From: Spirochaetia bacterium
GTDB lineage: Bacteria; Spirochaetota; Spirochaetia; SZUA-6; Bin103
Reading direction: 5' to 3'
Assembly: GCA_965208575.1 (NCBI GenBank)
Contig: CBDBOV010000002.1
Coordinates: 480,001-544,000 of the forward strand
Length of the DNA stretch: 64,000 nt
Part shown: positions 1 to 64,000 of the stretch, one piece after another
Layout: every line of letters starts with the position of its first letter
Position numbering within the stretch: position 1 is the stretch's first letter
Notes under the pieces: model-generated
What the model was told of the DNA's origin: nothing
Database searches by the model: none
Seen by the model: the letters and a program-made list of their open reading frames with translations, nothing else
Program-made: the position numbers and the translations under genes

Positions 1-39
1 CAGGGGCACCGATCTGTTCCAGATTTCGAATAGACCGCA

Positions 40-471
40 ATGTATCTCCTGGACACGAACGTGATTTCGGAACTGCGCCGACCGCGACCGAACAGGGCGG
101 TTGTTGGTTGGGTTGGCGAGCAGGCGGCCGACCGATTGTTCCTGTCTGCGGTGACCATCGGCGAGATACAAGCCGGTATCGAGATCACCCGCGAGCAGGA
201 TGGCACCAAGGCCGATGAGATCGAGGCGTGGCTCGAAGACGTGTTGGCGTCACGCAACGTACTGCCCGTGGCTTCGGCGGAGTTCAGGGCATGGGCGCGG
301 CTCAAGCACCGGCAGTCGAACACACTGCTCGAGGATGCCATGATTGCCGCCACCGCGGTGGTCCACCGGCTGACCGTCGTAACCCGCAACATCCGTGATT
401 TCCGGCAGCTCGGCGTGCCGGTGCTCGATCCGTTCGGTCCGGTTTCCGGCAACGGCACGCCGACCGCATAA
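40..471 (+). CDS. vapC: VapC-family PIN toxin
   Basis: YLLDTNVISE N-terminus, EDAMIAATA and VTRN.RDF PIN motifs; the antitoxin probably ends just upstream at the window edge. Confidence 0.93.
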   Translation: MYLLDTNVISELRRPRPNRAVVGWVGEQAADRLFLSAVTIGEIQAGIEITREQDGTKADEIEAWLEDVLASRNVLPVASAEFRAWARLKHRQSNTLLEDAMIAATAVVHRLTVVTRNIRDFRQLGVPVLDPFGPVSGNGTPTA

Positions 472-556
472 GCGGTCACGGCACACTGCTCGCTCCTACC
501 GTTCGAAGAAGAACTGTGTCAGTCAGGGCGGGAGCCCTCGGCGGCCACCCTCGGTG

Positions 557-845
557 TCATGTGCCGGCCCGCCGTACGTTCGCCGGGGGAGCGTCGAACA
601 CCGCCGTTACGTCTACGGCAAAGCCTTCCAACAGCGGCGAAGTGGCGGTGTCGCCGCGAACGAATACGCCATGCTCCACGTACGCGTCTTCCCACAGCGA
701 AAGCACGGTGATGGTCTCGTCGCGCGGGTCGGCGATCCAGTACTCCGGTATGCCCGCTTCGGCGTAGTCGATGCGTTTTTCCACCAGGTCCCGTCCCGGG
801 TTGTCCGGACTGACGACCTCCGCTACCAAGTCGGCGCCCGTCCCG
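557..845 (-). pseudogene. Uma2-family (PD-(D/E)XK) endonuclease, C-terminal fragment
   Basis: ADLVAEVVSPDN...DLVEKRIDYAEAGIPEYWIADP...SPLLEGF; no family-like N-terminus, abuts the MFS gene end; 5' boundary approximate. Confidence 0.8.
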
Positions 846-909
846 GCGGTGAGCCGCGGCGCGTCTTTGCCGGCACGATTCCGCGACGGCGCCCCGGCCC
901 GGCCGCGGG

Positions 910-2034
910 TCACGTGATGGCAGCGCCGTCGGGACCGGGCGGCCTCCAGAGGCGCAGCGCCACAACCACCGCGAGCACCAGGATGAGCCCGAGGCCGCTC
1001 ATTCCGGCCACGGCCAGCGGCGCCCCGGCCACTTCCGCCAGCCCGCCGAGCGCGAGCGCACCGAACGGCTGCGAGCCGATGCCCAGGGTCACCGCGCCGA
1101 GGGCGCGCCCGCGTAGCGCCGGATCGGTGCCCTGCAGGACGACCGATGTCTGCAGCACGGCGAAGGAGGCGAAGCCGAGGCCGCCCACGCACAGGACGGC
1201 GATCGACAGCGGGTAGCTGCGCGACAGCGCGAACACGAAAATGCAGGACAGCAGCAGCAGGGAGCCGCCGCTGAACACGCGTCCGGCCAGCCGCGGCGGC
1301 ACCGCGCCGGCGGCGAGCGCGCTGAACAGGGCGCCGAGCCCGGCGGCGCTGCCGAGCAGGCCGTAGGCGACCGGACCGACGGCCAGTTCGTCGCGCGCGA
1401 TTACCGGCAGCATGAACTGGTACGGGAAGGCGCAGGCGTTCATCACCATGGTGATCAGCAGCACCGCCAGCACGGAGCGGTTGGCGGCCACCGCGCGCAA
1501 CGCCTGCAGCAGGCGCAGCCGGCGCGCCGGCGGTCCGCCGGGTACGTCGCGCGGCACGCCCAGCACCAGCGCGAGCGAGCAGCCGACCAGGGCCAGCAGC
1601 AGCGCATAGGCGCCGCTAAAGCCGAGCGTTGCGATGGCCAGCCCGGCAAGCGAGGGACCGAGCAGGTAGCTGCCGGTGAGGGTGGTGGTGTCCAGGGCGG
1701 CCACCGTGCCGAGCGCGGTGCGCGGCACCAGGTGGGCCATCAGCGCGCGGTGCGCCGAGAAGTCGGCGGCGAAGCCGATGCCGCTCGCGAACACCGCCAG
1801 GTAGAGGTGCAGCGGAGTCGCGGCTCCGAACGCGGTGGCCACCACGACGGAGGCGATGGCGGCCAGCACGAGCGCGTGCGCGACGGCGACCAGGCGGCGC
1901 TTCGAGGCGCGGTCCACCACGGCGCCGATGCCGAGCCCGAACAGCAGCAAGGGCGTCATCCGCACCACGCCGACCAGCGCCACCCGCGACGGCGACCCCG
2001 TGAGGTCGAACATCAGCCACCCGAGCACCGCCAA
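910..2034 (-). CDS. MFS transporter
   Basis: Many TM segments, GAVVDRASKRR motif A, LRGRALG motif. The frame stays open upstream to ~2196 (LLREGPFRRLLL); the coupled ATG at 2207 is out of frame, so the true start is uncertain. Confidence 0.88.
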   Translation of the reverse strand: MAVLGWLMFDLTGSPSRVALVGVVRMTPLLLFGLGIGAVVDRASKRRLVAVAHALVLAAIASVVVATAFGAATPLHLYLAVFASGIGFAADFSAHRALMAHLVPRTALGTVAALDTTTLTGSYLLGPSLAGLAIATLGFSGAYALLLALVGCSLALVLGVPRDVPGGPPARRLRLLQALRAVAANRSVLAVLLITMVMNACAFPYQFMLPVIARDELAVGPVAYGLLGSAAGLGALFSALAAGAVPPRLAGRVFSGGSLLLLSCIFVFALSRSYPLSIAVLCVGGLGFASFAVLQTSVVLQGTDPALRGRALGAVTLGIGSQPFGALALGGLAEVAGAPLAVAGMSGLGLILVLAVVVALRLWRPPGPDGAAIT

Positions 2035-2199
2035 CTCGCCGGTGCGGACGATGTAGAACAGCGCCGCCGCCAGCAGCAGGCGGCGGAACGGGCCTTCGCG
2101 CAGCAGGGCGGCGGCGCGCCCCAGCGGTCCGGCCGGCTGGGCGCCGGTCAGGGGAGGGGAACCGGCGGGACCGCGGCCGGCGCGCGGGTGGACGGCCTA

Positions 2200-3252
2200 C
2201 TAGTCATCCTGTGCCCGCAGCAGGGAGTAGATGGAGGTGAGCAGGTCCATGGCGTGCAGGGACTCCTCCTTGCCGTACTGCGGGCACTCGCGCAGCCCGG
2301 CAGCCAGGCAGCGGTGCACCGCCTCCGCCTGGTACAGGAAGCCGTGTTGATTGGGATGCGGGCGCCGCATGCCGAACGTGCCGGGCAGCGGATACTCGAA
2401 TACCTGCACCGGCAGCGGTACGTTGGCGGTGGCGTACAGGGAGGGTACCTGGTCATCGGCGGCCTGGCAGACCGACATGCGGGTCGGGCTGTGCGCCGGG
2501 CGGTGCAGGGTAATCCGCCCGCCGCTGCCGGCGATCTCGGTCACCTCGGGGAACTCGCTACGCCGCGCCGGGAAGGTGAGCATGGCGCAGCGGTCGGGGC
2601 CGTACTCGACCACCGCTCCGCGCACGTTGCGGCCGGCCACGCCGATCGCGGTCGGCCTGGCGGCGGCGCCGAACGCCAGCGGCGCCGCCTGCACGGCGTA
2701 GATCGGGTCGAAGAAGTCCGACTGCACCAGCGACACCTGGCCGATGGCGCCCTCCTCGATCAGCGTGCGGGCGTGCTCGACCGCCGGGAAGAAGCGCGTC
2801 CACACGGCGTCCTGCAGCATGACGCCCCGCTCCCCCGCCGCCGCGTACATGGCGCGCGCGTCGGCGGCGTTCTCGGCCAGCGGCTTCTCGCACAGCACGT
2901 GCTTGCCGGCCGCGACGGCGAGCAGGGTGTGCTCCTTGTGCACGCTGTTGACGGTGCCGACGTACACGATGTCCACCTCCGGCGCGGCGACCATGGCGGC
3001 GTAGTCGCCGTACGCGGCGGCAATGCCGAAGCGTGCCGCGAACCGCTCGGCGCGTGCCCGGTCGCGCGCCGCCACGGCGGTCACCGTGGCCCCGGGGCAG
3101 GCCACTAGGGCCTCCACCCACTGGGTCGAGATGCGGCCCGCGCCGAGGATGCCCCAGCGCAGCGGGTAGGCGGTGTCGGCGGCGTCGGTCAGGCCGCGGC
3201 GCAGGTCGAGTGGCAGGGAGGGCGGCAGGGTGCGCGCCGTGGAGTCGGTCAT
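2200..3252 (-). CDS. Gfo/Idh/MocA-family oxidoreductase
   Basis: LRWGILGAGRI, AGKHVLCEKP, WTRFFP motifs. Confidence 0.93.
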   Translation of the reverse strand: MTDSTARTLPPSLPLDLRRGLTDAADTAYPLRWGILGAGRISTQWVEALVACPGATVTAVAARDRARAERFAARFGIAAAYGDYAAMVAAPEVDIVYVGTVNSVHKEHTLLAVAAGKHVLCEKPLAENAADARAMYAAAGERGVMLQDAVWTRFFPAVEHARTLIEEGAIGQVSLVQSDFFDPIYAVQAAPLAFGAAARPTAIGVAGRNVRGAVVEYGPDRCAMLTFPARRSEFPEVTEIAGSGGRITLHRPAHSPTRMSVCQAADDQVPSLYATANVPLPVQVFEYPLPGTFGMRRPHPNQHGFLYQAEAVHRCLAAGLRECPQYGKEESLHAMDLLTSIYSLLRAQDD

Positions 3253-3426
3253 GACGCCGCCACCCTACCCCGGCCCCCGCCGCAACGTCGATGCAGCCGT
3301 ATGCAGCCGCGGCAACCGTTGACGGTCGCGCCGATCGTGTGTGATCAACCGAGACAGGGGCAGCACGGATGGCACTCTCGCGCCGGCGTCGACAGGGAAG
3401 GAGCCGGAGGCGGGCTTGATGCGAAC

Positions 3427-3525
3427 ATGAAACTTGGCATGAGACTGCAGGTCGACAAGACCTTGAACGACGACAACCTGGCGTTCCTGAAGCAACTCGG
3501 CGTAGATCACCTCATCGTCGGTGTC
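3427..3525 (+). pseudogene. Possible N-terminal fragment of a mannonate dehydratase-like gene
   Basis: MKLGMRL...LNDDNLAFLKQLGVDH resembles UxuA-family N-termini, then the sequence degenerates. Confidence 0.45.
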
Positions 3526-3630
3526 GGTGCGGCTGCCGGTTACCCGGAGCGACTCCCGTCAACGGCGGCCGGCTCATGCTGTAACGACACGCTCGCCGGC
3601 CGGGCGCGGCGCGGCGCGGGAGGGGGCGGA

Positions 3631-4689
3631 CTAGGCGGTCGCCCGGAGGCCGGGAACGACGTACGGGGTGGCGCCGGCGGGCAGCGGTGGGGTGAAGAAG
3701 TAGGTCGAATCGCGGCGCTGGCGCCGCACCGTGTCCACCAGTTCCTTCCAGGTAGCCGGCAGGCCCCTGGCGGCAATCGGTAGGTCCCAGCCGATCGCCT
3801 CGCGCAGCTTGGGGAGGTTGTAGTAGGGCACCGCGGCGTACATGTGGTGCTCCACGTGGTACTGCAGGTTCCAGTAGAAGAACGCGGAGACCGGATCGCT
3901 GAGGTAGGTGCGGGTGTTCTGCCGCCAGTCGGCCACGTCGGGGCGCATGCCGATGTGCTGCGGGGAGTGGGTGAGCACCCGGTACCACTGGTTGGCGAAC
4001 GGCGCCAACTGCACCAGCACGACCAGGTACCAGTTGCCGCTGGCGACGAACAGTACCAGCAGCGCCGCGTGCACCAGCAGCGTGAAACGGGCGAAGCGGC
4101 GCAGCGAGCGGATGCCGCGGGCATCGTCCGGCGGGAAGATGCGGCGCTCCCACTCGGCGGTGAACATCTTCTCCCAATCCCGCCGGAGAGCCCAGCGAAG
4201 CTGCTGCCGCACCAGGGCGTAGAGCCCGGGGACGTTGAGGGTGAGCACCCAGACCAGGTTCTTCCAGCGCAGCGGGTCGCCCGGCAGGACCACTTCCATC
4301 TCGTGCTCGTGGTGGGTGGTGTAGCGGTGATGCGCGCCGTGGCTGTGGCGCATGTGCACGCCGTTCTTCCAGTTCAGCAGACACGAGATAGCGTAGAAGA
4401 ACTCGTTCAGCCAGCGTGTCCTGAACACCGTCTTGTGGGACAGCTCGTGGTGGCCGGCGCTGCCGTAGTGGCCGGAGAAGGTGGTGTGCAGGAACAGGGT
4501 CAGCACCACCAGCGGCCAGCTCCAGTGCTGAAAGGCGTGCAGCGCGAGCACGGCCGTCGCCGCCATGAAGCCGAGCTGACCGAGGTTGTCCAGCAGCGGG
4601 CGCAGGTCGCGGCGCCGGTTCAGTTCGGCCAGTACGGCCTTGTCGATCGGCGTCCGGTGCCACGGAATCTTTACGGCAGCCGTGTGCAT
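3631..4689 (-). CDS. Fatty acid desaturase-family membrane di-iron enzyme
   Basis: His boxes HELSH, HGAHH, HVEHH. Confidence 0.92.
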   Translation of the reverse strand: MHTAAVKIPWHRTPIDKAVLAELNRRRDLRPLLDNLGQLGFMAATAVLALHAFQHWSWPLVVLTLFLHTTFSGHYGSAGHHELSHKTVFRTRWLNEFFYAISCLLNWKNGVHMRHSHGAHHRYTTHHEHEMEVVLPGDPLRWKNLVWVLTLNVPGLYALVRQQLRWALRRDWEKMFTAEWERRIFPPDDARGIRSLRRFARFTLLVHAALLVLFVASGNWYLVVLVQLAPFANQWYRVLTHSPQHIGMRPDVADWRQNTRTYLSDPVSAFFYWNLQYHVEHHMYAAVPYYNLPKLREAIGWDLPIAARGLPATWKELVDTVRRQRRDSTYFFTPPLPAGATPYVVPGLRATA

Positions 4690-4726
4690 TGACTCAAGTC
4701 CACCCTAATGCATCGCGGTCACGTGG

Positions 4727-5017
4727 TCACGTGGCCACGTTCAGGTTCGGGCTGCAGGCCGCCGCGAACAGAGGTGGCTCGAACGCCTCGAACGAGATCG
4801 CCTGCCCGATCGTCAACGGGAGCAGCGGATCGCCGGACTCGGCTTCGATCCCTTCCCATAGCGCAAAGCACTCGGCGCTCGTGATCGTCTTCCGGCCGCT
4901 CGCGAACAGGTCACGCGGAAGCCCGGACCGCCGCAGCACGTTTTCGGTGCTGATCCCGGCATCGTTCATCAGCAGCGCCCACCCCGGGCTCAATGCGTAT
5001 TCGGTCCGAGTGTTCAT
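4727..5017 (-). pseudogene. AraC-family regulator, N-terminal fragment (HTH absent)
   Basis: VLRRSGLPRDLF...FALWEGIE...FEPPLFAAACSPNL typical of AraC N-terminal ligand-binding domains; ends after 96 aa. Confidence 0.75.
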
Positions 5018-5045
5018 GACTCAGAGTTGGGGCACGAGTGACCCT

Positions 5046-5879
5046 TCAGCCCGCGAACCGTCGCATTATCCGGTCATAGATCCGGTCGGTTGTCCAGCGA
5101 CGCAGGAACAGGAACATCCTGGCGCCGTAGCCGGTCACGTACCGGGTCTTGGGCCGACGCGCCTTCAGCGCGTCCGAGATGGTGGCGGCGATCACCGCGG
5201 GCGGCGACCCCATCGGCCGCGATCCTCCCTCGGACCGCTCCATCATTCCCCGGAACCGCTCCATCATCGGAAGGACCTGCTTGGCGTACGCGCCGTCGGC
5301 TGATCGCTCCATCGCCGGACCGAAGGCGACATCGCCGAACTCGGTGCGGACACCACCCGGCTCTATGACGACGACGTCGATCCCGAACGGCGCGACCTCG
5401 TAGCGCAGGCAGTCGGACCAGCCCTCGAGGGCATGCTTGGTGGCGTGATACCACGCGCCGAACGGGGTCCAGATCTTGCCCCCCATCGACGAGACATTGA
5501 TCACCGTCCCCTTCCCTCTCTGGCGCATGTAAGGCAGCGCCAACTGAGTAAGCCGCGCCAATCCGAACAGATTCACCTCGAACTGGTACCGTGCGTCCTC
5601 CAGCGCAACGTCCTCCACTGCACCGTAGAGGGCGAAGCCGGCGTTGTTCACCAGGACGTCGATGCCTCCTTCCTCGGCCTTGATGCGATCCATCACCATC
5701 CGGACGTCCTCTTCGCTGGTGACATCCATCTGCAACACCCTCGCACCCAGCTCCTCGAGACTGCGCATCCTGTCGAGACGACGAGCGGCCGCATAGACGG
5801 TGCAACCGTCCTCCAAGAGCCTCACGGCCGTTGCTGCGCCGATCCCCGACGACGCTCCCGTGACGAGTACCGTCTTCAT
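5046..5879 (-). CDS. Short-chain dehydrogenase/reductase
   Basis: TGASSGIG, NNAG, YHATK catalytic motif. Confidence 0.95.
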   Translation of the reverse strand: MKTVLVTGASSGIGAATAVRLLEDGCTVYAAARRLDRMRSLEELGARVLQMDVTSEEDVRMVMDRIKAEEGGIDVLVNNAGFALYGAVEDVALEDARYQFEVNLFGLARLTQLALPYMRQRGKGTVINVSSMGGKIWTPFGAWYHATKHALEGWSDCLRYEVAPFGIDVVVIEPGGVRTEFGDVAFGPAMERSADGAYAKQVLPMMERFRGMMERSEGGSRPMGSPPAVIAATISDALKARRPKTRYVTGYGARMFLFLRRWTTDRIYDRIMRRFAG

Positions 5880-6082
5880 CGTGACCTTCCTTCCATTGGG
5901 CTGGACTGTACTGCCGGCATACCTTCAGGTAACTGGCGAATTACGCCACTCCAGAGACAAAAAGCGCCAACTTGATTCGTGGTCCCAGTGTTCCAGTTGC
6001 CAGGAGCGAACGTAGGTGCCCTCGTCGCGCAGCGGATTCGCCGGCCGGGGGCGCTCCGTGTGAGGGGTTCCCGCCGTGGAGG

Positions 6083-6466
6083 TCAGAACAGGGCGCGCCG
6101 GTAGTGGCGGCGCATCGCCCGGTCCCTGGTCACGAGAAGCGCCGCGGCGGCGGAGGCATTCGCGGTGATCAACCGGTCGAACGGATCCCTTGTCCACGTC
6201 TGCAACAGTGCGGCGCCAACAATGGGAGCGGTCGGCAGCGTGCACATCCTCAGGTCGATGCGATCTTGCAGATAGCCGAGCACGACATCCGGGGGTTCAT
6301 TCAGACGCCCGATCTCCAGCAGATACTGAAGCTCGAGACGGACGAATTGCGAAGCGATCAGTCGATGGCTCTCGATAACGTGTGCGGCGGCGGGTGACAG
6401 CTTGGCAGTCTCCCCGTCGCGCAGCCAGATTACCACGTGGGTGTCTAGGTGGGCAGCCGGTTCCAT
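6083..6466 (-). CDS. PIN-domain toxin (VapC-like)
   Basis: LDTHVVIW, RDPFDRLI, LVTRD motifs. Confidence 0.9.
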   Translation of the reverse strand: MEPAAHLDTHVVIWLRDGETAKLSPAAAHVIESHRLIASQFVRLELQYLLEIGRLNEPPDVVLGYLQDRIDLRMCTLPTAPIVGAALLQTWTRDPFDRLITANASAAAALLVTRDRAMRRHYRRALF

Positions 6467-6675
6467 TCGCTCTCCCACGACATGCCGATCACCTCGTCGG
6501 AGTCGCCGATGTATGCCCTGATCGTTGGTTCCTGCAGCCGCGCAAGGCGCGATGGCGACTCCTCGCGCTCGATCACGACCACCGTCCCTTTGCGCTCGAT
6601 CCTGACCGGCCCCTCGCCGGCGGCAACGCGGTCGAACACTGCATAGAGATTCTTCCGTAGCTGCGTCAGAGTCAC
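6445..6675 (-). CDS. Phd/YefM-family antitoxin
   Basis: TLTQLRKNLYAVFDRVAAGE.PVRIERKG; overlaps the PIN gene start; GTG start at 6675 inferred. Confidence 0.82.
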   Translation of the reverse strand: MTLTQLRKNLYAVFDRVAAGEGPVRIERKGTVVVIEREESPSRLARLQEPTIRAYIGDSDEVIGMSWESEWNRLPT

Positions 6676-6841
6676 CCGGTCACGGTACAGCGCGTACGCT
6701 GCACGGTCAAGAACGCGCATTGACTCATCGAAAATCTAACCGTAGCGAAAGCATGCCTCATCTAAAAATCTAACCGAACGGGCTGGACCTTCCGGGTCCG
6801 GTTGGAGCCTCTCCGAGGGACGTGAGGAGGTTCCGGAGGAG

Positions 6842-8116
6842 ATGGGGTTGAAGATGAGTTCAAGGCGAGAGCTCACCGAGCAGCACGCGCAGCGGTATCG
6901 TCGGGCGGGCAAGAAGGAGAAGGGGCGCATACTCGACGAGTTCGTCGAGTCGACCGGGTACCAGCGCAAGTACGCGATCCATCTGTTGACCTGGTGGGGA
7001 CGGACCCGCATGGTGCGAGTCGACGGCACACTGGTGAAGCTGGTGGTCGGGCGTCCGCGGCCTGCCCAGCGCCGCGTGCGACCGCGGCGCTACGACCAGG
7101 AGGTGCTGGTCGCTCTGAAGCTGATCTGGTACGTGTTCGACTGCATGTGCGGCAAGCGCCTGGTGGTCGTGCTGCGCACCATGCTGCCGACGCTGGAGTC
7201 GTTCGGCGAGATCGAGCTGACCGCAGCGGTGCGCGGCAAGCTGCAGACCATCAGCGCCGCGACCATCGACCGGCTGCTGCAGCAGGAGCGCGCACGGCTG
7301 CGCCTGAAGGGTCGCACGCACACCAAGCCGGGCACCCTCCTGAAGGATCAGATCGCGATCCGAACCTTCGCTGACTGGGACGAGCAGGAGCCGGGCTTCT
7401 TCGAGATCGACTTGGTGGGCCATGAAGGCGGCAACGCGTCAGGCGACTTCTGCCACACGCTCACCATCACCGACGTTGACACCGGCTGGGTCGACCTGTA
7501 CGGCGTGCAGAACAAGGCGCAGCGCTGGACCCACGAGGCGATCGACGCTGCCCGGCAGAGCCTGCCGATCGTGATGCGGGGGATCGACACCGACAACGGC
7601 AGCGAGTTCATCAATCATCATTTGCTGCGCTATTGCGAAGCGCACGGCATCACGTTCACTCGGGGTCGCCCGCATCGCAAGAACGACACCTGCTACGTCG
7701 AGCAGAAGAATGGCCACGTGGTGCGACGGGCGGTCGGCCACCTGCGTTACGACACCGACCGGGAACTGGCTGCCCTCAACGCGATATACCGCCCGCTGTG
7801 CCTGCTGGTGAACTTCTTCTATCCCTCGGTGAAGCTGGTGAAGAAAACCCGCACCGGCAGCAAGGTGCGCCGCATCTATGACGACCCGCAGACGCCGTAT
7901 CACCGCATGCTGGCCTCCGAGTCGGTGAGCGAGAAGGTGAAGAACCGCCTCAAGCAGCAGTACGCGACGTTGAATCCGGTCGCCCTCAAGCGCGAGCTGA
8001 CCAGGTTGACCGAGGATCTGCTGCAGCTGAACGTCAGCAAGACCGCCAAGGCCGCACCAAGCACGGTGCAAACACCGAGCGAGGAGCGTGGTGGCAGCGG
8101 TCGCACGGCAAAATGA
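6842..8116 (+). CDS. DDE integrase/transposase (rve-type, ISNCY-like)
   Basis: KGRILDEF HTH, PGFFEIDLV, DTDNGSEFIN, ND.CYVEQKN; GGAGG RBS. Confidence 0.92.
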   Translation: MGLKMSSRRELTEQHAQRYRRAGKKEKGRILDEFVESTGYQRKYAIHLLTWWGRTRMVRVDGTLVKLVVGRPRPAQRRVRPRRYDQEVLVALKLIWYVFDCMCGKRLVVVLRTMLPTLESFGEIELTAAVRGKLQTISAATIDRLLQQERARLRLKGRTHTKPGTLLKDQIAIRTFADWDEQEPGFFEIDLVGHEGGNASGDFCHTLTITDVDTGWVDLYGVQNKAQRWTHEAIDAARQSLPIVMRGIDTDNGSEFINHHLLRYCEAHGITFTRGRPHRKNDTCYVEQKNGHVVRRAVGHLRYDTDRELAALNAIYRPLCLLVNFFYPSVKLVKKTRTGSKVRRIYDDPQTPYHRMLASESVSEKVKNRLKQQYATLNPVALKRELTRLTEDLLQLNVSKTAKAAPSTVQTPSEERGGSGRTAK

Positions 8117-8240
8117 CCCTCTCAGGCGGGTCTGACGGTCGATAATCGGAGAATGGGCGGTCAGCGATGAGAAAACGTCGCCTCAGCCGCGCTGTAAGGC
8201 CCCTCCACGACACGAGGTGGTGTCTGGATACCCCCGTGTC
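8106..8240 (+). repeat. Structured direct repeat, copy A
   Basis: 8177-8240 matches 10149-10212 at 60/64; weaker similarity extends back to cggcaaa(a)tgac; ends in hairpin GACACG...CGTGTC. Confidence 0.9.
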
Positions 8241-8258
8241 TATGCATAACCATGCAAT

Positions 8259-9932
8259 TCAGTGCAACTTTATCCGCGACCGTAAGCCGGGTGGCGGAGT
8301 CCCGGTGCCGTCCCTGCAGTGCCTCGGCGAGGCGATTGCGGACCGCTGCCAGCCGGCTGCGTACCCGCCTGATGCTCTTTTCCAGGGCCCGGCGCACCGG
8401 TTCACGACCCGTGCGTCGGGCTCCGGCGGCGCAAGGTCATGGCTCGGCAGCGCGTCAAGGTTGAACTGCTCGCGCAGGTACTTGAAGAAGTTCTCCTGCG
8501 ACCAGCGCGAGAACATGGCGCCGGCGACCTGCGCCAACGGCATCTGCGGGTGCGTGGTGATCACCGCCACCTGACGACCGTTGGCCAGACGCCGCCGGAT
8601 CTGGCGCACCACCAGCCCGTTGCGCAGCATGATCGGCTGCTCGGCCAGATCAACCGCAGTCGTGCTGGTGCCGGCGGGACCATGGATCGGTACCTCGAAG
8701 GTGTGGAAGTCTTCCGGCAGCCAGTCCGCGCCGTTGAAGTTCTTGTGCCAGGTGATGCAGGCGATGCCACGCCGGGCCAGGCGCTTGAACAGGTCCGGGC
8801 TCCAGCCCTCGCGGTCGAACACCAGGGTCAGCTGCGGGGTACCGGCCGGTGCTCCGGTCAGGTCGGGGGCCGCTTCGGTCACCACCCCCAGGTGCTGCAA
8901 CTGCGGCACCACGTCGTGCTTGATCGCATTCACCGGCTTCGGGTCCAGCGCCTTGTGCAGGCACAGCAGCGGTGCGCCGCCGAGGGCGTTGATCCAGTAG
9001 CTCACCGACGCCGGCAGACACAGCTTCTGGCGTGCGACGAAGTGTTTCGGCAACCGCCCGTTGCGCCCGGTGTACACCTTCACGTGGCCATCCACGGCCA
9101 GCGTCGTCCAGTCGTCGTCGTGCTCGCTGGCCCAGGTACGCGCCAGTACCGATTGCCAATCGCGCACGGTGTGCTCGGCGCTGGCCAGCAGCCTGATCTT
9201 GCGGCGCAGCGTCTTGGTCTCCGGACAGCGGTCGAGGCCGAGGATGGCGCCCCACTCGCCGGGTGCCTGGTAGCGCAGGCTCTCGGGGTTGCGCACCCGG
9301 GCCAGGGTCATGCAGGCGACGAACAGGAGGATGGTGGTCAGGCCGTAGAATCCGGCCGGCAGGCGGAACAGGCGGTTGGCGGCGGTGAGCAGGCCCTCGC
9401 GCAGCAGCATCGCCAGTGCGGCCAGCACGCCGCCGCCAGCGACCGCGTGGGCGGGCTCGACGAACGCTGGTGTGGCCTCGGTCAGCAGGCCGGCTCTGGC
9501 GAGCGTGCGGCGTTCCACGTCGCGCGCCGCGCGGCCCATGGGCGCGTGCTTGTCGCGGGCGTCGCGGCTGGCGCGCTCAGTGGCGACCGCCGGGTCGCTG
9601 ACCGCGGCGGCGGTGCTGACCGGGTGATCAGTGGTGGTGGCCGCCGGCGCAACCTCGGCGCTGGCGGCGGGCTCCCGGGTGGGATCTGTGATGACGCCGG
9701 CGCGGCGGTTCTCGTTGAAGGTGCTCACCGGGATGCCGAGTTCGCGAGCGCAGGCTGAGCCGCTCATCCCGGAAGCGAGCAGCTTGGCTGCCTGGTCCGC
9801 CATCTCGGCGTCGTCCACGGTGGCCTCCACGGCACCGCGCCGGCTGACTCCGGTCGGGCTACGCCCTCCGTCCGTCAGCGGGGTACAGCATCTCCTCCGC
9901 CCCGTTCGATCCCGACGGCTCCGGTGTCGCAA
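8259..9932 (-). pseudogene. Second, unrelated DDE transposase; truncated and frameshifted near 8395
   Basis: VDGHVKVYTG, VFDREGWS, RWSQENFFKY motifs; coding continues briefly in another frame (RRALEKSIRR) and then stops. Confidence 0.82.
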
Positions 9933-10080
9933 CCTCGTCGCCTACCCCGTCCCGGCGGTGGGGAATTGTCATGACCCTGCCCCGGGCAACGCACCTCGGT
10001 GCAGTTGTCCGGGGCGCCTCGCTCCGTGCGCTCCGCAGCAACCTGCGCGCCGCTCGCGGCGTGGGCGGCATCACCCGGCT

Positions 10081-10212
10081 CGGCAAATGACTTCTGAGCG
10101 TCTCTGACGCCCGTATATCCGTGAGCCAGACGGTCGGCGTCAAGAAATGTCGCCTCAGCCGCGCTGTAAGGCCTCTCCGCGACACGAGGTGGTGTCTGGA
10201 CATCCCCGTGTC
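10081..10212 (+). repeat. Structured direct repeat, copy B
   Basis: Partner of 8106-8240. Confidence 0.9.
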
Positions 10213-10729
10213 ACCAGCACCGAAGTCGCCTCCAGACCCGTCCGCCCCCTCTTCGGTCAGCGACACGACACGGCACCGACCACCTCCCTGCCGTTGACGC
10301 CTCCTCATCCGCGCCGACCAACCAGATACGCCCCCGGTCGCGTTGGTGTGCTTGAATCAACCCGGCCGGTCGCCCAGCAGCCTATCCACTTATCCACAAT
10401 TTATGAGTCTCCCCCCTCGCGCTCCCCCCTCGTTCTCCGCCTCCCTTTCGGTTAGATTCTTACGTGAGGCACGCTCACCGTAAGGTTAGATTTTTACGTG
10501 AGGCAATAGGGAACGTACGTCGGAGAAACGGCGAGCGCCCGGCCCTCTCAAGCATGCCGCGCGGTGCAGTACGACGCTGAGCCGAGGCCAACGTGTTGCA
10601 TTGCGTGCGGGATCGAGTCGATGCTGGCGGAGGGGTGCAGCGGCAACCGTGAGATTGCAGGTGTCGAGGAGCGGCGGGCTCGGAGCGGGCGCGTCCGCCC
10701 CCGCGGGGAGAGCGACGGGGTCAGCCCGG

Positions 10730-11731
10730 ATGCGGGCCGCGACTCTGGTGGTCGGAGCTGTGCTGCACGTCGCGGCGGTCGCGGTCGCCGAGTCGCCGGC
10801 CCAGGACGCTGCTGCGGCGGCCAACCGGCTGCTGCAAGCGCTCGGTCCGGACCAGGCCCCCGCCGCAGTGCTGCCGCGGGACAGCAGGCTCATCGTCAAC
10901 TGGTCGAACCTGCCGGCGGGCCGGACGGGTTTCGAGCGCAACGGCATTCGCATCGGCGACCTCGGCGTTGGCGCACGCGCCGCGCTGTTCGACTTTCTGG
11001 CGACGGCGCTCAGCGCGGCGGGGGCGGAACTGGTACGGGGGATCATCGCCGCTGAGGACGTGCTGGCGGATTCGCCGCGTGCTTCCGGGCTTGGCTGGCA
11101 CCCCGACAACTACTGGCTGGCGTTCTTCGGCGAGCCGGCGGCGGGCGCTGACTGGAGCTGGCAGTTCGGCGGTCATCACCTCGCGATCAACGTGGCGGTG
11201 ACCGCCGCCGGCGTCATGAGCATGTCGCCGTCGTTCATCGGCATCGAACCGGCGGCGTTCCTGCTGGCCGGCGCCGCCGTGGCGCCGATGCGCGACCACG
11301 CTGCCGGCGGCGCGGCCCTGCTGGGCGCCCTGCCCGGCGACCAGCGCAGCGCGGCGATCGAGGCGGGCCGGCCGCGGGATTTGTACGCGGGCGCCGGCCG
11401 CGACGGCGTGGTCCCGCCGGTAGAGGGCAGCCGTGTGGCCGGCTGGCCGGCGGAACGGCAGCGCCAGCTCCTCGACCTGATCGGCCTGTGGGTGGGGGTC
11501 ATGCCGCCGGCAGCCGCCGAGCACCGGCTCGCGGCGATCGAGGCGGAACTGCCTCAGTTGCGCTTCGCCTGGCATGGACCGGTCGACGGTTCGGGCTCCA
11601 TCTACTACCGCATTCAGGGCCCGACGCTGCTCATCGAGTTCTCGACCCGCGGTTCGCTCGGCGCCGAGGGCGGCCACTACCACTCGATCTACCGCAACCC
11701 CACCAACGAATACGGACGCGGAGATTCGTAG
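10730..11731 (+). CDS. DUF3500-family secreted protein
   Basis: Signal peptide, WSNLP, WQFGGHHLAIN, YYRIQGPTLLIEF, HYHSIYRNPTNEYG. Confidence 0.88.
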   Translation: MRAATLVVGAVLHVAAVAVAESPAQDAAAAANRLLQALGPDQAPAAVLPRDSRLIVNWSNLPAGRTGFERNGIRIGDLGVGARAALFDFLATALSAAGAELVRGIIAAEDVLADSPRASGLGWHPDNYWLAFFGEPAAGADWSWQFGGHHLAINVAVTAAGVMSMSPSFIGIEPAAFLLAGAAVAPMRDHAAGGAALLGALPGDQRSAAIEAGRPRDLYAGAGRDGVVPPVEGSRVAGWPAERQRQLLDLIGLWVGVMPPAAAEHRLAAIEAELPQLRFAWHGPVDGSGSIYYRIQGPTLLIEFSTRGSLGAEGGHYHSIYRNPTNEYGRGDS

Positions 11732-11882
11732 GGCGGCTGAACCCGTGCCCTCGGACGAACGTACCTGGTCGGCGAGGCGGTCGAGGCCACGGGCGGCTTG
11801 GCAAGCCCGGTGGTCGGTTGTGGTCGGTGCTCGCGGCCATGCCGCCGCGGCTCGATGTGATATGGTTGGAGAGGGATCGGCC

Positions 11883-12593
11883 ATGGGCCACGTATTCGCC
11901 GAACTGGAACTCAGCAATCCGCGGCGTGCCGACTTCGTGCCGGTGCGTGTGAATGCGCTGGTGGACACGGGGGCGCTGATGCTGTGCATCCCGGAGCACG
12001 TCGCCCGCCAGCTCGACCTGCATACCGAATCGGTGCGCGAGGTGTCGGTGGCCGACGGCCGCACGGCGACCGTACCGTACTTGGGCCCGGTGAAGGTCGC
12101 CTTCGGGACGCGGTTCTGCTACGTCGGCGCGCTGGTGATCGGCGGCGAAGTGCTGCTGGGGTCAGTACCCATGGAAGACATGGACCTGGTGGTGAACCCC
12201 GGCCGCCGGCAACTAACGGTCGACCCGGCCAGTCCCAACATCCCCCACGCCCGCGTCAAGCGCTCCGGATGGAGCCGTGGAGTTGCCAGAATCGGTAGCA
12301 TGATCGGCAGCGGTGCTGATGCGGCTTGTGGTTCGGTTTCCCTTTTCGACGAACAGATCGGCATCCTGGACTCATGTCGGGGAACCGAGAAGGATGGCAA
12401 CGGACGTAGTATGCTCAGCCCTGCAACGTCCGGCGTACTTTTGCCTCGGTCTCACTATCCAGACGTGCGTTGGCCAGCATGGAAAGAAACCGGTCCCGGT
12501 CGACTTCCGGGGCTATCTTGGGTATGCCCGGGATCTCGATGTGCGTCGATCCGCCTTTCACCGAGAGCTTGTACTCGCCGGGGGCCAAGGTGA
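11883..12593 (+). CDS. Clan AA (retropepsin-like) aspartic protease; family domain ends at ~12270, remainder looks like read-through
   Basis: ALVDTGA catalytic motif, LLGSVPMEDMDLVVNP; the paralogous copy has TGA where this one has TGG. Confidence 0.88.
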   Translation: MGHVFAELELSNPRRADFVPVRVNALVDTGALMLCIPEHVARQLDLHTESVREVSVADGRTATVPYLGPVKVAFGTRFCYVGALVIGGEVLLGSVPMEDMDLVVNPGRRQLTVDPASPNIPHARVKRSGWSRGVARIGSMIGSGADAACGSVSLFDEQIGILDSCRGTEKDGNGRSMLSPATSGVLLPRSHYPDVRWPAWKETGPGRLPGLSWVCPGSRCASIRLSPRACTRRGPR

Positions 12594-13084
12594 TACGGGT
12601 ATGAACGCAGTCCCACTGGTGCAGATGAGCGAGCTCCAGCGCGGCGGCCCTCTCCCTCGCGCGCCAGTCAGCATCATCACCAAACAACTCTCGCAAAGGG
12701 ACAGGCATGGCGGGGGCGTCGCCGAGATCGAGCTCCGAGCCGGCTAGCCGATGGGCCAGTTGGGCCATGCGGTGAGATACCGCGGCGGAGAGGTACTGTG
12801 GCCCCCGGAGCCGGAGCGGAAGGTTGAGCCACCCGTCTCGTACACCGAATAGGATTGCCGCTGCCAGCCAATCCATCTCGCCGAGCCGGTCGCTGTAGTA
12901 GTCGAAGAGGTCTCCACAGTCTCGGTACAGGAAGAACAACGTCATGGCATGCGCAAGGGGAGTGTTGTGCCGTGCGAAGAGCTCGCTGGCCGTGGAGTCC
13001 GCGATGCCGCTCAGTGACTCAAGAGCTATCCCACCGGCCCCTGGGCCGGCGCAGTCATGAAAGAAACAAGGGTGAGCTATAGTG

Positions 13085-13290
13085 TGGGCAGAGTTCTGGG
13101 TGGAGCGCGAAAGTAGGCCGGCGCGTCACTGGCGTTACGTTCTGCGAACCCGTTCAAGAGCTTGGCCCCGGGGCGGGTGGCGTAGTCATTGGTGAGGTTG
13201 TCAGCCGGCGCGGCCGGGTGGCGATCATCCCGTTCAGGAGAATACCTGCTACACACGCCTTGGCCGCACCACTCAGTCGTAGCGGAGGTT
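13085..13290 (+). ncRNA. Predicted bridge RNA of the IS110 element
   Basis: Contains TCAAGAG (13154-13160), equal to target left flank plus core, and TCAGGAG (13234-13240), equal to donor end plus core; TATAGT -10-like hexamer at 13078; RNA ends inferred. Confidence 0.7.
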
Positions 13291-13292
13291 TC

Positions 13293-14681
13293 ATGGCACG
13301 ACGCAGACACAGACGCAAGGGCAAGGGCAGTCGCACAGCGCAACCAAAGGTGATGCACCCGGACGCTGCCGGCTTGGACATAGGCGCTACCGAGGTGTAC
13401 GCGGCTGTGCGCCCGGAGCGCGACCCGGACCCGATCCGGAACTTTGCTACGTTCACCGCGGACCTGCACGCCTTGGCCGACTGGCTCAAGGAATGCGAGG
13501 TCACCACGGTGGCGATGGAGTCCACCGGTGTGTACTGGATTCCGGTGTATCAGATCCTGGAGGCACACGGCTTCGACGTGGTGCTGGTGAATGCGCGTCA
13601 CGTGCACTCGGTACCCGGTCGGAAGTCCGACGTGGCCGACTGCGAGTGGTTGCGCTACCTGCACTCGGTGGGATTGCTGCGCGGCTCATTCCGCCCTGCC
13701 GACGAGGTGTGTGCACTGCGCTCGGTGCTGCGCCATCGCGACACCTTGATCAAGATGGCGTCGCGCAGCGTGTTGCACATGCAGAAGGCGTACAGCCAGA
13801 TGAACGTGCATCTGCACCATGCCATCTCTGACCTGACGGGGACGACCGGTCTGGCCATTACGGACGCTATCCTGGCGGGTGAGCGGGATCCGGCGCGGTT
13901 GGCCGCTCTGGCCGACCGGCGGATCAAAGCCAGCCGCGAGACCTTGATCAAGGCGCTGCAGGGCGACTGGCGCGCCGAGCACCTGTTGGCGTTGCGGCAC
14001 GCGCGAGCGACCTATGCCCACTACCAACAACTCATCACGGAGTGCGATCAGGAAATCGAAGCCGGCATCCGCGCGTTCGAAGCCAGCAGCGAGCCACCCG
14101 GCGCGGTGGGCGACGACCCACCGGATGAGGGAATCGATGCGGAGCCCGAGGCGCCAACCGAGTCACCGGCCAAGCGGTTCGACCTGCGCGGCCACCTTAC
14201 GCACCTGTTCGGCACTGACCTGACGCTGATTCCCGGCATCGGCGAAAGTACGGCGCTGGTTCTGTTCACCGAACTCGGCCCGGAACTGTCCCGCTTTCCG
14301 ACCGCACCGCAATTCGCCTCCTGGCTGCACCTGTGCCCCCACAACCAGATCACCGGCGGCAAGATCATCAGCTCGCACACCGGTCGGGGCACCAATCGGG
14401 CCGCCCAGGCGCTGCACTGGGCGACCCAGTCGTTGTACCGCAGCCCATCGGCCCTGGGCCAGCACTTCCGCCGCATGCGGGCGCGTCTGGGTACTCCCGA
14501 AGCGACCACTGCAGTCGCGCATAAACTGGCTCGGATCATCTACCATCTGATCACGCATCGCGTGGCCTACGATGACAGCATCCTCGCCGCCGAGGAGCGC
14601 CAGGACCGGCGCCGCTTTGAACGCCGGCTCCGAAGGCAGGCACACGCACTCGGTTATGAGCTTGTCCCGGAGGCCGCCTGA
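13293..14681 (+). CDS. IS110-family transposase/recombinase
   Basis: DEDD RuvC-like motifs GLDIG, AMESTGVYW, KSDVADC; IPGIG and ITGGK C-terminal motifs; GGAGG RBS at 13284. Confidence 0.96.
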   Translation: MARRRHRRKGKGSRTAQPKVMHPDAAGLDIGATEVYAAVRPERDPDPIRNFATFTADLHALADWLKECEVTTVAMESTGVYWIPVYQILEAHGFDVVLVNARHVHSVPGRKSDVADCEWLRYLHSVGLLRGSFRPADEVCALRSVLRHRDTLIKMASRSVLHMQKAYSQMNVHLHHAISDLTGTTGLAITDAILAGERDPARLAALADRRIKASRETLIKALQGDWRAEHLLALRHARATYAHYQQLITECDQEIEAGIRAFEASSEPPGAVGDDPPDEGIDAEPEAPTESPAKRFDLRGHLTHLFGTDLTLIPGIGESTALVLFTELGPELSRFPTAPQFASWLHLCPHNQITGGKIISSHTGRGTNRAAQALHWATQSLYRSPSALGQHFRRMRARLGTPEATTAVAHKLARIIYHLITHRVAYDDSILAAEERQDRRRFERRLRRQAHALGYELVPEAA

Positions 14682-15674
14682 TTGTTGTTTCTCAGGAGTG
14701 TCCTGCAGCTTCCTGACGCCCGCCTGCACCCGCGGGTCCAGGGTCGCCGAGGTCTCAGCCAAGTAGTCGAGCAGCACAGTCTCGGGGTTCTTGGCGTTGC
14801 CCGCCTCGCGCCACTTCGCAAGCCGCTCTACGGCTCCCCAGAAGAGGGCTCCCTGATAGGCGTTCTGCAAACTCGTCCGGTCCGTCTCGGGGTCGCGAGA
14901 AGCCAGAAGCGTCGCGGTTCCTTCCCGCATCCAGGGTTCAAGCCCGGCGAGTATCGCGCCGTCATCCGCCGGCACCGGGGAGACGCCCGGCTCGAATGCA
15001 GTCCGGCACGCTCGAACCGCCTGGTCGCCGAGGTTGCCGAAGAGAAACAGCATCGCCGTGACAGCGCCCGCGGCGAGCGGGCGTTCAAGTGGTACGCTCC
15101 GTTCGCGGGGACCATTCTCGGGCGGCCACTCCGTATCACCACCCCTGGCGAACAGCGCCTTCTTCGTCGCGTCCCTCCTGAAGTCCCCCAGAGGAACGTT
15201 GCCGAAGTCCTTCGCGCTCCTCTCGCACACCAGCCTGTCGTCGCGTGACTGGAAAAGAATCGACTCGATCCGGGACGTGGGGAGCGGCGCGGGTACCAGG
15301 AACACCCACTCGGTCCCGTCGACCTCGTGCGGAAACTGGATCTCCCTCAGGCCACCTTGCCCCACAGCAGCTACTCTGCCCGACAACCCGGTGAGGCCGA
15401 TTCGCACAATGACCGGCATGAGGTGTCCCTCCTGCGTGGCCGACTCGACCGCTGTTGCAGGCGCTTGGTCGACGAACAGGGGTATCCAGCCTGGAAAGCA
15501 CTCCAGCGAGTCGCGATAGTACTTCTCGCCAAACCCGGAGGGCGGCATCACCAGACCGGCCGCGAGCATGTACATCAGGTTGAGGTGATTGGTCACCAGG
15601 AGCGCCGATTTGGGCGCTGGAACTTCCTCCTTGGCATCGGACTTGATCAACATCAACTGGTCAGAGTCGGCCAC

Positions 15675-16839
15675 CTACAGCTCCTTGCGCCGCAGCACTT
15701 CCCGGTCGGTGGGCAGAATACTCTCGATGTCACTGCTACGGCCCCGCTTCATGAACATGAACACCCGGTCCCTGGCCCGGGCGATCATCACGTAGAACAG
15801 ACGCCGAGTAACATCGGGATCGTTCCGTCGAAAGTAGTGTTCGTCGATGTCCGCAAGCACTACCGTGTCGAACTCAAGACCCTTGCACGCCTGCGCGTTG
15901 ATCACCAGGATGCCGCCTTCGTCAAAGCGCACCTGGGGACGTTCATCGCCCCAGAACGTGATGATTTTCGGGGGCGCGTTGTCGAGCTGAACGTCTACTG
16001 ACCGAAGCTGCTGCACGTAACGTCGTCTCACTGTGTTCTTTGGCGTGATGATCCCTACGAGCTGGCGCGGGTTTCGGTCGGCAAAACGCACGACAGCGCG
16101 TGCAACCTTGTTCAATCCCCGTTCGTCGTATCGGTAGAGAAGCGGAGTGGGGCCCCGATCGACCGGGGGAATCTCCGGTGGCGGGCTCGCCGGATCGCCG
16201 GTGTAGAACTCTCGCGCCAACCGTGCCACGTGGTAGCGATTGCGATAGTTCCGCTTGAGTTCGACCACCGCGTCCGTATCGATGGCCAAACAGTCCTGGA
16301 TATCCTTCCGACTGCTGTTTTTTTTCGGTAATCTGCTGATTCTGGTCGGCGACGACGAAGAAACGGTCGAAACCAAGTCCCACCAGTGAGTCATAGAACT
16401 GCCGCGGCATGTCCTGTCCTTCGTCAATCACGAGAAACGGACGCTCGCCGTCATCATTCTTGGGCAAGTCCTGGACGATCTGTTCGACACCGCACCACTC
16501 GATCGCCCGGTAGCCGTTGTCGTTCGCATCCTCCAGGGGAGCGGGTCGACCCGTGACCTCCTTGAAGACCTCCCGGAACCAGGCATCCCATGTCCTGCCC
16601 TCGAGCCGGCCGCCGAACAACTGGCCGCTCGCGCGGTCGAGGAGATGATTGAAGACGAGGAACACGTAGCGGTCCCGATCTCTTTGGTGGCGCCTTGCGC
16701 GGAGCAGAGCGAGCACGGTTTTGCCCGTTCCGGGGCCACCGATGACCAGGTGCTGCCCGGCGCTCGGTAGGGCGCGTACTCTCTCCTGCTCCTTGCTCAA
16801 ATCCTGGATACGTGGCAGCACGAATCTGCGATTGGCCAT
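15675..16839 (-). pseudogene. Compact UvrD/SF1-like helicase-ATPase, +1 frameshift in an A8 run
   Basis: GGPGTGKT, IDEGQD, ADQNQQI in ORF 15943-16839; NYRN, KGLEFD, FYV..ARAR in ORF 15675-16427; deleting one T from 16318-16325 gives a single 387-aa ORF. Confidence 0.85.
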
Positions 16840-18716
16840 CAGACGGTCGACTCCGCGTGGTCAGTAAGGGGAGCGATATCGGGCGCGGCGCCGGTGACGA
16901 ATGCGCGGTCGAGGAGAACGTTACCGATAGGACAGCTTGGTTCCGGTACGAGCGCACAAGCGTGGCATGCTGCGCGATTAAGCAGATCCGGCCCATGCCC
17001 TTCCTGTTCCGCGCATACTGGGTCCATCGAACACCAGCTCGCTGCCTCGAATGCTGCGGTCAGCAGGCGAAGGAATTTTAAGGGCTTTGCCATCTCCATC
17101 AGGCCGCCCAGCGATCCCTCCTGGTCGGCGACGGCCACGTAGATCAGAATCCCCGCCATCGGCGCCTTGCCGGTGCGGCTGTAGACGCGTTCTTTCAATG
17201 CGGCGGCCGGATATCCTGCTTCCGCGTCGAGCCGGCGAATGATCAGGTGGGCGAGTGTGTGGCACAGCAGGAAGCGCGGCGACACCTCGACGTGGCCTTC
17301 CGGCGTTGCCTGACCATTGCGGTGGTCGTACCGCTGAGCAAAGGCGTCTGCTCGTCGTTGGAGCGCTTTGCCGGCCTCCCAACGCTGCAGCATCGCCTCG
17401 TCGAGGGTAAAGAAAATCCCCTCTCCATACAGCTCCAGGGCGGGAAGCCAGTCGCTCTCTCCAGTCAGGTCCGGCGGCGTCACGCTCCCGCCCACACGCT
17501 GGAACCCCTTGAGCACCAGGACTTCCTTCAGCCTGTTGATGGCGATGAGCCGCGAGACCGTGCTCGCGACACGTCGCGCGCCGCCTGGAGCGACCTCATT
17601 GCGTAGAGCCTTCCACCCGTCAGTGTGGTGCTCAGTGACGAAGTCCTCGTCTTCCCTCAGGTCGGGGATTCTCTCGGCCAGCGCCCGGTATTCATCCGCC
17701 ATCAGATCCCCGTCCGTAATTGTCTGGTCGTAGAGCGGGTAGCCACCGTCGATCTTCGCAAGCGCGGCCTCGATCTGCTCGGGAGCGCAGCGATACTCGG
17801 TGGCGAGCTGTCTGACCGCGGCCTTCCGTGCCAGGCTGTTCCGAGCGTTCCGAACCCGGTCCTGATTTCGGGCGCTGCCGTACAAGTGGTCGAGGACCGT
17901 GCCGCGCCGGATTCTCGACTCCGGCGGAATGACGAGCGCAGTGCGGGTCATCGGGTAGTGGACCCGCACATTGTTGATATCCATCACCCAAGCCAGCTCC
18001 GCAGATGACTGCGCCGGCCGTTCGCGAAACCAGGGCTGCCGCCACGCGCCGGACGGGAATGCGGTTCGGGGCAGCGAGCCCGACCTCAGGCTGGCGCTCG
18101 ACCTGCAACGCTCGCAGATGATCCGGCGGCCGGCCGGTGTGTCGCTCAGTCGTAGGTAGGGTTCGGTCCAATCAGGGGGACACTGGCGCCGCGCCGGGTC
18201 GCGAGAATCAGCGTGGGCCAAGTCGTGCCAGGGCACGTCTGCCAGATAGCCCTCTTCGTGAACGAGAACCCAGGGCACCTGCTCCAGTCGCCCGCTGCAC
18301 GCACTACTTTCTCCTTCGTGTCCCCAACACTCGCGCGCCCCTCTCCGTGCTCGCCACGGCGCCGGGTGCAGCAAGCCGCACTTCAGACAGCGCATCCAGG
18401 TAGGGAACTTCAGGGCCGGAATCCATCCAAGGGTCTTCCCGTCTCGCTCTGTCGCGCGCGGCGGGCTGCAGAGTGCCTGGTGAATACCGAGGGCGCTCCG
18501 TACCCGCTCCACGTAGCGAATCTCCCGATCCATGGGATCGCTCCCCGGACGATCCCAGGTGCTGGTGTCCTGCACCACCATCAGACTGTCCGCGCCGTCG
18601 CGTACGATAGCGCCGACCGAGCACTCGCGTAACAGGTGGGACAGGCGAACGGGTACGTCTACGTCCTTGTCAGTCATGGACACGTTCGTTCCGCGCCGTC
18701 GCGCGCGGCCACTCAT
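16839..18716 (-). CDS. drmB: DrmB-like DUF1998 protein
   Basis: HTLAHLII, GSLGGL, CSMDPVC...AACHACALVPEPSC...N.LLDR; start may be 18677. Confidence 0.9.
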   Translation of the reverse strand: MSGRARRRGTNVSMTDKDVDVPVRLSHLLRECSVGAIVRDGADSLMVVQDTSTWDRPGSDPMDREIRYVERVRSALGIHQALCSPPRATERDGKTLGWIPALKFPTWMRCLKCGLLHPAPWRARRGARECWGHEGESSACSGRLEQVPWVLVHEEGYLADVPWHDLAHADSRDPARRQCPPDWTEPYLRLSDTPAGRRIICERCRSSASLRSGSLPRTAFPSGAWRQPWFRERPAQSSAELAWVMDINNVRVHYPMTRTALVIPPESRIRRGTVLDHLYGSARNQDRVRNARNSLARKAAVRQLATEYRCAPEQIEAALAKIDGGYPLYDQTITDGDLMADEYRALAERIPDLREDEDFVTEHHTDGWKALRNEVAPGGARRVASTVSRLIAINRLKEVLVLKGFQRVGGSVTPPDLTGESDWLPALELYGEGIFFTLDEAMLQRWEAGKALQRRADAFAQRYDHRNGQATPEGHVEVSPRFLLCHTLAHLIIRRLDAEAGYPAAALKERVYSRTGKAPMAGILIYVAVADQEGSLGGLMEMAKPLKFLRLLTAAFEAASWCSMDPVCAEQEGHGPDLLNRAACHACALVPEPSCPIGNVLLDRAFVTGAAPDIAPLTDHAESTV

Positions 18717-21700
18717 GGATTCTCAACGCCGCGGTGCCTTCCACGTTCCGCATCGAGTGCAAGGTCGCCCACAGGCCGGGACGCGCGTCGCCGTGCGCGT
18801 AGAGCAGTCGGTCGGCGTTTCGTTCGCTGGCCGGCGCTTGGTACTTGAGCTGTCGTCGGCCTTGTTCACAGCGCCGCGCTTCGTCGTGCCACTGTTCGAC
18901 CAGACGTTCGAGATGGCGCTTGGTGTCAGACCGCTGGCCGGAGTCAGCAGCAGCGTGTCCACAACGCCGCTCGAGCTCGGCGATCGCAGCCCGCACTTCG
19001 GGCGCGTTCCGGTCGAAGTTCCCCGCGGATGCATTGCCACGCAGGTCGATGCACGTATGTCGGAGAGCAATGACGAGGACGGCATGGAGCGCACGCGATC
19101 GAACCTGGTGGGTAAAGGGCGTCACACTGCTCGGCTCCACGAAGCGGTAGAAGGATTCGTGGTAGGGGCGGAAGCTCTCGTAGTGAGACAGACTCCGAGC
19201 TTGGTGCCGGTAGTAGTTGGCAAAGATGAGACCAGGAACGTCCCCGCGCCCGACTCGGCTGGTCGCCTGGATGTATTCTGCGGTGGTAAGCGGCTGGCCG
19301 TTCACGACCATCAGTGCAAGGCGCGCCACGTCGAGGCCGACCGATATCATGTTGGTTGCGAGCACCGCGTCCAGGCAGCCATCGGCCTCCCGGCTCCTCG
19401 TTAGTCGCTGAAACGTCTCGGCATTCTCCTCGGCCGGCCGCCGACTTGTGAGCTGAGCAACGCGTGCGTACTGCAACCGCCGTGCCGTGCCGTCCGGTTG
19501 ATGGTCTTGATCGACGAAATCGGGAGCATACTCGTTGTCTCGCTGTTCGGCACGCCCGCCGGTGAGCCACCGTCCGAAGTCGCGTACGTCAGTCATGAAC
19601 GCGTTGTGACTGTTGCCCACTCCTTTGAGGCTACCGTGGTAGATCACCTGGGTCCACCACGCATCGAGCAACGCGTCCCGGTCGGGACGTCCGTCGAACA
19701 CTGCCGGCGGGGCGGCAAGCAACGCCGCGGCGAGCGGCGCGAGGCAACGCTGTTGATCGAGCATCGGCGACAGATAGCCGACATAGAGCCGCCCCGGATG
19801 CTCCCGGTCCGCGCGTGCGAAGTAGGAGTCGTCGTGTGACAGTCCCGGCGGCGGAAGCACGGCAAGCTCGCGCGCATACAGGCGCCGAACCTGCTGCTCC
19901 GCCAACCGGATGGTGGCGGTGGAGGCGACGTACTTTGGACGAACACCGCGCTGGACCAGCAGCGTTTCCAGTCCCGCTTCGTACAGCCCCGCTACCGAAC
20001 CGAGCGGCCCCGTGATCAGGTGCAACTCGTCCTGGATCACCAGCTCCGGCGGACGCGAGCCGTTGCTGACACCGAAGAACGCGCCGGCCCGGTCATCCCA
20101 TGCGAGACGCGCAAACTTGTCGATGGTTCCGACCAGCAGAGAAGGCGGGCGTCGATAGAGCGCTTCGTCCACGACGTTGCAGGGCAGCGGGAGTGAATCG
20201 ATGCCGAAGGCACACTGCCCGGCTGAGCACTGGAAACCGAAGTCATCTCCGGTTGCATGGTAACCCAACTCGACGTCGAACGAGGTGCCGCACCACGGAC
20301 AACGCTCCAGGAGCAGCTTGTAGCGCGCATCCGGTCTTCCATCCCTGATCTCGTCCACCAGCTCCCGAGCCTGGACGAACGTGTTGGGGCTGATCTCGCG
20401 GCCGACCCAGATGCCGATGTCGATGGGTGCCTCACCGAGCCGCGCTGGATTTCCCCTTCGGATCAGTTCCAATGCGCCAACCATGCGCGCCGCACGTTCG
20501 AACTGCTGGCGCGTAAGCAGTCGCAGCGTGTAACGCATGAGGGCGCACGTCCCGCCTCCCGAAGAGGGATGCTTCAGGCGTCGCCATACGATGAGAAACG
20601 CGATGATGCCAAGGTAGGCTTCGGTCTTGCCGCCACCAGTGGGAAACCAGATGAGGTCCAGCACGTCGCGAAACGCGTCTTGTTCCCGGATCACGGACTC
20701 CATGGTCGTGAGCAGGAATGCCAACTGAAACGGACGCCAGCGGTAGGTGCCGGTGTCCCGGCCGGCCACCCGATCTGCCTGGCGCATCTGATCGAGCATG
20801 GCGCGGTTCGCCAACCGAAACGCCTCTTCGGCGAGCGGGTCCGTGCGTAACATCTCGATGCAGGCGCGCATCCGTTTGAGGGCAATGTCCATCCTGCCGC
20901 AGATTCGGTTCGCGGTAGCCCGTTCCTCCCCGTTCGGGAACGCCGACGCGACGCGGATCTGCTCGGCAACCCAGTCGGCGTATCGGTCGACAAAGCGACC
21001 GAGCTCATCCGGTATCGGCGCCGCGGCGAGCCGGGCGAGGGAAAGGACGCCCTCTTCTCCGCACGTTTCGACGGTGATCAGCGGCACTTCAGCTTGGGGC
21101 ATGAATTCGGACCAGATCCGCGCTGGTTGGCCATGTTTCAGGTCCCAGTCCGCCGCAGCACCGTGACCGATGGCGTAGATTCGTAGTCGCCGGTACTGAA
21201 GCTCAAGCTCCTGCTCCTCCTCAGTGAGCAGACTCGGGTCGACTCGTGGGTAGTCGACAAGCTCGCCGTTCTCGATCACGCACTCCAGGCGAGCCTCGAA
21301 CAATGAGTTCTCTACCCGATCGCTTGTTCGGTCGCGACCCGGAGCGGTGGCGTCGAGTTCGGCGCGGTTCGACAGGGTAACGGTCAAGATGAGGCCGTCT
21401 CGATAAGGCCGGGCGCGAGTGTTTATGCTGGCGCGACCTTCCCAGATCCGATTGCTGGTCACGTTGCTTGGAGCAGCGGACCGCGTCCATGTAACGACGC
21501 ACTCCGGAAGCTTTGACCGCTCGTACTGCGGTGGGAGGAATCGGCCCTGCTCGTCACGCCCATGGTTGCGATCCTGGTAGACTGCGGCAAATGGCACGAT
21601 TGAGAGGCGAATATTTCCCCGGACGAAAAACGAGAAGCCAACTGAGGACGGCGGCACGTACCGCCGCCGGCGTGCCGGTTGGGCAACCTGATCATCCTGC

Positions 21701-21930
21701 ACGTCGTCTGATGGTGCCGTGTCCTCCTGGTCGTCGAGGAGGGCTCCCTCCGCTTCCTCTAACCCGGCCGAAGCCGGGTCGATCCCGGCGCGGTCGGAGC
21801 CGATGGGATGCAGCACCCCGGCCGGAAATCGATCCAGCGGGGAGATCCGCAGGCTTCCGTCCCTGGCCGATCCCATGAGCTGGCGGCGCAACCACGCGAC
21901 GAGCACGTTCCTTTCTTCGACGTAGTTCAC
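18670..21930 (-). CDS. drmA: DrmA-like SF2 helicase
   Basis: WRPFQLAF, FPTGGGKTEAY, RYTLRLLT, QDELHLITGPLG, ATNMISVGLDV, AEYIQATSRVGR. Confidence 0.92.
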   Translation of the reverse strand: MNYVEERNVLVAWLRRQLMGSARDGSLRISPLDRFPAGVLHPIGSDRAGIDPASAGLEEAEGALLDDQEDTAPSDDVQDDQVAQPARRRRYVPPSSVGFSFFVRGNIRLSIVPFAAVYQDRNHGRDEQGRFLPPQYERSKLPECVVTWTRSAAPSNVTSNRIWEGRASINTRARPYRDGLILTVTLSNRAELDATAPGRDRTSDRVENSLFEARLECVIENGELVDYPRVDPSLLTEEEQELELQYRRLRIYAIGHGAAADWDLKHGQPARIWSEFMPQAEVPLITVETCGEEGVLSLARLAAAPIPDELGRFVDRYADWVAEQIRVASAFPNGEERATANRICGRMDIALKRMRACIEMLRTDPLAEEAFRLANRAMLDQMRQADRVAGRDTGTYRWRPFQLAFLLTTMESVIREQDAFRDVLDLIWFPTGGGKTEAYLGIIAFLIVWRRLKHPSSGGGTCALMRYTLRLLTRQQFERAARMVGALELIRRGNPARLGEAPIDIGIWVGREISPNTFVQARELVDEIRDGRPDARYKLLLERCPWCGTSFDVELGYHATGDDFGFQCSAGQCAFGIDSLPLPCNVVDEALYRRPPSLLVGTIDKFARLAWDDRAGAFFGVSNGSRPPELVIQDELHLITGPLGSVAGLYEAGLETLLVQRGVRPKYVASTATIRLAEQQVRRLYARELAVLPPPGLSHDDSYFARADREHPGRLYVGYLSPMLDQQRCLAPLAAALLAAPPAVFDGRPDRDALLDAWWTQVIYHGSLKGVGNSHNAFMTDVRDFGRWLTGGRAEQRDNEYAPDFVDQDHQPDGTARRLQYARVAQLTSRRPAEENAETFQRLTRSREADGCLDAVLATNMISVGLDVARLALMVVNGQPLTTAEYIQATSRVGRGDVPGLIFANYYRHQARSLSHYESFRPYHESFYRFVEPSSVTPFTHQVRSRALHAVLVIALRHTCIDLRGNASAGNFDRNAPEVRAAIAELERRCGHAAADSGQRSDTKRHLERLVEQWHDEARRCEQGRRQLKYQAPASERNADRLLYAHGDARPGLWATLHSMRNVEGTAALRIHEWPRATARNERVHD

Positions 21931-22042
21931 GAGGTGAGTGGTGCCTTGCGTATAGGGAGTGGATACTCCCGTGCGCTATTCTGTACTTATAGTTCACATT
22001 TCGGCAAGTAGTGTAACGCATCGGTGAATCGGGATCATTTGC

Positions 22043-22243
22043 GTGGGCCAAGCGTTACTGAGCTGCAACTCAGCAGTCCGCGGCGCACCGACTTCGTGCC
22101 GGTGCGGATGAATGTGCTGGTGGAGCGATCGAGCCGACGCTCTGCATTCTCGGTGGCGAAGCCCGACAGCGGGCGAACGACGGTAGATGGTCGACCCGGA
22201 TAGTCCCACCATCCCCCACACCCGCGTCAAGCGCTCCGGATGA
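22043..22243 (+). pseudogene. Decayed, internally deleted copy of the clan AA protease gene
   Basis: 22043-22124 aligns to the 5' end of the gene at 11883; 22189-22242 matches 12218-12271 at 50/54 and ends in TGA. Confidence 0.85.
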
Positions 22244-22643
22244 AGCGGTGCGAATGCGACAAGCGGTGGTGGCGGGCGACGAAGTCGGCACCCACCGCTC
22301 CGGTCGGCACGGCAGCAGATGGGGGACCGAGCGGGCTGCCGCGGGTGGCGGTGGTCGTGAGGGCCCACGCACCGGGCGGGTCGGACCATCTTTTGCAGCG
22401 CGGGGCGGGTTCCTGTCGACCTGCACCAAAATAACTGCAGAAAATCGGGCGCAGGGGTTGACGCACTTTTCCGCTGCCGCTGAGGGCCGCTGGCGGGCCG
22501 TGAAGCCCGGCAATGGTCTGCGACCGTCAAGTGGCCGACCGCGTGCCCCTGGAGCCGCCGATTCGCGCCCCAGTGGCGCTGCAGGTGCCGGATCGAGGAC
22601 CTGCCAAGAAGTGCTATCTACCGGCCAGTGGTATATTTAAGGC

Positions 22644-25469
22644 ATGACAAACATGACCGGCGGGACCGCCAGACGACCCTTCAGCTCACTCGGCGATCAG
22701 CAGCTCCTGGAGCAGACCCGGCGCCTGGCGGCCAACCAGCGCGGCCTCGAAGTGCACATCCTGGACCATCTCGACGAGATCGACCGGCGTGGGCTGGCGC
22801 TGCGGCGCGGGTTCTCGAGCCTGTTCGACTACGCGGTGCGGGAGTTGCGGTTCACCGATGCGGCCGCGCAACGGCGTATTCAGACCATGAGGTTGTGCCG
22901 GCGGCATGGCTGGGTGCGGGCCATGCTGCACAGCGGCGAGTTGAGTGTGACGTCGGCGGCGCAGTTGGAGACCGCGTTTGGCGCCGCCGAGCGCCAGTGC
23001 CGGAGAGCGAGCGCGCCCGTCGATCAGGAGCGCTGCCAAGCTCTGCATGGGCTGCCTGCGGTGCCGAGCGGAGCGGGAGATCAGGATGCCGAAGCGTCGG
23101 GAGCGGGGATGGCCGGTGCCGCGGCGGTGGCGGCATCGGCGCCGCCCGGCGTGGCCGCCGTCGCCCAGGAGCTCGGTGACGCCAGAGGCTGCGGGGCCCG
23201 GCATACCGGGAGTGACGGCTGCAGGCGACTGTCGGTCGAGCCGGAGGTGCGGTCGCTCGATGACGCCGGAAGCCGCGAGGAGCGGCATGCAGAGCGCGAC
23301 CGTTGCAGGCGATCGTCGGCCGACTCGGAGGCGCAGTCGCTCGGTGACGCCGGCGGCCGCGGGGACCGGCATACCGAGAGCGACCGTTGCAGACCATCGT
23401 CGGACGGCTTGGCGGCGCAGTCGTCCCGTGGCGTCGGGGGCCGCGAGGACCGGTATGACGGGAACGACGGCTGCAGACGGCTGTCGGCCGGGCCGGAGGC
23501 GCGGTCGCTCGGTGACGCCGGCGGCCGCGAGGAGCGGGATGCCGAGAGCGACCGTTGCAGGCGATCGTCGGACGGCTCGGCGGCGGTCGGTGCCCGCCCG
23601 GCAGCGGCGGGTGCGCAGCCGGTGGGCCGATGGGACTCGAGTGCGGCCACCTCGGGCGCTGCACCGGCTTCGACGGCCGCCACGCTGCACGCGCCGCCGC
23701 CTGCGGCGCCGGGGCGTGTACCGCGGCCCGGGCTCACGGGTACTGAGGCCGCGACCACGCCGGTGGTGCCGGTGACGAGCCACGCGGCTGCGCAGCACCG
23801 CGGCGCCCGGCATGGCGATGCGCTGCCGGCGCGCCGGGAGTCGAGCGGAGCCGCCGGGCACTCTCCGGCACCGTTGCGCGCTTCCGGTGCCGCCGTGGCC
23901 TCCTCGGACCAGGGCCCGGCGGCGCCACTGCTGCCGCCGGCGAGGGGCGCCGAGCCGGGACCGTTGCCGGTCGTGGCCCCATCGGAGCCGCGGCTCACCG
24001 CTGCGCTCGCACCGGCGCCGTCGCGGGGTGATCGGAACCCGGAACCGTGTTCCGACCCGGAACTGCGGTCCGGCCCGGAGCGGTCCGCCGGGCCGGTGTC
24101 CGCCGCCGCGCTGCTGCACCCGCGGCGGCAGCGCGAGCTGATCGAGCAGGCCGCCGGCATGACCACGCGCCAGGTCGCCGGCCTGCTGGCCAGTGCCGCT
24201 CCGCAGGTGGCGCCGCCGCGCGACACGCTGCGTGCGGTGGCGCCGGACCGCTACACGTTGAAGGTGAGCATCGACCAGGAGTGCGAGCAGGGACTGCGCC
24301 ACCTGAAGGACCTGCGGTCGCACGTCGACCCGCGCATGTCGTGGGGAGACCTGGTGGCGCGCCTGGTGCGCGAGGCGGTGGCGCGGCACGACCCGCGCGG
24401 CGGCGGTGGCAGGCGGGGGCGTACGGGCGGCACGGCAGCATCGTCGCGGCGGGAGCGGACCGGCACACCCTCGGTCGTGGCGGCGGCCGCGGCCGGCGGG
24501 GAGCAGCCGCGGGCCGCGACGATCCGCAACGCTGCCGGGGTGCGCGGCGTTGCGCCCGCCGCCCCGACGGGCGGTGCAAGGTCGGTTGGCGCCCGCGCAG
24601 GTGCCGCTGTTTCGGCCCCGCCCGCCGTTACAGCGGCGCCGGAGGGTCGGAGCGCCGGCGGCGGCCCCGCCCACGGCACTGGTGCGACGCGGATCCCGCG
24701 GGCCACGACTGCGCCGCCGAGGTTGGCCAGCGGCGGGCCCGCCGGCGGCGCTGATGCCACGGGGATCCGGCGGGCCACGAGTGCGGCGCCGAAGTTGGTC
24801 AGCGGCGGCTCTGCCGACGGTGCAGATGCGACGCCGATCCGATCGGCAACGACTGCGGCGCCGGAGTTGGTCAGCGGCGGCTCTGCCGACGGTGCAGATG
24901 CGACGCCGATCCGGTCGGCAACGACTGCGGCGCCGGAGTTGGTCAGCGGCGGCTCTGCCGACGGTGCAGATGCGACGCCGATCCGGTCGGCAACGACTGC
25001 GGCGCCGGAGTTGGCCAGCGGCGGCTCTGCCGACGGTGCAGATGCGACGCCGATCCGATCGGCAACGACTGCGGCGCCGAGGTTGGTCAGCGGCGACCCC
25101 GCCGACGACGCTGGTGCCACGCGGATCCCGCGGGCAACGACTGCGGCGCCGAAGTTGGCCGGCGGCGTGCCGCCTGCGCGTGGTGCGGGCGGCACGCCGG
25201 GGAGAGCATCGCCGCAGTGCACCCGCGATGCTCCGCTCGGCCCGCGCCGGTCGCCGCCGCGGCGCACCATTCCGGCGGCTGTCCGGCGTTACGTCTGGCT
25301 GCGCGACGGGGGGCGCTGCCGCTATCGGGATCCGCTCACCGGTCGCCGCTGCAATTCGTCTCACCTGCTACAGATCCACCACCTGCTGCCAGTTGCCGAG
25401 GGGGGCGGCCCGGAGCCGGAGAACCTGGTTCTCGCGTGCCTGGCGCACCACCGCATGTGTCACGCCTAA
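22644..25469 (+). CDS. HNH endonuclease with DUF222-like N-terminus and repeat-expanded linkers
   Basis: HLDEIDRR...GFSSLFDY N-terminus; C-terminal VWLRDGGRC...C...IHH.LP...GG...NL.LAC..HH. Confidence 0.88.
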   Translation: MTNMTGGTARRPFSSLGDQQLLEQTRRLAANQRGLEVHILDHLDEIDRRGLALRRGFSSLFDYAVRELRFTDAAAQRRIQTMRLCRRHGWVRAMLHSGELSVTSAAQLETAFGAAERQCRRASAPVDQERCQALHGLPAVPSGAGDQDAEASGAGMAGAAAVAASAPPGVAAVAQELGDARGCGARHTGSDGCRRLSVEPEVRSLDDAGSREERHAERDRCRRSSADSEAQSLGDAGGRGDRHTESDRCRPSSDGLAAQSSRGVGGREDRYDGNDGCRRLSAGPEARSLGDAGGREERDAESDRCRRSSDGSAAVGARPAAAGAQPVGRWDSSAATSGAAPASTAATLHAPPPAAPGRVPRPGLTGTEAATTPVVPVTSHAAAQHRGARHGDALPARRESSGAAGHSPAPLRASGAAVASSDQGPAAPLLPPARGAEPGPLPVVAPSEPRLTAALAPAPSRGDRNPEPCSDPELRSGPERSAGPVSAAALLHPRRQRELIEQAAGMTTRQVAGLLASAAPQVAPPRDTLRAVAPDRYTLKVSIDQECEQGLRHLKDLRSHVDPRMSWGDLVARLVREAVARHDPRGGGGRRGRTGGTAASSRRERTGTPSVVAAAAAGGEQPRAATIRNAAGVRGVAPAAPTGGARSVGARAGAAVSAPPAVTAAPEGRSAGGGPAHGTGATRIPRATTAPPRLASGGPAGGADATGIRRATSAAPKLVSGGSADGADATPIRSATTAAPELVSGGSADGADATPIRSATTAAPELVSGGSADGADATPIRSATTAAPELASGGSADGADATPIRSATTAAPRLVSGDPADDAGATRIPRATTAAPKLAGGVPPARGAGGTPGRASPQCTRDAPLGPRRSPPRRTIPAAVRRYVWLRDGGRCRYRDPLTGRRCNSSHLLQIHHLLPVAEGGGPEPENLVLACLAHHRMCHA
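23172..23580 (+). repeat. 84-bp (28-aa) degenerate coding tandem repeat, ~5 units
   Basis: ctcg(g/a)tgacgcc at 23172, 23256, 23340, 23508 with a diverged unit at 23424. Confidence 0.85.
24705..25160 (+). repeat. 72-bp (24-aa) coding tandem repeat, ~6 units
   Basis: TTAAPELVSGGSADGADATPIRSA; acgactgcggcgccg at 24849, 24921, 24993, 25065, 25137. Confidence 0.93.
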
Positions 25470-25624
25470 CGGACAGCTCCGCCGCCCGAGCCGTCGCGGT
25501 AGCGCCGCCTCCACGCCGTGGCCGCATGGGAGTTGGCTGCCCGTCGCGCGTTCCTGCAAGCTGTTTGTCGTTGATCCCGGCCATGCGAATTCTGCCGTTT
25601 CCGGCGTTCGGACCCGGATGAAGC

Positions 25625-25939
25625 CGCCTCGAGGCCGCCCATGGAGTGGGGGCACGTGCCGAGCGGAATCCAACAGGTCCACACCTCGGGTGTCCCCTGG
25701 ATGAAAATGAAGTCCTGATGCGGCGGAGTCGTGTGGGCGATGCCACTGGCGAAGATCACTCGCGCACGAATGCCGGGCTGGGGCATCGCCGGCTTACCGA
25801 GCAGGCTCTCGGCGATGTCGAGCAGCTCCTGATTGTGTGCCAGGGCGTGAAACGACTCCAGCCGCTGAACGGTATCGTAGACCGGGTTGAAATCGGGCGT
25901 GCCCATGACCTTCGCATCTCGCGTGGAAATGGCGTCCAT
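25625..25939 (-). pseudogene. PhyH-family dioxygenase internal fragment
   Basis: TPPHQDFIFIQG...TCWIPLG...GGL, then similarity is lost. Confidence 0.78.
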
Positions 25940-26055
25940 GCGGCCGTGTGAAGCCGTCTCCTTGTATGGGTCGGCCGCGTTGAACAGACCGCCTACGCTC
26001 CAGCCGGAGTACTTGGAGCCCCTCGATGGGCTACCCGAACGCCAACTGACCGCAG

Positions 26056-27078
26056 TCAGGGGGACCCGCGGAGGAGCTGCGCTGCCGCAACCTCGTTCTT
26101 GAGCTTGGTGTAGACCTCGTCGATGCTGACCTCCGCCGCCGAGCCGGGTGCGAAGCCGCAGTCGGGGTTGAGGGTGATGCGCTCGGCGGGCACGTGGCGC
26201 AGTGCCTGCTCGACACGGCCGACGATCGCCTCACGGGAGTCCACCTGCCCGGGGGTCACGCTGACACAACCGAGACCGATCTCCAGGTCCTCGCGCAGCA
26301 GGCGCAGCACCTCGACGTCGCCCGCCTGGGGTGCCGTGAACTCCATCGCCAGGTGCTGCACGCGCAGCCGGTTCAACTGGCCGACGATCGGCCCGTACCC
26401 GCCGCTGAACACCTCCTCTCCGCGCATCCGCGCACCCGCACGCCGGCACAGGTGCACCGCGGTGCGGATCCCGTCGATGCCATCCACCACCTCGTTCACC
26501 ATGTCGACCGAGAAATCGGCCGCGCGATCGGCATCGTCATACCCGGCACGCACCACCGGGTCCACGAACAGGCACAAGTGCGGATCGTCGATCTGGGCGA
26601 TGTCGGCACCGGCGTCGCGGATCAGCTCCAGCTCGCGGCGGAGGACAGGTACGCAGTCACGAACGAATGACTCGCGCGTGGGATACGCGTGCGCGGACCG
26701 CTCGGCGTCCCACAGCCGCTCTCCCAGCAACGCGGGTGCCGGGAGCGTGGCCTTGACCTGCCGGTCGGTGATGCCGCGCAGGAACGAGATCTCCCTGGCG
26801 ATGAAACCTGGCTGCTTGGGCGCCAGGCGGTCGACCACTACGGTCCAGGGGCGTCCGTCGGCGGGGTTGGTGCCGAGCTCGAAGCCATGAGCGAGTTCGG
26901 CAATCACGCCGATGTACGAACGGCGCCGCCACTCTCCGTCAGTCACCACGTCGAGACCGGCGTGCTCCTGCAGGCGCACGATGTAGCCGACGGCGGCGTC
27001 CATCGCCCGCTGGTACTCACCCGCGTCCAGCCGCTGCTCGGCGCCGAGCAGATCGCGCACGAACGCGGACCGTGGCAT
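26056..27078 (-). CDS. Cobalamin-independent methionine synthase II family protein (first few residues apparently lost)
   Basis: DVVTDGEWRR, QIDDP, HLC, LNPDCGF. Confidence 0.9.
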   Translation of the reverse strand: MPRSAFVRDLLGAEQRLDAGEYQRAMDAAVGYIVRLQEHAGLDVVTDGEWRRRSYIGVIAELAHGFELGTNPADGRPWTVVVDRLAPKQPGFIAREISFLRGITDRQVKATLPAPALLGERLWDAERSAHAYPTRESFVRDCVPVLRRELELIRDAGADIAQIDDPHLCLFVDPVVRAGYDDADRAADFSVDMVNEVVDGIDGIRTAVHLCRRAGARMRGEEVFSGGYGPIVGQLNRLRVQHLAMEFTAPQAGDVEVLRLLREDLEIGLGCVSVTPGQVDSREAIVGRVEQALRHVPAERITLNPDCGFAPGSAAEVSIDEVYTKLKNEVAAAQLLRGSP

Positions 27079-27217
27079 CGATACCGTTCGCGGCCAAGGC
27101 GTCCAGGACCCAATCGAGGATGCGCTTGCCCCGTACCTCGGCAAAGCACTTCGGCGTGTCCGCGGTGGCGGGCATGAGTCGCTGTCCGCGACCGGCTCCG
27201 ATGATGATCGCTCGCAC
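27079..27217 (-). pseudogene. Nucleotidyltransferase (LicC/NTP_transferase-like) N-terminal fragment
   Basis: VRAIIIGAGRGQRLMP.T...PKCF.EV.GKRILDW; joined directly to the MetE-II gene. Confidence 0.82.
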
Positions 27218-27309
27218 GACGGTGGCTCGGCGGGACGCTGGCACGTCCCGCCCCGGCCCGTCAAGCGAGCTGACGACGACTCACTGGTTTTTCAACCCCG
27301 GTCCGCTTA

Positions 27310-27413
27310 TCGTGTCGGACATTGCCGGCACTTGGAGCGACGACGAGCAGTGGGAGTTCGAAGCCAACACGCGGGTGTTCGAGCAACTCGACGACGAGAT
27401 GTGGGAGCGATGA
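27310..27413 (+). pseudogene. Probable antitoxin C-terminal remnant
   Basis: DIAGTWSDDE..EFE..TRVFEQLDDEMW resembles the ends of antitoxins that precede vapC; ATGA overlap follows but no toxin. Confidence 0.45.
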
Positions 27414-27459
27414 GAATCTGCGCCATTCCCGGCGTGTTCGCCACCGGCTGCGAGGCGTG

Positions 27460-28986
27460 ATGGCCCACACCCGGCCCAACGTGGTGTTCATTCTGGCCGA
27501 CGACCTGGGGTGGTGCGACCTCGGCATCGAGGGGAGCCGCTTCTACGAGAGCCCGCACCTCGACCGGCTGGCGCGCGGCGGGATGCGCTTTACCCAGGGC
27601 TACGCCGCCTGCCAGGTGTGCAGCCCGTCGCGCGCCAGCATCCTGACCGGCAAGTACCCGCCGAGCCACGGGATCACCGATTGGATCGGTGCGCCGTCCG
27701 GCGAGGCGTGGCGTGAGCTGGGGCGGCACAGCAGGATGCTGCCCGCCGAGTACGAGCGGGGCCTGCGGGCGGACGAGGCGACCTTTGCCGAGGTGTTCCG
27801 AAGGGCCGGCTACCGTACCTTCTTCGCCGGCAAGTGGCACCTCGGCGATACCGGCGCCGACCCGGAGGACTTCGGCTTCCAGGTCAACAGGGGCGGCTGG
27901 AAGGTGGGCTCGCCGATCGGCGGCTACTTCGCCCCGTGGGACAACCCGAAGCTGGCGCCGGGTCCGGACGGCGAGTCGCTGCCGCTGCGGCTGGGCCGGG
28001 AGACGGCGCGGTTTATCGGCGACCATCGCGACGAGCCGTTTCTCGCCTACCTGTCGTTCTACTCCGTGCACGGGCCGATCCAGACCAGCCGCGACCGCTG
28101 GCAGCGGTTCCGCGCCAAGGCGGCCGCCCAGGGAGCGGCGCAGCGGCGGCAGCGGTTTCGGTTCGACGGCAGCCGGCCGGTGCGGCTGGTGGAGGACTGC
28201 CCGATCTACGCCGGCATGATCGAGGCGATGGACGAGGCGGTCGGCCTGGTGCTCGACGCCCTGGATCGCTTCGGACTGGCCGACAACACGATTGTCTGCT
28301 TCACCTCCGACAACGGCGGCGCCGCGACCGGCGATGCCTTCTCCGCCTCGATGCTGCCGCTGCGCGGCGGCAAGGGGCGGCAGTGGGAGGGCGGCATCCG
28401 CGAGCCGCTGTACGTCCGCTTTCCCGGCGTGGTGGAGCCGGGGACCACGTGCGACGTGCCGGTGTCGGGCATCGACTTCTCCCCCACGCTCCTGGAGCTG
28501 GCCGGTCTGGAGGTGCCGCCCGAGCAGGTGGTCGACGGGCTCAGCCTGGTCCCGCTGCTGCGCGGCATTCCCGACCCGGCGATCGCCGACCGCGACCTGT
28601 TCTGGCACTACCCCCACTACGGCAACCAGGGCGGCTCCCCGTCATCGATGATTCGCCGCGGCCCCTGGAAGCTGATCCATTACCACGAGGACGGCCACCA
28701 CGAGCTGTACCACCTGGAGGCCGATCCGGGCGAGCGCCATGACGTGCGCAACGAGCAGCGAACCACCGCCGCGGACCTGTGGGAGCGGTTGCACCGTTGG
28801 CTCGACGAGACGGGCGCCAGGTTCCCGGCGCACGACCCGCACTACGACGCGGCCGCGGAGCGGGCGTTCCTGCACCACTTCGAGCACCAACGGATGCCCG
28901 AGCTGGAAGCGCAGCACGCCGCCTGCCTCGACCCCGACTGGCAGCCGAACCCCGACTGGTGGGGCAGCCAGGTAGTCGCCGATTAG
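27460..28986 (+). CDS. Sulfatase (S1, Cys-type)
   Basis: PNVVFILADDLG, CSPSRASILTG, GKWHLG, TSDNGG. Confidence 0.96.
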   Translation: MAHTRPNVVFILADDLGWCDLGIEGSRFYESPHLDRLARGGMRFTQGYAACQVCSPSRASILTGKYPPSHGITDWIGAPSGEAWRELGRHSRMLPAEYERGLRADEATFAEVFRRAGYRTFFAGKWHLGDTGADPEDFGFQVNRGGWKVGSPIGGYFAPWDNPKLAPGPDGESLPLRLGRETARFIGDHRDEPFLAYLSFYSVHGPIQTSRDRWQRFRAKAAAQGAAQRRQRFRFDGSRPVRLVEDCPIYAGMIEAMDEAVGLVLDALDRFGLADNTIVCFTSDNGGAATGDAFSASMLPLRGGKGRQWEGGIREPLYVRFPGVVEPGTTCDVPVSGIDFSPTLLELAGLEVPPEQVVDGLSLVPLLRGIPDPAIADRDLFWHYPHYGNQGGSPSSMIRRGPWKLIHYHEDGHHELYHLEADPGERHDVRNEQRTTAADLWERLHRWLDETGARFPAHDPHYDAAAERAFLHHFEHQRMPELEAQHAACLDPDWQPNPDWWGSQVVAD

Positions 28987-29003
28987 CGTACCATGTCGAC
29001 TCC

Positions 29004-29372
29004 ATGGGCACCTTCACCGTCGACTGCGAACTGCAGGAACTGACCGCAAATCATCCGCCGGCGACGATCGCGGGCGTGATGGTCGATACCGGGTCCGAGT
29101 ACACGTGGCTGCCGGAAGACCTGCTCCAGAAAGCCGGCGTCGCGGTTACCAAGAAAGACATCGCGTTCGTGATGGCCAACGGCGCGACCATCACCAGAGA
29201 CATCGGCTACGCGTACCTCCGCAGCGGCGGGTTCGAGACCGTCGATGAGGTCGTATTCGCGCGTCCGGACGACTTGCGCCTGCTCGGTGCCCGAACGCTG
29301 GAAGGGTTTGCCGCGCGCGTAGACTCGCGCGCGAAGAGCTTGGTGGCGGCGGGGCCGCTGCCGGTAGCGTAG
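29004..29372 (+). CDS. Clan AA aspartic protease-like protein
   Basis: MVDTGSEYTW, LLGARTLE. Confidence 0.85.
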   Translation: MGTFTVDCELQELTANHPPATIAGVMVDTGSEYTWLPEDLLQKAGVAVTKKDIAFVMANGATITRDIGYAYLRSGGFETVDEVVFARPDDLRLLGARTLEGFAARVDSRAKSLVAAGPLPVA

Positions 29373-29418
29373 CGACGTCGGGCGGCAGACCGGCGGTACC
29401 GCGGGAAGTTGGGTGCGG

Positions 29419-29607
29419 TCAGGCGCGGTCAGCGCCTTTGCCCGCGTTGGGCGGCGTGCTCCGAGCCGGCTGGCGGCGAGCCGAAGCGAGTGCGCGCGCT
29501 ATCCGGTCGAGTTCAACCAGTATGTCGAACCGTCGGGAGATGGCCTCCGGCGACATGTCCCGGGACTCACCGCGGCTCTCGGCCTTGACGTCGTCGACCG
29601 TTCTCAT
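29419..29607 (-). CDS. Small hypothetical protein, preceded by a possible nucleotidyltransferase C-terminal remnant
   Basis: DMSPEAISRR small-protein pattern; upstream RDQDLSDVEHL ends with an ATGA overlap. Confidence 0.5.
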   Translation of the reverse strand: MRTVDDVKAESRGESRDMSPEAISRRFDILVELDRIARALASARRQPARSTPPNAGKGADRA

Positions 29608-29742
29608 GGCCCCCTCTCGAGGTGCTCCACGTCGCTCAGGTCCTGGTCACGCTGGTCACTACCGGCGCGTCCCGGCGATGATCTTGGGCCGGTGGCGTAG
29701 CCCCATGCCGCGAGTGCGGTACGATGGGAACAGGAGGCGGAA

Positions 29743-31125
29743 GTGGCACACTTGTACGACGCGATCGTTATCGGTACCGGGCAGGCGGGGCCGGGTCTGG
29801 CGGCGGACCTGTCGGCGGCCGGCATGCGCACGGCGGTGATCGAGCGCCACCTGTTCGGGGGGACGTGCGTCAACGTCGGCTGCATTCCGACCAAGGCGCT
29901 GGTGGCGAGCGCCCGCGCGGCCCACGTTGCTCGCCGCGCTGCGGAGTTCGGAGTGGTGATCGGGGGAGAGGTCGGGGTGGACATGGCGCGGGTGAAGGCG
30001 CGCAAGGATGCCATTGTGCGGCGCTCGGCCACCGGCGTGGAACGCTGGATGGGGTCGCTGGCCAACTGCACCGTGTACCGGGGCCACGGGCGGTTCGAGG
30101 GCGACCACCGGGTGCGGGTGGGCGGCGACGTGTTGGAGGCGGAGCGGATCTTCATCAACGTGGGTGCGCGCGCGTTCGTGCCGCCGCTTGCGGGCGTGGC
30201 GGAGGTGGACTACCTGACCAACTCCACGATCATGGAGCTGGACACGCTGCCGGAGCACCTGGTGATCGTGGGTGGCGGCTACATCGGGCTGGAGTTCGCG
30301 CAGATGTTCCGCCGCTTCGGCAGCGAGGTGACGCTGATCGACCGCGGCGACCGGCTGATCGGGCGCGAGTCGGAGGACGTGTCGGCGGCGGTGGCGGCGA
30401 TCCTGGAGGGCGAGGGGGTGCGGCTGCGGCTGGGCGCCGAGTGCATGGCGTTCGAGCGGCGTGGGGCGGCGGTGGCGGCCACCCTGGAGTGCCGCGGCGA
30501 CGAGCCGGAGGTGGCCGGCTCGCACCTGCTGCTGGCGGTGGGCCGGCGCCCCAACACCGACGACCTGGGGCTGGAGACCACCGGCATCGAGGTGAACGCG
30601 CGCGGCCACATTCAGGTGGACGATGCCCTGCAGACCGGCGTGCCGGGGGTGTGGGCGCTCGGCGAGTGCAACGGGCGCGGCGCCTTTACCCACACCGCCT
30701 ACCACGACTACGAGATCGTCGCCGGCAACCTGCTGCACGGCGATCCGCGCCGGGTCACCGACCGCATCGACTGCTACGCGCTGTACATCGACCCGCCGCT
30801 CGGCCGCGTCGGCATGACCGAGGCGCAGGTGCGCGCCTCCGGCCGCCCCGCCCTGGTCGCCACCCGCGCCATGACGCGCGTCGGGCGCGCCGTCGAGAAG
30901 AGCGAGACGCAGGGCTTCATGAAGGTGCTGGTGGACGCGGAAACCGAGCGCATCCTGGGCGCCGCCATCCTCGGCGTCGGCGGCGACGAGGTGATCCACT
31001 CGATCCTGGACGTGATGTACGCCGACGCCCCCTGCACCGTGATCCGCCGCGCGGTGCACATCCACCCCACCGTCGCCGAGCTGATCCCCACCATGCTCGC
31101 CGATCTCAGGCCGCTTGCATATTAG
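29743..31125 (+). CDS. FAD-dependent pyridine nucleotide-disulfide oxidoreductase (Lpd/MerA/RclA-like)
   Basis: IGTGQAG, GGTCVNVGCIPTK, GGGYIGLE, HPTVAE. Confidence 0.94.
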   Translation: MAHLYDAIVIGTGQAGPGLAADLSAAGMRTAVIERHLFGGTCVNVGCIPTKALVASARAAHVARRAAEFGVVIGGEVGVDMARVKARKDAIVRRSATGVERWMGSLANCTVYRGHGRFEGDHRVRVGGDVLEAERIFINVGARAFVPPLAGVAEVDYLTNSTIMELDTLPEHLVIVGGGYIGLEFAQMFRRFGSEVTLIDRGDRLIGRESEDVSAAVAAILEGEGVRLRLGAECMAFERRGAAVAATLECRGDEPEVAGSHLLLAVGRRPNTDDLGLETTGIEVNARGHIQVDDALQTGVPGVWALGECNGRGAFTHTAYHDYEIVAGNLLHGDPRRVTDRIDCYALYIDPPLGRVGMTEAQVRASGRPALVATRAMTRVGRAVEKSETQGFMKVLVDAETERILGAAILGVGGDEVIHSILDVMYADAPCTVIRRAVHIHPTVAELIPTMLADLRPLAY

Positions 31126-31195
31126 GACACCACTGGATGGGCCGCGCCCGGCGCCTTCCCGCCTCCCGCACCGGCGCGGTCAGTGGTGAACGACT

Positions 31196-32176
31196 CTACT
31201 GGCGGGTTGCGCTGAATGCACCCACCACGGAGAAGGGGAAGGGATTGTCGGTGGTCACCCCCCACGTGCCGGCTGCCACGCCGTCCTCGAAGAACGCCGC
31301 ACCCCACTTGCCGCTCGCGCCCTGCTGCCGGGCGCCACCGATCAGGAATGCGGTGTCCCCCTTCCGCAGGCCGTCCACCGGCGCCGCGCCCGCGATCTCG
31401 AGCGCAATGGTGGGAAGCGCATCGCCGATTTGCACCGGCCCGCCGTCGACGGACCGGACCTGATCGATGGTACCGGTAAGGGATTCGTCCTCAGCCAGTT
31501 CGAGCTCGACCCGGGCGGTGAAGAAATCCACAATGCCGGCGGCATCCGTGTACACGCCGATGGTGGTGCCGCGATAGGTGCCGGGGACGGGGGTGGCGTC
31601 TGCCTCATTGGCCAGACCGTCGGCGAACATTCCCCAGACGAACTGGTCGCTTGGCGTGCGGTACATCCAGGGGCCGAACACCACCGCATCGCTCGTATCG
31701 AAGTGTGGCCTCGGCTGCCCGTCGGACCCGCTCGACACGCTGGAGACAACGGCCGCCACCGCGTTTCGGGAGCGGTCCGTGAAGTATCTCAAGCCGCTGA
31801 CGGGATCGAGATCGCCGGTAACATCCTGAGTCAGAAGGCGGTTCTCGATCCGGACGCCGGAGCCGGTCCACCGCACACGGTCCGCGGTGGTTCCCGCCTC
31901 GCCTCGGCTGCCCTGGGTCACGCTGCCGGCGCGCGGCGCGTTGCGGGCGGCAGCGGACATCAGGTCGGTGGATGGGTTGCCCACCTCCGGCGGTGTCCCC
32001 GCTTCCGGCGGCTGCGTGTTCCCGTTCGGCGGCTTGGTGTCGGATGGTGGGGATGCGGGTGGTGAGCAGGCGGACAGAACAAGCAGCACGAACGCCGCCG
32101 TCGCCACGAGGCTCAGCGGTCGTGCTCCGGTCCGAAACAGCGGGCGGGCGGGCGATGCCTGGGCATCGGGTTTCAT
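31196..32176 (-). CDS. Lipoprotein with a TbpB/fHbp-like C-terminal beta-barrel
   Basis: Lipobox LSAC, Pro-rich tether, TYRG...GKWGAAFF...AAGTWGV...VVGAFSATRQ. Confidence 0.68.
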   Translation of the reverse strand: MKPDAQASPARPLFRTGARPLSLVATAAFVLLVLSACSPPASPPSDTKPPNGNTQPPEAGTPPEVGNPSTDLMSAAARNAPRAGSVTQGSRGEAGTTADRVRWTGSGVRIENRLLTQDVTGDLDPVSGLRYFTDRSRNAVAAVVSSVSSGSDGQPRPHFDTSDAVVFGPWMYRTPSDQFVWGMFADGLANEADATPVPGTYRGTTIGVYTDAAGIVDFFTARVELELAEDESLTGTIDQVRSVDGGPVQIGDALPTIALEIAGAAPVDGLRKGDTAFLIGGARQQGASGKWGAAFFEDGVAAGTWGVTTDNPFPFSVVGAFSATRQ

Positions 32177-32618
32177 CGTCTTCCCTGTCACGGAGTGACC
32201 GTACCGTCTCATGGAGAAACCTCCTCGGAGGCCGGCTCGCCGGAGGACACACCGGCGGCGTCCGGCACCTCTTTCATCTGGTACCGCGCTCATCCACAAG
32301 AGTCAAGGAAGTATCAATATGCTTTGGACAAACGTATTTGTAGCGGGTAACAAAGGAGCCGTGCATCGCCTCCGCCACGTGACTCCGCAGGTTCTCTCGC
32401 CTCCTCCCTCGAGTCGTGCAGGTAAAACAGGTGGTAGCGCCGCCGCGGCGCGCCGGCGTCCTCCGCGGAACATCCGGGCGCCCGCCCATCCCTCAGAACC
32501 CCGGATCACCTCGCCGTCGATGCTCAAGGGGCCGTCGCGCCCACCGAACGAGGACGACGCGCCCCAGCCCCAGATAGGATGCGGGGGGCAGGTTCCGGGC
32601 GCGGCGCTCGCCGCCCCG

Positions 32619-35600
32619 TCACCAGCGGATCGCGCCGCGCAGCGTCACCGCGTGCTCGGCCTCCGGGCCTGCCCCGGGTCCGGCGCGCTCGCGGCGCGTG
32701 GCGTCGAGACTGACCTCGAACCCCGAGTGGCCCTGCGCCGCCGAGGTCAGCCGCCAGCCGATGCGGTACTCGCGCGCTCTGTCCGAGTGCTCGAAGCCGA
32801 CGTTCGGCGTGCCCGTGAACCGGTCGCCGAACAGCGCAAACCCGTAGCCGAGCTCGCCCTGCAAGCGCCGCTCCGGCTCGAACCCGGCCCCCGGCGCCAG
32901 CCCGCGCGCGTCGCGTGCCGACCACAGCCGGTCCATGCCGCTCGACGCCGCGCCCCAGGTGGGGGCGAGGCTGAACGAGAGGCCGCGGCCACGAGCGCCG
33001 GGGGCGAGCCGGATCGAACCGCTCGCGCCCCACTCGCCGTAGTTCGCGTCCTCGTGCGCAACGAGCGCGCGCACCCGCGTCTCCACGCCGAGGCCCATGC
33101 CCGGGTCGCTCCACGCGAGGCGCCCGCCCAGTTCCGCTCCCGATCCGGTCTCCGCGTCCCCGCCGTCATGGCGAAGCCCCAGCTCCACACCCGGCGTCAG
33201 CAAGGCGCCGCCGCCCATGGCGAGTGCGCGGCTGCCCTCCAGGATGAGCCGCACCCGGCTCGCTTCCGCCGTGGTGGCGCCCTCGTTCGAGACCGCCTCC
33301 GACTCCGTCTCCACCCAGAACGCATCCGCCCTCAGCCCGAGGTCGATGCCGCCGGTCTCGCCGGCCTTGAGCAACGCGCCCCTTCCGCCCCCCGCGGCAA
33401 GGCGCATCCCGAGGCCGGTGCGGGTCACCCGCTCGGGCTGGCCGCGGTCGGTCGCCGCCTGCACGATGGTCATGTCGCCGGCGCCGTAGCCGAGCAGACC
33501 CCAGGCCGAGACCCGGTCGTTCAGCATCACCCGCGCATAGGGGCTCACCGCGGTCATCGTGCTCTCGATGGTGCCCGAGTCCACCCCTGGCTGGTCGAAC
33601 GTGCCCTCGCCCTCGCTCACCGACACCGCCACGCCGGCCAGCAGCCGGTTCCATTCCACGTCCGCGCCGAGAATGGCCGTGGTCACCAGGCCGTCGAGGC
33701 GCACGTCGCCCCCGTCCGCCGGCGCCTCCCCGTCGAAGCCGCCCACCGTCGCCCGGCCCCAGGCCGCGAGGCCCGGACCGTCCCCCTCGCCCGCAGCCGC
33801 AGCCGCGAGATGGAACCCGCTCCCGAGCAGCAGTTCACGGCCCGATACACCGCGCGCCGCCGCGCTGCTGTGGATGGCAGACTCGCGCACGCCGAGGCCC
33901 GGCCCCGGACCCGATCCGGGGCCGTCCTCGGACGCGAACTCCTCCCGGGCGCCCAGCGCGCGGGCGACCGCGGCCAGCACCTCACCGAGCCACCCCTCGT
34001 CGCCGGTCCGCGCGAGGTCCACGCGCTGGCCGCCCACCGTCACCTGCGCGCCCGTGAGCGGGTTCGCGAGGCGGTCGGAGACCGCATCCGTGACGTGGCC
34101 CGCCACCGTGCGTCCGAAGCGCGACAGCCACATCTTCTGGAGCGGGTCCGCGTTCGCGATCGTCCCGGTCGCCTCGCCGTCGGTAATCCGCGCGCCCTGC
34201 GCGTTCGAGAGCGTCAAGCTGAAGGTCTCCTCGCCCTCGTCCAAGGCGTCGTCGAGCAGCGCCACGCTCACCGTCTTCATGGTCTCGCCCGCCGCGAAGG
34301 TCAGCGTCCCCGACGCCGCCGTGTAGTCCGCGCCCGCCTCCGCCGTGCCGTCGGCGGTCGCGTAGTCCACCGTCACCGCCCCCGCCGCCGCGCGGCTCAA
34401 GGAGACCTCGAACGCGACCGCGGCGCCCGCGCCCTCGTTCGCGCGCGCGTCCGCTACCGACAGCGTCGGGCGCCAGTCCACCTTGTGCGCCGTGTCGTAC
34501 CCCAGCCCCTCATGGGCGAGCGCCGCGTTCTCCCCGGCGGTCGATGCGGACTCGATCGTGCCGCCGTTCAACGCCAGCGTGTTCGCGAGCACCGCGACGC
34601 CTTGCGTCGAGACGTTCGGCTCCGCCACCGTCCAGGCGAACTCCAGCATCCTCGTGCCGCTGCCGTCCGCGTACGCCGCCCACTGCTCGTCTCCGGTCGC
34701 GGAGCTGAAGTCGACCTGCAGCCGCGGCACGCCGGTCACCGTCACCGCCTTGCTGAAGGTCAGCGTCACCCGGATGGTCTCGCCGAGGCCGTAGGTGGCG
34801 TCCGCGCCCGCGTCCGAGGAGATCGCCACGCCGGTCACCGACGGCGGCCCAGTGAGGTTGTCCAAGATGATGTGGGTGGTGTTCTCCACCGCGTTGCCGG
34901 CAAGGTCCCGGAGCCCCTTGGCTCTGTCTGTGGGCCTGATGTACCGAAAGATGTTAGTACCGCCCTCTCTCGCCCGAGGCTTGCCTTCACCCAGTCCGAC
35001 CGTCACCTTGCGCCCGCTGATCTCCACATCACCCGTGGCAGAAAACCCCCACGCGCTCTTGCCCAAGAGCTGCACCTGCACCCTGAAGTGGCCCCCCACC
35101 GAGTCCTCGTCCAGCGCCTCGCTGAAGTAGAGGATCACCGTCCCACCGTCGATCTCGCCCCGATCCAGCGTCGGCGCGGTTTCGTCGGGGCCGACTGCCT
35201 GGCCGCGGAAGCTCGCCACCTCGTTGCCGGCTTCGTCCCGCAGCCGATTGCCGGTCCCCGAGTCAGGCCTGGTATAGCTCACCTTCACGCCCGTGTCAGT
35301 CTCCAGCACCGCGTTCGCCAACGTCAGGGTCACCGTGGCGCCCTCGATGGCGGGCGACCCGCTCAGGCTCACCATCTCCTCGACACCCCCCTGCGGCGTC
35401 TTCTTCACCGTGAAGGCGTCGTTCGCGAGCGACGCGGCCGCTCCGAGGGTCTCGTCGAAGGTGAGCGTCAGCGCGGTTCCCCTCACCTCCGCACGCTCCA
35501 CGCGAGGCGGCCTGCTCCCATTGGTCACGTCCTCGACGGAGAAGCTCGCCACCTCGTTGCCGGCTTCGTCCCTCAACCGGTTGTCGGCACCCGTGGTGAG

Positions 35601-38600
35601 CCTGCTGTAGCTCACCTTCACGCCCGTGTCGGTCTCCAGCGCCGCGTTCGCCAACGTGAGGGTCACCGTGGCGCCCTCGATGGCGGGCGACCTCAGCCTC
35701 ACGTTCTGCTCGCTGCTCCCTTGTGGCGTCTTCTTCACCGCGAAGGCACTGTTCACCAGCGGCGCGGCCGCGACGAGGGGCTCGTTGAACGTGACCTTCA
35801 GAGTCACCCCGTTCACGCGCGCCGCGGACACTATCGGTGGCGTATCCACCCGGTGGTTCGGGTCGTGATCCAGCCCCGCATGCGCGAGTGCAGCGTTTTC
35901 CCCGGCAGTCGACACGGACCGGATAGAGCCGCCGCCGAGTTCCAGCGTGTTCGCGAGCACCGCCACACCTGCGCTCGAGGTGTCGCCCTCAGCCACCGTA
36001 TAGGCGAACTCCAGCGTCTTCTTACCGCTGCCGTCCGCGTAGTCCGCCCACTTCTCGTCTCCGGCCGCGGAGCTGAGGTCGATCCGCACCCGCGGCGTCC
36101 CGGTAACGTTCACCGCCTTGCTGAAGGTCAACCGGACTCGGATCGTGTCGCCCAGGCTGTAGGTGGCGCCCGCACCCGCCTCCGACGACACCGCCACCCC
36201 CGTCACCGTCAGCGCCACCCCGGTGACGTTGTCCAGATCGATCGATCGTGTCTTCTTCCACTCGCCGTCAAACAGCCGTTGCAATGCCTGCACAGGGTTG
36301 CCGGCAAGGTCCCGGAGCTGCTTTGCGTCAGGATCGGAGCGCCGAAGGTAATAGGCGCTGTTTCTCTGTTCGCCCGCTTTCGCGCGCAGTTGCCACTTGC
36401 TCGATGAGTGCCCCAAACCGACCGACACCACGTTGCCGCTGACCGTCATATTGCGTGTGGCGCCGGCGATATACCATTGTCCATTGATGTGCCGCATATT
36501 CACTCTGAAGCCTCCCCCCGTCGAGTCCGGGTCCAGCGGCTCGCTGAAGAAGAGCGTCATCATCGCGTCGTCGATCTCGCCGCGCACCAGCCGCGGCGGC
36601 GTGATGTCCGGGGCCCCCTTCCTCACCGGCTGGTCGATGAAGCCCGCCGCCTCGTTGCCGGCTGCGTCCCTCAGCCGGTTGCCGGTGCCCATGGTGGGCC
36701 GGGTGTAGCTCACCTTCACGTCCGTGTCGGTGCCCAGCACCGCGTTCGCCAGCGTCAGGGTCACCCGTGCGCCGCTGATGGCGGGCGACCCGGTCAGGCT
36801 CACCTCCTGCTCGCTGTCCCCCCGCGGCGTCTTGTTCACCGTGAACGCGCCGCTCGCCAGCGACTCGGCCGCGCCGAGGGCCTCATCGAAGACGAGCGTC
36901 AGCGTCACGCCCTCCACGGCCGCCTGGAGCAGTGTCGGCGTGATGCCGTCCACCGTGTGGGTCGAGTCGTGATCCACCCCCGCATGCACCCTGTCCGCGT
37001 CGGTCTGCGTTGTCGTGGAGCGGATGGCGCCTCCGTTGAGCGCCAGCGTGTTCGCCAGCACCGCCACACCCGTGCCGGCCGTGTCGCCCCTTGCCACCGT
37101 GTAGGCGAACTCCAGCATCGTCGTGCCGTCGCCATCCGCGTAGTCCGCCCACTTCCCGCCTTCGGTCTCGTAGCCGAAGTCGAGCTTCACCCGCGGCGTG
37201 CCGGTCACCGCTACCGCTTCACTGAACGTCAGCCGAACCTTGATGGTCTCGCCCCGCGCGTAGGCATGGTCCGTCCCCGCCTCCGACGAAATCGCCACGC
37301 CGGTCACCGTCGGCGCCGGCGACCGCTGCCAGTCCACCTTGTGCGCCGGGTCGTGCCCCAGACCCGCATGCGAAAGTGCTGCATCCGCGCCCGCCGTGGA
37401 GCGGATGGTGCCTCCGTTGAGCGCCAGCGTGTTCGCCAGCACCGCCACACCCGCGCTCGAGGCGTCGCGCTCAGCCACCGTGTAGGTGAACTCCAGCGTC
37501 CTCATGCCGACGCTGCGCGCGTAGTCCGCCCACTTCTCGTCTCCGGCGCCGGAGCTGAAGTCGATCTTTACCCGCGGCGCGCCGGTCACCGCCACCGCCT
37601 TGCTGAAGGTCAGCCGGACCCGGATCGTGTCGTCCAGTCCGTAGGTGGCGTCGCCGCCCGCGTCCGACGACACCACCACCCCCGTCACCGTCAGCGCCAC
37701 TCCGGTGACGTTGTCCAATCCAACCCATCGTGTGGTCGAGTAGCACGAGCCCCAACAGGTGACAACCGGAGCCCTCAGCGGGTTGCCGGCTAGGTCCCGG
37801 AGCCCCTTGGTGGGGTCGGCGGGCGGTCTGTACATAAGGGTGTTACCCGACAGGCCCCCCGTTAAGCGCCAAGGCAATCCGACCTTCACCACGTTGCCGC
37901 TGATCTGCACATCGCGCGCGTCGGAATAGTGTGACCAACCATAAGTCGGGGCCTGCAAGCTCATCCAGAACCGTCCCCCCTTCGAGCCCGGCTCCAGCGG
38001 CTCGCTGAAATAGAGGGTCACCGTCGCGCCGTCGATCTCGCCCCGCTCCAGCCGCGGCGGCGTGGTGTCCGGGGTATTGTTCGTGACGGGCTCGTTGGAG
38101 AAGCCCGCGACCTCGTTGCCGGCCGCGTCGCGCAGCCGGTTGCCGGCGTCCGAGCGCGACTTGCGGTAGCTCACCCTCACGTTCGTGTCGGTGTCGCGCA
38201 CCGCCTCCGCCAGCGTCAGGGTCACCGCCGCGCCCGCGATGGCGGGCGCCCCGCTCAGCCCCACCGTCTCCCCGGCGCCCCCCGCCGGCGTCCGCTTCAC
38301 CGTGAACGCGCCGCTCGCCGGCGACGCCGCGCCGTCGATGGCCTCGTCGAAGGCGAGCGTCAGCGTCGCACCGTTCACCTCCGACCGCGACAGCCGCGGC
38401 GGCGTCGTGTCCGGCGTGCCGTCCACCTTGTGCGCCGCATCGTGGGCGAGGCCTCCGTGCGCCCGGGCCGCGTCCACCTGCGACGACGCCGACTGGATCG
38501 TGCCGCCGTTCAGCGCCAGCGTGTTCGCCAGCACGGCGACACCCGCGCCGGAGGCGTCGTCCCGCGCCACCGTCCAGGCGAACGTCAGCGCCGCCGTGCC

Positions 38601-39746
38601 GCTGCCGCTCGCGTAGTCCGCCCATCGCTCGGCGCCGGCGCCGAGGCCGAGCTTCAGCCGCGGCGTGCCGGTCACGTTCACCGCCTCGCTGAACGTCAGC
38701 CGCACCCGGACCGTCTCGCCGAGTGCATAGGTGGCGTCCCCGCCCGCGACCGACGTCACCGCAACCCCCGTCACCGCGGGCGTCGCCACCGTGACATTGT
38801 CAAGACTCAAGATGCGCGTGCGGCCGCGCCCGCCGGGGTGCGCCGACGGCGTCTCCACCGGGTTGCCGCTCAGGCCCCGCAACCCGCCGGACGCGGGGTC
38901 CAGCGGCGCGAGGTAGTACGCATAGTTCATCTCGGTCAGGCCCGCCCGCGCCCGCGGCCTGCCCGCGCCCACTCCCACCTTTACCACCGCGCCATCGATC
39001 GCCACCGCGCCGGTGGCGAAGAACGACGTCACGTCGTTGGCCGAGGTCTGCACCTGGACATGGAACGCGCCGCCGGCCGCGTCCGGGTCCAGCGCCTCGC
39101 TGAAGAACAGCGTCACCGTGCCGCCGTCGATCTCGCCCCGCAGCAGCCGCGGCGGCGTGCTGTCGGGTGCCGGCGCGGTGACGTTGGCAAGCGCCATGCG
39201 CACGTAGCGCCACTCCACCCCGTCGCCGACCGGCAGCACATCGGGCGCCGTCACCAGGTTGCCGGCCAGGTCGCGCAGCGCCCCGCCGGCGCCGTCGGCG
39301 CGCCGGATGTAGAGCACGCGGTTGTGGTCGAGCCGGCCCGCCTCCGCCCGCGGGTTGCCCGCGCCGAGCCCGACCGTCACCACGTTGCCGTCGACCGACA
39401 CCGGGCCGGCGGCGTCGAAGTTGGACGTGAGCCTGGCCGTGGACAGGTCCACCATGAACCGGCCCCCGGTCGAGTCCGGGTCCAGCGCCTCGCTGAAGAA
39501 CAGCCGCATCGTGCCCCCGTCGACCTCGCCCCGCACCAGCCGCGGCGGCGTGGTGTCGCTCGGCGTGCCGCTGTCCGTCGAGACCCGCCCGCCCGCGCGG
39601 CCCGGCGCCGCGTCGGCGCCCGCCTCCGCCCTCACCGCAACTCCGCTCACCGCAGGCGCGCCGTCGGCGAAAGCCGGCGCCGCGGCGAACGGTGCCAGCC
39701 CGGTCGCGGCGGCGGCGAGCAGCAGGACCAGGCGGGCGATCGTCAT
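32619..39746 (-). CDS. Giant surface adhesin: SwmB-type repeats, Calx-beta, autotransporter-like beta-barrel
   Basis: Signal peptide; repeated LTLTFDE.L...VKVSY...LRD.AGN; VTVDYATADGTA.AGADY...DDALDEGEETF; WLSRFGRTVA linker; amphipathic C-terminus ending in W. Confidence 0.9.
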   Translation of the reverse strand: MTIARLVLLLAAAATGLAPFAAAPAFADGAPAVSGVAVRAEAGADAAPGRAGGRVSTDSGTPSDTTPPRLVRGEVDGGTMRLFFSEALDPDSTGGRFMVDLSTARLTSNFDAAGPVSVDGNVVTVGLGAGNPRAEAGRLDHNRVLYIRRADGAGGALRDLAGNLVTAPDVLPVGDGVEWRYVRMALANVTAPAPDSTPPRLLRGEIDGGTVTLFFSEALDPDAAGGAFHVQVQTSANDVTSFFATGAVAIDGAVVKVGVGAGRPRARAGLTEMNYAYYLAPLDPASGGLRGLSGNPVETPSAHPGGRGRTRILSLDNVTVATPAVTGVAVTSVAGGDATYALGETVRVRLTFSEAVNVTGTPRLKLGLGAGAERWADYASGSGTAALTFAWTVARDDASGAGVAVLANTLALNGGTIQSASSQVDAARAHGGLAHDAAHKVDGTPDTTPPRLSRSEVNGATLTLAFDEAIDGAASPASGAFTVKRTPAGGAGETVGLSGAPAIAGAAVTLTLAEAVRDTDTNVRVSYRKSRSDAGNRLRDAAGNEVAGFSNEPVTNNTPDTTPPRLERGEIDGATVTLYFSEPLEPGSKGGRFWMSLQAPTYGWSHYSDARDVQISGNVVKVGLPWRLTGGLSGNTLMYRPPADPTKGLRDLAGNPLRAPVVTCWGSCYSTTRWVGLDNVTGVALTVTGVVVSSDAGGDATYGLDDTIRVRLTFSKAVAVTGAPRVKIDFSSGAGDEKWADYARSVGMRTLEFTYTVAERDASSAGVAVLANTLALNGGTIRSTAGADAALSHAGLGHDPAHKVDWQRSPAPTVTGVAISSEAGTDHAYARGETIKVRLTFSEAVAVTGTPRVKLDFGYETEGGKWADYADGDGTTMLEFAYTVARGDTAGTGVAVLANTLALNGGAIRSTTTQTDADRVHAGVDHDSTHTVDGITPTLLQAAVEGVTLTLVFDEALGAAESLASGAFTVNKTPRGDSEQEVSLTGSPAISGARVTLTLANAVLGTDTDVKVSYTRPTMGTGNRLRDAAGNEAAGFIDQPVRKGAPDITPPRLVRGEIDDAMMTLFFSEPLDPDSTGGGFRVNMRHINGQWYIAGATRNMTVSGNVVSVGLGHSSSKWQLRAKAGEQRNSAYYLRRSDPDAKQLRDLAGNPVQALQRLFDGEWKKTRSIDLDNVTGVALTVTGVAVSSEAGAGATYSLGDTIRVRLTFSKAVNVTGTPRVRIDLSSAAGDEKWADYADGSGKKTLEFAYTVAEGDTSSAGVAVLANTLELGGGSIRSVSTAGENAALAHAGLDHDPNHRVDTPPIVSAARVNGVTLKVTFNEPLVAAAPLVNSAFAVKKTPQGSSEQNVRLRSPAIEGATVTLTLANAALETDTGVKVSYSRLTTGADNRLRDEAGNEVASFSVEDVTNGSRPPRVERAEVRGTALTLTFDETLGAAASLANDAFTVKKTPQGGVEEMVSLSGSPAIEGATVTLTLANAVLETDTGVKVSYTRPDSGTGNRLRDEAGNEVASFRGQAVGPDETAPTLDRGEIDGGTVILYFSEALDEDSVGGHFRVQVQLLGKSAWGFSATGDVEISGRKVTVGLGEGKPRAREGGTNIFRYIRPTDRAKGLRDLAGNAVENTTHIILDNLTGPPSVTGVAISSDAGADATYGLGETIRVTLTFSKAVTVTGVPRLQVDFSSATGDEQWAAYADGSGTRMLEFAWTVAEPNVSTQGVAVLANTLALNGGTIESASTAGENAALAHEGLGYDTAHKVDWRPTLSVADARANEGAGAAVAFEVSLSRAAAGAVTVDYATADGTAEAGADYTAASGTLTFAAGETMKTVSVALLDDALDEGEETFSLTLSNAQGARITDGEATGTIANADPLQKMWLSRFGRTVAGHVTDAVSDRLANPLTGAQVTVGGQRVDLARTGDEGWLGEVLAAVARALGAREEFASEDGPGSGPGPGLGVRESAIHSSAAARGVSGRELLLGSGFHLAAAAAGEGDGPGLAAWGRATVGGFDGEAPADGGDVRLDGLVTTAILGADVEWNRLLAGVAVSVSEGEGTFDQPGVDSGTIESTMTAVSPYARVMLNDRVSAWGLLGYGAGDMTIVQAATDRGQPERVTRTGLGMRLAAGGGRGALLKAGETGGIDLGLRADAFWVETESEAVSNEGATTAEASRVRLILEGSRALAMGGGALLTPGVELGLRHDGGDAETGSGAELGGRLAWSDPGMGLGVETRVRALVAHEDANYGEWGASGSIRLAPGARGRGLSFSLAPTWGAASSGMDRLWSARDARGLAPGAGFEPERRLQGELGYGFALFGDRFTGTPNVGFEHSDRAREYRIGWRLTSAAQGHSGFEVSLDATRRERAGPGAGPEAEHAVTLRGAIRW

Positions 39747-40073
39747 GGCACGCTCCCTTGCGGGCGTCGGTTCGTCACGTCACAAGCGAACTGCGAATAG
39801 GTGTTTCATGTCAATCTCTATTGGATGTCGAGAATGGATTCATCCATATCAAATCGATAAATGAACGGCCGTTGCCTGCCGCCGGGATGCTCTCAGCGAC
39901 CCCTGTGTGAATGATCGCTTCGCGCGTTCGCACCCCGGCCACCCCCGGCCACGCGGGGCGATTGACCGCGCTTGCCTCGTTCGGCCATCATGCGCCGAAT
40001 CGAATTCACAGACTCGGGTGTGCCGCACCACCCTGTTCCGGGAAGGTTGCACTCCGAGAAGGGAGACACTCAG

Positions 40074-41939
40074 ATGAGAACCAAGACACTCGCGGGGGCG
40101 CTGGTCCTGGCGTTCGCGGCGACCGGACTGTGGGGCCAGATCGGCGGCCTGCCGCGGGAAGAGAGCCTGATCATCCAGAACCCGGAGGGGAAACCGGCGA
40201 ATCCCGGCTGTTTCAACCTCTGGTGGGGGTGCGGCGGCGGCTGGTCGACCGGCCTGCATCAGCTCGCGCTCGACACGTTCTGGTATATCGACCCCAACGC
40301 GGGAGTCGACGGCGTAATCCACAACTCGCTCGCCTCCGGGCCGCCGGAGTACAATGACGACTTCAGCGAGATGACCGTGTTCCTGCGCCGGGGCATCTAC
40401 TGGAGCGACGGCGTCGAGTTCACCTCCGCGGATGTCGTGTACACCGTCGAAGCGCAGATCGAGCATCCGGGTGCGACCTGGGGCGGCGCGTTCAGCACCA
40501 ACGTCGAGTCGGTCCAGGCGATCGACGACTATACGGTCCGGTTCGTTCTGAAGGCGCCGAACTCGCGTTTCCAATCGGTGTTCTCGGTACGCTGGAACGC
40601 GGCGTGGATCATCCCGAAGCATATCTTCGAGAACGAAGATCCCACCACCTTCGAGTTCAACCCGCCGGTGAGCCTCGGCCCGTACACGCTGCACAGCTAC
40701 GATCCGAACGGGTCCTGGCACATCTGGGAGCGGCGCGCCGACTGGGAGCGCACCACGGTGGCCGAATTCGGCATGCCCGCGCCCCGTTACGCGATCTACC
40801 GGCACGGCATCCCCACCGACCGGCGGCTGATCGAGATGGTCAACGGCGACCTCGACATGATCCACGACCTCACGCCGGAGGGCACGTTCTCGATCGTGAA
40901 GCAGGACGAAACCACGCAGGGCTGGTTCCCGGGCTTCCCGTACGCGCACCCCGACCCGACGCTGCCCGCCGTGGTGTTCAACACCCAGAACGAGAAGTTC
41001 CAGGACAAGCGGGTGCGCTGGGCGCTGGCGCTGATGCTGGACGCGCAGGCGATGTCGCTGGCCAGCTACCGCGGCGCGGCGACCTTCTCCGCCATCCAGG
41101 TGCCGCCCACCGGACTGCACCCGGACGACTACCACGAGCCGATGCAGGACTGGCTGGAGGCCTATACGATCGCGGCCGGCGGCAAGACCTTCCAGCCGTA
41201 CGATCCCGAGGTCACCCTGCGGATAGCCGAGAACGTCCGCCGCCAGTTCGACGGCGTACCGGAGGACGAAGAGGCGATTCGGCGTTCGTTCGGCTACGGC
41301 TGGTGGGCCCAGAACCTGGAGGCCGCGACGCTGCTGTTGGAGGATGCCGGCTTCGAGAAGCGCGGCAAGGACTGGTACATGCCGGACGGCAAGCGGTTCT
41401 CGGTCGAGTTGGGCTACAGCGCCGAGGGTGTGATGAGCCGGCTCGGATCGATCATCGTGCAGCAGTGGATCCAGGCCGGCGTCGACGCGACCAGCAGGAC
41501 CGATCCGCAGTTGTGGGACCAGATGTTCATGGGCGAATTCGACGCGCAGATCGGCTGGTCGGTCGAAACCTGGGGCGGCCATCCCGACCTGTCGTTCTTC
41601 CTGGACAGTTGGCACTCCGAATTCGTGGCCGAGCCCGGCGCCCGGCAGCCGGCGCGCAACTGGCAGCGCTGGACGCACCCCGAGCTGGACCGGATCATCG
41701 AGGAGATCCGCACCATCGACTTCAACGATCCGCGCGGCGTCGAACTGGGCCAGGAGTTCGTGCGGCTTACGGTGGAGGAGATGCCGACCATCCCGATCAT
41801 GTCGTACAACGTGTTCTCGGTGCAGTCCAACCGTTACTGGACCAACTTCCCGACTTCCGAGAACAACTACGCGAACCCGGTCACCAACTGGGCCAACGGG
41901 CGCTACATCCTGAACCTGATCGAGCCCGCCTCGCGGTAA
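40074..41939 (+). CDS. ABC transporter substrate-binding protein, family 5
   Basis: Signal peptide, LRRGIYWSDGVEFTSADVVYT. Confidence 0.94.
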   Translation: MRTKTLAGALVLAFAATGLWGQIGGLPREESLIIQNPEGKPANPGCFNLWWGCGGGWSTGLHQLALDTFWYIDPNAGVDGVIHNSLASGPPEYNDDFSEMTVFLRRGIYWSDGVEFTSADVVYTVEAQIEHPGATWGGAFSTNVESVQAIDDYTVRFVLKAPNSRFQSVFSVRWNAAWIIPKHIFENEDPTTFEFNPPVSLGPYTLHSYDPNGSWHIWERRADWERTTVAEFGMPAPRYAIYRHGIPTDRRLIEMVNGDLDMIHDLTPEGTFSIVKQDETTQGWFPGFPYAHPDPTLPAVVFNTQNEKFQDKRVRWALALMLDAQAMSLASYRGAATFSAIQVPPTGLHPDDYHEPMQDWLEAYTIAAGGKTFQPYDPEVTLRIAENVRRQFDGVPEDEEAIRRSFGYGWWAQNLEAATLLLEDAGFEKRGKDWYMPDGKRFSVELGYSAEGVMSRLGSIIVQQWIQAGVDATSRTDPQLWDQMFMGEFDAQIGWSVETWGGHPDLSFFLDSWHSEFVAEPGARQPARNWQRWTHPELDRIIEEIRTIDFNDPRGVELGQEFVRLTVEEMPTIPIMSYNVFSVQSNRYWTNFPTSENNYANPVTNWANGRYILNLIEPASR

Positions 41940-42045
41940 CGCGCGTGGCCCATCCCGTCCCGACGCCAACAGGAGTCTGTCGAACCACGAACAACTCCTG
42001 TTGGCAGGGATCCGGGAGCCGGACGGTCGGCGGCAATACGCGCCC

Positions 42046-43050
42046 ATGAGAGCATATGGTCTGTTCGCGCTGAAGCGGTTCGGGCAACTGCTGCTGGTGG
42101 TGTTCCTGGGCGTGAGCGCGACCTTCTTCATCACCCACCTGTCGCCGCTCGACCCGGTGGAGCAGACCATGGGGCGCCTGACCAGGCAGTCCGGCTTCAG
42201 CCCCGAGGCGCAGGAAGCGATGCGCGCGGCGCTCACCGAGTTGTACGGCACCGACCAGCCGCTGCTCGGTCAGTTCCTGAGTTTCTGGGGCCGCCTGGTG
42301 CGCGGCGACATGGGCCCGTCGCTGCTCGCCTTCCCGACGCCGGCGCTCCGGCTGGTGCGGCGGGCGCTGCCGTGGACCGTCGGCCTGCTCACCACCACCG
42401 TGATCATCACCTGGACGGTCGGTAACCTGCTCGGCGGGCTGGCCGGCTACTTCCAGAACAACCGGCTCCTGAAGGCGTTCGGAGTGTTCGCCGTCGGCGT
42501 GCAGCCGATCCCGTATTACATCGTCGCCTTCATCATGCTGATCCTGTTCGGCTTTCTCTGGCCGGTGCTGCCGATCTCCGGCGGCGCCGGCATGTTCGTG
42601 GAGCCGGGCTGGAACCTGCCCTACGTGCTGTCGATCCTGCACCACGCCATCCTGCCGGCGTCGTCGATCGTGGTGGTCGGGCTCGGCACCTGGTTTCTGG
42701 GCATGCGCGCGCTGGTGTCGAACGTGGTCACCGAAGATTACGTGACCTACGCGGAGCTGGGCGGGGTGGAGAGCCGCAGGATCGTCGGCTCGTACGTGAT
42801 CCGCAACGCCATGGTGCCGCAGCTCACGGCGCTGGCGATGGTGCTCGGCGGCGTGTTCTCCGGGACCATCATCACCGAAGAGGTGTTCTCCTACCCCGGA
42901 GTCGGCACGCTGCTGATCGATGCCGTGAACGCCGGCGACTATACGCTCGTGCTCGCCGTGACGTCGATCTCGATCGCGACCGTGGCGACGGCAATCTTCG
43001 TGATCGACCTGCTGTACCCGTTGTTGGACCCGCGAGTGAGGGTCAAGTAG
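42046..43050 (+). CDS. ABC permease (DppB/OppB-like)
   Basis: EDYVTYAELGG loop, IDLLYPLLDPR. Confidence 0.94.
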   Translation: MRAYGLFALKRFGQLLLVVFLGVSATFFITHLSPLDPVEQTMGRLTRQSGFSPEAQEAMRAALTELYGTDQPLLGQFLSFWGRLVRGDMGPSLLAFPTPALRLVRRALPWTVGLLTTTVIITWTVGNLLGGLAGYFQNNRLLKAFGVFAVGVQPIPYYIVAFIMLILFGFLWPVLPISGGAGMFVEPGWNLPYVLSILHHAILPASSIVVVGLGTWFLGMRALVSNVVTEDYVTYAELGGVESRRIVGSYVIRNAMVPQLTALAMVLGGVFSGTIITEEVFSYPGVGTLLIDAVNAGDYTLVLAVTSISIATVATAIFVIDLLYPLLDPRVRVK

Positions 43051-43126
43051 TGAGGGTCAGGTAGCGTGTTTCGCATCATCCCCGGGTACCCGTTGCGCAA
43101 CCGGCGGGTGAGGTTCCGGTAGCCCC

Positions 43127-43984
43127 GTGTTTCATGTCATCCGGGATCTGCTGCGCTACAACCGGGAGTTCGCGGTCGGCGTCGCGTTCCTCGGGGTGAT
43201 CGGGATCTATTCCCTGCTGTCGTTCGTCTCGCCGGTCGACCCCGACATCCAGTTCATGGAGTTCCCCGACCTGCCGCCCTCCGGCGAGTACTGGTTCGGG
43301 ACCAACTCGCGCGGCCAGGACCTGTTCTGGCAACTCACCTTCGCGTTCCGCAACACGCTGGGGTTCGGGATCATGGTGGCCGCGTTCAGCCGCGTCATCT
43401 CGATCACCGTGGGCCTGGTGTCCGGGTACGTGGGCGGGGCGGTCGACCGCATCCTGATGGTGGTCAACGACGTGTTCGTCACGCTGCCCCTGCTGCCGGT
43501 GCTGCTGGTGTTCTTCTTCGTGCTCGGCGACAGCCTCAACACCATCAACCTGGCGCTGCTGATGGCCTGCCTCGGCTGGCCGTTCGACGCGCGCCTGATC
43601 CGCTCCATCGCGCTCGGGCTGCGCCACCGCGAGTTCACCCGCCACGCCACCTTCTCCGGAATGAGCCCGCTCAAGATCATGTTCGAGGAGCACCTCCCGT
43701 ACGTGATGCCGGTGGTGTTCGCCACCGCCATGGCCAACATGCTGTGGGCGATCGGGGTGGAGGTGACCCTGGCGGTGCTGGGCTTCACGAACATCAACAT
43801 AGCCACCGTCGGCACCACCATCTACTGGGCCAACAACCACTCCGCCATGGTGGTGGGCGTCTGGTGGTGGATCGTGATCCCGGTAGTGCTGGTGGTAATG
43901 TTGTTCATCGGCCTCTACCTGCTCGCCGTCTCGCTCAACGAGTACATCGATCCGCGCTCCCGGCTGCGCAGGATGGGCGGCTGA
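43127..43984 (+). CDS. ABC permease (DppC/OppC-like)
   Basis: WFGTNSRGQDL, IDPR C-terminus. Confidence 0.94.
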   Translation: MFHVIRDLLRYNREFAVGVAFLGVIGIYSLLSFVSPVDPDIQFMEFPDLPPSGEYWFGTNSRGQDLFWQLTFAFRNTLGFGIMVAAFSRVISITVGLVSGYVGGAVDRILMVVNDVFVTLPLLPVLLVFFFVLGDSLNTINLALLMACLGWPFDARLIRSIALGLRHREFTRHATFSGMSPLKIMFEEHLPYVMPVVFATAMANMLWAIGVEVTLAVLGFTNINIATVGTTIYWANNHSAMVVGVWWWIVIPVVLVVMLFIGLYLLAVSLNEYIDPRSRLRRMGG

Positions 43985-45018
43985 TGGCCGACGTCCTGAC
44001 CGTTGCACGCCTCAAGGCCTACTACCAGACCAAGTACTTCGGGGTGCAGCGCGAGGTGCGCGCGGTAGACGATATCTCGATTACGGTGCGCGCCGACGAG
44101 GTGTACGGCATCGCGGGAGAGAGCTCTTCCGGCAAGACCACGCTGATCAAGACCCTCGCCGGCGCCATCCATCCGCCGCTGCGCATCGTCGGCGGCTCCA
44201 TGCGGTACCGGTTCGGCGGGCGTGAGATCGACCCGTACGCGGTCAGCGCGGAGGAGCTGAACCGCCTGCGTTGGAAGCACGTGTCGTACATCATGCAGGG
44301 CTCCATGAGCGTGCTGAACCCGGTGCGCCGGATCCACCGCAGCTTTGCGGACTTCGCCTATGGTCACATGGAGTTGTCGAAGCCGCGCTTCCGGCAGGCG
44401 GTCGAGGAGCACCTGGAGCGGCTCTCCCTGTCGCCGGACGTGCTGCGCGCCTACCCGCACGAGCTGTCCGGCGGCATGCGGCAGCGCGTCACCATCGCGC
44501 TGGCCACCGTATGCCGGCCCGGCTTCATCATCGCCGACGAGCCCACCACGGCGCTCGACGTGGTGGTGCAGAAGGACGTGCTGGCGCTGCTGGACGACAT
44601 CCGCCGGTCGCTCGGATCGTCGGTGGTGTTCGTGACCCACGACATGAGCGTGCACGCCAACATGGCGGACCGCATCGGCATCATGTATGCCGGGCGCATC
44701 GTCGAGGAGGGCCCGACGCGGGCGCTGTTCACCGAGCCGAAGCATCCCTACACCGCGCACCTGGTGGCCAGCCTGCCGCGCATCGGCGACGCCGCCCGCA
44801 AGCCGGCGCTCGGCGGCCGCCCGCCCGCCCTGTCCGACCCGCCGGGCGGCTGCCGCTTCCACCCGCGCTGCCCGCTGGCCATCGACAAGTGCCGCACGGA
44901 GGTGCCGCCGCTGGAGGCGGTCGGCGCCGACCACCGCTCGGCGTGCTGGCGCAGCGCCGAGGTGGAGCCGCCGGCGCCGGCGACGGCGCGCGGCGCGGCG
45001 CAGGGGGCGCCGGCATGA
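43984..45018 (+). CDS. ABC ATP-binding protein (DppD-like)
   Basis: GESSSGKT, LSGGMRQR, ADEPTTALD, GCRFHPRC. Confidence 0.95.
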   Translation: MADVLTVARLKAYYQTKYFGVQREVRAVDDISITVRADEVYGIAGESSSGKTTLIKTLAGAIHPPLRIVGGSMRYRFGGREIDPYAVSAEELNRLRWKHVSYIMQGSMSVLNPVRRIHRSFADFAYGHMELSKPRFRQAVEEHLERLSLSPDVLRAYPHELSGGMRQRVTIALATVCRPGFIIADEPTTALDVVVQKDVLALLDDIRRSLGSSVVFVTHDMSVHANMADRIGIMYAGRIVEEGPTRALFTEPKHPYTAHLVASLPRIGDAARKPALGGRPPALSDPPGGCRFHPRCPLAIDKCRTEVPPLEAVGADHRSACWRSAEVEPPAPATARGAAQGAPA

Positions 45019-45932
45019 GCGCGATCCTGGAAGTGTCCCACGTTTCCAAGCGGTTCCACATGGGCGGCATCCTGTCGCGGCGCTACGTGGAGGCGGTGAC
45101 CGACGCCAGCTTTGCGATCGAGGAGGGCCAGCCGGAGGTGTTCACGATCGTCGGCGAGTCGGGCTCCGGCAAGACCACGCTGGCGCGCATGATGCTCGGG
45201 CTGGAGATTCCCAGCGCGGGCGAGATCCGGCTGTCGGGCCGCAGCATGGCGGATCGCCGCGGGCGGGCTGCCCGCATCGAGTTCATGCGCCACGCGCAGC
45301 CGGTGTTCCAGAACCCGTTCGAGGCGTTCAACCCGCTCAAGCGGGTGGACCGCTACCTGGAGGCCAGCGCGCGCGTGCTGCTCGGCGCCAGCGGCCGGGA
45401 GGCCGTCGATGCCGCCATGGACGAGGCGCTGCACAAGGTGGGCCTGAGCCTGGCCGAGGTGCGCGGGCGCTACGCCCACGAGCTGTCCGGCGGCCAACTG
45501 CAGCGCGTGGCGATCGCGCGGGCGCTGATCCCCAACCCGGAGGTCCTGGTGGCCGACGAGCCGGTGTCGATGGTGGACGCCTCGCTGCGCATGTCGATCG
45601 TCAACCTGCTGCGCGACCTGCGCGACACCCTGAACGTGACGGTAATCTACATCACCCACGACCTGGCCACCGCGTACTACATCTCGGACCGCATCATCAT
45701 CATGCAGCAGGGCTACATCGTGGAGATGGGCCCGGCGCAGGCGGTGCTGGAGTCGCCCGAGCACCCCTACGCGCGGCTGCTGAAGGAGTCGGTCCTGCCG
45801 GTGGACGACCCCGGCGCGGTGCGCGTGCAGGCCCCGGATCGCAGCCTGGCGCTGGCCGCCGCGGAGACTTCCGGCAGCGGCAAGCTGGTGCCGCGCGCCG
45901 GCGGCCGCCGCGTGCGCATACCCGCCGAGTGA
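45015..45932 (+). CDS. ABC ATP-binding protein (DppF-like)
   Basis: GESGSGKT, LSGGQLQR, ADEPVSMVD. Confidence 0.95.
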   Translation: MSAILEVSHVSKRFHMGGILSRRYVEAVTDASFAIEEGQPEVFTIVGESGSGKTTLARMMLGLEIPSAGEIRLSGRSMADRRGRAARIEFMRHAQPVFQNPFEAFNPLKRVDRYLEASARVLLGASGREAVDAAMDEALHKVGLSLAEVRGRYAHELSGGQLQRVAIARALIPNPEVLVADEPVSMVDASLRMSIVNLLRDLRDTLNVTVIYITHDLATAYYISDRIIIMQQGYIVEMGPAQAVLESPEHPYARLLKESVLPVDDPGAVRVQAPDRSLALAAAETSGSGKLVPRAGGRRVRIPAE

Positions 45933-46018
45933 CCGCACGGCGACGCGCCGGTGTACCGTGCCGGCACATCAGCTGAAGCGGTTTGGGAATTCACGAAGCG
46001 CGACCAAGTCGCCTTCGA

Positions 46019-46237
46019 TCATCCAACGGTTACCGAGTCCGCTACCAAGGTGGTGGGCTCCGGGATCGGGTCACCACTCTCACGCATGAAATGCAGGTGG
46101 GCCTTGATGGCTTCGGACATGTTGCGCTTGGTCTCCGCGATGGTCTTGCCGGTAGCGATGCAACCTGGCAAGTCCGGAGCGTATGCGGAGCAGTTTCGTC
46201 CCCCGCTTTCGATGATGATGAGGTACTTTCGACTCAT
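46019..46237 (-). CDS. hicB: HicB antitoxin (short form)
   Basis: YLIIIE...SAYAPDLPGCIATGKT. Confidence 0.92.
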   Translation of the reverse strand: MSRKYLIIIESGGRNCSAYAPDLPGCIATGKTIAETKRNMSEAIKAHLHFMRESGDPIPEPTTLVADSVTVG

Positions 46238-46437
46238 GACTTCTCCCCGTCGGGGTTGATGGTATTGAGAATCGATTTCCAGGTCTTGGGGTGCAGGTCG
46301 TCGCTCGGTTTGCCCGCGATGGTAAGCGTGCCGGGAATCGACGGATGCTTGAAGTGACGGTGGCTGCCGGTTGTCCGAACATGTACCCATCCGGCTTCTC
46401 GTGCCATCTTGAGCGCGTCCCTTACCTTCCGACTCAT
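46234..46437 (-). CDS. hicA: HicA toxin
   Basis: GW..VRTTGSHRHFKHP; ATGA overlap with hicB. Confidence 0.92.
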   Translation of the reverse strand: MSRKVRDALKMAREAGWVHVRTTGSHRHFKHPSIPGTLTIAGKPSDDLHPKTWKSILNTINPDGEKS

Positions 46438-46450
46438 GCCGGTAATGTAG

Positions 46451-48097
46451 TCAAAAGACTACCGAAGTCGGCGGATTAGGGCCATACGTCGAGCCGTAGG
46501 TCAGGCGCCACTCGCGGTTCGCGGCCAGTTCGCCGAACTCCTCCTCGGTGCCGTCGGGCCACAGTACGCGGACCGATGCCGCCGGCGCCGCGCCGAGGCC
46601 GAAGTGCAGCGCGGTGTCGTTGCCGGCGCCGAGGCTGGAGCCGCTCTTCACCTCCTGCATGCGCGGGCGGCCGCCGCCGGGGGTCACGAACACGCGCGCG
46701 CCGATCGCATCCCGGTTGACCGGCGGGCGGCCTTCGAGGCGCACCGTGAGCCAGTGGTTGCCCGCCCCCGCCAGCCCGGCGTTGCGGTACAGCGTGTAGC
46801 CCACGTCGAAGTTTCCGACCACGAAGTCGACCAGGCCGTCGCGGTCGTAGTCGGCGTAGGCGACGCCCATGCTGGGCCGGGGCCGCTCGTGCCAGGACGG
46901 CGGCGTCGCGTCGACGTAGTTGCCGTAGCCGCGGTTGCGGTACAGCACGTTGGCGTGCGGAAACAGCAGCCCGACCGACCCGGTGGAGGCCTGGAAGCGC
47001 TCGCCGTAGCCGCTGGCGGCCAGGAACAGGTCCAGCCAGCCGTCGTTGTCGAAGTCGAAGAACGCCGTTCCCCAGCCGACGATGTTGCCGCCGCCGCCGC
47101 CCACGCCGGCCGCCTCGGTGGCATTGCGGAAACGGCCGCCCACGTTCTGCAGCAGCGACATCGGCTCGCCCATGTCGGAGAAATAGAAGTCCAGGTCCAG
47201 GTCGTTGTCGTAGTCGCCCACCGCCAGGCCCATGCCGTTGCGCACGGCGCCGGTGCGCGTCTCCGCGGAGGCGTCGCGCCAGCACCAGCCGCCGCAGCCC
47301 GGCCCGTCGTTGCGCCACAGCACGTTGCCGACCGGGTGCTCCACCATGTCGTTGACCACGTAGATGTCGGGGTCGCCGTCGTCGTCGAAGTCGGCGAAGC
47401 TGGCCGCGAAGGCGGCGCCGCGCAGCTTGTCGCCGAGCAGCCGGGAGACGTCCTCGAAGGTGCCGTCGCCGCGGTTGCGGTACAGCCGGTCGCTGGCCAG
47501 GGCGGCGGCGTGTTCGCGCGGGCAGTCCGGGTAGCAGCGCCAGTTGGCCACGAACAGGTCCAGGAAGCCGTCGCCGTCGTAGTCGCCCCAGGCCGCGGTG
47601 GCGCCCTTGCCGGCGTCACCCACGCCGGCGGCGGCGGTGACGTCGTGGAAGCCCGCACCGCCCTGATTGCGGAACAGGACGTTGGCGCCGTGGGTGAGCA
47701 CGTACAGGTCGCGCCAGCCGTCGTTGTCGTAGTCCGCCCACACGGCGCCGCCGGTCCAGGCGTCGTCCAGGGCCACGCCGGCGGCCTGCCGGGGGATGCT
47801 GAAGGTGCCGTCGCCGTCGTTGCGGTACAGGGCGCTCGGGCTTTGGCCACCGGCCAGGAACAGGTCCACCCAGCCGTCGTTGTCCCAGTCGCCCCACGCC
47901 TGCCCGATGCCGAGGTAGCCACTGGTAAAGGAGTCGTGGACGAACTCGGCCCACGCGCCTCGGTGCGGCGCGTCGACGCCGGCGGCCTCGTTCGCAACCA
48001 CGAACAGTTCCGCGCCCGCCGGTACCTGAGCCACCGCCGGCAGACCTGCCCACAACGAGGCCACCGCGACCACCGTCACACGTGCGCATAGCTTCAT
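46451..48097 (-). CDS. CRTAC1-family protein (FG-GAP repeats plus ASPIC/UnbV)
   Basis: Repeated D.DNDG..DL, NRDAIGARV, LHFGLG, VLWPDG; signal peptide. Confidence 0.92.
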   Translation of the reverse strand: MKLCARVTVVAVASLWAGLPAVAQVPAGAELFVVANEAAGVDAPHRGAWAEFVHDSFTSGYLGIGQAWGDWDNDGWVDLFLAGGQSPSALYRNDGDGTFSIPRQAAGVALDDAWTGGAVWADYDNDGWRDLYVLTHGANVLFRNQGGAGFHDVTAAAGVGDAGKGATAAWGDYDGDGFLDLFVANWRCYPDCPREHAAALASDRLYRNRGDGTFEDVSRLLGDKLRGAAFAASFADFDDDGDPDIYVVNDMVEHPVGNVLWRNDGPGCGGWCWRDASAETRTGAVRNGMGLAVGDYDNDLDLDFYFSDMGEPMSLLQNVGGRFRNATEAAGVGGGGGNIVGWGTAFFDFDNDGWLDLFLAASGYGERFQASTGSVGLLFPHANVLYRNRGYGNYVDATPPSWHERPRPSMGVAYADYDRDGLVDFVVGNFDVGYTLYRNAGLAGAGNHWLTVRLEGRPPVNRDAIGARVFVTPGGGRPRMQEVKSGSSLGAGNDTALHFGLGAAPAASVRVLWPDGTEEEFGELAANREWRLTYGSTYGPNPPTSVVF

Positions 48098-48218
48098 CGC
48101 CGTCGGCATCACGCCCATACTAACCGCAACGGAGCACGGCGAGACCCAATCAAGGAGCCCGCGTTGCTGGGTTTCATTGCTATAGCACTCAACCGTACTA
48201 TAGCGGAGGTGGTGTGCG

Positions 48219-48535
48219 ATGACTGAGCAGTACAAGAGCGAGCCCCTTGCTGTGGCTCATGAAACGGCGCTGGGTCTGGCGGAGGCCGGTGTGATGGCTA
48301 GGCGAACAATGAAGGTGTTCGACGAGATGTGCTTGACGCCGGTCGAGGATATTGGACCGGAGAGAATCCGCGACTCCGATTGCGAGAGAACGCGAGTCAG
48401 GCGGTGTTTGCCCGCTACCTCAATGTCTCGACAGGATTGGTGAGTCAATGGGAGCGCGGCGAGAAGCGACCGCGCGGCGCTTCGCCGAAACTCCTGACGC
48501 TGGTCGCCAAGAACGGTCTCGGATCGGTCGCTTAA
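48219..48535 (+). pseudogene. XRE/HigA-like HTH antitoxin, frameshifted near 48370, no toxin partner
   Basis: HETA.GL..AG...TMK.FDE.CLTPV in one frame; SQAVFARYLNVSTGLVSQWERGEKRP in another. Confidence 0.85.
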
Positions 48536-48669
48536 TTGGGGCTACCGTAACCGGAAATCGTTGCGGCCGGAGCGGACGACGTAGCCGTCGCACTCATAGC
48601 GTGCGACCTCATCCTGCGACAACATTGCCGCCTACCCCTACCACGCGCGGGCGAGTTGAGTCCAGACCT

Positions 48670-50280
48670 CTACCCGACCAGCGCCGCGATCGCATCGCGC
48701 ATCCAGCGGGTCGACGCAAGATCGACTGGCCGCAGATTGAATCTCGCGAGGTATGCTGTCGGACGGTTCTTCTTCATATCCAGGAAGGAATAGTAGGTCT
48801 CGAAATCACTCGACGCCGTGGCTTGCTCGACCTCCTGGATCGCTTGCCTTTTCAGTTCGTTCGAGAGCCCCTGAATGATCTCGTAGCTGCCCCGGCTGCC
48901 GCGCAGGTTCACTAGCAGACGGTCGCGGACGGTTGCCATCTGGTTCCGCAGCGCCGCACGATAGGTCGAATCGTCGTATCCCGACAGATTCAGCTCGGTG
49001 ATGTTCGCGGGATGAAAAAGATAGCTCTGCAGCGCATAATATCGAAGTACATGTAGATTCGGCTGACGCCGTCCGATTTCCTCAATCTCGCCGGTGCCGA
49101 GGAAATCACGATCAATCAGTCCTTCAAATTCTGGTGAACCGCGCGATTGGATAGCGACCGAATTCTTGTCGCGTGCGCCTATGAACAAGAGCTCAGGAAG
49201 TCCAATGGCGTTATACAGCCGCTCGTCCGTGTTTTCGCAGATGACGAGACGCCTATTTGGAAACACTCTGAGAGCCGAACTCCGGGGCACCGCGATGTCA
49301 AAAATGTGCTCCGACTTCGGCGCCGGCTGCAGAGTCTGAGGTTGATCGAAGTCGAGGTCGTCAAAGTCGAGAATTGCAGCTTCGTCGCTGCTGTTGGCGT
49401 AGTCGATGAAGCCGAGCGAGTGGCTGGCCGTCCACAGTTGGGAGTTCTCGGGGATCCAGTGTTCTACTATCTCCTTGACGAGAGCGTACTGCAGTCTGGT
49501 ATGCAGATGAACGTCCAACTCGTCGATGAAGTAAATCGCGTTGGGAAAGTGCTCGCGGCGGGTGAACAGATTCAAGAGGATATTGAACACTTCCTTCTCG
49601 CCACTGCTGAGCAGATCGTAGTGGACCTCTGACCCGCCTTTCTGGAACCGGATGTCGGGCGGCTTCCCGGACAGCGCCGGGATCAGCGTGTGGAGTCGCA
49701 GACCGGTTGCGAAGCTGGCGCTGAAAATGCGTTCTAGAGCTTCGTTGATGGGATCGGTGAAGCGCGCGCGCATGGTGTCGGAGTCGAACGGCTCGCCCCA
49801 CACTTCGCGGAGAATGTTTTCAGTGATCTGAGACACGTCGGTGGTGAAGCGTGTATCCTGTTCGATGAATCGCTGCGGACGATCGGCATCTATGGTCAAG
49901 TCTACGGGGGCGCCCGTTTGCCCGCTGAGTTCGGGCACGGTACGAAACGAGCTGCGCCCATAGAATGCCGATCTTCCGTCCCAGCCCTTCGACGCGGTCA
50001 CTTGCTCGTTGTTGGTTCGCGTGACGGTAACCCCACCGCCGAGCGTGCAGTCAACTGACATGTCCGCATCCGATCGCTTCTTGAAGTAGTCAACGTAATA
50101 GTCGCGCAACCCCTTGGCCGGCCCGGACAGGTATTCGAACGCATCGAAGATGGATGACTTCCCGCTCCCGTTGGCACCGATGAGCAATATCAGCTTCGGC
50201 GGTGTGCCAAGCGGCGAGAGATCTATCGTCAGGTCGCTGAAGCGCTTGAAGTTGTTGAGATGAAGAGCCTCGATATTCAT
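48670..50280 (-). CDS. ABC/SMC-type ATPase (AAA_15/21-like) fused to a TOPRIM/DUF4435-like domain
   Basis: NNFKRF, GANGSGKS, LSSGE, IDELDVHLH, ASHS; then ICEN..., IDRD, SYLFHP. Confidence 0.82.
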   Translation of the reverse strand: MNIEALHLNNFKRFSDLTIDLSPLGTPPKLILLIGANGSGKSSIFDAFEYLSGPAKGLRDYYVDYFKKRSDADMSVDCTLGGGVTVTRTNNEQVTASKGWDGRSAFYGRSSFRTVPELSGQTGAPVDLTIDADRPQRFIEQDTRFTTDVSQITENILREVWGEPFDSDTMRARFTDPINEALERIFSASFATGLRLHTLIPALSGKPPDIRFQKGGSEVHYDLLSSGEKEVFNILLNLFTRREHFPNAIYFIDELDVHLHTRLQYALVKEIVEHWIPENSQLWTASHSLGFIDYANSSDEAAILDFDDLDFDQPQTLQPAPKSEHIFDIAVPRSSALRVFPNRRLVICENTDERLYNAIGLPELLFIGARDKNSVAIQSRGSPEFEGLIDRDFLGTGEIEEIGRRQPNLHVLRYYALQSYLFHPANITELNLSGYDDSTYRAALRNQMATVRDRLLVNLRGSRGSYEIIQGLSNELKRQAIQEVEQATASSDFETYYSFLDMKKNRPTAYLARFNLRPVDLASTRWMRDAIAALVG

Positions 50281-50366
50281 GGTCTGGCCCGGTTACGCGC
50301 GACTTCGTCGAAGTCCGGCACATAGGGTACCACACCGGGAGGCGCAAGTCATCGTGGTGACCAGTG

Positions 50367-52273
50367 GAGCCAATTGCGCTGTAGCGGTTTTTTGGGCCGT
50401 TGAGCAGCCGGTCACACCAGAGAGCACGCGCCCGGGACGTTGACGGCGTCGCTGACGCTCGCCCGGCGCCGAATGACGGCTCTATCGAGTGTGCTGAGTG
50501 GGGTCCGCGAGGTGGGATCAAGCCTCATCCGTGGCTCAATGCACAGATCGGGACAGACCGGTCTCGCTGAGGAGCCGGTGGGATTGGGTTTCTTGGTGAC
50601 CGGCGAGTGGCCGTCGGTCAGGCGGGTTTGACCAGACTCCGCAGGTTCTCTGGTTGGCCGGCGCGGATGCGCCCCACGGCCATCGCCAGCATGATCGTCA
50701 GCGCCATGGTGACGCGCAGCTGCATCTTCGCCAGCCCGCGGATGCCCGGTCGCTCGAACCCGAAGCCGCCGGCCAACCGGCTGTTGACCCGCTCCACGGC
50801 ACCGCGCTGGTCGTAGAAGTCCTGCCACCGGTAGCTGGACCGCGCCACCGGCGTGAACACGCGCCGATCCTCGGCCAGCGGGATGCGCACCGCGTCGCTC
50901 ACCGGGCACCGATCCATGCCCTTGCAGGTGACCCCCGAGTAGCGCGCCGGACAGCGATACTTGAGCGACTCGCGAGCCTGCTCGAAGCCGCCGTAGGCCA
51001 TGCGGTGCAGTTCACCGGTCCGCGGGCACATGCAGGATACCTGGCCGTCGTGGGTATAGATCACGTTCTCCTGACCGCTCACCCGCTTGGTGAGGACGCC
51101 ATCCTGCTCCGCCTCTCCGTCCTTCCAGCAGTTTCGAATGTCGATGACCGGCTTGATCTGATGCTGTTGCCACAGCCGATTGATCAGCTTTTGGTCGTCG
51201 TAGCCCTTGTCGGCGCTCAGGCGATCGCACCGTTGCAGCAGCTCGGGATGACGATCCTGCATCTGATCAAGCAGTCGCTGTGCCTGCGGCTGCTCACCGG
51301 TCGACGCCTTGGTGACCTCGAACGCCAGCGGCACCTCGTAGGTGGCGTCCACGACCAAGTGCAACAGGTAGCCGAACCAGTAGTGTTTCTTCTTGCCTTT
51401 CTTCTCGCCCTTCTCGCCCTTCTTCTCGCCGGAACCCTTGACGCCCCAATCGGCATCGCGGTCGCGGCGCCCGTCGGTGTCTTCCTTGTTATCCTTCGGC
51501 ACCGGATAGCTGCTCGGACCGTTGGCCAGGGAGTGCAGCTCCTTGCCGTCCAGCGCCTGTACCTGGCCCAGGTCCGGCAGCTCAATCCGGAGTTCGTCGA
51601 GGGTGCTGTGGAACAGCTCATCGATCTGCCCCTGATGCTTGCGCAGCCGGCGCTGGAAGCGGGTATAGGCGTATTCGCTGGGCACCGCCCGTGCGCCGTC
51701 GAACGGGTCGAACCCGCACAGGTCTCGCAACTGCGCGTTGCGCAGCAACTCGCGCCGCAAGGCGGCGATGCTGGGATGCTGGAACACGAAGCCGGCGATC
51801 AGCGAGTTCCACATCGGGCGCACCGGATAATCGTTGCGACCGCGACCGCGACCGGCTTCCAGCAGTTGCATCAGCGGCTCGTCGGGGAGCGCGTCGAGCA
51901 CCAGCGTCAGGCGTTCGAGATCACCCAACTGGTCGACGCTGTCCCAGCGGAACAGAAACGGATGTGGTATAGTGGCCATCGGCGGTTCTCCTGTTGTGAA
52001 TTACTGTTCACTTGCCACTATGGCGAGTTACAGGAGAACCGTCAATTATTTTGTAGACAAACAGTTGCGATGTATCATCGGGGCCTTGACCGGCGCTCCC
52101 GACGCGCGTACAGGGGATCAGCAGGTCGTGGGGTAAGAAATACCTCCCCCTGGTTTCTGATCGCCTGCATCGGGCTTGCAGCAAGCGCAATTGCCTCGGT
52201 CACGGGGTAAAGAAAAAATCGCCCACTTCTATCTCGCTGCCCGCTTGGAACTTACCGACAGCGCAATTGGCTC
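50367..52273 (-). mobile_element. IS element (IS1182/IS5/IS4-like DDE), 1907 bp
   Basis: Perfect 16-bp TIR GAGCCAATTGCGCTGT (50367-50382 / 52258-52273); TSD CAGTG at 50362-50366 and 52274-52278. Confidence 0.92.
50618..51979 (-). CDS. DDE transposase with DUF772-like N-terminus
   Basis: GRNDYP, ALDG, FGYLLHLVVD, ADKGYD, Y..R.AVERVNSRL. Confidence 0.93.
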   Translation of the reverse strand: MATIPHPFLFRWDSVDQLGDLERLTLVLDALPDEPLMQLLEAGRGRGRNDYPVRPMWNSLIAGFVFQHPSIAALRRELLRNAQLRDLCGFDPFDGARAVPSEYAYTRFQRRLRKHQGQIDELFHSTLDELRIELPDLGQVQALDGKELHSLANGPSSYPVPKDNKEDTDGRRDRDADWGVKGSGEKKGEKGEKKGKKKHYWFGYLLHLVVDATYEVPLAFEVTKASTGEQPQAQRLLDQMQDRHPELLQRCDRLSADKGYDDQKLINRLWQQHQIKPVIDIRNCWKDGEAEQDGVLTKRVSGQENVIYTHDGQVSCMCPRTGELHRMAYGGFEQARESLKYRCPARYSGVTCKGMDRCPVSDAVRIPLAEDRRVFTPVARSSYRWQDFYDQRGAVERVNSRLAGGFGFERPGIRGLAKMQLRVTMALTIMLAMAVGRIRAGQPENLRSLVKPA

Positions 52274-52318
52274 CAGTGGGGCTCAAGCCGCTGCGATAAC
52301 CGTTGAGCTCGGTACCGG

Positions 52319-53056
52319 CTAGCGAAGCCGGAAGTCGTTGCGGCCGGAGAGGTCGGTGCCGCGCACCAGGAACACGGTGCGCTGTGCGTCGACGGCGTTG
52401 TTGCGGAGGTCGTGGTGGTACACCGAGGAGGTCGGCATGAAGCGCAGGGTCATGCCGCGGCGCGGGCGGCCGGAGGTGTTGGGTTCGGAGCCGTGCATCA
52501 GGTAGACGTCGTGCAGGGAGACCTGGCCCGGTTCGAGTTCGACGTCGACCGCCTTCGATTTGTCGACGTGCTCGGCGTCCAGCTCCAGGGGGAGGGCGTT
52601 GCCTTCGGCGTCGTTGTGGTGGTGGCTGGCGAGGGTCCGGCCGCGGTGCGTGCCCGGCAGGAAGCGCAGGCAGCCGTTCTCGCGCGTCGAGGCGTCCAGC
52701 GCGATCCAGACGGTGCAGGTGGCCAGCGGGCGGATGGGCCAGTATTCGCCGTCCTGGTGCCACGGCGTGCGCGTGCCCACCCTGGCGGGCTTGGCGAACA
52801 GGCTGGAGTTCCACAGCGCGATGTCGGGCCCGATGAGCTGCGCCACCATGTCCAGGATGCCGGGGTCGCGGGCGTAGTTCAGGAAGCACAGGTCATGCAC
52901 CAACAGGGAGCTGCAGTAGTCCGCGAACTCCGGGTGCCGGGCAATCAGCCGGCCGTGGTCGGCCCTGATCGCCTCGATCGTTTCGAGCGGGAGACGGAAG
53001 TCGGGGACGACGTAACCGTCTCGCGCGTAGCGTTCGATTTCAACCGGCGACAACAT
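52319..53056 (-). CDS. PhyH-family Fe(II)/2OG dioxygenase
   Basis: WHQDGEYW, NGCL.FLPGTH, HGSEPN...RR. Confidence 0.94.
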   Translation of the reverse strand: MLSPVEIERYARDGYVVPDFRLPLETIEAIRADHGRLIARHPEFADYCSSLLVHDLCFLNYARDPGILDMVAQLIGPDIALWNSSLFAKPARVGTRTPWHQDGEYWPIRPLATCTVWIALDASTRENGCLRFLPGTHRGRTLASHHHNDAEGNALPLELDAEHVDKSKAVDVELEPGQVSLHDVYLMHGSEPNTSGRPRRGMTLRFMPTSSVYHHDLRNNAVDAQRTVFLVRGTDLSGRNDFRLR

Positions 53057-53161
53057 GCACCCAAATGCTCAACGTAAATCGGGCCCGCGTCAAGGGTCAT
53101 GGCAGCCCGCCCGCGAACAACCCAAACCTGTGGCGCAGGCGCGTGGCCCCAGGCGGCTGTA

Positions 53162-54091
53162 TTAAACCGACCCGGCGGCTCCGGCACCGAGACTGCCACC
53201 ACCCCGCAGCCTCGGGTCGAGCAGGTCCCTCATGGCGTCGCCGAACATGTTCAGACTGTACACGGTAATCGTCAGGCAAAAACCAGGCCAGAGAGCCAGC
53301 CGTGGCGCCATCTCCATGTACAGACGCCCCTCCCTGCTGAGCATACCCCCCCAGCTCGGAACCTGGCTCGGCAGACCGAATCCCAGGAAGCTCAAGGAAG
53401 CCTCGGACATGATCACCGCACCGATGTTGATGCTGAATATGATGATTACGGGAGGCGCAATATTCGGCAGGACATGGCGAATGAGTATTCTCCATCTGGT
53501 ATTGCCAATCGCCTCCGCCATCTGAAAATAGGCGTTCTCTTTCACACCAATAACGGCGCTTCTCATTATTCTCGAGCCGCCGATTCCTCCAGATATCCCC
53601 AGCACCAGTATTATCTGCAACAGCCCGCGGCCCGCTATCGACATTATGGTCAATAACAACAGAAGTCCTGGGAAGGCCATCCAGGCATCGACGACTCTCT
53701 GCGCGACCAGGTCGACTTTGCCGCCGAGGTACCCCGATGTGCCGCCTATCATGACGGCCACCACAACATTGAGCGCGGTCGCCGCCAGACCGACAGCCAA
53801 CGAAAGACGAGCCCCGTGAATAAGTCGGCTCAACAAGTCTCGCCCCAACTGGTCGGTACCCAGCAGATACTGGGCTGATGTGCCCTGCAACCTGTCTAAC
53901 TGATGCACCTCCCAATATGGATAAGGGGCCAGAACATCGGCAAAGATAGCGACCACGATCAATATCAGTACGATGAGCCCGCTGACGATGCCCAGCGGCT
54001 TCTCCCGCCACAGCCTGACAAAGAAATCAGCCGGTCCGGCATGTCTCTCTGGTTGGCTTACTGCCGATGGCATCCCTTTGCCGTCACTCAT
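53162..54091 (-). CDS. ABC permease (DppC-like)
   Basis: LGTDQLGRD, EASLSFLGFG, RDLLDPR. Confidence 0.95.
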   Translation of the reverse strand: MSDGKGMPSAVSQPERHAGPADFFVRLWREKPLGIVSGLIVLILIVVAIFADVLAPYPYWEVHQLDRLQGTSAQYLLGTDQLGRDLLSRLIHGARLSLAVGLAATALNVVVAVMIGGTSGYLGGKVDLVAQRVVDAWMAFPGLLLLLTIMSIAGRGLLQIILVLGISGGIGGSRIMRSAVIGVKENAYFQMAEAIGNTRWRILIRHVLPNIAPPVIIIFSINIGAVIMSEASLSFLGFGLPSQVPSWGGMLSREGRLYMEMAPRLALWPGFCLTITVYSLNMFGDAMRDLLDPRLRGGGSLGAGAAGSV

Positions 54092-54106
54092 GCTGGTACT
54101 TCCTGT

Positions 54107-55117
54107 TTATTCATAGCGGACCCTCGGGTCCAAATAGGGATAGATCAGGTCTATCATGAGATTGATTGCCACAACCGCGGCGGCGAAAAACAGGTTTACT
54201 CCGGAGACCACTGGGTAGTCTCTCTCAATGAGCGCCACCACCATGAGACTACCCAGACCCGGCAGGTTGAATATGTTCTCCATGATAACCGAGCCACCTA
54301 CCAGGATAGGAAACTGCATACCCACCAGGGTAAGTACCGGCATGAATGCGTTCTTGAGGGCGTGTCTCATGATGACGACCCTCTCCTTCAAGCCCTTGGA
54401 CCAGGCCGTCCTGATATAGTCTTGCCTGAGCACCTCCAGCACCATCGTACGCGTCATCCGCATGGTGGCAGCGGACATGGCCGTCCCCAGAATCAGACTG
54501 GGAATGATGAACACCCCAATATTCCCCAGCGGGTCTTCGGTCAAAGGTATCCACTGCATCGGCGGCGACCAACCCCACCAGATCGCCGGGAAGATCATGA
54601 CCATGATTCCCAACCAGAAGTTCGGCGTCGCCAGGCCGATGATGGCGACCGAGCGCCCCACGTAGTCGGCGGCCGTATCCTGGCGAATCGCCGAGTAGAT
54701 GCCGACTGGCAGCGCTATTATCAACCCGATTACGATTGCCACGACACCGAGTTCGATGGTCACCGGCAATCTACTTCGTATCTCCTCCTCTACCCGCACA
54801 GCGCCGCGTATCAGTGATTCGCCAAGGCTGCCCTGGAGCAGGCCTCTATAGAAGGTTTCACCGGTAATCCAGCCAGGGGTCGGCAGCACTCCCAGCCAGC
54901 GTCCATACTGCACGTGCACAGGCACGTCCAACCCCAGATAACGCTCGAGAGCTTCGCGGTCAATATGGCCAGTTTGCCCGTCAAATTGTTGCATCCTGAT
55001 CACCATCAGGTCTATGACGTCGCCGGGGATGAACCGGACCGAGAGAAAGACCAGGATGCTCAATATGAACAGGGTCGGGATTGTGAGCAGTAACCGCCTG
55101 ATGATGTAGGCTCTCAT
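54107..55117 (-). CDS. ABC permease (DppB-like)
   Basis: QDYIRTAWSKGL, YPYLDPR. Confidence 0.95.
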   Translation of the reverse strand: MRAYIIRRLLLTIPTLFILSILVFLSVRFIPGDVIDLMVIRMQQFDGQTGHIDREALERYLGLDVPVHVQYGRWLGVLPTPGWITGETFYRGLLQGSLGESLIRGAVRVEEEIRSRLPVTIELGVVAIVIGLIIALPVGIYSAIRQDTAADYVGRSVAIIGLATPNFWLGIMVMIFPAIWWGWSPPMQWIPLTEDPLGNIGVFIIPSLILGTAMSAATMRMTRTMVLEVLRQDYIRTAWSKGLKERVVIMRHALKNAFMPVLTLVGMQFPILVGGSVIMENIFNLPGLGSLMVVALIERDYPVVSGVNLFFAAAVVAINLMIDLIYPYLDPRVRYE

Positions 55118-55242
55118 GTGATGCAACCGAGGTGACTTATCCCGCGAAGGAGCTGCTGAGAATCCAGCTTATGGTCGCGCACTGCCGACGGTGGTTGATG
55201 GGGACGCTGTTCGCTTCAACCGCGCACCTCGCGGTCCCCATG

Positions 55243-55276
55243 AGGGAGCTGGGGGGATTTCAGCCCCCAGCTCCCT
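55243..55276 (-). terminator. Intergenic stem-loop after the SBP gene
   Basis: AGGGAGCTGGGGG / CCCCCAGCTCCCT 13-bp stem; no clear U-tract, so it may be an mRNA stabiliser. Confidence 0.65.
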
Positions 55277-55309
55277 TCTGCGCTAAGTCAGCCACACGGG
55301 GTGAACCCC

Positions 55310-57121
55310 CTAACGACCCATTTCCTCCTTCAGCGCACTATCAATCCAGAGGCGGGCGAAGACATCATTATTTCGACTTCTCCCGAAACCGCCTTCGCCG
55401 TTGTAGCCTATCAGCCACGGCTGGTGCACGTTGAACGCTGGGCCCATGGCCCCCCAGATCATCCAATGCTGCTCTATGCCGTACATGTCCATCTTCTTGA
55501 TCAAGCTCATCTGCTCCTCCTCAGTGGCAGCAGCCAGCATCTCTTCATACCAGGCGTCATATTGCGCGTCGCTGACCTTGTTCCAGACAAAGCCGCTCGA
55601 AAATGTTTCCATTTGCCTGGCTGGAAAAGCCTTGACGCCCGAGACCCACGAATGAGCTCCAACATTGGGATCTTGCGCACTGGGACCATAGTCAGCCCCA
55701 GGGGTGTGATCAATGTCGACATGAATGCCAATCTCACGCCAGTATGAAACCATTAATTCAGCATAGTTGATGTCAAAATCACCGCGATCCAGCCACACAA
55801 GATTAGTTTCGAATCTCATGCCGTCGGCGCCGCGCGGATAGCCAGCCTCATCAAGGAGCTTCTCGGCCCCCGCCACGTCATAGGTATAGTATCCCTTGAG
55901 CTGTTCGGGCCACTCGTCAAATGGGACGTAGAAGCCGGTGAATTCCAGGCCTACTCGCCCGCGAGGTATCGGATCTCCGAAATCCTTGTACAAGGTCGTG
56001 CTCATTGTCTCGACGTCCAGTGCCATCTGCATTGCGTGGCGCACCCTGATGTCGTCAAAGGGCGGCTTGCTCGCGTTGAGCCAAGCACTATTGTTCGACC
56101 GTTCTGACCACGCGTGGATTACGAGCTCCGGGTTGGTGCGCTCGAGGCTCTCTGCCTGGTCCAGGGAGCTTAATTGATTCGCGCCCTGCCAACCTAGCCA
56201 GTGGATCTTGGCCGTGCGCAGTGCCGCTAGCTCGGTTGCCAATTCGGTCATGACCAGGCCCCTCACCTCGTCAATATAGGGCAAGCGGTTCCCCGGGTAT
56301 TTTTCGTCGTCGCTCCAGTAGTTGGGATTCTTGGTGTAGGTAAAAGAACTGCCCCCGACCCAGTCGGTTCTCATGTAGGGCCCGGTGCCAACCATGTCCC
56401 TCCAGTCCGAAATCTTGCCCTCTGGCACTTCAGCACTCTTTGATGCCTCGATGACTTCGGGGGGCTGTATCGCATAGTACCCGTCCAAGATGGTGCCCAG
56501 GCCAAGCAGGGTGGGCGCCTTCAGCTTCATGACAACCGTCCATTCGTCGGTGGCCTCTATCGATTCCCAGGGCAACGTTCCGAGCAACTGTGCGCAGCAG
56601 GGGGAAGGTTCGGTGAAGCCGCTGCCCAGACCCAAGTGGCGGTGAAAGTTATACTCGATGTCCTTGGCGGTGAGCTCGCGACCGTTCATCGGCGGCTTGT
56701 CATGCCAATGGACACCCTGGCGGATGTGGAAGACATACGTTGTGGAGTCGGGTTGTTCCCAGCTTTCAGCCAGCGCCCCCCTCGCGGCGAATGCGGGCAG
56801 CTGGTAGCCGCCGACGAAAGGATATTTTTTCCTGTCTATTGCCCAGTCAGCGACGCCCAGTTTCTCTATGACGAGACTGTTGTTGCTCAATGCGTGGCCA
56901 TGATACTGGTCATAGGAGCCGAAGCCATCTCCCCGATCGGCGAAGGTCAATGTCCCGCCATACTCTGGCGCGATCACCTGCTTGCCGGTGACGGGGTCGG
57001 TCACGTACTCCTTGTCGGCGGCGGTCGCGCCTTCCTCTGCGCCGGTGGCCCAGAGGCCGGTTGCGATCAGGACCAGGACCAACGCAACCGAGAGGGTCCT
57101 GGTAATCTGTACAATATTCAT
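55310..57121 (-). CDS. ABC transporter substrate-binding protein, family 5
   Basis: Signal peptide, PEYGGTL, LAESWE, IRQGVHWH, PFDDIRVR.A. Confidence 0.94.
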   Translation of the reverse strand: MNIVQITRTLSVALVLVLIATGLWATGAEEGATAADKEYVTDPVTGKQVIAPEYGGTLTFADRGDGFGSYDQYHGHALSNNSLVIEKLGVADWAIDRKKYPFVGGYQLPAFAARGALAESWEQPDSTTYVFHIRQGVHWHDKPPMNGRELTAKDIEYNFHRHLGLGSGFTEPSPCCAQLLGTLPWESIEATDEWTVVMKLKAPTLLGLGTILDGYYAIQPPEVIEASKSAEVPEGKISDWRDMVGTGPYMRTDWVGGSSFTYTKNPNYWSDDEKYPGNRLPYIDEVRGLVMTELATELAALRTAKIHWLGWQGANQLSSLDQAESLERTNPELVIHAWSERSNNSAWLNASKPPFDDIRVRHAMQMALDVETMSTTLYKDFGDPIPRGRVGLEFTGFYVPFDEWPEQLKGYYTYDVAGAEKLLDEAGYPRGADGMRFETNLVWLDRGDFDINYAELMVSYWREIGIHVDIDHTPGADYGPSAQDPNVGAHSWVSGVKAFPARQMETFSSGFVWNKVSDAQYDAWYEEMLAAATEEEQMSLIKKMDMYGIEQHWMIWGAMGPAFNVHQPWLIGYNGEGGFGRSRNNDVFARLWIDSALKEEMGR

Positions 57122-57482
57122 ACGTTCCTCCGTATGTGGATTTTCGAGAGTATTGCGTAGCGGCTTGCCGCTCCCTGGCTACTTTCGCGCCCGCAACGCA
57201 GGCGGCCAGACAGAGTCGAATGTGTGACGCGCGCGGCGTGTGACTCACCGGGTCCACCCGGGTTCACGCCGCGCGCGCGTGCGGTTCTTTGAGTATCACC
57301 TTGACCTCTTCTTCCGCTCGTCGGGGTGCCTCGCGGCGACCGTGGTGAGGGAGTCACTATCGTCACAGGCTCGCCCGACCAAGTCAAGCGCGCACTCCGG
57401 CACTTCCGGCACTTCGGCATAGCCGCGTGCGCTCAGGGGCGGTGCCCGCCGGGAGTCGGTGGAGGTGGCGCGAACGGCCCGC

Positions 57483-58319
57483 CTACGGCGGCGAGAGCCG
57501 CTCGCCGGTGGCGACGCTGCGGAACCATTCGTGGACGACGCGGGGCGCGCGCCCGTCGACGTTGGCGGGCCCACGTTCTGCGCGCGCGTCGTCCTGGTCG
57601 ACGATACGGGTGTCGAGGCTCAGGCGCGTGCGTCCGGTGCGGTTGGGCCGGCTGGCATGCAGGTGCGCCCCGGAGAAGCACAGCAGGTCGCCGGGGTCGA
57701 TGAGCACCGGCACTGCCGCCGCGTCGTCGAGCGGGGCGCGGCACTCGGGCAGCAGCGGATAGCGTCCCGGATCCTCGCGCAGCCGTTCCAGGTCCCACTC
57801 GGCGCTGGTGTTGGGCACGGCGCGGTCGAACAGCGCCGGCCAGATCACCATGGTGGCGCCCGCTTCGACCGGGAACACCGGCCCCCACAGGTTGATCTGC
57901 GCCATGACGTTGGAGCCCCAGGTGTCGCGGTGCGCCGGCAGGTCGCGCATGCGCCGGCCGCGGTGAGTGGCGGCGCCGGGCTGCAGGCGCAGGATGAGGC
58001 GGTCGGCGTACGTGGCGGCGGGGTCGAGCGCGAGCGACTCGATGACCGCTCGAAACGAGGCGCGCACGCGCGCGTCGCGCATGAAGGCCCGTCGCAGCGC
58101 CGCCGCACGGGTACGGAACTCGGCGGCATCGAGCGACGCTTGCGCCTCCGGAGGTGCATGCGGAGCAAACGCCCCGGCGGCCATCGCCCGCGCCTGCGCC
58201 GCCAGGGCTACCATCGCGGGCATTTGCCGAAACACCAGGATCCCGCCCCGGTAGATCCGCTCCCGGTCGAGCGGTGCCTGCACAGCGGTGACGAGGGACT
58301 CCCTGCTGATATCAGCCAC
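57483..58319 (-). CDS. Hypothetical protein, probable Fe(II)/2OG dioxygenase fold
   Basis: HRDTW...INLW.P...GDLLCFSGAHLH...R.SLD.R. Confidence 0.7.
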   Translation of the reverse strand: MADISRESLVTAVQAPLDRERIYRGGILVFRQMPAMVALAAQARAMAAGAFAPHAPPEAQASLDAAEFRTRAAALRRAFMRDARVRASFRAVIESLALDPAATYADRLILRLQPGAATHRGRRMRDLPAHRDTWGSNVMAQINLWGPVFPVEAGATMVIWPALFDRAVPNTSAEWDLERLREDPGRYPLLPECRAPLDDAAAVPVLIDPGDLLCFSGAHLHASRPNRTGRTRLSLDTRIVDQDDARAERGPANVDGRAPRVVHEWFRSVATGERLSPP

Positions 58320-58358
58320 GGAGACGCTCCACGCGCTTTCCGCTGCAAGCGATCCGTC

Positions 58359-58655
58359 TCAGTAGTGGTAGCGGCATTGCGCGATCTCGCACCGGCCGTT
58401 CGTCACACGGTACACGAGGCGGTGTTCCCGCGTGATGCGGCGCGACCAGTAGCAGGCGATCTCGTGCTTGAGGGGTTCCGGGTTGCCGGCGCCGCGCAAC
58501 GGATGGCGCAGACACTCTTCGATCAGCCGAGCGATTCGCCGCGCGACGGTGCGGTCGTTCTGCGCCCAGTATTGGTAGTCTTCCCACGCATGTCTTGAGA
58601 AGGCGACCTCCCCGCGCGCACTTCCCCGGTCAGGGGAGCGCTTCGACTTCGCCAT
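58359..58655 (-). CDS. yoeB: Txe/YoeB toxin
   Basis: AWEDYQYW, G.PEPLKH, WSRRITREHRLVY, CRYHY. Confidence 0.94.
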   Translation of the reverse strand: MAKSKRSPDRGSARGEVAFSRHAWEDYQYWAQNDRTVARRIARLIEECLRHPLRGAGNPEPLKHEIACYWSRRITREHRLVYRVTNGRCEIAQCRYHY

Positions 58656-58905
58656 CGACGAGGGTGGCTCCGATCAGCCTGCCGGCCTCGATGTCGGCGA
58701 TGCCCTCGCGCAGGCGTTCGGCGTTGTGCGGCGAGCGCAGCAGGTGGAACGTCTCCAACATGGCGTCGTACTCGGACTTGGCCATCATGATCACCGGATC
58801 GCCCTTGGTCCGCGTTATCACCACCGTTACGCGGTCGTCGACGGCCGCGTCCATGAACGACTTCAGGTTCTGGCGCGCCTCGGTGTAGTTCGTGATGCGT
58901 TCCAT
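58630..58905 (-). CDS. yefM: YefM antitoxin
   Basis: NYTEARQNL, ETFHLLRSPHNAERL. Confidence 0.94.
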   Translation of the reverse strand: MERITNYTEARQNLKSFMDAAVDDRVTVVITRTKGDPVIMMAKSEYDAMLETFHLLRSPHNAERLREGIADIEAGRLIGATLVDGEVEALP

Positions 58906-58914
58906 GTGCTGGAT

Positions 58915-58942
58915 ATTGTACGTACAGGTTTATGTACGTCAA
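58915..58942 (-). promoter_or_regulatory. yefM-yoeB promoter and operator
   Basis: TTGACG-16 nt-TACAAT on the minus strand, overlapped by the palindrome TGTACGTACA (58917-58926) and a second GTAC site. Confidence 0.8.
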
Positions 58943-58980
58943 CCTCGCGCACGCGGCGAAGCGTCCACCCGCCGCCGGCC

Positions 58981-59679
58981 CTATGAGCGGCGGGCGGCTT
59001 GGCAGCGGGCGAAGCCGGCGCCGAGGTCGGGAAGGGGGGCGGCCAGTTCCGGCAGGTCGTCGAGCGGCGGCGGGTTGCGGTAGGCGGGCCGTTGCAGCAG
59101 TTCGGCGAGGTTGGCGAGGATCTGCAGCATGATCTCGACCGTCGGCGGGGTCACCACGGCGGCGCCGAGGCCGAACGGCGGCTGCGGATCGCGCACCGCC
59201 TCGTGGACGATCCGTACGCGCCCGCCCGGCGCCGGCGTCAGGGTCATGCGCTCGCGCAGGCACAGGACGCGCGTGCCGCCGAACGCGGTCAGCTTGTCGT
59301 CAGCGCCGGTCACGTCGAGCACGGCGCCGCCGCCGGGAAGCCGCCACCAGGTGGCGTGCGCGACCGTGACCCGGCGCGTGAAGCCGTTGCCGGTCAAGCG
59401 GTGGACGAGTGTGCGGCCCGCGGCGCCGGCGGGATACACGCGCTCCTCGACGCAATCGTTCAGCCACAGTGAGCAGGCGGCCGGGTCGCGCAGCACGGCG
59501 GCCACGGCGGCCGGGCTGCCGGCAGGCGTCGCGCGGGCGCGCACTAGCGGGTAGTCGGCACCGGGGATGTCGCGCGACTGTGCCGTCGCGACCGCGTTGC
59601 GGCCTTCGTCGCGCCACTCGGCAGACGCCCCCATGGCGGCGGTCAGGAAGGCGCCGGCGAACAGCGCCGGCAGGACCAT
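58981..59679 (-). CDS. Secreted START/SRPBCC-like protein
   Basis: Signal peptide; ..D....W...C.E.. and DP..motifs typical of START domains. Confidence 0.65.
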   Translation of the reverse strand: MVLPALFAGAFLTAAMGASAEWRDEGRNAVATAQSRDIPGADYPLVRARATPAGSPAAVAAVLRDPAACSLWLNDCVEERVYPAGAAGRTLVHRLTGNGFTRRVTVAHATWWRLPGGGAVLDVTGADDKLTAFGGTRVLCLRERMTLTPAPGGRVRIVHEAVRDPQPPFGLGAAVVTPPTVEIMLQILANLAELLQRPAYRNPPPLDDLPELAAPLPDLGAGFARCQAARRS

Positions 59680-59693
59680 GCGCCACGCACGTT

Positions 59694-60782
59694 TCAGCCG
59701 TGCGCCCGGCGCTCGCGGTCGCGGGCGGCCTGCAGGAACTCCTGCACCTTGACCGGCTGCCCGGTGTGGCTGCTCTCGATGGCGGCGAAGATCAGCGCCA
59801 CCGACTGCAGGTTGGCCTCCACGTTGGTGGCCATCGCCTCGCCGCCGTCCAGCCAGTCCAGGAACTGTTCCAGCAGCCAGGCGTCGGTCCAGTACTTCTG
59901 TTTTAGCAGCGGCACCTCGATGCCCTCGCCCTCGCGCTTGTACTGCTTCGGCTCGTACGGGAAGCGCTCGATGCGGCGGTGGTCCATGATCAGCGTCTCG
60001 TGCTCGCACTCGGCGCGAATGTACTCCCGCGACCAGCCGTTGAAGCCGCACGCGTTGGTCTTGGCGCCCTCGTAGATGGCGCGGGCGCCGTTCTCGAAGG
60101 TCATCATCACGTGGCCCTGCGAGCCGCTGGCGTATTCGCCCCAGGACGGGTTCCAGGTCTGCGCGTAGATGGTGTCGCAGTTCGCTCCGGCCATGTCCGC
60201 GATGATGTCGAGGTGATGCACCGACCCTTCGATCATCAGCGTTTCGTCGATGGTGTGGCGGAAGTGCGCGCCCCAGTCGCCGAAGTTGCGCAGGCCGCAG
60301 GTGAAGCGGCACACCAAGTAGTCGATGGTGCCGGGCCGGCCGGAGCGCAACTCGTGGCGCAGCGTGGTCTTGTCCTGGTCGAAGCGGTGGCTCATGGTCA
60401 CCCCCATCTTCTTGCCGGCGCGCTGCACCTTGTGGGCGATGCGCACCGCGGCGTCCATGGTGTCGGCGATCGGCTTCTCGGAGATCACGTGCATGTCGTG
60501 GGCAAGGGCGGCGTCCACCACCGACTCGTGGAACGCGGGCGGCACCACCACCGTGCAGATGTCGGCGGGGTTCTCGGCGCAGGCCTGCTGCAGGTCGGTG
60601 TAGCACTTTTCCGGCGGCAGCCCGAGGTGTTCCTGCGCGTTGCGGTGCACGCCGGGGTCGATGTCCACGGCGGCCACCACCTCCAGGCGGCCGGAGGCGA
60701 CGTGCGGCGGCAGAAACCGGGACATCCAGGGGACACCGCGACCGCCGGTGCCCACCTGGATCAGGCGATAGGTGTTTGGCAT
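59694..60782 (-). CDS. Gfo/Idh/MocA-family oxidoreductase
   Basis: IQVGTGGRG, HVISEKP, HHLD. Confidence 0.92.
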   Translation of the reverse strand: MPNTYRLIQVGTGGRGVPWMSRFLPPHVASGRLEVVAAVDIDPGVHRNAQEHLGLPPEKCYTDLQQACAENPADICTVVVPPAFHESVVDAALAHDMHVISEKPIADTMDAAVRIAHKVQRAGKKMGVTMSHRFDQDKTTLRHELRSGRPGTIDYLVCRFTCGLRNFGDWGAHFRHTIDETLMIEGSVHHLDIIADMAGANCDTIYAQTWNPSWGEYASGSQGHVMMTFENGARAIYEGAKTNACGFNGWSREYIRAECEHETLIMDHRRIERFPYEPKQYKREGEGIEVPLLKQKYWTDAWLLEQFLDWLDGGEAMATNVEANLQSVALIFAAIESSHTGQPVKVQEFLQAARDRERRAHG

Positions 60783-60953
60783 GTCGGCCCCGACGCTAAG
60801 CGCCCCCGATGCCCGTGTCAATCCGCCATTTGAGGGTTGCGGGCGCGATGCGGTGGGGTCAGGGTCTGCGGTCGGAAGCGACCGCGGTCCTGCCATCCGC
60901 TGATGGATGGCGCCAGTAGCATGCCGTTCACTTGAGCGGTATGATTGATTCAT

Positions 60954-61400
60954 ATGAGCGTTGCAGCGACGGAGGTCGCCGAGGTTCTGGGCGGTCAGCG
61001 GGTGCTCGGACGCAGGATCCGGCACGCACGTGACCTGGAGGATTTGATTCGCGAGGGAGTCCCGAAGCCGGCTCTGGAACGCTTGGTCAGCTTGCTCGCG
61101 GCGCCGGGTGGTAACGGCAGGGATCTCAGGGCCGGGCTGCGGAGCCGCATCGTGTCGCGGGCCACGTATCAGCGGGCCGAGCGCTTCAACCTGCAGGTCA
61201 GCGAGACCACGGAACGGCTCGCGCGCCTCTATGCGCTGGCTGCATCCGCATTTGCCGATGGCGGCGCAACGGCGCGGTTCATGCTAACGCCCCATCCCGA
61301 ACTCGGTGATCGAGCGCCCTTCGATGTCGCGCTGACCGAGGTTGGGGGACGAGAAGTCGAGGAGGTCATCGAGCGGGGCCTGCATGGCCTCCCGGCATGA
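60954..61400 (+). CDS. Xre/MbcA/ParS antitoxin
   Basis: IREG.P, SE..ERLAR, PHPELG.RAP...LTEVGGREVE...GLPA. Confidence 0.9.
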   Translation: MSVAATEVAEVLGGQRVLGRRIRHARDLEDLIREGVPKPALERLVSLLAAPGGNGRDLRAGLRSRIVSRATYQRAERFNLQVSETTERLARLYALAASAFADGGATARFMLTPHPELGDRAPFDVALTEVGGREVEEVIERGLHGLPA

Positions 61401-61836
61401 GACCGTAAGGTACGCATACCGGATCGTCAGCTCCCGGTACCCGCCATTCGACGGAGCTGGCGCGTACCGTTGGGGTAGCCGCTGGGTCAGCCCCGGCCGC
61501 CACGTGGTGCATGCGGCGGAAACCTATGCGCTTGCCGTGCTCGAGAACCTTGTGCACTGGCAAAGTGGCACGCTGCCGAGCGATCTGGTATGCGTTCGGA
61601 TCGCAATCCCGCGCGACGTTGCGCAGGAACAGGCCGACGAGATCGAGCCGGCACTGTTGCTTGCCGACGACTATCGCGCGACGCGACGCATCGGCGACGC
61701 CTGGTACGATGGCGGAGCAACCGCCCTACTGTGGGTGCCATCCGTCGTGTCTCCGTACGAGTCCAACGTGCTGTGCAATCAACGGCACGCGGAGTTCTCA
61801 CGGATTGTCGTGGGTGAGCCACTCCTGCTCGGGTAG
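61384..61836 (+). CDS. RES-domain toxin
   Basis: YRI...FDG.GA...G.RW...ALAVLE...VPSVV...NVL.N..H; start uncertain, C-terminus looks slightly short. Confidence 0.88.
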   Translation: MASRHETVRYAYRIVSSRYPPFDGAGAYRWGSRWVSPGRHVVHAAETYALAVLENLVHWQSGTLPSDLVCVRIAIPRDVAQEQADEIEPALLLADDYRATRRIGDAWYDGGATALLWVPSVVSPYESNVLCNQRHAEFSRIVVGEPLLLG

Positions 61837-61935
61837 ATGCCCGCCTGTCGTACCGAAGGTGACGCCTACGAAAAAGAAGGCCGCCGAGTGCCGGCTGCCG
61901 GCTGTGGGTTGCAATAGGGCGAGTGATTCGCCATA

Positions 61936-63111
61936 TTGAGTCTCAAAGTGGCGTTTGTAGGGAGATTTTTCGAGCCTCCGGCACAGAGTTACTACCTGTT
62001 CGGGCCGCGCGGCACCGGCAAGTCGGCCTGGACCCAACATCGCTACCGGGACGGCGTGCGCATCGACCTGCTGCGCCCGGCCACCCTGCAGCGCTACCGG
62101 TCGCGCCCCGACCGCCTGTTCGACCTGGTCCACGCTCAGCCCGACGGGCAGGTGATCGTGATCGACGAGGTGCAGCGGGTCCCGGCACTGCTCAGCGCCG
62201 TCCATGCCCTCATCGAAGAGCACCGCGGCTGGCGGTTCGTGCTGACCGGGTCGAGCGCACGCAAGCTCAGGCGAGGCGGCGTCGACCTCATGGCGGGCCG
62301 GGCCGTGGTACGGACCATGCATCCTTTCATGGCGGCGGAGCTGGGCGACGCGTTCGATCTTCGCGCGGCGCTGCAGCGCGGGCTGCTGCCGCTGGTGTTG
62401 GGCGCAGAGGACCCGGTCGACACGCTGGAAGGCTACATCGCCGTCTACGTGCGCGAAGAGGTGCAAGTGGAGGGGCTGGTGCGGGACCTGGACCGATTCT
62501 CCCGGTTCCTGGAGGCGGTCACGTTCTCGCACGGGCAGCTCATGAACGTCAGCAACATCGCCCGCGACAGCGAAGTGAGCCGCAAGACGGTGGAGGGCTA
62601 CCTGGGCGTGCTGGAGGACCTGCTGCTGAGCTTTCGCGTGCCGGTGTTCCGCAAGCGCGCCGCGCGCGCCACGGTCGCGCACGACAAGCTGTACCTGTTC
62701 GATTGCGGGGTGTTCCGCTCGCTGCGCCCATCCGGGCCGCTCGACCGGCGCGAGGAGATCGCCGGAGCGGCGCTGGAAGGGCTGGTGGCCCAGCACCTGC
62801 GCGCATGGCTCGCCTATCGCGGCGCGGGCGACCGCCTGTACTACTGGCGCACGCGGGCCGGGTCGGAGGTGGACTTCATCCTCTACGGGCCGGAGCAGTT
62901 CACCGCCATCGAGGTGAAGCACAGCGCCGCGGTGCGGCGGGCCGACCTGCGCTCGCTACGCTCGTTCCACGCCGACTACCCGGAAGCGGAGCGCCTGCTG
63001 CTCTACCTCGGCGACGAGGAACTGTCCATCGACGGCGTTCTGTGCCTGCCGTGCGACCGCTTCCTGCGCCGGCTGCATCCGCGCCGCGCGCTGCCGACGA
63101 CTGCGGCCTGA
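61936..63111 (+). CDS. AAA_14 ATPase with DUF4143
   Basis: GPRGTGKS, IDEVQ, LTGSS, KLYLFD.G, YYWRT...EVDF...IEVK. Confidence 0.93.
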   Translation: MSLKVAFVGRFFEPPAQSYYLFGPRGTGKSAWTQHRYRDGVRIDLLRPATLQRYRSRPDRLFDLVHAQPDGQVIVIDEVQRVPALLSAVHALIEEHRGWRFVLTGSSARKLRRGGVDLMAGRAVVRTMHPFMAAELGDAFDLRAALQRGLLPLVLGAEDPVDTLEGYIAVYVREEVQVEGLVRDLDRFSRFLEAVTFSHGQLMNVSNIARDSEVSRKTVEGYLGVLEDLLLSFRVPVFRKRAARATVAHDKLYLFDCGVFRSLRPSGPLDRREEIAGAALEGLVAQHLRAWLAYRGAGDRLYYWRTRAGSEVDFILYGPEQFTAIEVKHSAAVRRADLRSLRSFHADYPEAERLLLYLGDEELSIDGVLCLPCDRFLRRLHPRRALPTTAA

Positions 63112-63234
63112 CGGCCGCCTGCAACGCGCGTCCCCACACCGATTATCGTCCGCGAACGCACCCCTGCCCGAATCGACGCCCGCCTGCCGAGCCGACTGGA
63201 CTTGGTCCAGCCACGTGCCGCGCGGAGATGATCG

Positions 63235-64000
63235 CTATTGCAGGTCGGGGCTGCGCGGGGCGACCGGTTCCAGGACGGAGCGCCGCTCCGGGGTAAGGCG
63301 TTCGCGCAGGCCGGGGGAGAGCTGATAGTTGAACCGGGTGCGTATGTGGCGCGGCGAGTAGCGGTACAGCACGGTGCGGCGGTAGCCGGGGTTGGTGCGC
63401 TCGGCGGAGCCGTGGGTCACGGCGTCGGTGAACAGCAGCACGTCGCCGGCGCGCAGGTGCACTTCGCGCATGCCGAGCGCGTTGCCGGCTCCCTCGCGCT
63501 CGTGGGTGGCGGCGGTGATCGGCTCACCCTCCACCTCCAGCCGCGGGTGCACCTCGGTGGCCTTGTGGCTGCCGGGCACTAGTACCGTGGGGCCGTCGCC
63601 GGGGCCGATGTCGTTCAGCGCCATGATCACGTTGATCTGGCCCACCATCCAGGCGCCGGTGTTGTGCTGGCGGAAGGTCATGTAGCTCAGCGGCACGTGG
63701 CCCCCGGAGTGGATGTAGAGGAAGCCTCCCCGGGTGCGCACGTTGAGCAGGGTCTCGTGAATCGACAGCCGGTTGACCGGATTGACGTAGCGGCTCACCA
63801 GGGGCAGCCAGGCCGGGTAGTCGATCAGGCGCTCGAACACCGCGCCCCCTTCCACGATGTTCTGGAAGTTCACGCCGTCGTCCGGGCTGTAGCTGTGCAG
63901 CTCCACGTGGCCGATCCAGCGCCCCCGTTGCTGCTTGCCGCGCTCGTCTTCGCGCGCCGGCGCCTCCTCGACGTAGCTCCAGTGATCGTCCAGCCACCGG
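63235..64000 (-). CDS. PhyH-family dioxygenase (5' end outside the window)
   Basis: HSGG, GPT.LVPGSHK, AGDVLLFTD..THGS...RR. Confidence 0.88.
   Translation of the reverse strand, partial: RWLDDHWSYVEEAPAREDERGKQQRGRWIGHVELHSYSPDDGVNFQNIVEGGAVFERLIDYPAWLPLVSRYVNPVNRLSIHETLLNVRTRGGFLYIHSGGHVPLSYMTFRQHNTGAWMVGQINVIMALNDIGPGDGPTVLVPGSHKATEVHPRLEVEGEPITAATHEREGAGNALGMREVHLRAGDVLLFTDAVTHGSAERTNPGYRRTVLYRYSPRHIRTRFNYQLSPGLRERLTPERRSVLEPVAPRSPDLQ

Follow-up and report, generated by a model that had tools for sequence, protein, structure and literature searches.

What does the minus-strand operon at 12415-21930 of the window (the whole 64-kb stretch of DNA analysed here) encode, and does this copy still work? 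It holds four coupled genes, DrmA, DrmB and two further genes, g3 and g4 (Table 1). We read the region, with a probability of about 0.6, as a methylase-free DISARM relative that is conserved and horizontally mobile, and of which this copy was inactivated recently.

Table 1. Features of the cassette and its upstream region (window coordinates)
Feature	Position	Strand	Description
AT-rich stretch	21931..22030	-	immediately 5' of DrmA; candidate promoter region
DrmA	18670..21930	-	SF2 YprA-type helicase, 1086 aa, apparently intact
DrmB	16839..18716	-	OB-CON-DUF1998 zinc-binding DrmA partner, 625 aa, apparently intact
g3	15675..16839	-	minimal UvrD/Rep-type SF1 ATPase, 387 aa if intact; broken by +1 frameshift
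A8 homopolymer	16318..16325	-	site of g3 frame shift
g4 5' part	14696..15674	-	residues 1 to ~326: DarT-like fold (predicted) + first ARH-like part (predicted)
IS110-family insertion sequence	13026..14695	+	inside g4; transposase 13218-14681
g4 3' part	12415..13025	-	residues ~326 to 528: remaining ARH-like fold (predicted) + C-terminal domain

Operon layout and the two lesions in the window copy

The initial annotation described four tightly coupled minus-strand genes, a GC content below that of the flanks, an AT-rich upstream region and a helicase core of DrmA plus a DUF1998 protein, and all four descriptions hold. An internal DrmB ATG at 18677, which gives a protein of about 612 aa, shows an 8-nt overlap with the DrmA stop; between DrmB and g3, stop and start codon have one base in common (TGATG at 16839), and the g4 start, a GTG at 15674, directly abuts the g3 stop TAG. 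Without the insertion sequence, the cassette has 63.9% GC, compared to 68.3% and 67.8% in the flanks, and its GC3 is 0.72–0.75 versus 0.85–0.95 for the adjoining housekeeping genes. The stretch upstream of DrmA has 49% GC versus 67% for the window; a sigma-70 consensus scan of 12000-22700, this stretch included, revealed no promoter-like sites. DrmA matches PADLOC DrmA (PDLC02575, E 9.1e-195) and Pfam Helicase_C (E 1.1e-7), its translation contains the motifs GxGKT, DELH, and QATSRVGR, and its two aligned pieces are 91% and 87% identical to the sister-species copy. DrmB matches PADLOC DrmB (PDLC02583, E 4.1e-56) and Pfam MZB (MrfA Zn-binding, DUF1998; E 1.4e-7), and a Cys cluster is present in its translation.

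The g3 gene is split over two frames (16318-16839 and 15675-16322) that join at the A8 run, where the window reads GAAAAAAAAC and the sister species, in frame, reads GAGAGAAAC. Logan contigs from two runs (X1 and X3) of one sample, probably the source sample, agree with the window across 16259-16900, showing neither differences nor gaps. The g4 gene is interrupted by an IS110-family element of ~1.67 kb with CTC on either side, whose transposase matches Pfam DEDD_Tnp_IS110 (E 7.3e-20) and Transposase_20 (E 1.1e-11); the genome carries 14 further copies of this element at 100% identity. The 5' piece of g4 (P0001) aligns to residues 1 to ~325 of intact homologues of 527–531 aa, and the 3' piece (P0002) to their C-terminal 200 residues. 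In the sister species, the cassette is intact and the IS110 site in g4 is empty; among homologous loci, g3 is a single uninterrupted ORF in 52/52 and g4 is open in 51/52. The window copy is thus dead, with g3 frameshifted and g4 cut by the IS110 element: both lesions behind the earlier mention of a "repaired operon" are real, and the copy as it stands is non-functional.

The g3-g4 pair and the predicted fold of g4

The g3 protein matches the Pfam models AAA_19, UvrD-helicase, and UvrD_C_2, and against PADLOC-DB 2.0 it gave only weak GajB-type matches. Across 33 aligned homologues, the residues of Walker A (GGPGxGK), DEGQD, DQNQQ, and KGLEFD are invariant, and internal positions vary in NYRN and VARAR. 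The g3-g4 complex was predicted with an ipSAE of 0.84 (3/3 runs; best of three controls 0.00), at least 91% of the predicted contacts were common between runs, and partner pLDDT was at least 85. Of 80 solved complexes, 58 reach the ipSAE mark of the tool, as do 2 of 110 mismatched pairs; these counts are only rough because the alignments used were the author's own. Judged by the model's own confidence, g3 and g4 quite likely bind as a heterodimer.

The g4 product had been called an unknown 528-aa protein, and it matches no Pfam or PADLOC family; its AF2 model (pLDDT 88.5, pTM 0.89), however, has recognizable predicted folds. By prediction only, residues ~15-180 form a DarT-like ADP-ribosyltransferase fold, residues ~195-425 an ARH/DraG-like ADP-ribosylhydrolase fold, and the C-terminal end a small beta/alpha domain (pLDDT 87.4 for the last 100 aa modelled alone). 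In Foldseek, the best eight matches were all DarT (best E 5.6e-5, TMt 0.57). VIA aligned g4 with DarT (Z 10.3, rmsd 3.3, 154 aa), DarT1 (Z 9.9), ARH3 (Z 12.1, rmsd 3.7, 213 aa), and two ART-ARH toxin/immunity entries (Z 12.1 and 10.0), scores to be read against the chance Z of ~12–14 that is frequent for helical folds. Pfam, PADLOC, a PDB profile search, and hhalign revealed no significant sequence similarity of g4 to DarT or ARH.

We then compared 108 g4 sequences with 10 DarT sequences by hhalign (152 columns), with the numbering of Thermus DarT anchored via the E160A crystal sequence and residue roles taken from the accessible part of PMC11543638; the residue mapping may be wrong, since the alignment has an E of 0.01 and a probability of 4%. 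DarT H13 falls on g4 position 26 (L66, F17, M9), Y71 on position 67 (F in 100/108), and E160 on position 124 (A39, L27, V15). As the DarT triad positions are hydrophobic in this weak alignment, g4 is probably a pseudo-enzyme, and we lean towards a non-catalytic adaptor.

The alternative that g4 is active appears unlikely. DrmAB and g3 would unwind invading DNA, the DarT-like domain would ADP-ribosylate the exposed ssDNA through non-canonical residues, and the ARH-like domain would serve as a built-in antidote or reset, the whole being a helicase-guided DarTG-like effector. DarT is indeed the best structural match of residues 15-180, the middle domain has ART-ARH toxin/immunity pairs among its best matches, and DarT modifies ssDNA, not dsDNA, according to the accessible part of PMC11543638. 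The conserved polar set of g4 (T28, N29, N32, K51, Y53, D55, E82, and N159) may form a non-canonical active site: T28, N29, N32, Y53, D55, and E82 lie outside the predicted g3 contacts and could line a pocket, and in the alignment K51 and Y52 stand opposite the RR motif containing DarT R51. Catalysis is nevertheless disfavoured by the hydrophobic H-Y-E positions across 108 diverse members in the sole alignment obtained, by the absence from residues 195-425 of any D, E, or T with at least 85% conservation, which leaves the ARH-like domain without a conserved acidic residue at that level, and by the Pfam DarT and ADP_ribosyl_GH models, which match 0 of the ~30 family members scanned.

Conservation, neighbours, and partner genes of the cassette

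Homologues of g4 were gathered from 56 loci (32 Pseudomonadota, 20 Acidobacteriota, and 4 Chloroflexota; MAGs), which were examined with 10-kb flanks. The cassette is widespread: the order of the six query pieces (DrmA, DrmB, two of g3, and two of g4) is identical in 52/56 loci, at 38–74% protein identity to the window across three phyla, and in homologous loci the four genes are intact, fixed in order, and translationally coupled. Decayed copies beyond the window were found in L011, L019, L052, and L057. Closer to the window, g4 is present in 1/10 other genomes of the same genus, 0/13 of the same family, and 0/37 of the same order. The flanks differ between loci, and 18 of 77 scanned neighbour ORFs (14/41 loci) match PADLOC models at E ≤ 1e-15, including type III and IV restriction enzymes, AbiL, AbiEii, HerA, PsyrTA, SoFic, and PDC-S01/S11, although those in L009 (trypsin-like) and L024 (ankyrin) are perhaps not genuine defence genes. 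Known defence genes thus adjoin the cassette in only 14/41 loci, and many neighbours are housekeeping genes. From this context, we infer with good confidence a defence or anti-MGE system, probably an anti-phage one.

MrfA is a DNA-repair enzyme of the YprA family, and UvrD-type ATPases and ARH-fold proteins have roles in repair and in the reversal of ADP-ribosylation. The cassette could accordingly be a DNA-repair or genome-maintenance module in which an MrfAB-like YprA helicase, a UvrD-type helper, and an ADP-ribose-related factor handle, for example, ADP-ribosylated or cross-linked DNA. The accessible part of Bell et al. 2025 (bioRxiv 10.1101/2025.09.15.676423) does describe a DNA-repair branch within the YprA-family helicases, and the many housekeeping neighbours are compatible with such a role; we consider it improbable, however, as the DrmA/DrmB split is, in the same part of that source, consistent only in the DISARM branch, and the DISARM DrmA and DrmB models score best by far. 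The patchy distribution (1/10 other congeners, 0/50 other relatives searched), the spread over three phyla at the identities given above, the ready decay of the window copy and four others, and the restriction, Abi, and TA genes often beside the cassette likewise speak for defence rather than repair.

No methylase, DrmC, DrmD, or DrmE is conserved with the cassette in the 56 loci. The 87 nearest upstream ORFs are a mixture of housekeeping and unrelated defence genes, with a single methylase, which forms a pair with an SfiI-type restriction enzyme; no methylase and no PLD protein occurs among the 24 scanned downstream ORFs. A genome search with PF13091, PF02384, PF00145, and PF01555 gave no match within the 64-kb window, and PADLOC-DB 2.0, which has no g4 model, names only DrmA and DrmB in the cassette. 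The initial annotation was right about the missing DISARM partners, and the test it proposed, whether the four-gene order is conserved without a methylase, gave the predicted result; its reading, with g3 and g4 in place of the usual accessory genes, is supported, with the caveat that 25/56 loci, all Pseudomonadota, add a NERD-SF1 nuclease-helicase gene (NERD E 1.8e-9; PADLOC RTasNERD-Hel E 2.5e-35) that abuts g4 and in most of the 25 begins 7–13 nt past it. Neither the window nor any of the 24 Acidobacteriota and Chloroflexota loci has this fifth gene, and the four-gene form contains no recognizable nuclease.

A truncated canonical DISARM that lost its methylase, DrmC, and DrmD or DrmE, with g3 and g4 as unrelated neighbours, is highly improbable: the window copy is visibly decaying and a canonical class 1 DISARM (DrmMI-DrmA-DrmB-DrmC) occurs in the same phylum (L094), but the four genes recur together in 52/56 loci, in identical order with coupled junctions and no accompanying DrmC or methylase, g3-g4 binding is predicted, and the window DrmA is only ~34% identical to the L094 DrmA. 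The claim of a methylase-free DrmAB-type system is thus supported, and we regard the cassette as an unnamed methylase-free DISARM-like variant. The accessible part of Bell et al. 2025 mentions "many uncharacterized DISARM-like ... classes", and the clade may already be listed in its supplementary tables.

Relation to known systems and proposed mechanism

DISARM classes 1 and 2 reportedly consist of DrmA, DrmB, and DrmC with either DrmMI and DrmD or DrmMII and DrmE. The cassette resembles them in its coupled operon and its split YprA-type helicase, in which DrmA precedes a distinct OB-CON-DUF1998 protein, DrmB, both recognized by DISARM models; it differs in its distant DrmA, in lacking a methyltransferase, the PLD protein DrmC, and SNF2 DrmD or DrmE, and in having a mini-UvrD ATPase, a predicted DarT/ARH-fold protein and, sometimes, a NERD-helicase. 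ARMADA type II (ArmA-D), as far as the accessible part of Bell et al. 2025 describes it, likewise combines a YprA-family helicase with a GajB-like helicase of the UvrD family, encoded downstream and linked to a toxin-type domain (RelE fused to ArmD), much as g3 is predicted to bind the toxin-derived ART/ARH-fold g4. However, the cassette lacks the BrxHII-like helicase and the PglX-like methylase of ARMADA, as well as the fusion of its YprA helicase to OB-CON-DUF1998, and the two systems differ in their toxin-type fold, which in the cassette belongs to a separate protein. The predicted folds of g4 echo the writer-plus-eraser logic of DarT/DarG, whereas g4 shows no sequence-level membership, has hydrophobic triad positions in the alignment obtained, carries an ARH-like eraser-type fold instead of a macrodomain or NADAR, and sits in a helicase operon as a predicted SF1 ATPase binder. 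The fifth gene shares a NERD nuclease domain and SF1 helicase core with RTasNERD-Hel and Nhi-like proteins. Nhi is a stand-alone defence, whereas the fifth gene is an add-on to a DrmAB operon; a related DrmA-DrmB-NERD-helicase locus (L093) lacks g4.

The accessible part of Bravo 2022 describes DrmAB as the ssDNA-loading, translocating DISARM core, and the DrmAB of the cassette is presumably such an ssDNA-loading ATPase. In our preferred reading, with g4 as a non-catalytic adaptor, DrmAB would load onto ssDNA-containing ends of invading DNA and then translocate. As there is no cognate methylase, self would carry no methylation mark, and invading DNA would have to be told apart from self by DNA structure or replication intermediates. 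The g3-g4 pair would be the accessory module, in which g4, apparently derived from an ART-ARH toxin/antitoxin-type fusion by erosion of its canonical catalytic residues, would now bind DNA or nucleotides and act on the SF1 motor as an adaptor or regulator. In the Pseudomonadota versions, the downstream NERD-SF1 nuclease-helicase would provide the DNA cutting.

Organization and decay of the DrmAB cassette

The cassette (12415–21930) consists of four reading units that are contiguous on the minus strand with zero gaps between them. An internal ATG of DrmB at 18677 gives an 8-nt overlap with the DrmA stop codon, one base is common to the DrmB stop codon and the g3 ATG (TGATG), and the GTG of g4 directly follows the g3 stop codon, TAG. 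Leaving out an insertion sequence (IS) within g4, the cassette has a GC content of 63.9%, compared to ~68% in both flanks; its GC3 is 0.72–0.75, compared to 0.85–0.95 in neighbouring housekeeping genes, and the GC content of the 100 bp preceding DrmA is 49%. Taken together, the coupled junctions, the PADLOC and Pfam identities, and the base composition confirm the initial annotation, which had described four tightly coupled minus-strand genes in a block lower in GC than its flanks and preceded by an AT-rich region. A promoter and terminator scan of the cassette region returned no promoter-like sites and five terminator-like sites, with 6.2 expected.

Features of the cassette and its surroundings (window coordinates)
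Feature	Position	Strand	Description
DrmA	18670–21930	−	1086 aa; PADLOC DrmA PDLC02575, E 9.1e-195; Pfam Helicase_C
DrmB	16839–18716	−	625 aa; PADLOC DrmB, E 4.1e-56; Pfam MZB (DUF1998), E 1.4e-7
g3	15675–16839	−	Pfam UvrD_C_2, AAA_19; weak GajB-type matches
g4	GTG start at 15674	−	no Pfam or PADLOC match
IS110-family element	~13026–14695	+	within g4; transposase 13218–14681; CTC on both sides
941-aa ORF	22644–25466	+	divergent from DrmA; in a stretch of 77–79% GC
Aspartyl protease ORF	11574–12593	+	retropepsin-like; real part ~11900–12300; Asp_protease_2, E 1.1e-6
PIN-domain gene	6086–6720	−	
rve integrase gene	6842–8113	+	
Transposase_29 gene	8262–9932	−	
2375-aa ORF	32622–39746	−	GC3 0.91

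Judged by their sequences, DrmA and DrmB of the window look intact. The frame of g3 changes within an A8 homopolymer (16318–16325); in a congeneric sister species, whose cassette is 91% identical at the DNA level, g3 reads GAGAGAAAC at this position and encodes an uninterrupted 387-aa protein. Logan contigs from two runs of one sample, which is probably the source of the genome, cover 16259–16900 with no differences and no gaps; the extra g3 base is therefore present in the sequence data rather than introduced by the assembler, a single sample being no independent proof. The g4 gene is split by the IS110-family element, which the sister species lacks at this site, and the two resulting pieces match the N- and C-terminal portions of intact 527–531-aa homologues. 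The genome contains 14 further copies of this element at 100% identity; the 15 copies, that of the window included, are spread over five of the six contigs, and two form an adjacent tandem pair on contig C4. The tandem pair and the identical copies suggest a very recent burst. All copies of the element carry a few additional bases at each end that resemble the g4 target (CTCTTGAG vs. CTCCTGAG), which hints at a target-site preference. The same two runs also contain a second, diverged version of g4 (region 14600–16900): one contig, with 59 differences in 527 bases, begins at the IS junction and continues into non-IS sequence; the community thus seems to harbour an IS-free relative as well.

The PIN-domain, rve integrase, and Transposase_29 genes mark the downstream side of the cassette as a mobile-DNA patch, in which the PIN gene and a small ORF upstream of it are likely a VapBC-type pair. 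The aspartyl protease ORF lies on the other strand just downstream of g4, and its annotated frame overlaps the 3′ end of g4. Just upstream of DrmA, the segment with the 941-aa ORF does not align to the sister-species locus; this ORF has only a C-terminal HNH match (E 1.2e-4) and no PADLOC match.

Distribution of the cassette and comparison with known systems

A word-indexed search with the N-terminal piece of g4 found 653 proteins at E ≤ 0.001 among 8000 candidates scored, none of which carries a name or a Pfam domain, and in a full HMM search 643 cluster representatives (clusters at 50% identity) scored E ≤ 0.001, 236 of them E ≤ 1e-30. When one genome per species was surveyed, g4 was encoded at 56 loci, all in MAGs: 32 in Pseudomonadota (22 Gamma, 9 Alpha, and 1 unassigned), 20 in Acidobacteriota, and 4 in Chloroflexota. 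The order DrmA-DrmB-g3-g4 with all six query pieces was present at 52 of these loci; the exceptions lack DrmA and DrmB (L011), DrmA (L019), or DrmB and the 3′ part of g4 (L057), or reach a contig edge (L061). Among the 52 full loci, g3 is a single open frame in all and g4 in 51, the interrupted one being L052. Two genomes have two copies each: a Vicinamibacterales record (L050 and L051) and a Gammaproteobacteria record (L033 and L052), in whose second copy g4 is interrupted by ~1.85 kb and the DrmB match ends early. Amino acid identity to the window proteins is 38–74% across the three phyla. Among the relatives of the window genome that were searched, the cassette was present in 1 of 10 other genomes of the same genus, 0 of 13 of the same family, and 0 of 37 of the same order. 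No match to g4 was obtained by tblastn in 72,556 plasmid or 50,697 phage records. Nine of the 24 sequencing runs listed as sharing words with the window stretch are labelled sponge metagenome, and the listed runs that match the window include no RNA run; of four runs compared with the window, two sponge-metagenome runs from two studies contained related sequence, mostly 85–99% alike, in 30 and 29 of 30 bins. The cassette appears to move among Pseudomonadota, Acidobacteriota, and Chloroflexota with shared sponge habitats.

The initial annotation had placed no methylase, DrmC, or DrmD in the cassette, and Pfam and PADLOC scans agree. A profile search of the genome gave no match in the 64-kb window to the DNA methylase families PF02384, PF00145, and PF01555 or to the PLD family PF13091, whose nearest match is at C2:582691, ~39 kb past the window end, and PADLOC gave no DrmC match among the cassette proteins. 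At the other loci, the 87 nearest upstream ORFs included one methylase, paired with an SfiI-type restriction enzyme; the others encode LptD, HPPK, amidases, GST, UbiD, transposases, and unrelated defence genes. No methylase or PLD protein was found among 24 downstream ORFs scanned, and a PLD domain occurred among flank ORFs only in type IV restriction-like proteins of two loci, L007 and L008. DrmD and DrmE models matched neither the cassette proteins nor any of 81 ORFs scanned with PADLOC, the flank scan taking in 77 of the 216 flank ORFs selected. All-against-all clustering of flank ORFs recovered no neighbours common to the loci except one gene just downstream. The conserved order at 52 of 56 loci and these flank scans thus bear out a four-gene cassette that is kept without a methylase.

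Additional genes follow g4 in some lineages. A fifth gene of ~527 aa is present after g4 in 25 of the 56 loci (25 of 32 in Pseudomonadota and 0 of 24 elsewhere), in most of them starting 7–13 nt past g4, and is absent from the window and the sister species. Its product combines a NERD nuclease domain with an SF1 helicase core (Pfam NERD, E 1.8e-9; PADLOC RTasNERD-Hel, E 2.5e-35) and also weakly matches the Nhi and AbiO models. In seven Acidobacteriota loci (L036–L041 and L060), two same-strand genes of 499 and ~574 aa lie ~270 nt downstream of g4; the proteins have no Pfam or PADLOC match and no counterpart in the window. The two genes are confined to these loci, whose upstream and downstream genes are also shared, and may be either lineage-specific extensions of the cassette or simply syntenic neighbours.

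Like class 1 and class 2 DISARM, the cassette has a DrmA helicase and an adjoining, separate DUF1998 protein, DrmB; unlike them, it is without a PLD-family DrmC, a cognate methyltransferase (DrmMI/DrmMII), DrmD (SNF2), or DrmE. Two loci from the phylum of the window have other arrangements: L094 is a textbook class 1 DISARM (DrmMI-DrmA-DrmB-DrmC), and L093 (G436:C48:1-16000), a methylase-poor variant, encodes a UvrD-like helicase, DrmA, DrmB, and a NERD-SF1 helicase, followed on the opposite strand by a 509-aa protein containing an RNA polymerase alpha CTD-like domain, a 1140-aa protein of no assigned identity, and a DrmMII-like C5 methylase, whose gene is ~5 kb away. Compared to ARMADA as presented in the main text of Bell et al. 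(2025), the helicase is here split into DrmA and DrmB, and BrxH and PglX matches were absent among the cassette proteins; a parallel can be drawn to ARMADA type II as described there, in which a RelE toxin domain is fused to the UvrD-type helicase that follows a YprA helicase. The main text examined (10.1101/2025.09.15.676423) mentions "many uncharacterized DISARM-like ... classes" and does not name the cassette. In the literature searched, no paper paired DrmAB with an ADP-ribosyltransferase-like or mini-UvrD protein, and the "DISARM-like" operons in the available parts of PMC11090510 (McrBC-linked) and PMC10270631 (ShdA/RmuC-linked) are different from the cassette.

The g3 and g4 proteins and their predicted complex

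By its sequence, g3 is a minimal UvrD/Rep-type SF1 ATPase (Pfam UvrD_C_2, E 4.2e-9) of 387 aa, without the long accessory domains of UvrD. GGPGxGK, DEGQD, DQNQQ, and KGLEFD are invariant in 33 g3 sequences, and NYRN and VARAR contain variable positions; these correspond to Walker A, DExx, and motifs III–VI.

Sequence-level searches linked g4 to no known family. The window pieces, an intact homologue, and 20 diverse family members had no Pfam match at E ≤ 0.01, DarT (PF14487) and ADP_ribosyl_GH (PF03747) included, and PADLOC gave none; the best hit of a PDB profile search had E 0.18, to unrelated chains. With hhalign, 40 g4 sequences aligned to DarT over only 27 columns (E 0.14), and the middle domain matched none of nine ADP-ribosylglycohydrolase (ARH) genes of the same genome, in a comparison whose ARH alignment was contaminated by opposite-strand translations. 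A protein atlas placed g4 in unnamed clusters (0.93–0.95), with a weak lead (0.76) to a cluster with ADP_ribosyl_GH. The window genome itself encodes nine separate PF03747 genes above the Pfam cut-off and has no DarT (PF14487) match.

The closest intact homologue was modelled with AlphaFold2 from 40 sequences, with high confidence (pLDDT 88.5, pTM 0.89). In a Foldseek search of this model against the PDB, DarT entries take the first eight ranks (E 5.6e-5 at best; target TM 0.57), and ARH3 and DraG rank lower. The independent aligner VIA divides the model in two: residues 14–181 resemble DarT (Z 10.3, rmsd 3.3, 154 of 210 residues), DarT1 (Z 9.9), and Tpt1 (Z 8.1), and residues 195–423 resemble ARH3 (Z 12.1, rmsd 3.7, 213 aa), ARH1, and DraG-type proteins, with ARH-fold matches at Z 9.4–12.1, as well as two ART-ARH toxin/immunity entries (Z 12.1 and 10.0). 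Helical folds attain such Z values by chance; against this, ARH-fold proteins make up 8 of the top 12 rows. The last 100 residues, modelled alone (pLDDT 87.4), resemble no fold clearly; their best matches are a PIAS1 SAP-type domain (Z 4.8) and FAN1 region 455–533 (Z 4.6), scores too weak to claim DNA binding.

The residue roles of DarT, namely the H-Y-E triad H13/Y71/E160 of the Thermus enzyme, were taken from the available part of PMC11543638, with numbering from the Thermus crystal sequence, in which the E160A substitution marks the catalytic column. An hhalign comparison of 108 g4 sequences with ten natural DarT sequences runs end to end and is weak (152 columns, E 0.01, probability 4%); agreement of the flanking motifs (T-x-x-x-N-L...G, P-[FL]-[YF], and L-[VI]...L-P...I-E-x-I) lends it some credit. 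In this weak alignment, the H13 column falls on g4 position 26 (L66, F17, M9 of 108), the Y71 column on position 67 (F in 100 of 108), and the E160 column on position 124 (A39, L27, V15). ARH and DraG proteins have a conserved acidic metal site. In residues 195–425 of g4, no D, E, or T reaches 85% conservation among the 108 sequences. Because the positions weakly aligned to the triad are hydrophobic and the ARH-like part has no conserved D, E, or T, we read the modelled g4 as a former ART-ARH fusion, of the writer-eraser, toxin-antidote type, whose canonical active sites would have been lost.

The conserved polar residues of g4 (T28, N29, N32, K51, Y53, D55, E82, and N159) may leave room for a different active site. 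A domesticated DarT-ARH fusion that is still an enzyme would be held by the mini-UvrD protein, be fed ssDNA by DrmAB, and ADP-ribosylate invader DNA non-canonically (e.g., through K51, Y53, D55, and E82), giving immunity free of a methylation mark across phyla in sponge-associated bacteria; we consider this unlikely. If it were true, it would constitute helicase-targeted DNA ADP-ribosylation immunity without a methylation mark.

The g4 protein probably forms a complex with g3, as judged from structure prediction. With row-matched alignments from 33 loci, the pair reached an ipSAE of 0.84 in three of three runs (best of three controls, 0.00), with at least 91% of contacts common to the runs and a partner pLDDT of at least 85; 58 of 80 solved complexes attain the predictor's own mark, as do 2 of 110 mismatched pairs, rates that are approximate, with self-built alignments. 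The predicted contacts join the invariant N-terminal L8, P9, and I11 of g3 (ELPGIQD) to g4 residues 31–38 and 155–160 in the DarT-like domain, and further g3 contacts extend to the ARH-like domain.

Candidate role in defence

Several features argue for a candidate role in defence: the DISARM-type split helicase, the patchy presence among relatives, the spread over three phyla at diverged identities, a GC3 below that of host genes, the frequent decay of the cassette, and window surroundings with a PIN gene, two transposase/integrase genes, and an HNH protein. Known defence genes are also the nearest neighbours in 14 of 41 loci, a count based on the 18 of 77 scanned flank ORFs that match PADLOC at E ≤ 1e-15; two of the 14 (L009 and L024) may not have true defence genes. 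Against this role count the housekeeping genes among many neighbours and the absence of a recognisable nuclease from the four-gene form.

DISARM is thought to separate self from non-self through its methylase. A methylase-free cassette would instead need to recognise invader-specific DNA structures or replication intermediates. As outlined in the available part of Bravo (2022), DrmAB is autoinhibited until DNA bearing a 5′ overhang activates it; the DrmAB core of the cassette would likewise stay inactive until it meets such DNA. The g3-g4 pair would then supply a second motor and a nucleotide- or ssDNA-binding adaptor, and the NERD-helicase, where present, would cut DNA.

As a conserved natural variant that keeps only DrmAB and has exchanged all other parts, the cassette offers a clean system in which to ask what this core senses and does without methylation. 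Its apparent movement across phyla bears on gene flow in symbiont communities. The g4 protein defines an unannotated family that numbers at least 643 clusters (50% identity), and the cassette would add a case in which an ADP-ribosylation pair of the toxin-antitoxin type was turned into a probably non-catalytic helicase partner.

Follow-up and report, generated by a model that had tools for sequence, protein, structure and literature searches.

The left non-coding end of an IS110-family insertion sequence in the window (the whole stretch of DNA analysed, 64 kb) most probably encodes a bridge RNA whose target and donor guides can be read directly from its sequence. We give a probability of about 85% to the reading that the element is active, that its RNA carries such guides, and that its IS621-type module is inverted relative to the recombination sites. 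The bridge RNA with readable guides is proposed because the left end has a covarying structure, because two 7-mers lie in its loops, and because these 7-mers change with the flank and with the element end in relatives. Bridge RNAs with such guides are a kind known since 2024, and the principle is not new.

Limits, copies and recombinase of the element

The element, its half-sites and its gene have the following features.

13019-13025, plus strand: left target half-site TCAAGAG in host DNA, with the last two bases, AG, as core (14 of 14 insertions; contiguous with the right flank in the congener G006)
13026-14698, plus strand: IS110-family insertion sequence, 1673 bp (15 exact copies, flank comparison, empty site)
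13034-13049, no strand: palindrome CCGGCC-CCTG-GGCCGG at the left terminus (by eye, without statistics)
13062-13069, plus strand: left arm of a sub-terminal inverted repeat, AGAAACAA, reverse complement of 14685-14692
13293-14681, plus strand: recombinase gene, 462 aa, with DEDD/RuvC-like and Tnp domains (Pfam, NCBIfam)
14352-14354, plus strand: codon for Thr354, aligned with the catalytic Ser241 of IS621 (phmmer alignment)
14685-14692, plus strand: right arm of the sub-terminal inverted repeat, TTGTTTCT, counterpart of 13062-13069
14692-14698, plus strand: left donor half-site TCAGGAG, the last 7 nt of the element, with AG as core (sequence, flank comparison)

The genome holds 15 copies of the element, identical to the letter. 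The initial annotation had placed TCAAGAG at 13019-13025 and 13154-13160 and TCAGGAG at 13234-13240 and 14692-14698, all correctly, and had proposed a comparison of other copies for a TCAAGAG consensus; indeed, TCAAGAG lies directly left of all 14 independent insertions in the source genome. The 15th copy is the downstream member of a head-to-tail pair, and the junction between the two copies, ...TCAGGAG|CTATCC..., is the circle junction that had been predicted. The restored target was also borne out by a real empty site in G006, in which the left flank ...GACTCAAGAG (95% identical to that of the window over 397 nt) runs straight into TGTCCTGCAGC..., reading ...TCAAGAG|TGTCC.... Since this empty site joins both flanks directly, the insert is exactly 13026-14698, with the boundary, and hence the crossover point, ambiguous within the GAG common to the target and the element end. 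The comparison of empty and occupied sites, together with the 14 flanks, shows a sequence-specific insertion without target duplication, in which AG is common to the target and the right end.

The left end, which carries the RNA, is 267 nt long, and the right end extends 17 nt past the stop codon. The arms of the 8-bp sub-terminal inverted repeat are placed asymmetrically, at distances of 36 nt (left) and 6 nt (right) from the respective ends of the element. Of 26 distinct relatives, 13 have the matching 7-mer in their left end, versus 29 of 542 foreign 7-mers, and its variants covary. At the position of the left-terminal palindrome, another palindrome was seen by eye in relatives.

The assignment to IS110 in the initial annotation was confirmed by two Pfam domains in the expected protein, PF01548 (DEDD_Tnp_IS110, RuvC-like; E 6.4e-20) followed by PF02371 (Transposase_20, Tnp; E 1.5e-11), and by NCBIfam NF033542, 'IS110 family RNA-guided transposase' (251.1 bits, cut-off 140). 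The IS621 transposase structure is a distant match (phmmer, E 1.3e-7). In this alignment the catalytic serine of the Tnp domain was not found at the column of Ser241, which is occupied by Thr354, and the same column in relatives alternates between I/V-T-G-G and I/V-S-G. Threonine, too, bears a hydroxyl, and an active element is suggested by its 15 identical copies. The recombinase clade is widespread and is present also on plasmids, namely of Citrobacter, Agrobacterium, Rhizobium and Nostoc. The plasmid records that match the recombinase at E <= 1e-5 number at most 448, from which we infer that the common IS4321/IS5075 elements are excluded.

A covarying RNA structure in the left end

The putative RNA and its parts were assigned as follows.

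13078-13083, plus strand: -10-like hexamer TATAGT, 12 nt upstream of helix P1, with the RNA start possibly nearby (a lead from sequence only)
13094-13277, plus strand: predicted bridge RNA, full-length match of 184 nt to the covariance model R1 (172.3 bits)
13096-13109, plus strand: 5' strand of helix P1, which closes the whole RNA and pairs with 13264-13276 (both-side changes in 12 of 12 pairs, alignment A3)
13116-13167, plus strand: target-binding stem-loop, basal helix 13116-13120/13163-13167, distal helix 13130-13135/13148-13152 (covariation, RNAalifold)
13121-13129, plus strand: 5' side of the target loop, GCGCGUCAC, the position of the right-target guide in Acidobacteriota relatives, here without a match to the right flank
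13154-13160, plus strand: left target guide UCAAGAG on the 3' side of the target loop, equal to the left flank of 14 of 14 insertions
13161-13162, plus strand: handshake-like dinucleotide CU, equal to the first two bases of the element (rule kept in relatives)
13168-13263, plus strand: donor-binding stem-loop, basal helix 13168-13174/13257-13263, distal helix 13190-13200/13222-13232 (alignment A3)
13234-13240, plus strand: left donor guide UCAGGAG on the 3' side of the donor loop, identical to 14692-14698

The segment 13094-13277 is the sole match to R1 in the 64-kb window, and the model also matched relatives, upstream of their recombinase gene (52 matches in 55 sources). An alignment of 11 sequences had 92.2% of its cells paired, versus 34-50% with slid partners. 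In alignment A3, which comprises 49 distinct relatives and was fitted to the covariance model, so that its pair counts lean towards structure, 95.0% of cells were paired (30-47% in slid controls), both-side changes occurred in 34 of 43 pairs, and the covariation score was 0.50, versus at most 0.107 with slid partners. For the donor stem-loop, such changes affected 7 of 7 basal and 7 of 10 distal pairs. The same helices were recovered de novo by RNAalifold, with an extra 3-bp helix in the donor stem-loop. Covariance modelling with homologues, as proposed in the initial annotation, thus yielded a structured RNA, and both 7-mers fall not in stems but in the unpaired 3' strands of its two internal loops.

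The 7-mers could instead act as DNA, as extra recombinase-binding copies of the end and the target, with the left end serving as a protein-binding region or a 5' UTR; the RNA data gave no transcript of the segment, and a sub-terminal inverted repeat does exist. However, the 34 pairs that keep pairing through changes on both sides are characteristic of selection that acts on an RNA structure rather than on sites in duplex DNA. Furthermore, the guides sit in loops, as in known bridge RNAs and seekRNAs, and the protein belongs to a family with members that need such an RNA, according to passages of PMC11208160 and PMC11187229. We therefore regard the action of the 7-mers as DNA as very improbable.

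Folded as a single sequence, the segment was no more stable than its shuffles (z = -0.61), and Rfam gave 0 families at E <= 10 within 12900-14800. A scan for consensus promoters and terminators found none; hexamers similar to TATAGT were noticed by eye at the same place in relatives. A sponge metatranscriptome contained three short contigs from a 95-96% relative, all inside the recombinase gene, which say nothing on expression either way, and three raw RNA runs, whose organism label is that of one DNA source of the element, gave 0 matching reads and hence do not constitute an expression test.

Left guides and an apparently free right flank

The two internal 7-mers are each preceded by CCCGT and spaced exactly 80 nt apart, and they are near-identical, as the initial annotation had pointed out, with a difference of one base. 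After each of them come two bases that equal the start of the element and are handshake-like. CCCGTTCARGAG occurs twice in the 64-kb window, versus 0.01 expected, and TCAAGAG only three times, two of these being the junction and the left end. Beyond the 7 nt, position -8 of the target is C in 11 of 14 insertions (p 2e-4 versus 317 free sites), and positions -10 and -11 are T-rich.

The target guide changes with the left flank, and the donor guide with the right end, in relatives, in support of the earlier proposal of target- and donor-matching 7-mers in the non-coding end. For relative G020, with the guide TGTCAAG, the flank is TGTCAAG in 13 of 16 copies, off by one base in two and not comparable in one; for G003a, flank and guide match in five of five copies. 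The guides AGTCAAG (G022), TGTGAAG (G003b), AATAAAG (L099), TGAATAG (L095) and CCCAAAG (L093) likewise match the respective left flanks. In 40 of 49 loci, the position of the best 9-mer match was 55-80 nt upstream of P1; of these matches, 15 had no mismatch, 16 had one, eight had two and one had four. As for the donor guide, an exact 7-mer was present at the right end in 38 of 46 loci, versus 11 of 460 foreign 7-mers. The dinucleotide that follows the target guide in relatives (CT, CG, TC or TT) equals the start of the element's own left end.

A chance resemblance of flank and end to the left end might be considered, since the 7-mers are short and the genome contains 346 TCAAGAG. It is practically negligible as an explanation: none of 100 shuffles reached two occurrences of the paired motif, one flank is common to all 14 insertions, and the match moves with the guide in relatives under permutation controls, the figures of which overstate independence because the relatives are kin.

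On the right side, Acidobacteriota relatives have a target-loop 5' strand that complements the right flank and covaries with it (GCCGA/TCGGC, GGGGA/TCCCC, GGCGA/TCGC), with 24 mismatches in 102 positions over 17 loci and none of 10,000 permutations as good, these loci being kin. For the element of the window, the 14 right flanks were compared with this strand at offsets 0-3, and no k-mer of it complements more than one of them. Five of the 14 right flanks have CG at +1/+2, which is not convincing (p = 0.09 and 0.035 for the two positions, uncorrected). G020 has the same target-loop 5' strand as the window element and different right flanks, to which, by inspection, this strand has no match. 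The right flank is apparently free, and this element would specify the left half-site only, by 7 nt, the C at -8 and the T-rich positions -10/-11; the tolerance on the right side that the initial annotation had suggested is thus supported.

The right-side guides named in that annotation fared differently. Both sequences are present as described, TAGC at 13280-13283 and gtcatt near 13185, and neither can be assigned its proposed role. They belong to a reading in which the bridge RNA would be identical in layout to that of IS621, with the left guides as found, TAGC as right donor guide, the segment near 13185 as right target guide, and an AG/GAG core that truly differs on the same strand. This reading has the left guides right, and TAGC complements the junction GCTA here and, with a G-U pair, in G003b. 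However, 13280-13283 lies outside P1, beside a GGAGG ribosome-binding site, and does not track the left end of relatives: G005 has ATAGC and the G020 group CACAGG, both with a CTTCCC left end. The segment near 13185 sits in the donor loop rather than the target loop, in a box conserved across relatives with differing flanks, and the right-flank guide of relatives is on the 5' strand of the target loop. The 7-mers, moreover, are on the 3' strands of their loops, the reverse of the IS621 placement that the initial annotation had assumed. An IS621-identical RNA is thus improbable, and we return to the inverted module as the preferred reading.

Two further candidates were considered. GGUGG-CG-UAG (13176-13185), as a possible right donor guide, could pair with CTATCCCACC, the start of the left end, at 9 of 10 positions, one of them as G-T; the pairing weakens in the G020 group, and there is no signal in the donor-loop 5' strand, whose best complementary run to its own left end averages 4.67 nt, versus 4.42 nt for the ends of other elements. 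A segment of the recombinase gene, 13666-13678, is complementary to the left junction at 12 of 13 positions, in one of 24 element types, and was treated as chance.

A probable inverted module and its relation to known systems

For the inverted module, the left end would encode an RNA of about 184 nt, in which the long P1 would enclose two tandem stem-loops with one internal loop each. UCAAGAG, which has the top-strand sequence of the left target half-site together with the AG core, would pair with the bottom strand, and UCAGGAG, on the 3' strand of the second loop, would represent the left part of the circle junction. As in IS621, the RNA would act as a scaffold for recombinase tetramers, and these would synapse the donor junction ...TCAGGAG|CTATCC..., which would be circular or copied-out, with genomic ...TCAAGAG|N...; the strands would then exchange at the AG/CT core, and the insertion would leave no duplication. 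Transcription, the RNA-protein complex, the chemistry and the strand order are what we infer by this analogy.

From its sequence, the system looks like IS621 turned by 180 degrees, with a core that would not be new: contrary to the 'different core' of the initial annotation, AG on the sense strand of the element corresponds to CT on its complement, and CT is the core of IS621. With the DNA read in that orientation, CT would be the core and the 7-mer would be a 5+2-nt 'right' guide followed by the handshake dinucleotide, in the exact layout of IS621, and because of this agreement the module of RNA plus recombinase gene would be inverted relative to the recombination sites.

We compared the element with IS621 and IS622 (Durrant 2024, Hiraizumi 2024, Perry 2025) and with seekRNAs (Siddiquee 2024). 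It shares with IS621/IS622 a left-end non-coding RNA upstream of a DEDD + Tnp recombinase gene, a target loop ahead of a donor loop, both of them internal loops flanked by a basal and a distal helix, guides that include a 2-nt core common to target and donor, a 2-nt handshake-like segment, placed after the guide on the 3' side, that agrees with the other substrate, and scarless insertion with a circle-type junction as donor. According to passages of PMC11208158 and PMC11208160, the IS621 LTG (50-58) is on the 5' side, the RTG (77-80) and handshake (81-82) are on the 3' side, and cleavage occurs after the CT core. In contrast, the bottom-strand ('left') guides are here on the 3' strands of the loops, those of IS621 being on the 5' strands; the sense-strand core reads AG (CT on the opposite strand), versus CT; the main target guide has 5+2 nt, versus 7+2 nt; and the recombinase has 462 aa, versus 326 aa, is only distantly alike and has Thr at the position of Ser241. 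Unlike IS621/IS622, moreover, this element shows no right-flank specificity in its 14 insertions and has a long closing helix around both loops, and an 8-bp sub-terminal inverted repeat.

In the IS1111-subgroup seekRNAs (ISEc11, ISPa11, ISKpn4), the top-strand-complementary segment lies 5' of the bottom-strand-complementary one, as passages of PMC11187229 describe, and this order is also that of our element, which further resembles the subgroup in its covarying sub-terminal inverted repeats (8 bp here, at least 7 bp in the subgroup). Some IS1111 members insert after AA or AG, according to a table in PMC13604230. Unlike the IS1111 guide RNA, which is encoded in a long right end downstream of the gene, the RNA is here upstream, in a long left end, and close protein similarity to the subgroup was not found among the plasmid records (at most 448) at E <= 1e-5. 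The ISEc21 seekRNA (IS110 type) is similar in its upstream non-coding region, its short RNA with target-matching segments and the absence of a target duplication; its bottom-strand match, in the portion of PMC11187229 that treats it, is 5' of the top-strand match, and its transposase has 358 aa in the corresponding part of PMC13604230, whereas our element has the opposite segment order and a 462-aa protein.

It is conceivable, though we hold it only tentatively, that the clade represents a third architectural class of bridge-RNA insertion sequence, with the RNA upstream as in the IS110 type, with guide order, site polarity and sub-terminal repeats of at least 7 bp like those of IS1111, and, in the lineage of the window, with a Thr nucleophile and a single target guide of 7-8 nt. 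If so, the gene module would be inverted relative to the CT-core frame, and this lineage would be a natural 'half-site' bridge recombinase; the left junction would then remain a valid target, which would explain the tandem copies. Large bridge-RNA catalogues may already include the clade, and its architecture may already appear in Extended Data Fig. 10 or the Supplementary Data of PMC11208160, or in Fig. S12 of 10.64898/2026.10.21.760802.

The element matters as a natural, recently active case: its copies number 15 and are identical, 14 of its targets are mapped, an empty site is verified, and its guide rules can be read directly from the genome. Bridge recombinases are under development as programmable tools for genome rearrangement, almost entirely from IS621 and IS622. 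The element suggests that an RNA encoded by the left end can carry the RNA-DNA pairing scheme in reversed polarity, that one lineage tolerates any right flank, and that the nucleophile position can be Thr; it thus bears on half-match recombination, off-target insertion, tandem expansion and strand order. In the relatives inspected, the core is likewise AG on the sense strand, and in a Citrobacter plasmid relative it is AA.

The element, its recombinase and its insertions

The 7-mer TCAAGAG stands at 13019-25 and 13154-60, and TCAGGAG at 13234-40 and 14692-98, with the two internal 7-mers each preceded by CCCGT and spaced 80 nt apart, exactly as the initial annotation had described them. The window contains the 12-letter pattern two times where 0.01 occurrences are expected, none of 100 shuffles reached two, and TCAAGAG is found only three times within the 64 kb. 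The recombinase and the interrupted locus are laid out as follows.

13293-14681: recombinase open frame, 462 aa, with both IS110 domains
12415-13025 and 14699-15674, - strand: open frame of ~527 aa, without Pfam match, split by the element
15675-16839: two frames that overlap each other and adjoin the split frame, one with the N-terminal and one with the C-terminal part of a UvrD-like helicase

The 462-aa protein scored 251 bits against the NCBI model 'IS110 family RNA-guided transposase' (cut-off 140), and its sole solved relative is the IS621 transposase, a distant match (E 1.3e-7). Its Thr354 (14352-14354) aligns with the catalytic Ser241 of IS621; Thr occupies this column in the element, its close relatives and loci L071, L093, L095 and L103, and Ser in the other relatives. 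In the source genome, G000, the 1673-bp segment 13026-14698 is present in 15 copies without a single letter of difference; given these identical copies, the Thr form of the recombinase looks active. These copies represent 14 independent insertions, and TCAAGAG indeed lies directly left of all 14, as the initial annotation had anticipated for the flanks of other copies. In G006, a genome of the same genus without a copy of the recombinase gene, the uninterrupted site reads ...GACTCAAGAG|TGTCCTGC..., and insertion therefore adds exactly 1673 bp with no duplication, the crossover point being ambiguous within the shared GAG. G000 also carries a different, single IS110-family gene (L125, contig C6:69246-69719; 127 bits to PF01548).

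Guide covariation and structure of the bridge RNA

The recombinase gene was detected at E <= 1e-30 in 13 of 61 related genomes, G000 included, and the limits of multi-copy relatives were read in the same way as those of the element. Scanning a single genome for each species added 52 further loci with 42-69% identity (best-segment figures, full-length matches) from Acidobacteriota, Holosporales, Methylobacter, Campylobacterota and others; the clade is also common on plasmids, with 388 records at E <= 1e-10. Every left end contains CCCG, 1-4 nt and a 7-mer ending in AG, present twice, and the first 7-mer of the relatives' left ends is their left flank.

First 7-mer and left flank in relatives (G, related genomes; L, individual loci)
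G020: guide TGTCAAG; flanks exact in 13 of 16 copies, one change in 2, 1 not comparable
G003a: guide TGTCAAG; flanks match in 5 of 5 copies
G022: guide AGTCAAG; flank exact
G003b: guide TGTGAAG; flank exact
L099: guide AATAAAG; flank exact
L095: guide TGAATAG; flank exact
L093: guide CCCAAAG; flank exact

For the wider count we used 49 of the 52 covariance-model matches, leaving out three truncated ones. In 40 of the 49, the closest match to the 7-mer and the two bases after it lay 55-80 nt upstream of the RNA, with 0 mismatches in 15 loci, 1 in 16, 2 in 8 and 4 in 1. Within the Acidobacteriota, a flank had on average 1.04 differences from the guide of its own element and 2.17 from the guides of other members, a fit that 0 of 10,000 permutations equalled, although the loci are kin and their independence is thereby overstated. 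Of the 46 loci with searchable sequence, 38 had an exact copy of their second 7-mer downstream of the gene, in each case preceded by GTT(T/C/A)C, versus 11 of 460 tries with foreign 7-mers; the other eight loci are partial or truncated copies. For the right donor half, no guide was demonstrable.

The RNA was folded with RNAalifold on 11 sequences, by hand refinement and with RNAalifold on 52 model-aligned sequences, all of which were concordant.

13096-109 with 13264-276: helix P1, closing the whole RNA
13116-20/13163-67 and 13130-35/13148-52: target stem-loop; loop strands GCGCGUCAC (5') and U-UCAAGAG-CU (3')
13168-74/13257-63 and 13190-200/13222-32: donor stem-loop; 3' loop strand U-UCAGGAG-AA...

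With an extra 3-bp helix seen in the de novo fold, the donor loop takes on the geometry of the target loop. In the MAFFT alignment 92.2% of cells were paired, versus 34-50% with partners slid by 1-3 columns. For the 49 distinct model-aligned sequences, an alignment fitted to the model, 95.0% of cells were paired, 34 of 43 pairs showed changes on both sides, and the covariation score was 0.50 versus at most 0.107 for slid partners. The covariance model matched the window once, at 13094-13277 (172 bits), and in the relatives it matched upstream of the gene (52 matches in 55 sources). Folding with homologues, as the initial annotation had suggested, gave a shared structure with two internal loops, and both 7-mers, whose placement in paired stems would have spoken against a guide role, lie on loop strands. 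The reading of 13094-13277 as a real bridge RNA is well supported by these comparisons.

As a side observation, a 46%-identical relative, L124 (NZ_CP026698.1, Citrobacter koseri plasmid, 1267-2850), is common on Citrobacter and Klebsiella plasmids, with 61 Citrobacter records; its RNA is shorter (145 nt, 33 bits in the covariance model), and both 7-mers end in AA instead of AG.

Polarity of the guides

In IS621, according to the published reports (PMC11208158; PMC11208160), the bottom strand is bound by each loop's 5' strand (LTG 50-58, LDG) and the top strand by its 3' strand (RTG 77-80, RDG); next to the latter comes a 2-nt handshake guide, which after exchange pairs with the other substrate, and the core is CT. 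In the present element this order is reversed, its strand-sense 7-mers lying on the 3' loop strands. Directly after the target 7-mer comes a dinucleotide equal to the one with which the element begins: CT in the present case, CG in Acidobacteriota and L093/L095/L103, TC in L099/L102/L110/L070 and TT in L098. In the Acidobacteriota relatives, the right flank is matched by a complementary sequence on the target loop's 5' strand, and the two vary together (GCCGA/TCGGC, GGGGA/TCCCC, GGCGA/TCGC), with 24 mismatches in 102 positions over 17 loci and 0 of 10,000 permutations as good. The Acidobacteriota relatives (L072-L105) have as target a conserved palindrome-like site, ...CCGATAAG|TCGGC..., both sides of which are read by the target loop.

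The IS621 scheme is recovered if the DNA is read from its other strand: AG turns into a CT core, the 7-mer serves as a 5+2-nt 'right' guide with the handshake dinucleotide after it, and the 5' loop strand takes the part of the 'left' guide. We therefore infer that the system would work by chemistry like that of IS621, its gene module having the opposite orientation with respect to the sites. According to Siddiquee et al. (PMC11187229), IS1111-type elements and the IS110-type ISEc21 have their top- and bottom-strand matches in opposite orders, with the RNA downstream in the former and upstream in the latter; the clade of this element shares the guide order of the IS1111 type, yet has its RNA upstream.

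An 8-bp sub-terminal inverted repeat (13062-69/14685-92) covaries in relatives, with a matching 7-mer in 13 of 26 types versus 29 of 542 controls. A stretch inside the recombinase gene, 13666-13678, is complementary to the left junction (AG plus the first 11 nt) at 12 of 13 positions; it is probably a chance match, being present in 1 of 24 element types.

Target choice and tandem copies

On both strands, the genome contains 346 TCAAGAG sites versus 354 expected from composition, namely 15 guide-coding sites inside the elements, 14 occupied and 317 free. Compared with free sites, occupied sites were enriched for C at -8 (11/14, p 2e-4), T at -11 (8/14, p 2.6e-4) and T at -10 (7/14, p 0.009), and C stood at -12 in nine of the 14 left flanks; these preferred bases resemble the GTTTC preceding the donor 7-mer at the right end. 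By inspection, no such preference at -8, -10, -11 or -12 was seen in the G020 flanks. From +1 to +10 no position stood out among the 14 right flanks, the best being G at +2 (8/14, p 0.035 uncorrected), and the 5' strand of this element's target loop had no counterpart in them.

Bridge and seek RNAs are established, with 32,190 candidates under 86 models catalogued (10.64898/2026.10.21.760802). In the passages of published text that were examined, we found no description of an upstream RNA with reversed guide order or of a lineage without right-flank specificity, and threonine as the nucleophile residue was not mentioned; existing catalogues may already include this clade.

The fifteenth copy directly follows another, with the junction ...TCAGGAG|CTATCC..., in a head-to-tail pair of two complete copies (L014/L015, contig C4:1265899-1269251), the only such junction in the genome. 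If the right flank is unread, an inserted copy would still present TCAAGAG and then CT at its left junction, and the pair would be the product expected when a later copy enters at that junction. Tandem IS110 modules have been reported to be common (10.64898/2026.08.14.744561), and half-match recombination has been described for IS621 (10.64898/2026.08.31.748434).

Contig C4 of G000 also holds L017 (146529-147241), a second relative (74% identical) in a copy cut short to the left end and the first ~149 codons; its guide is TGTCAAG, it is located after TGTCAAG, and its RNA still scores 169 bits in the covariance model. In G005, a related genome, remnants of further copies flank the element on both sides, and at locus L070 two partial copies lie upstream (484-576 and 845-937), comprising only the 5' RNA part with the target loop. 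The remnants in both recall the reported tandem accumulation of non-coding units.
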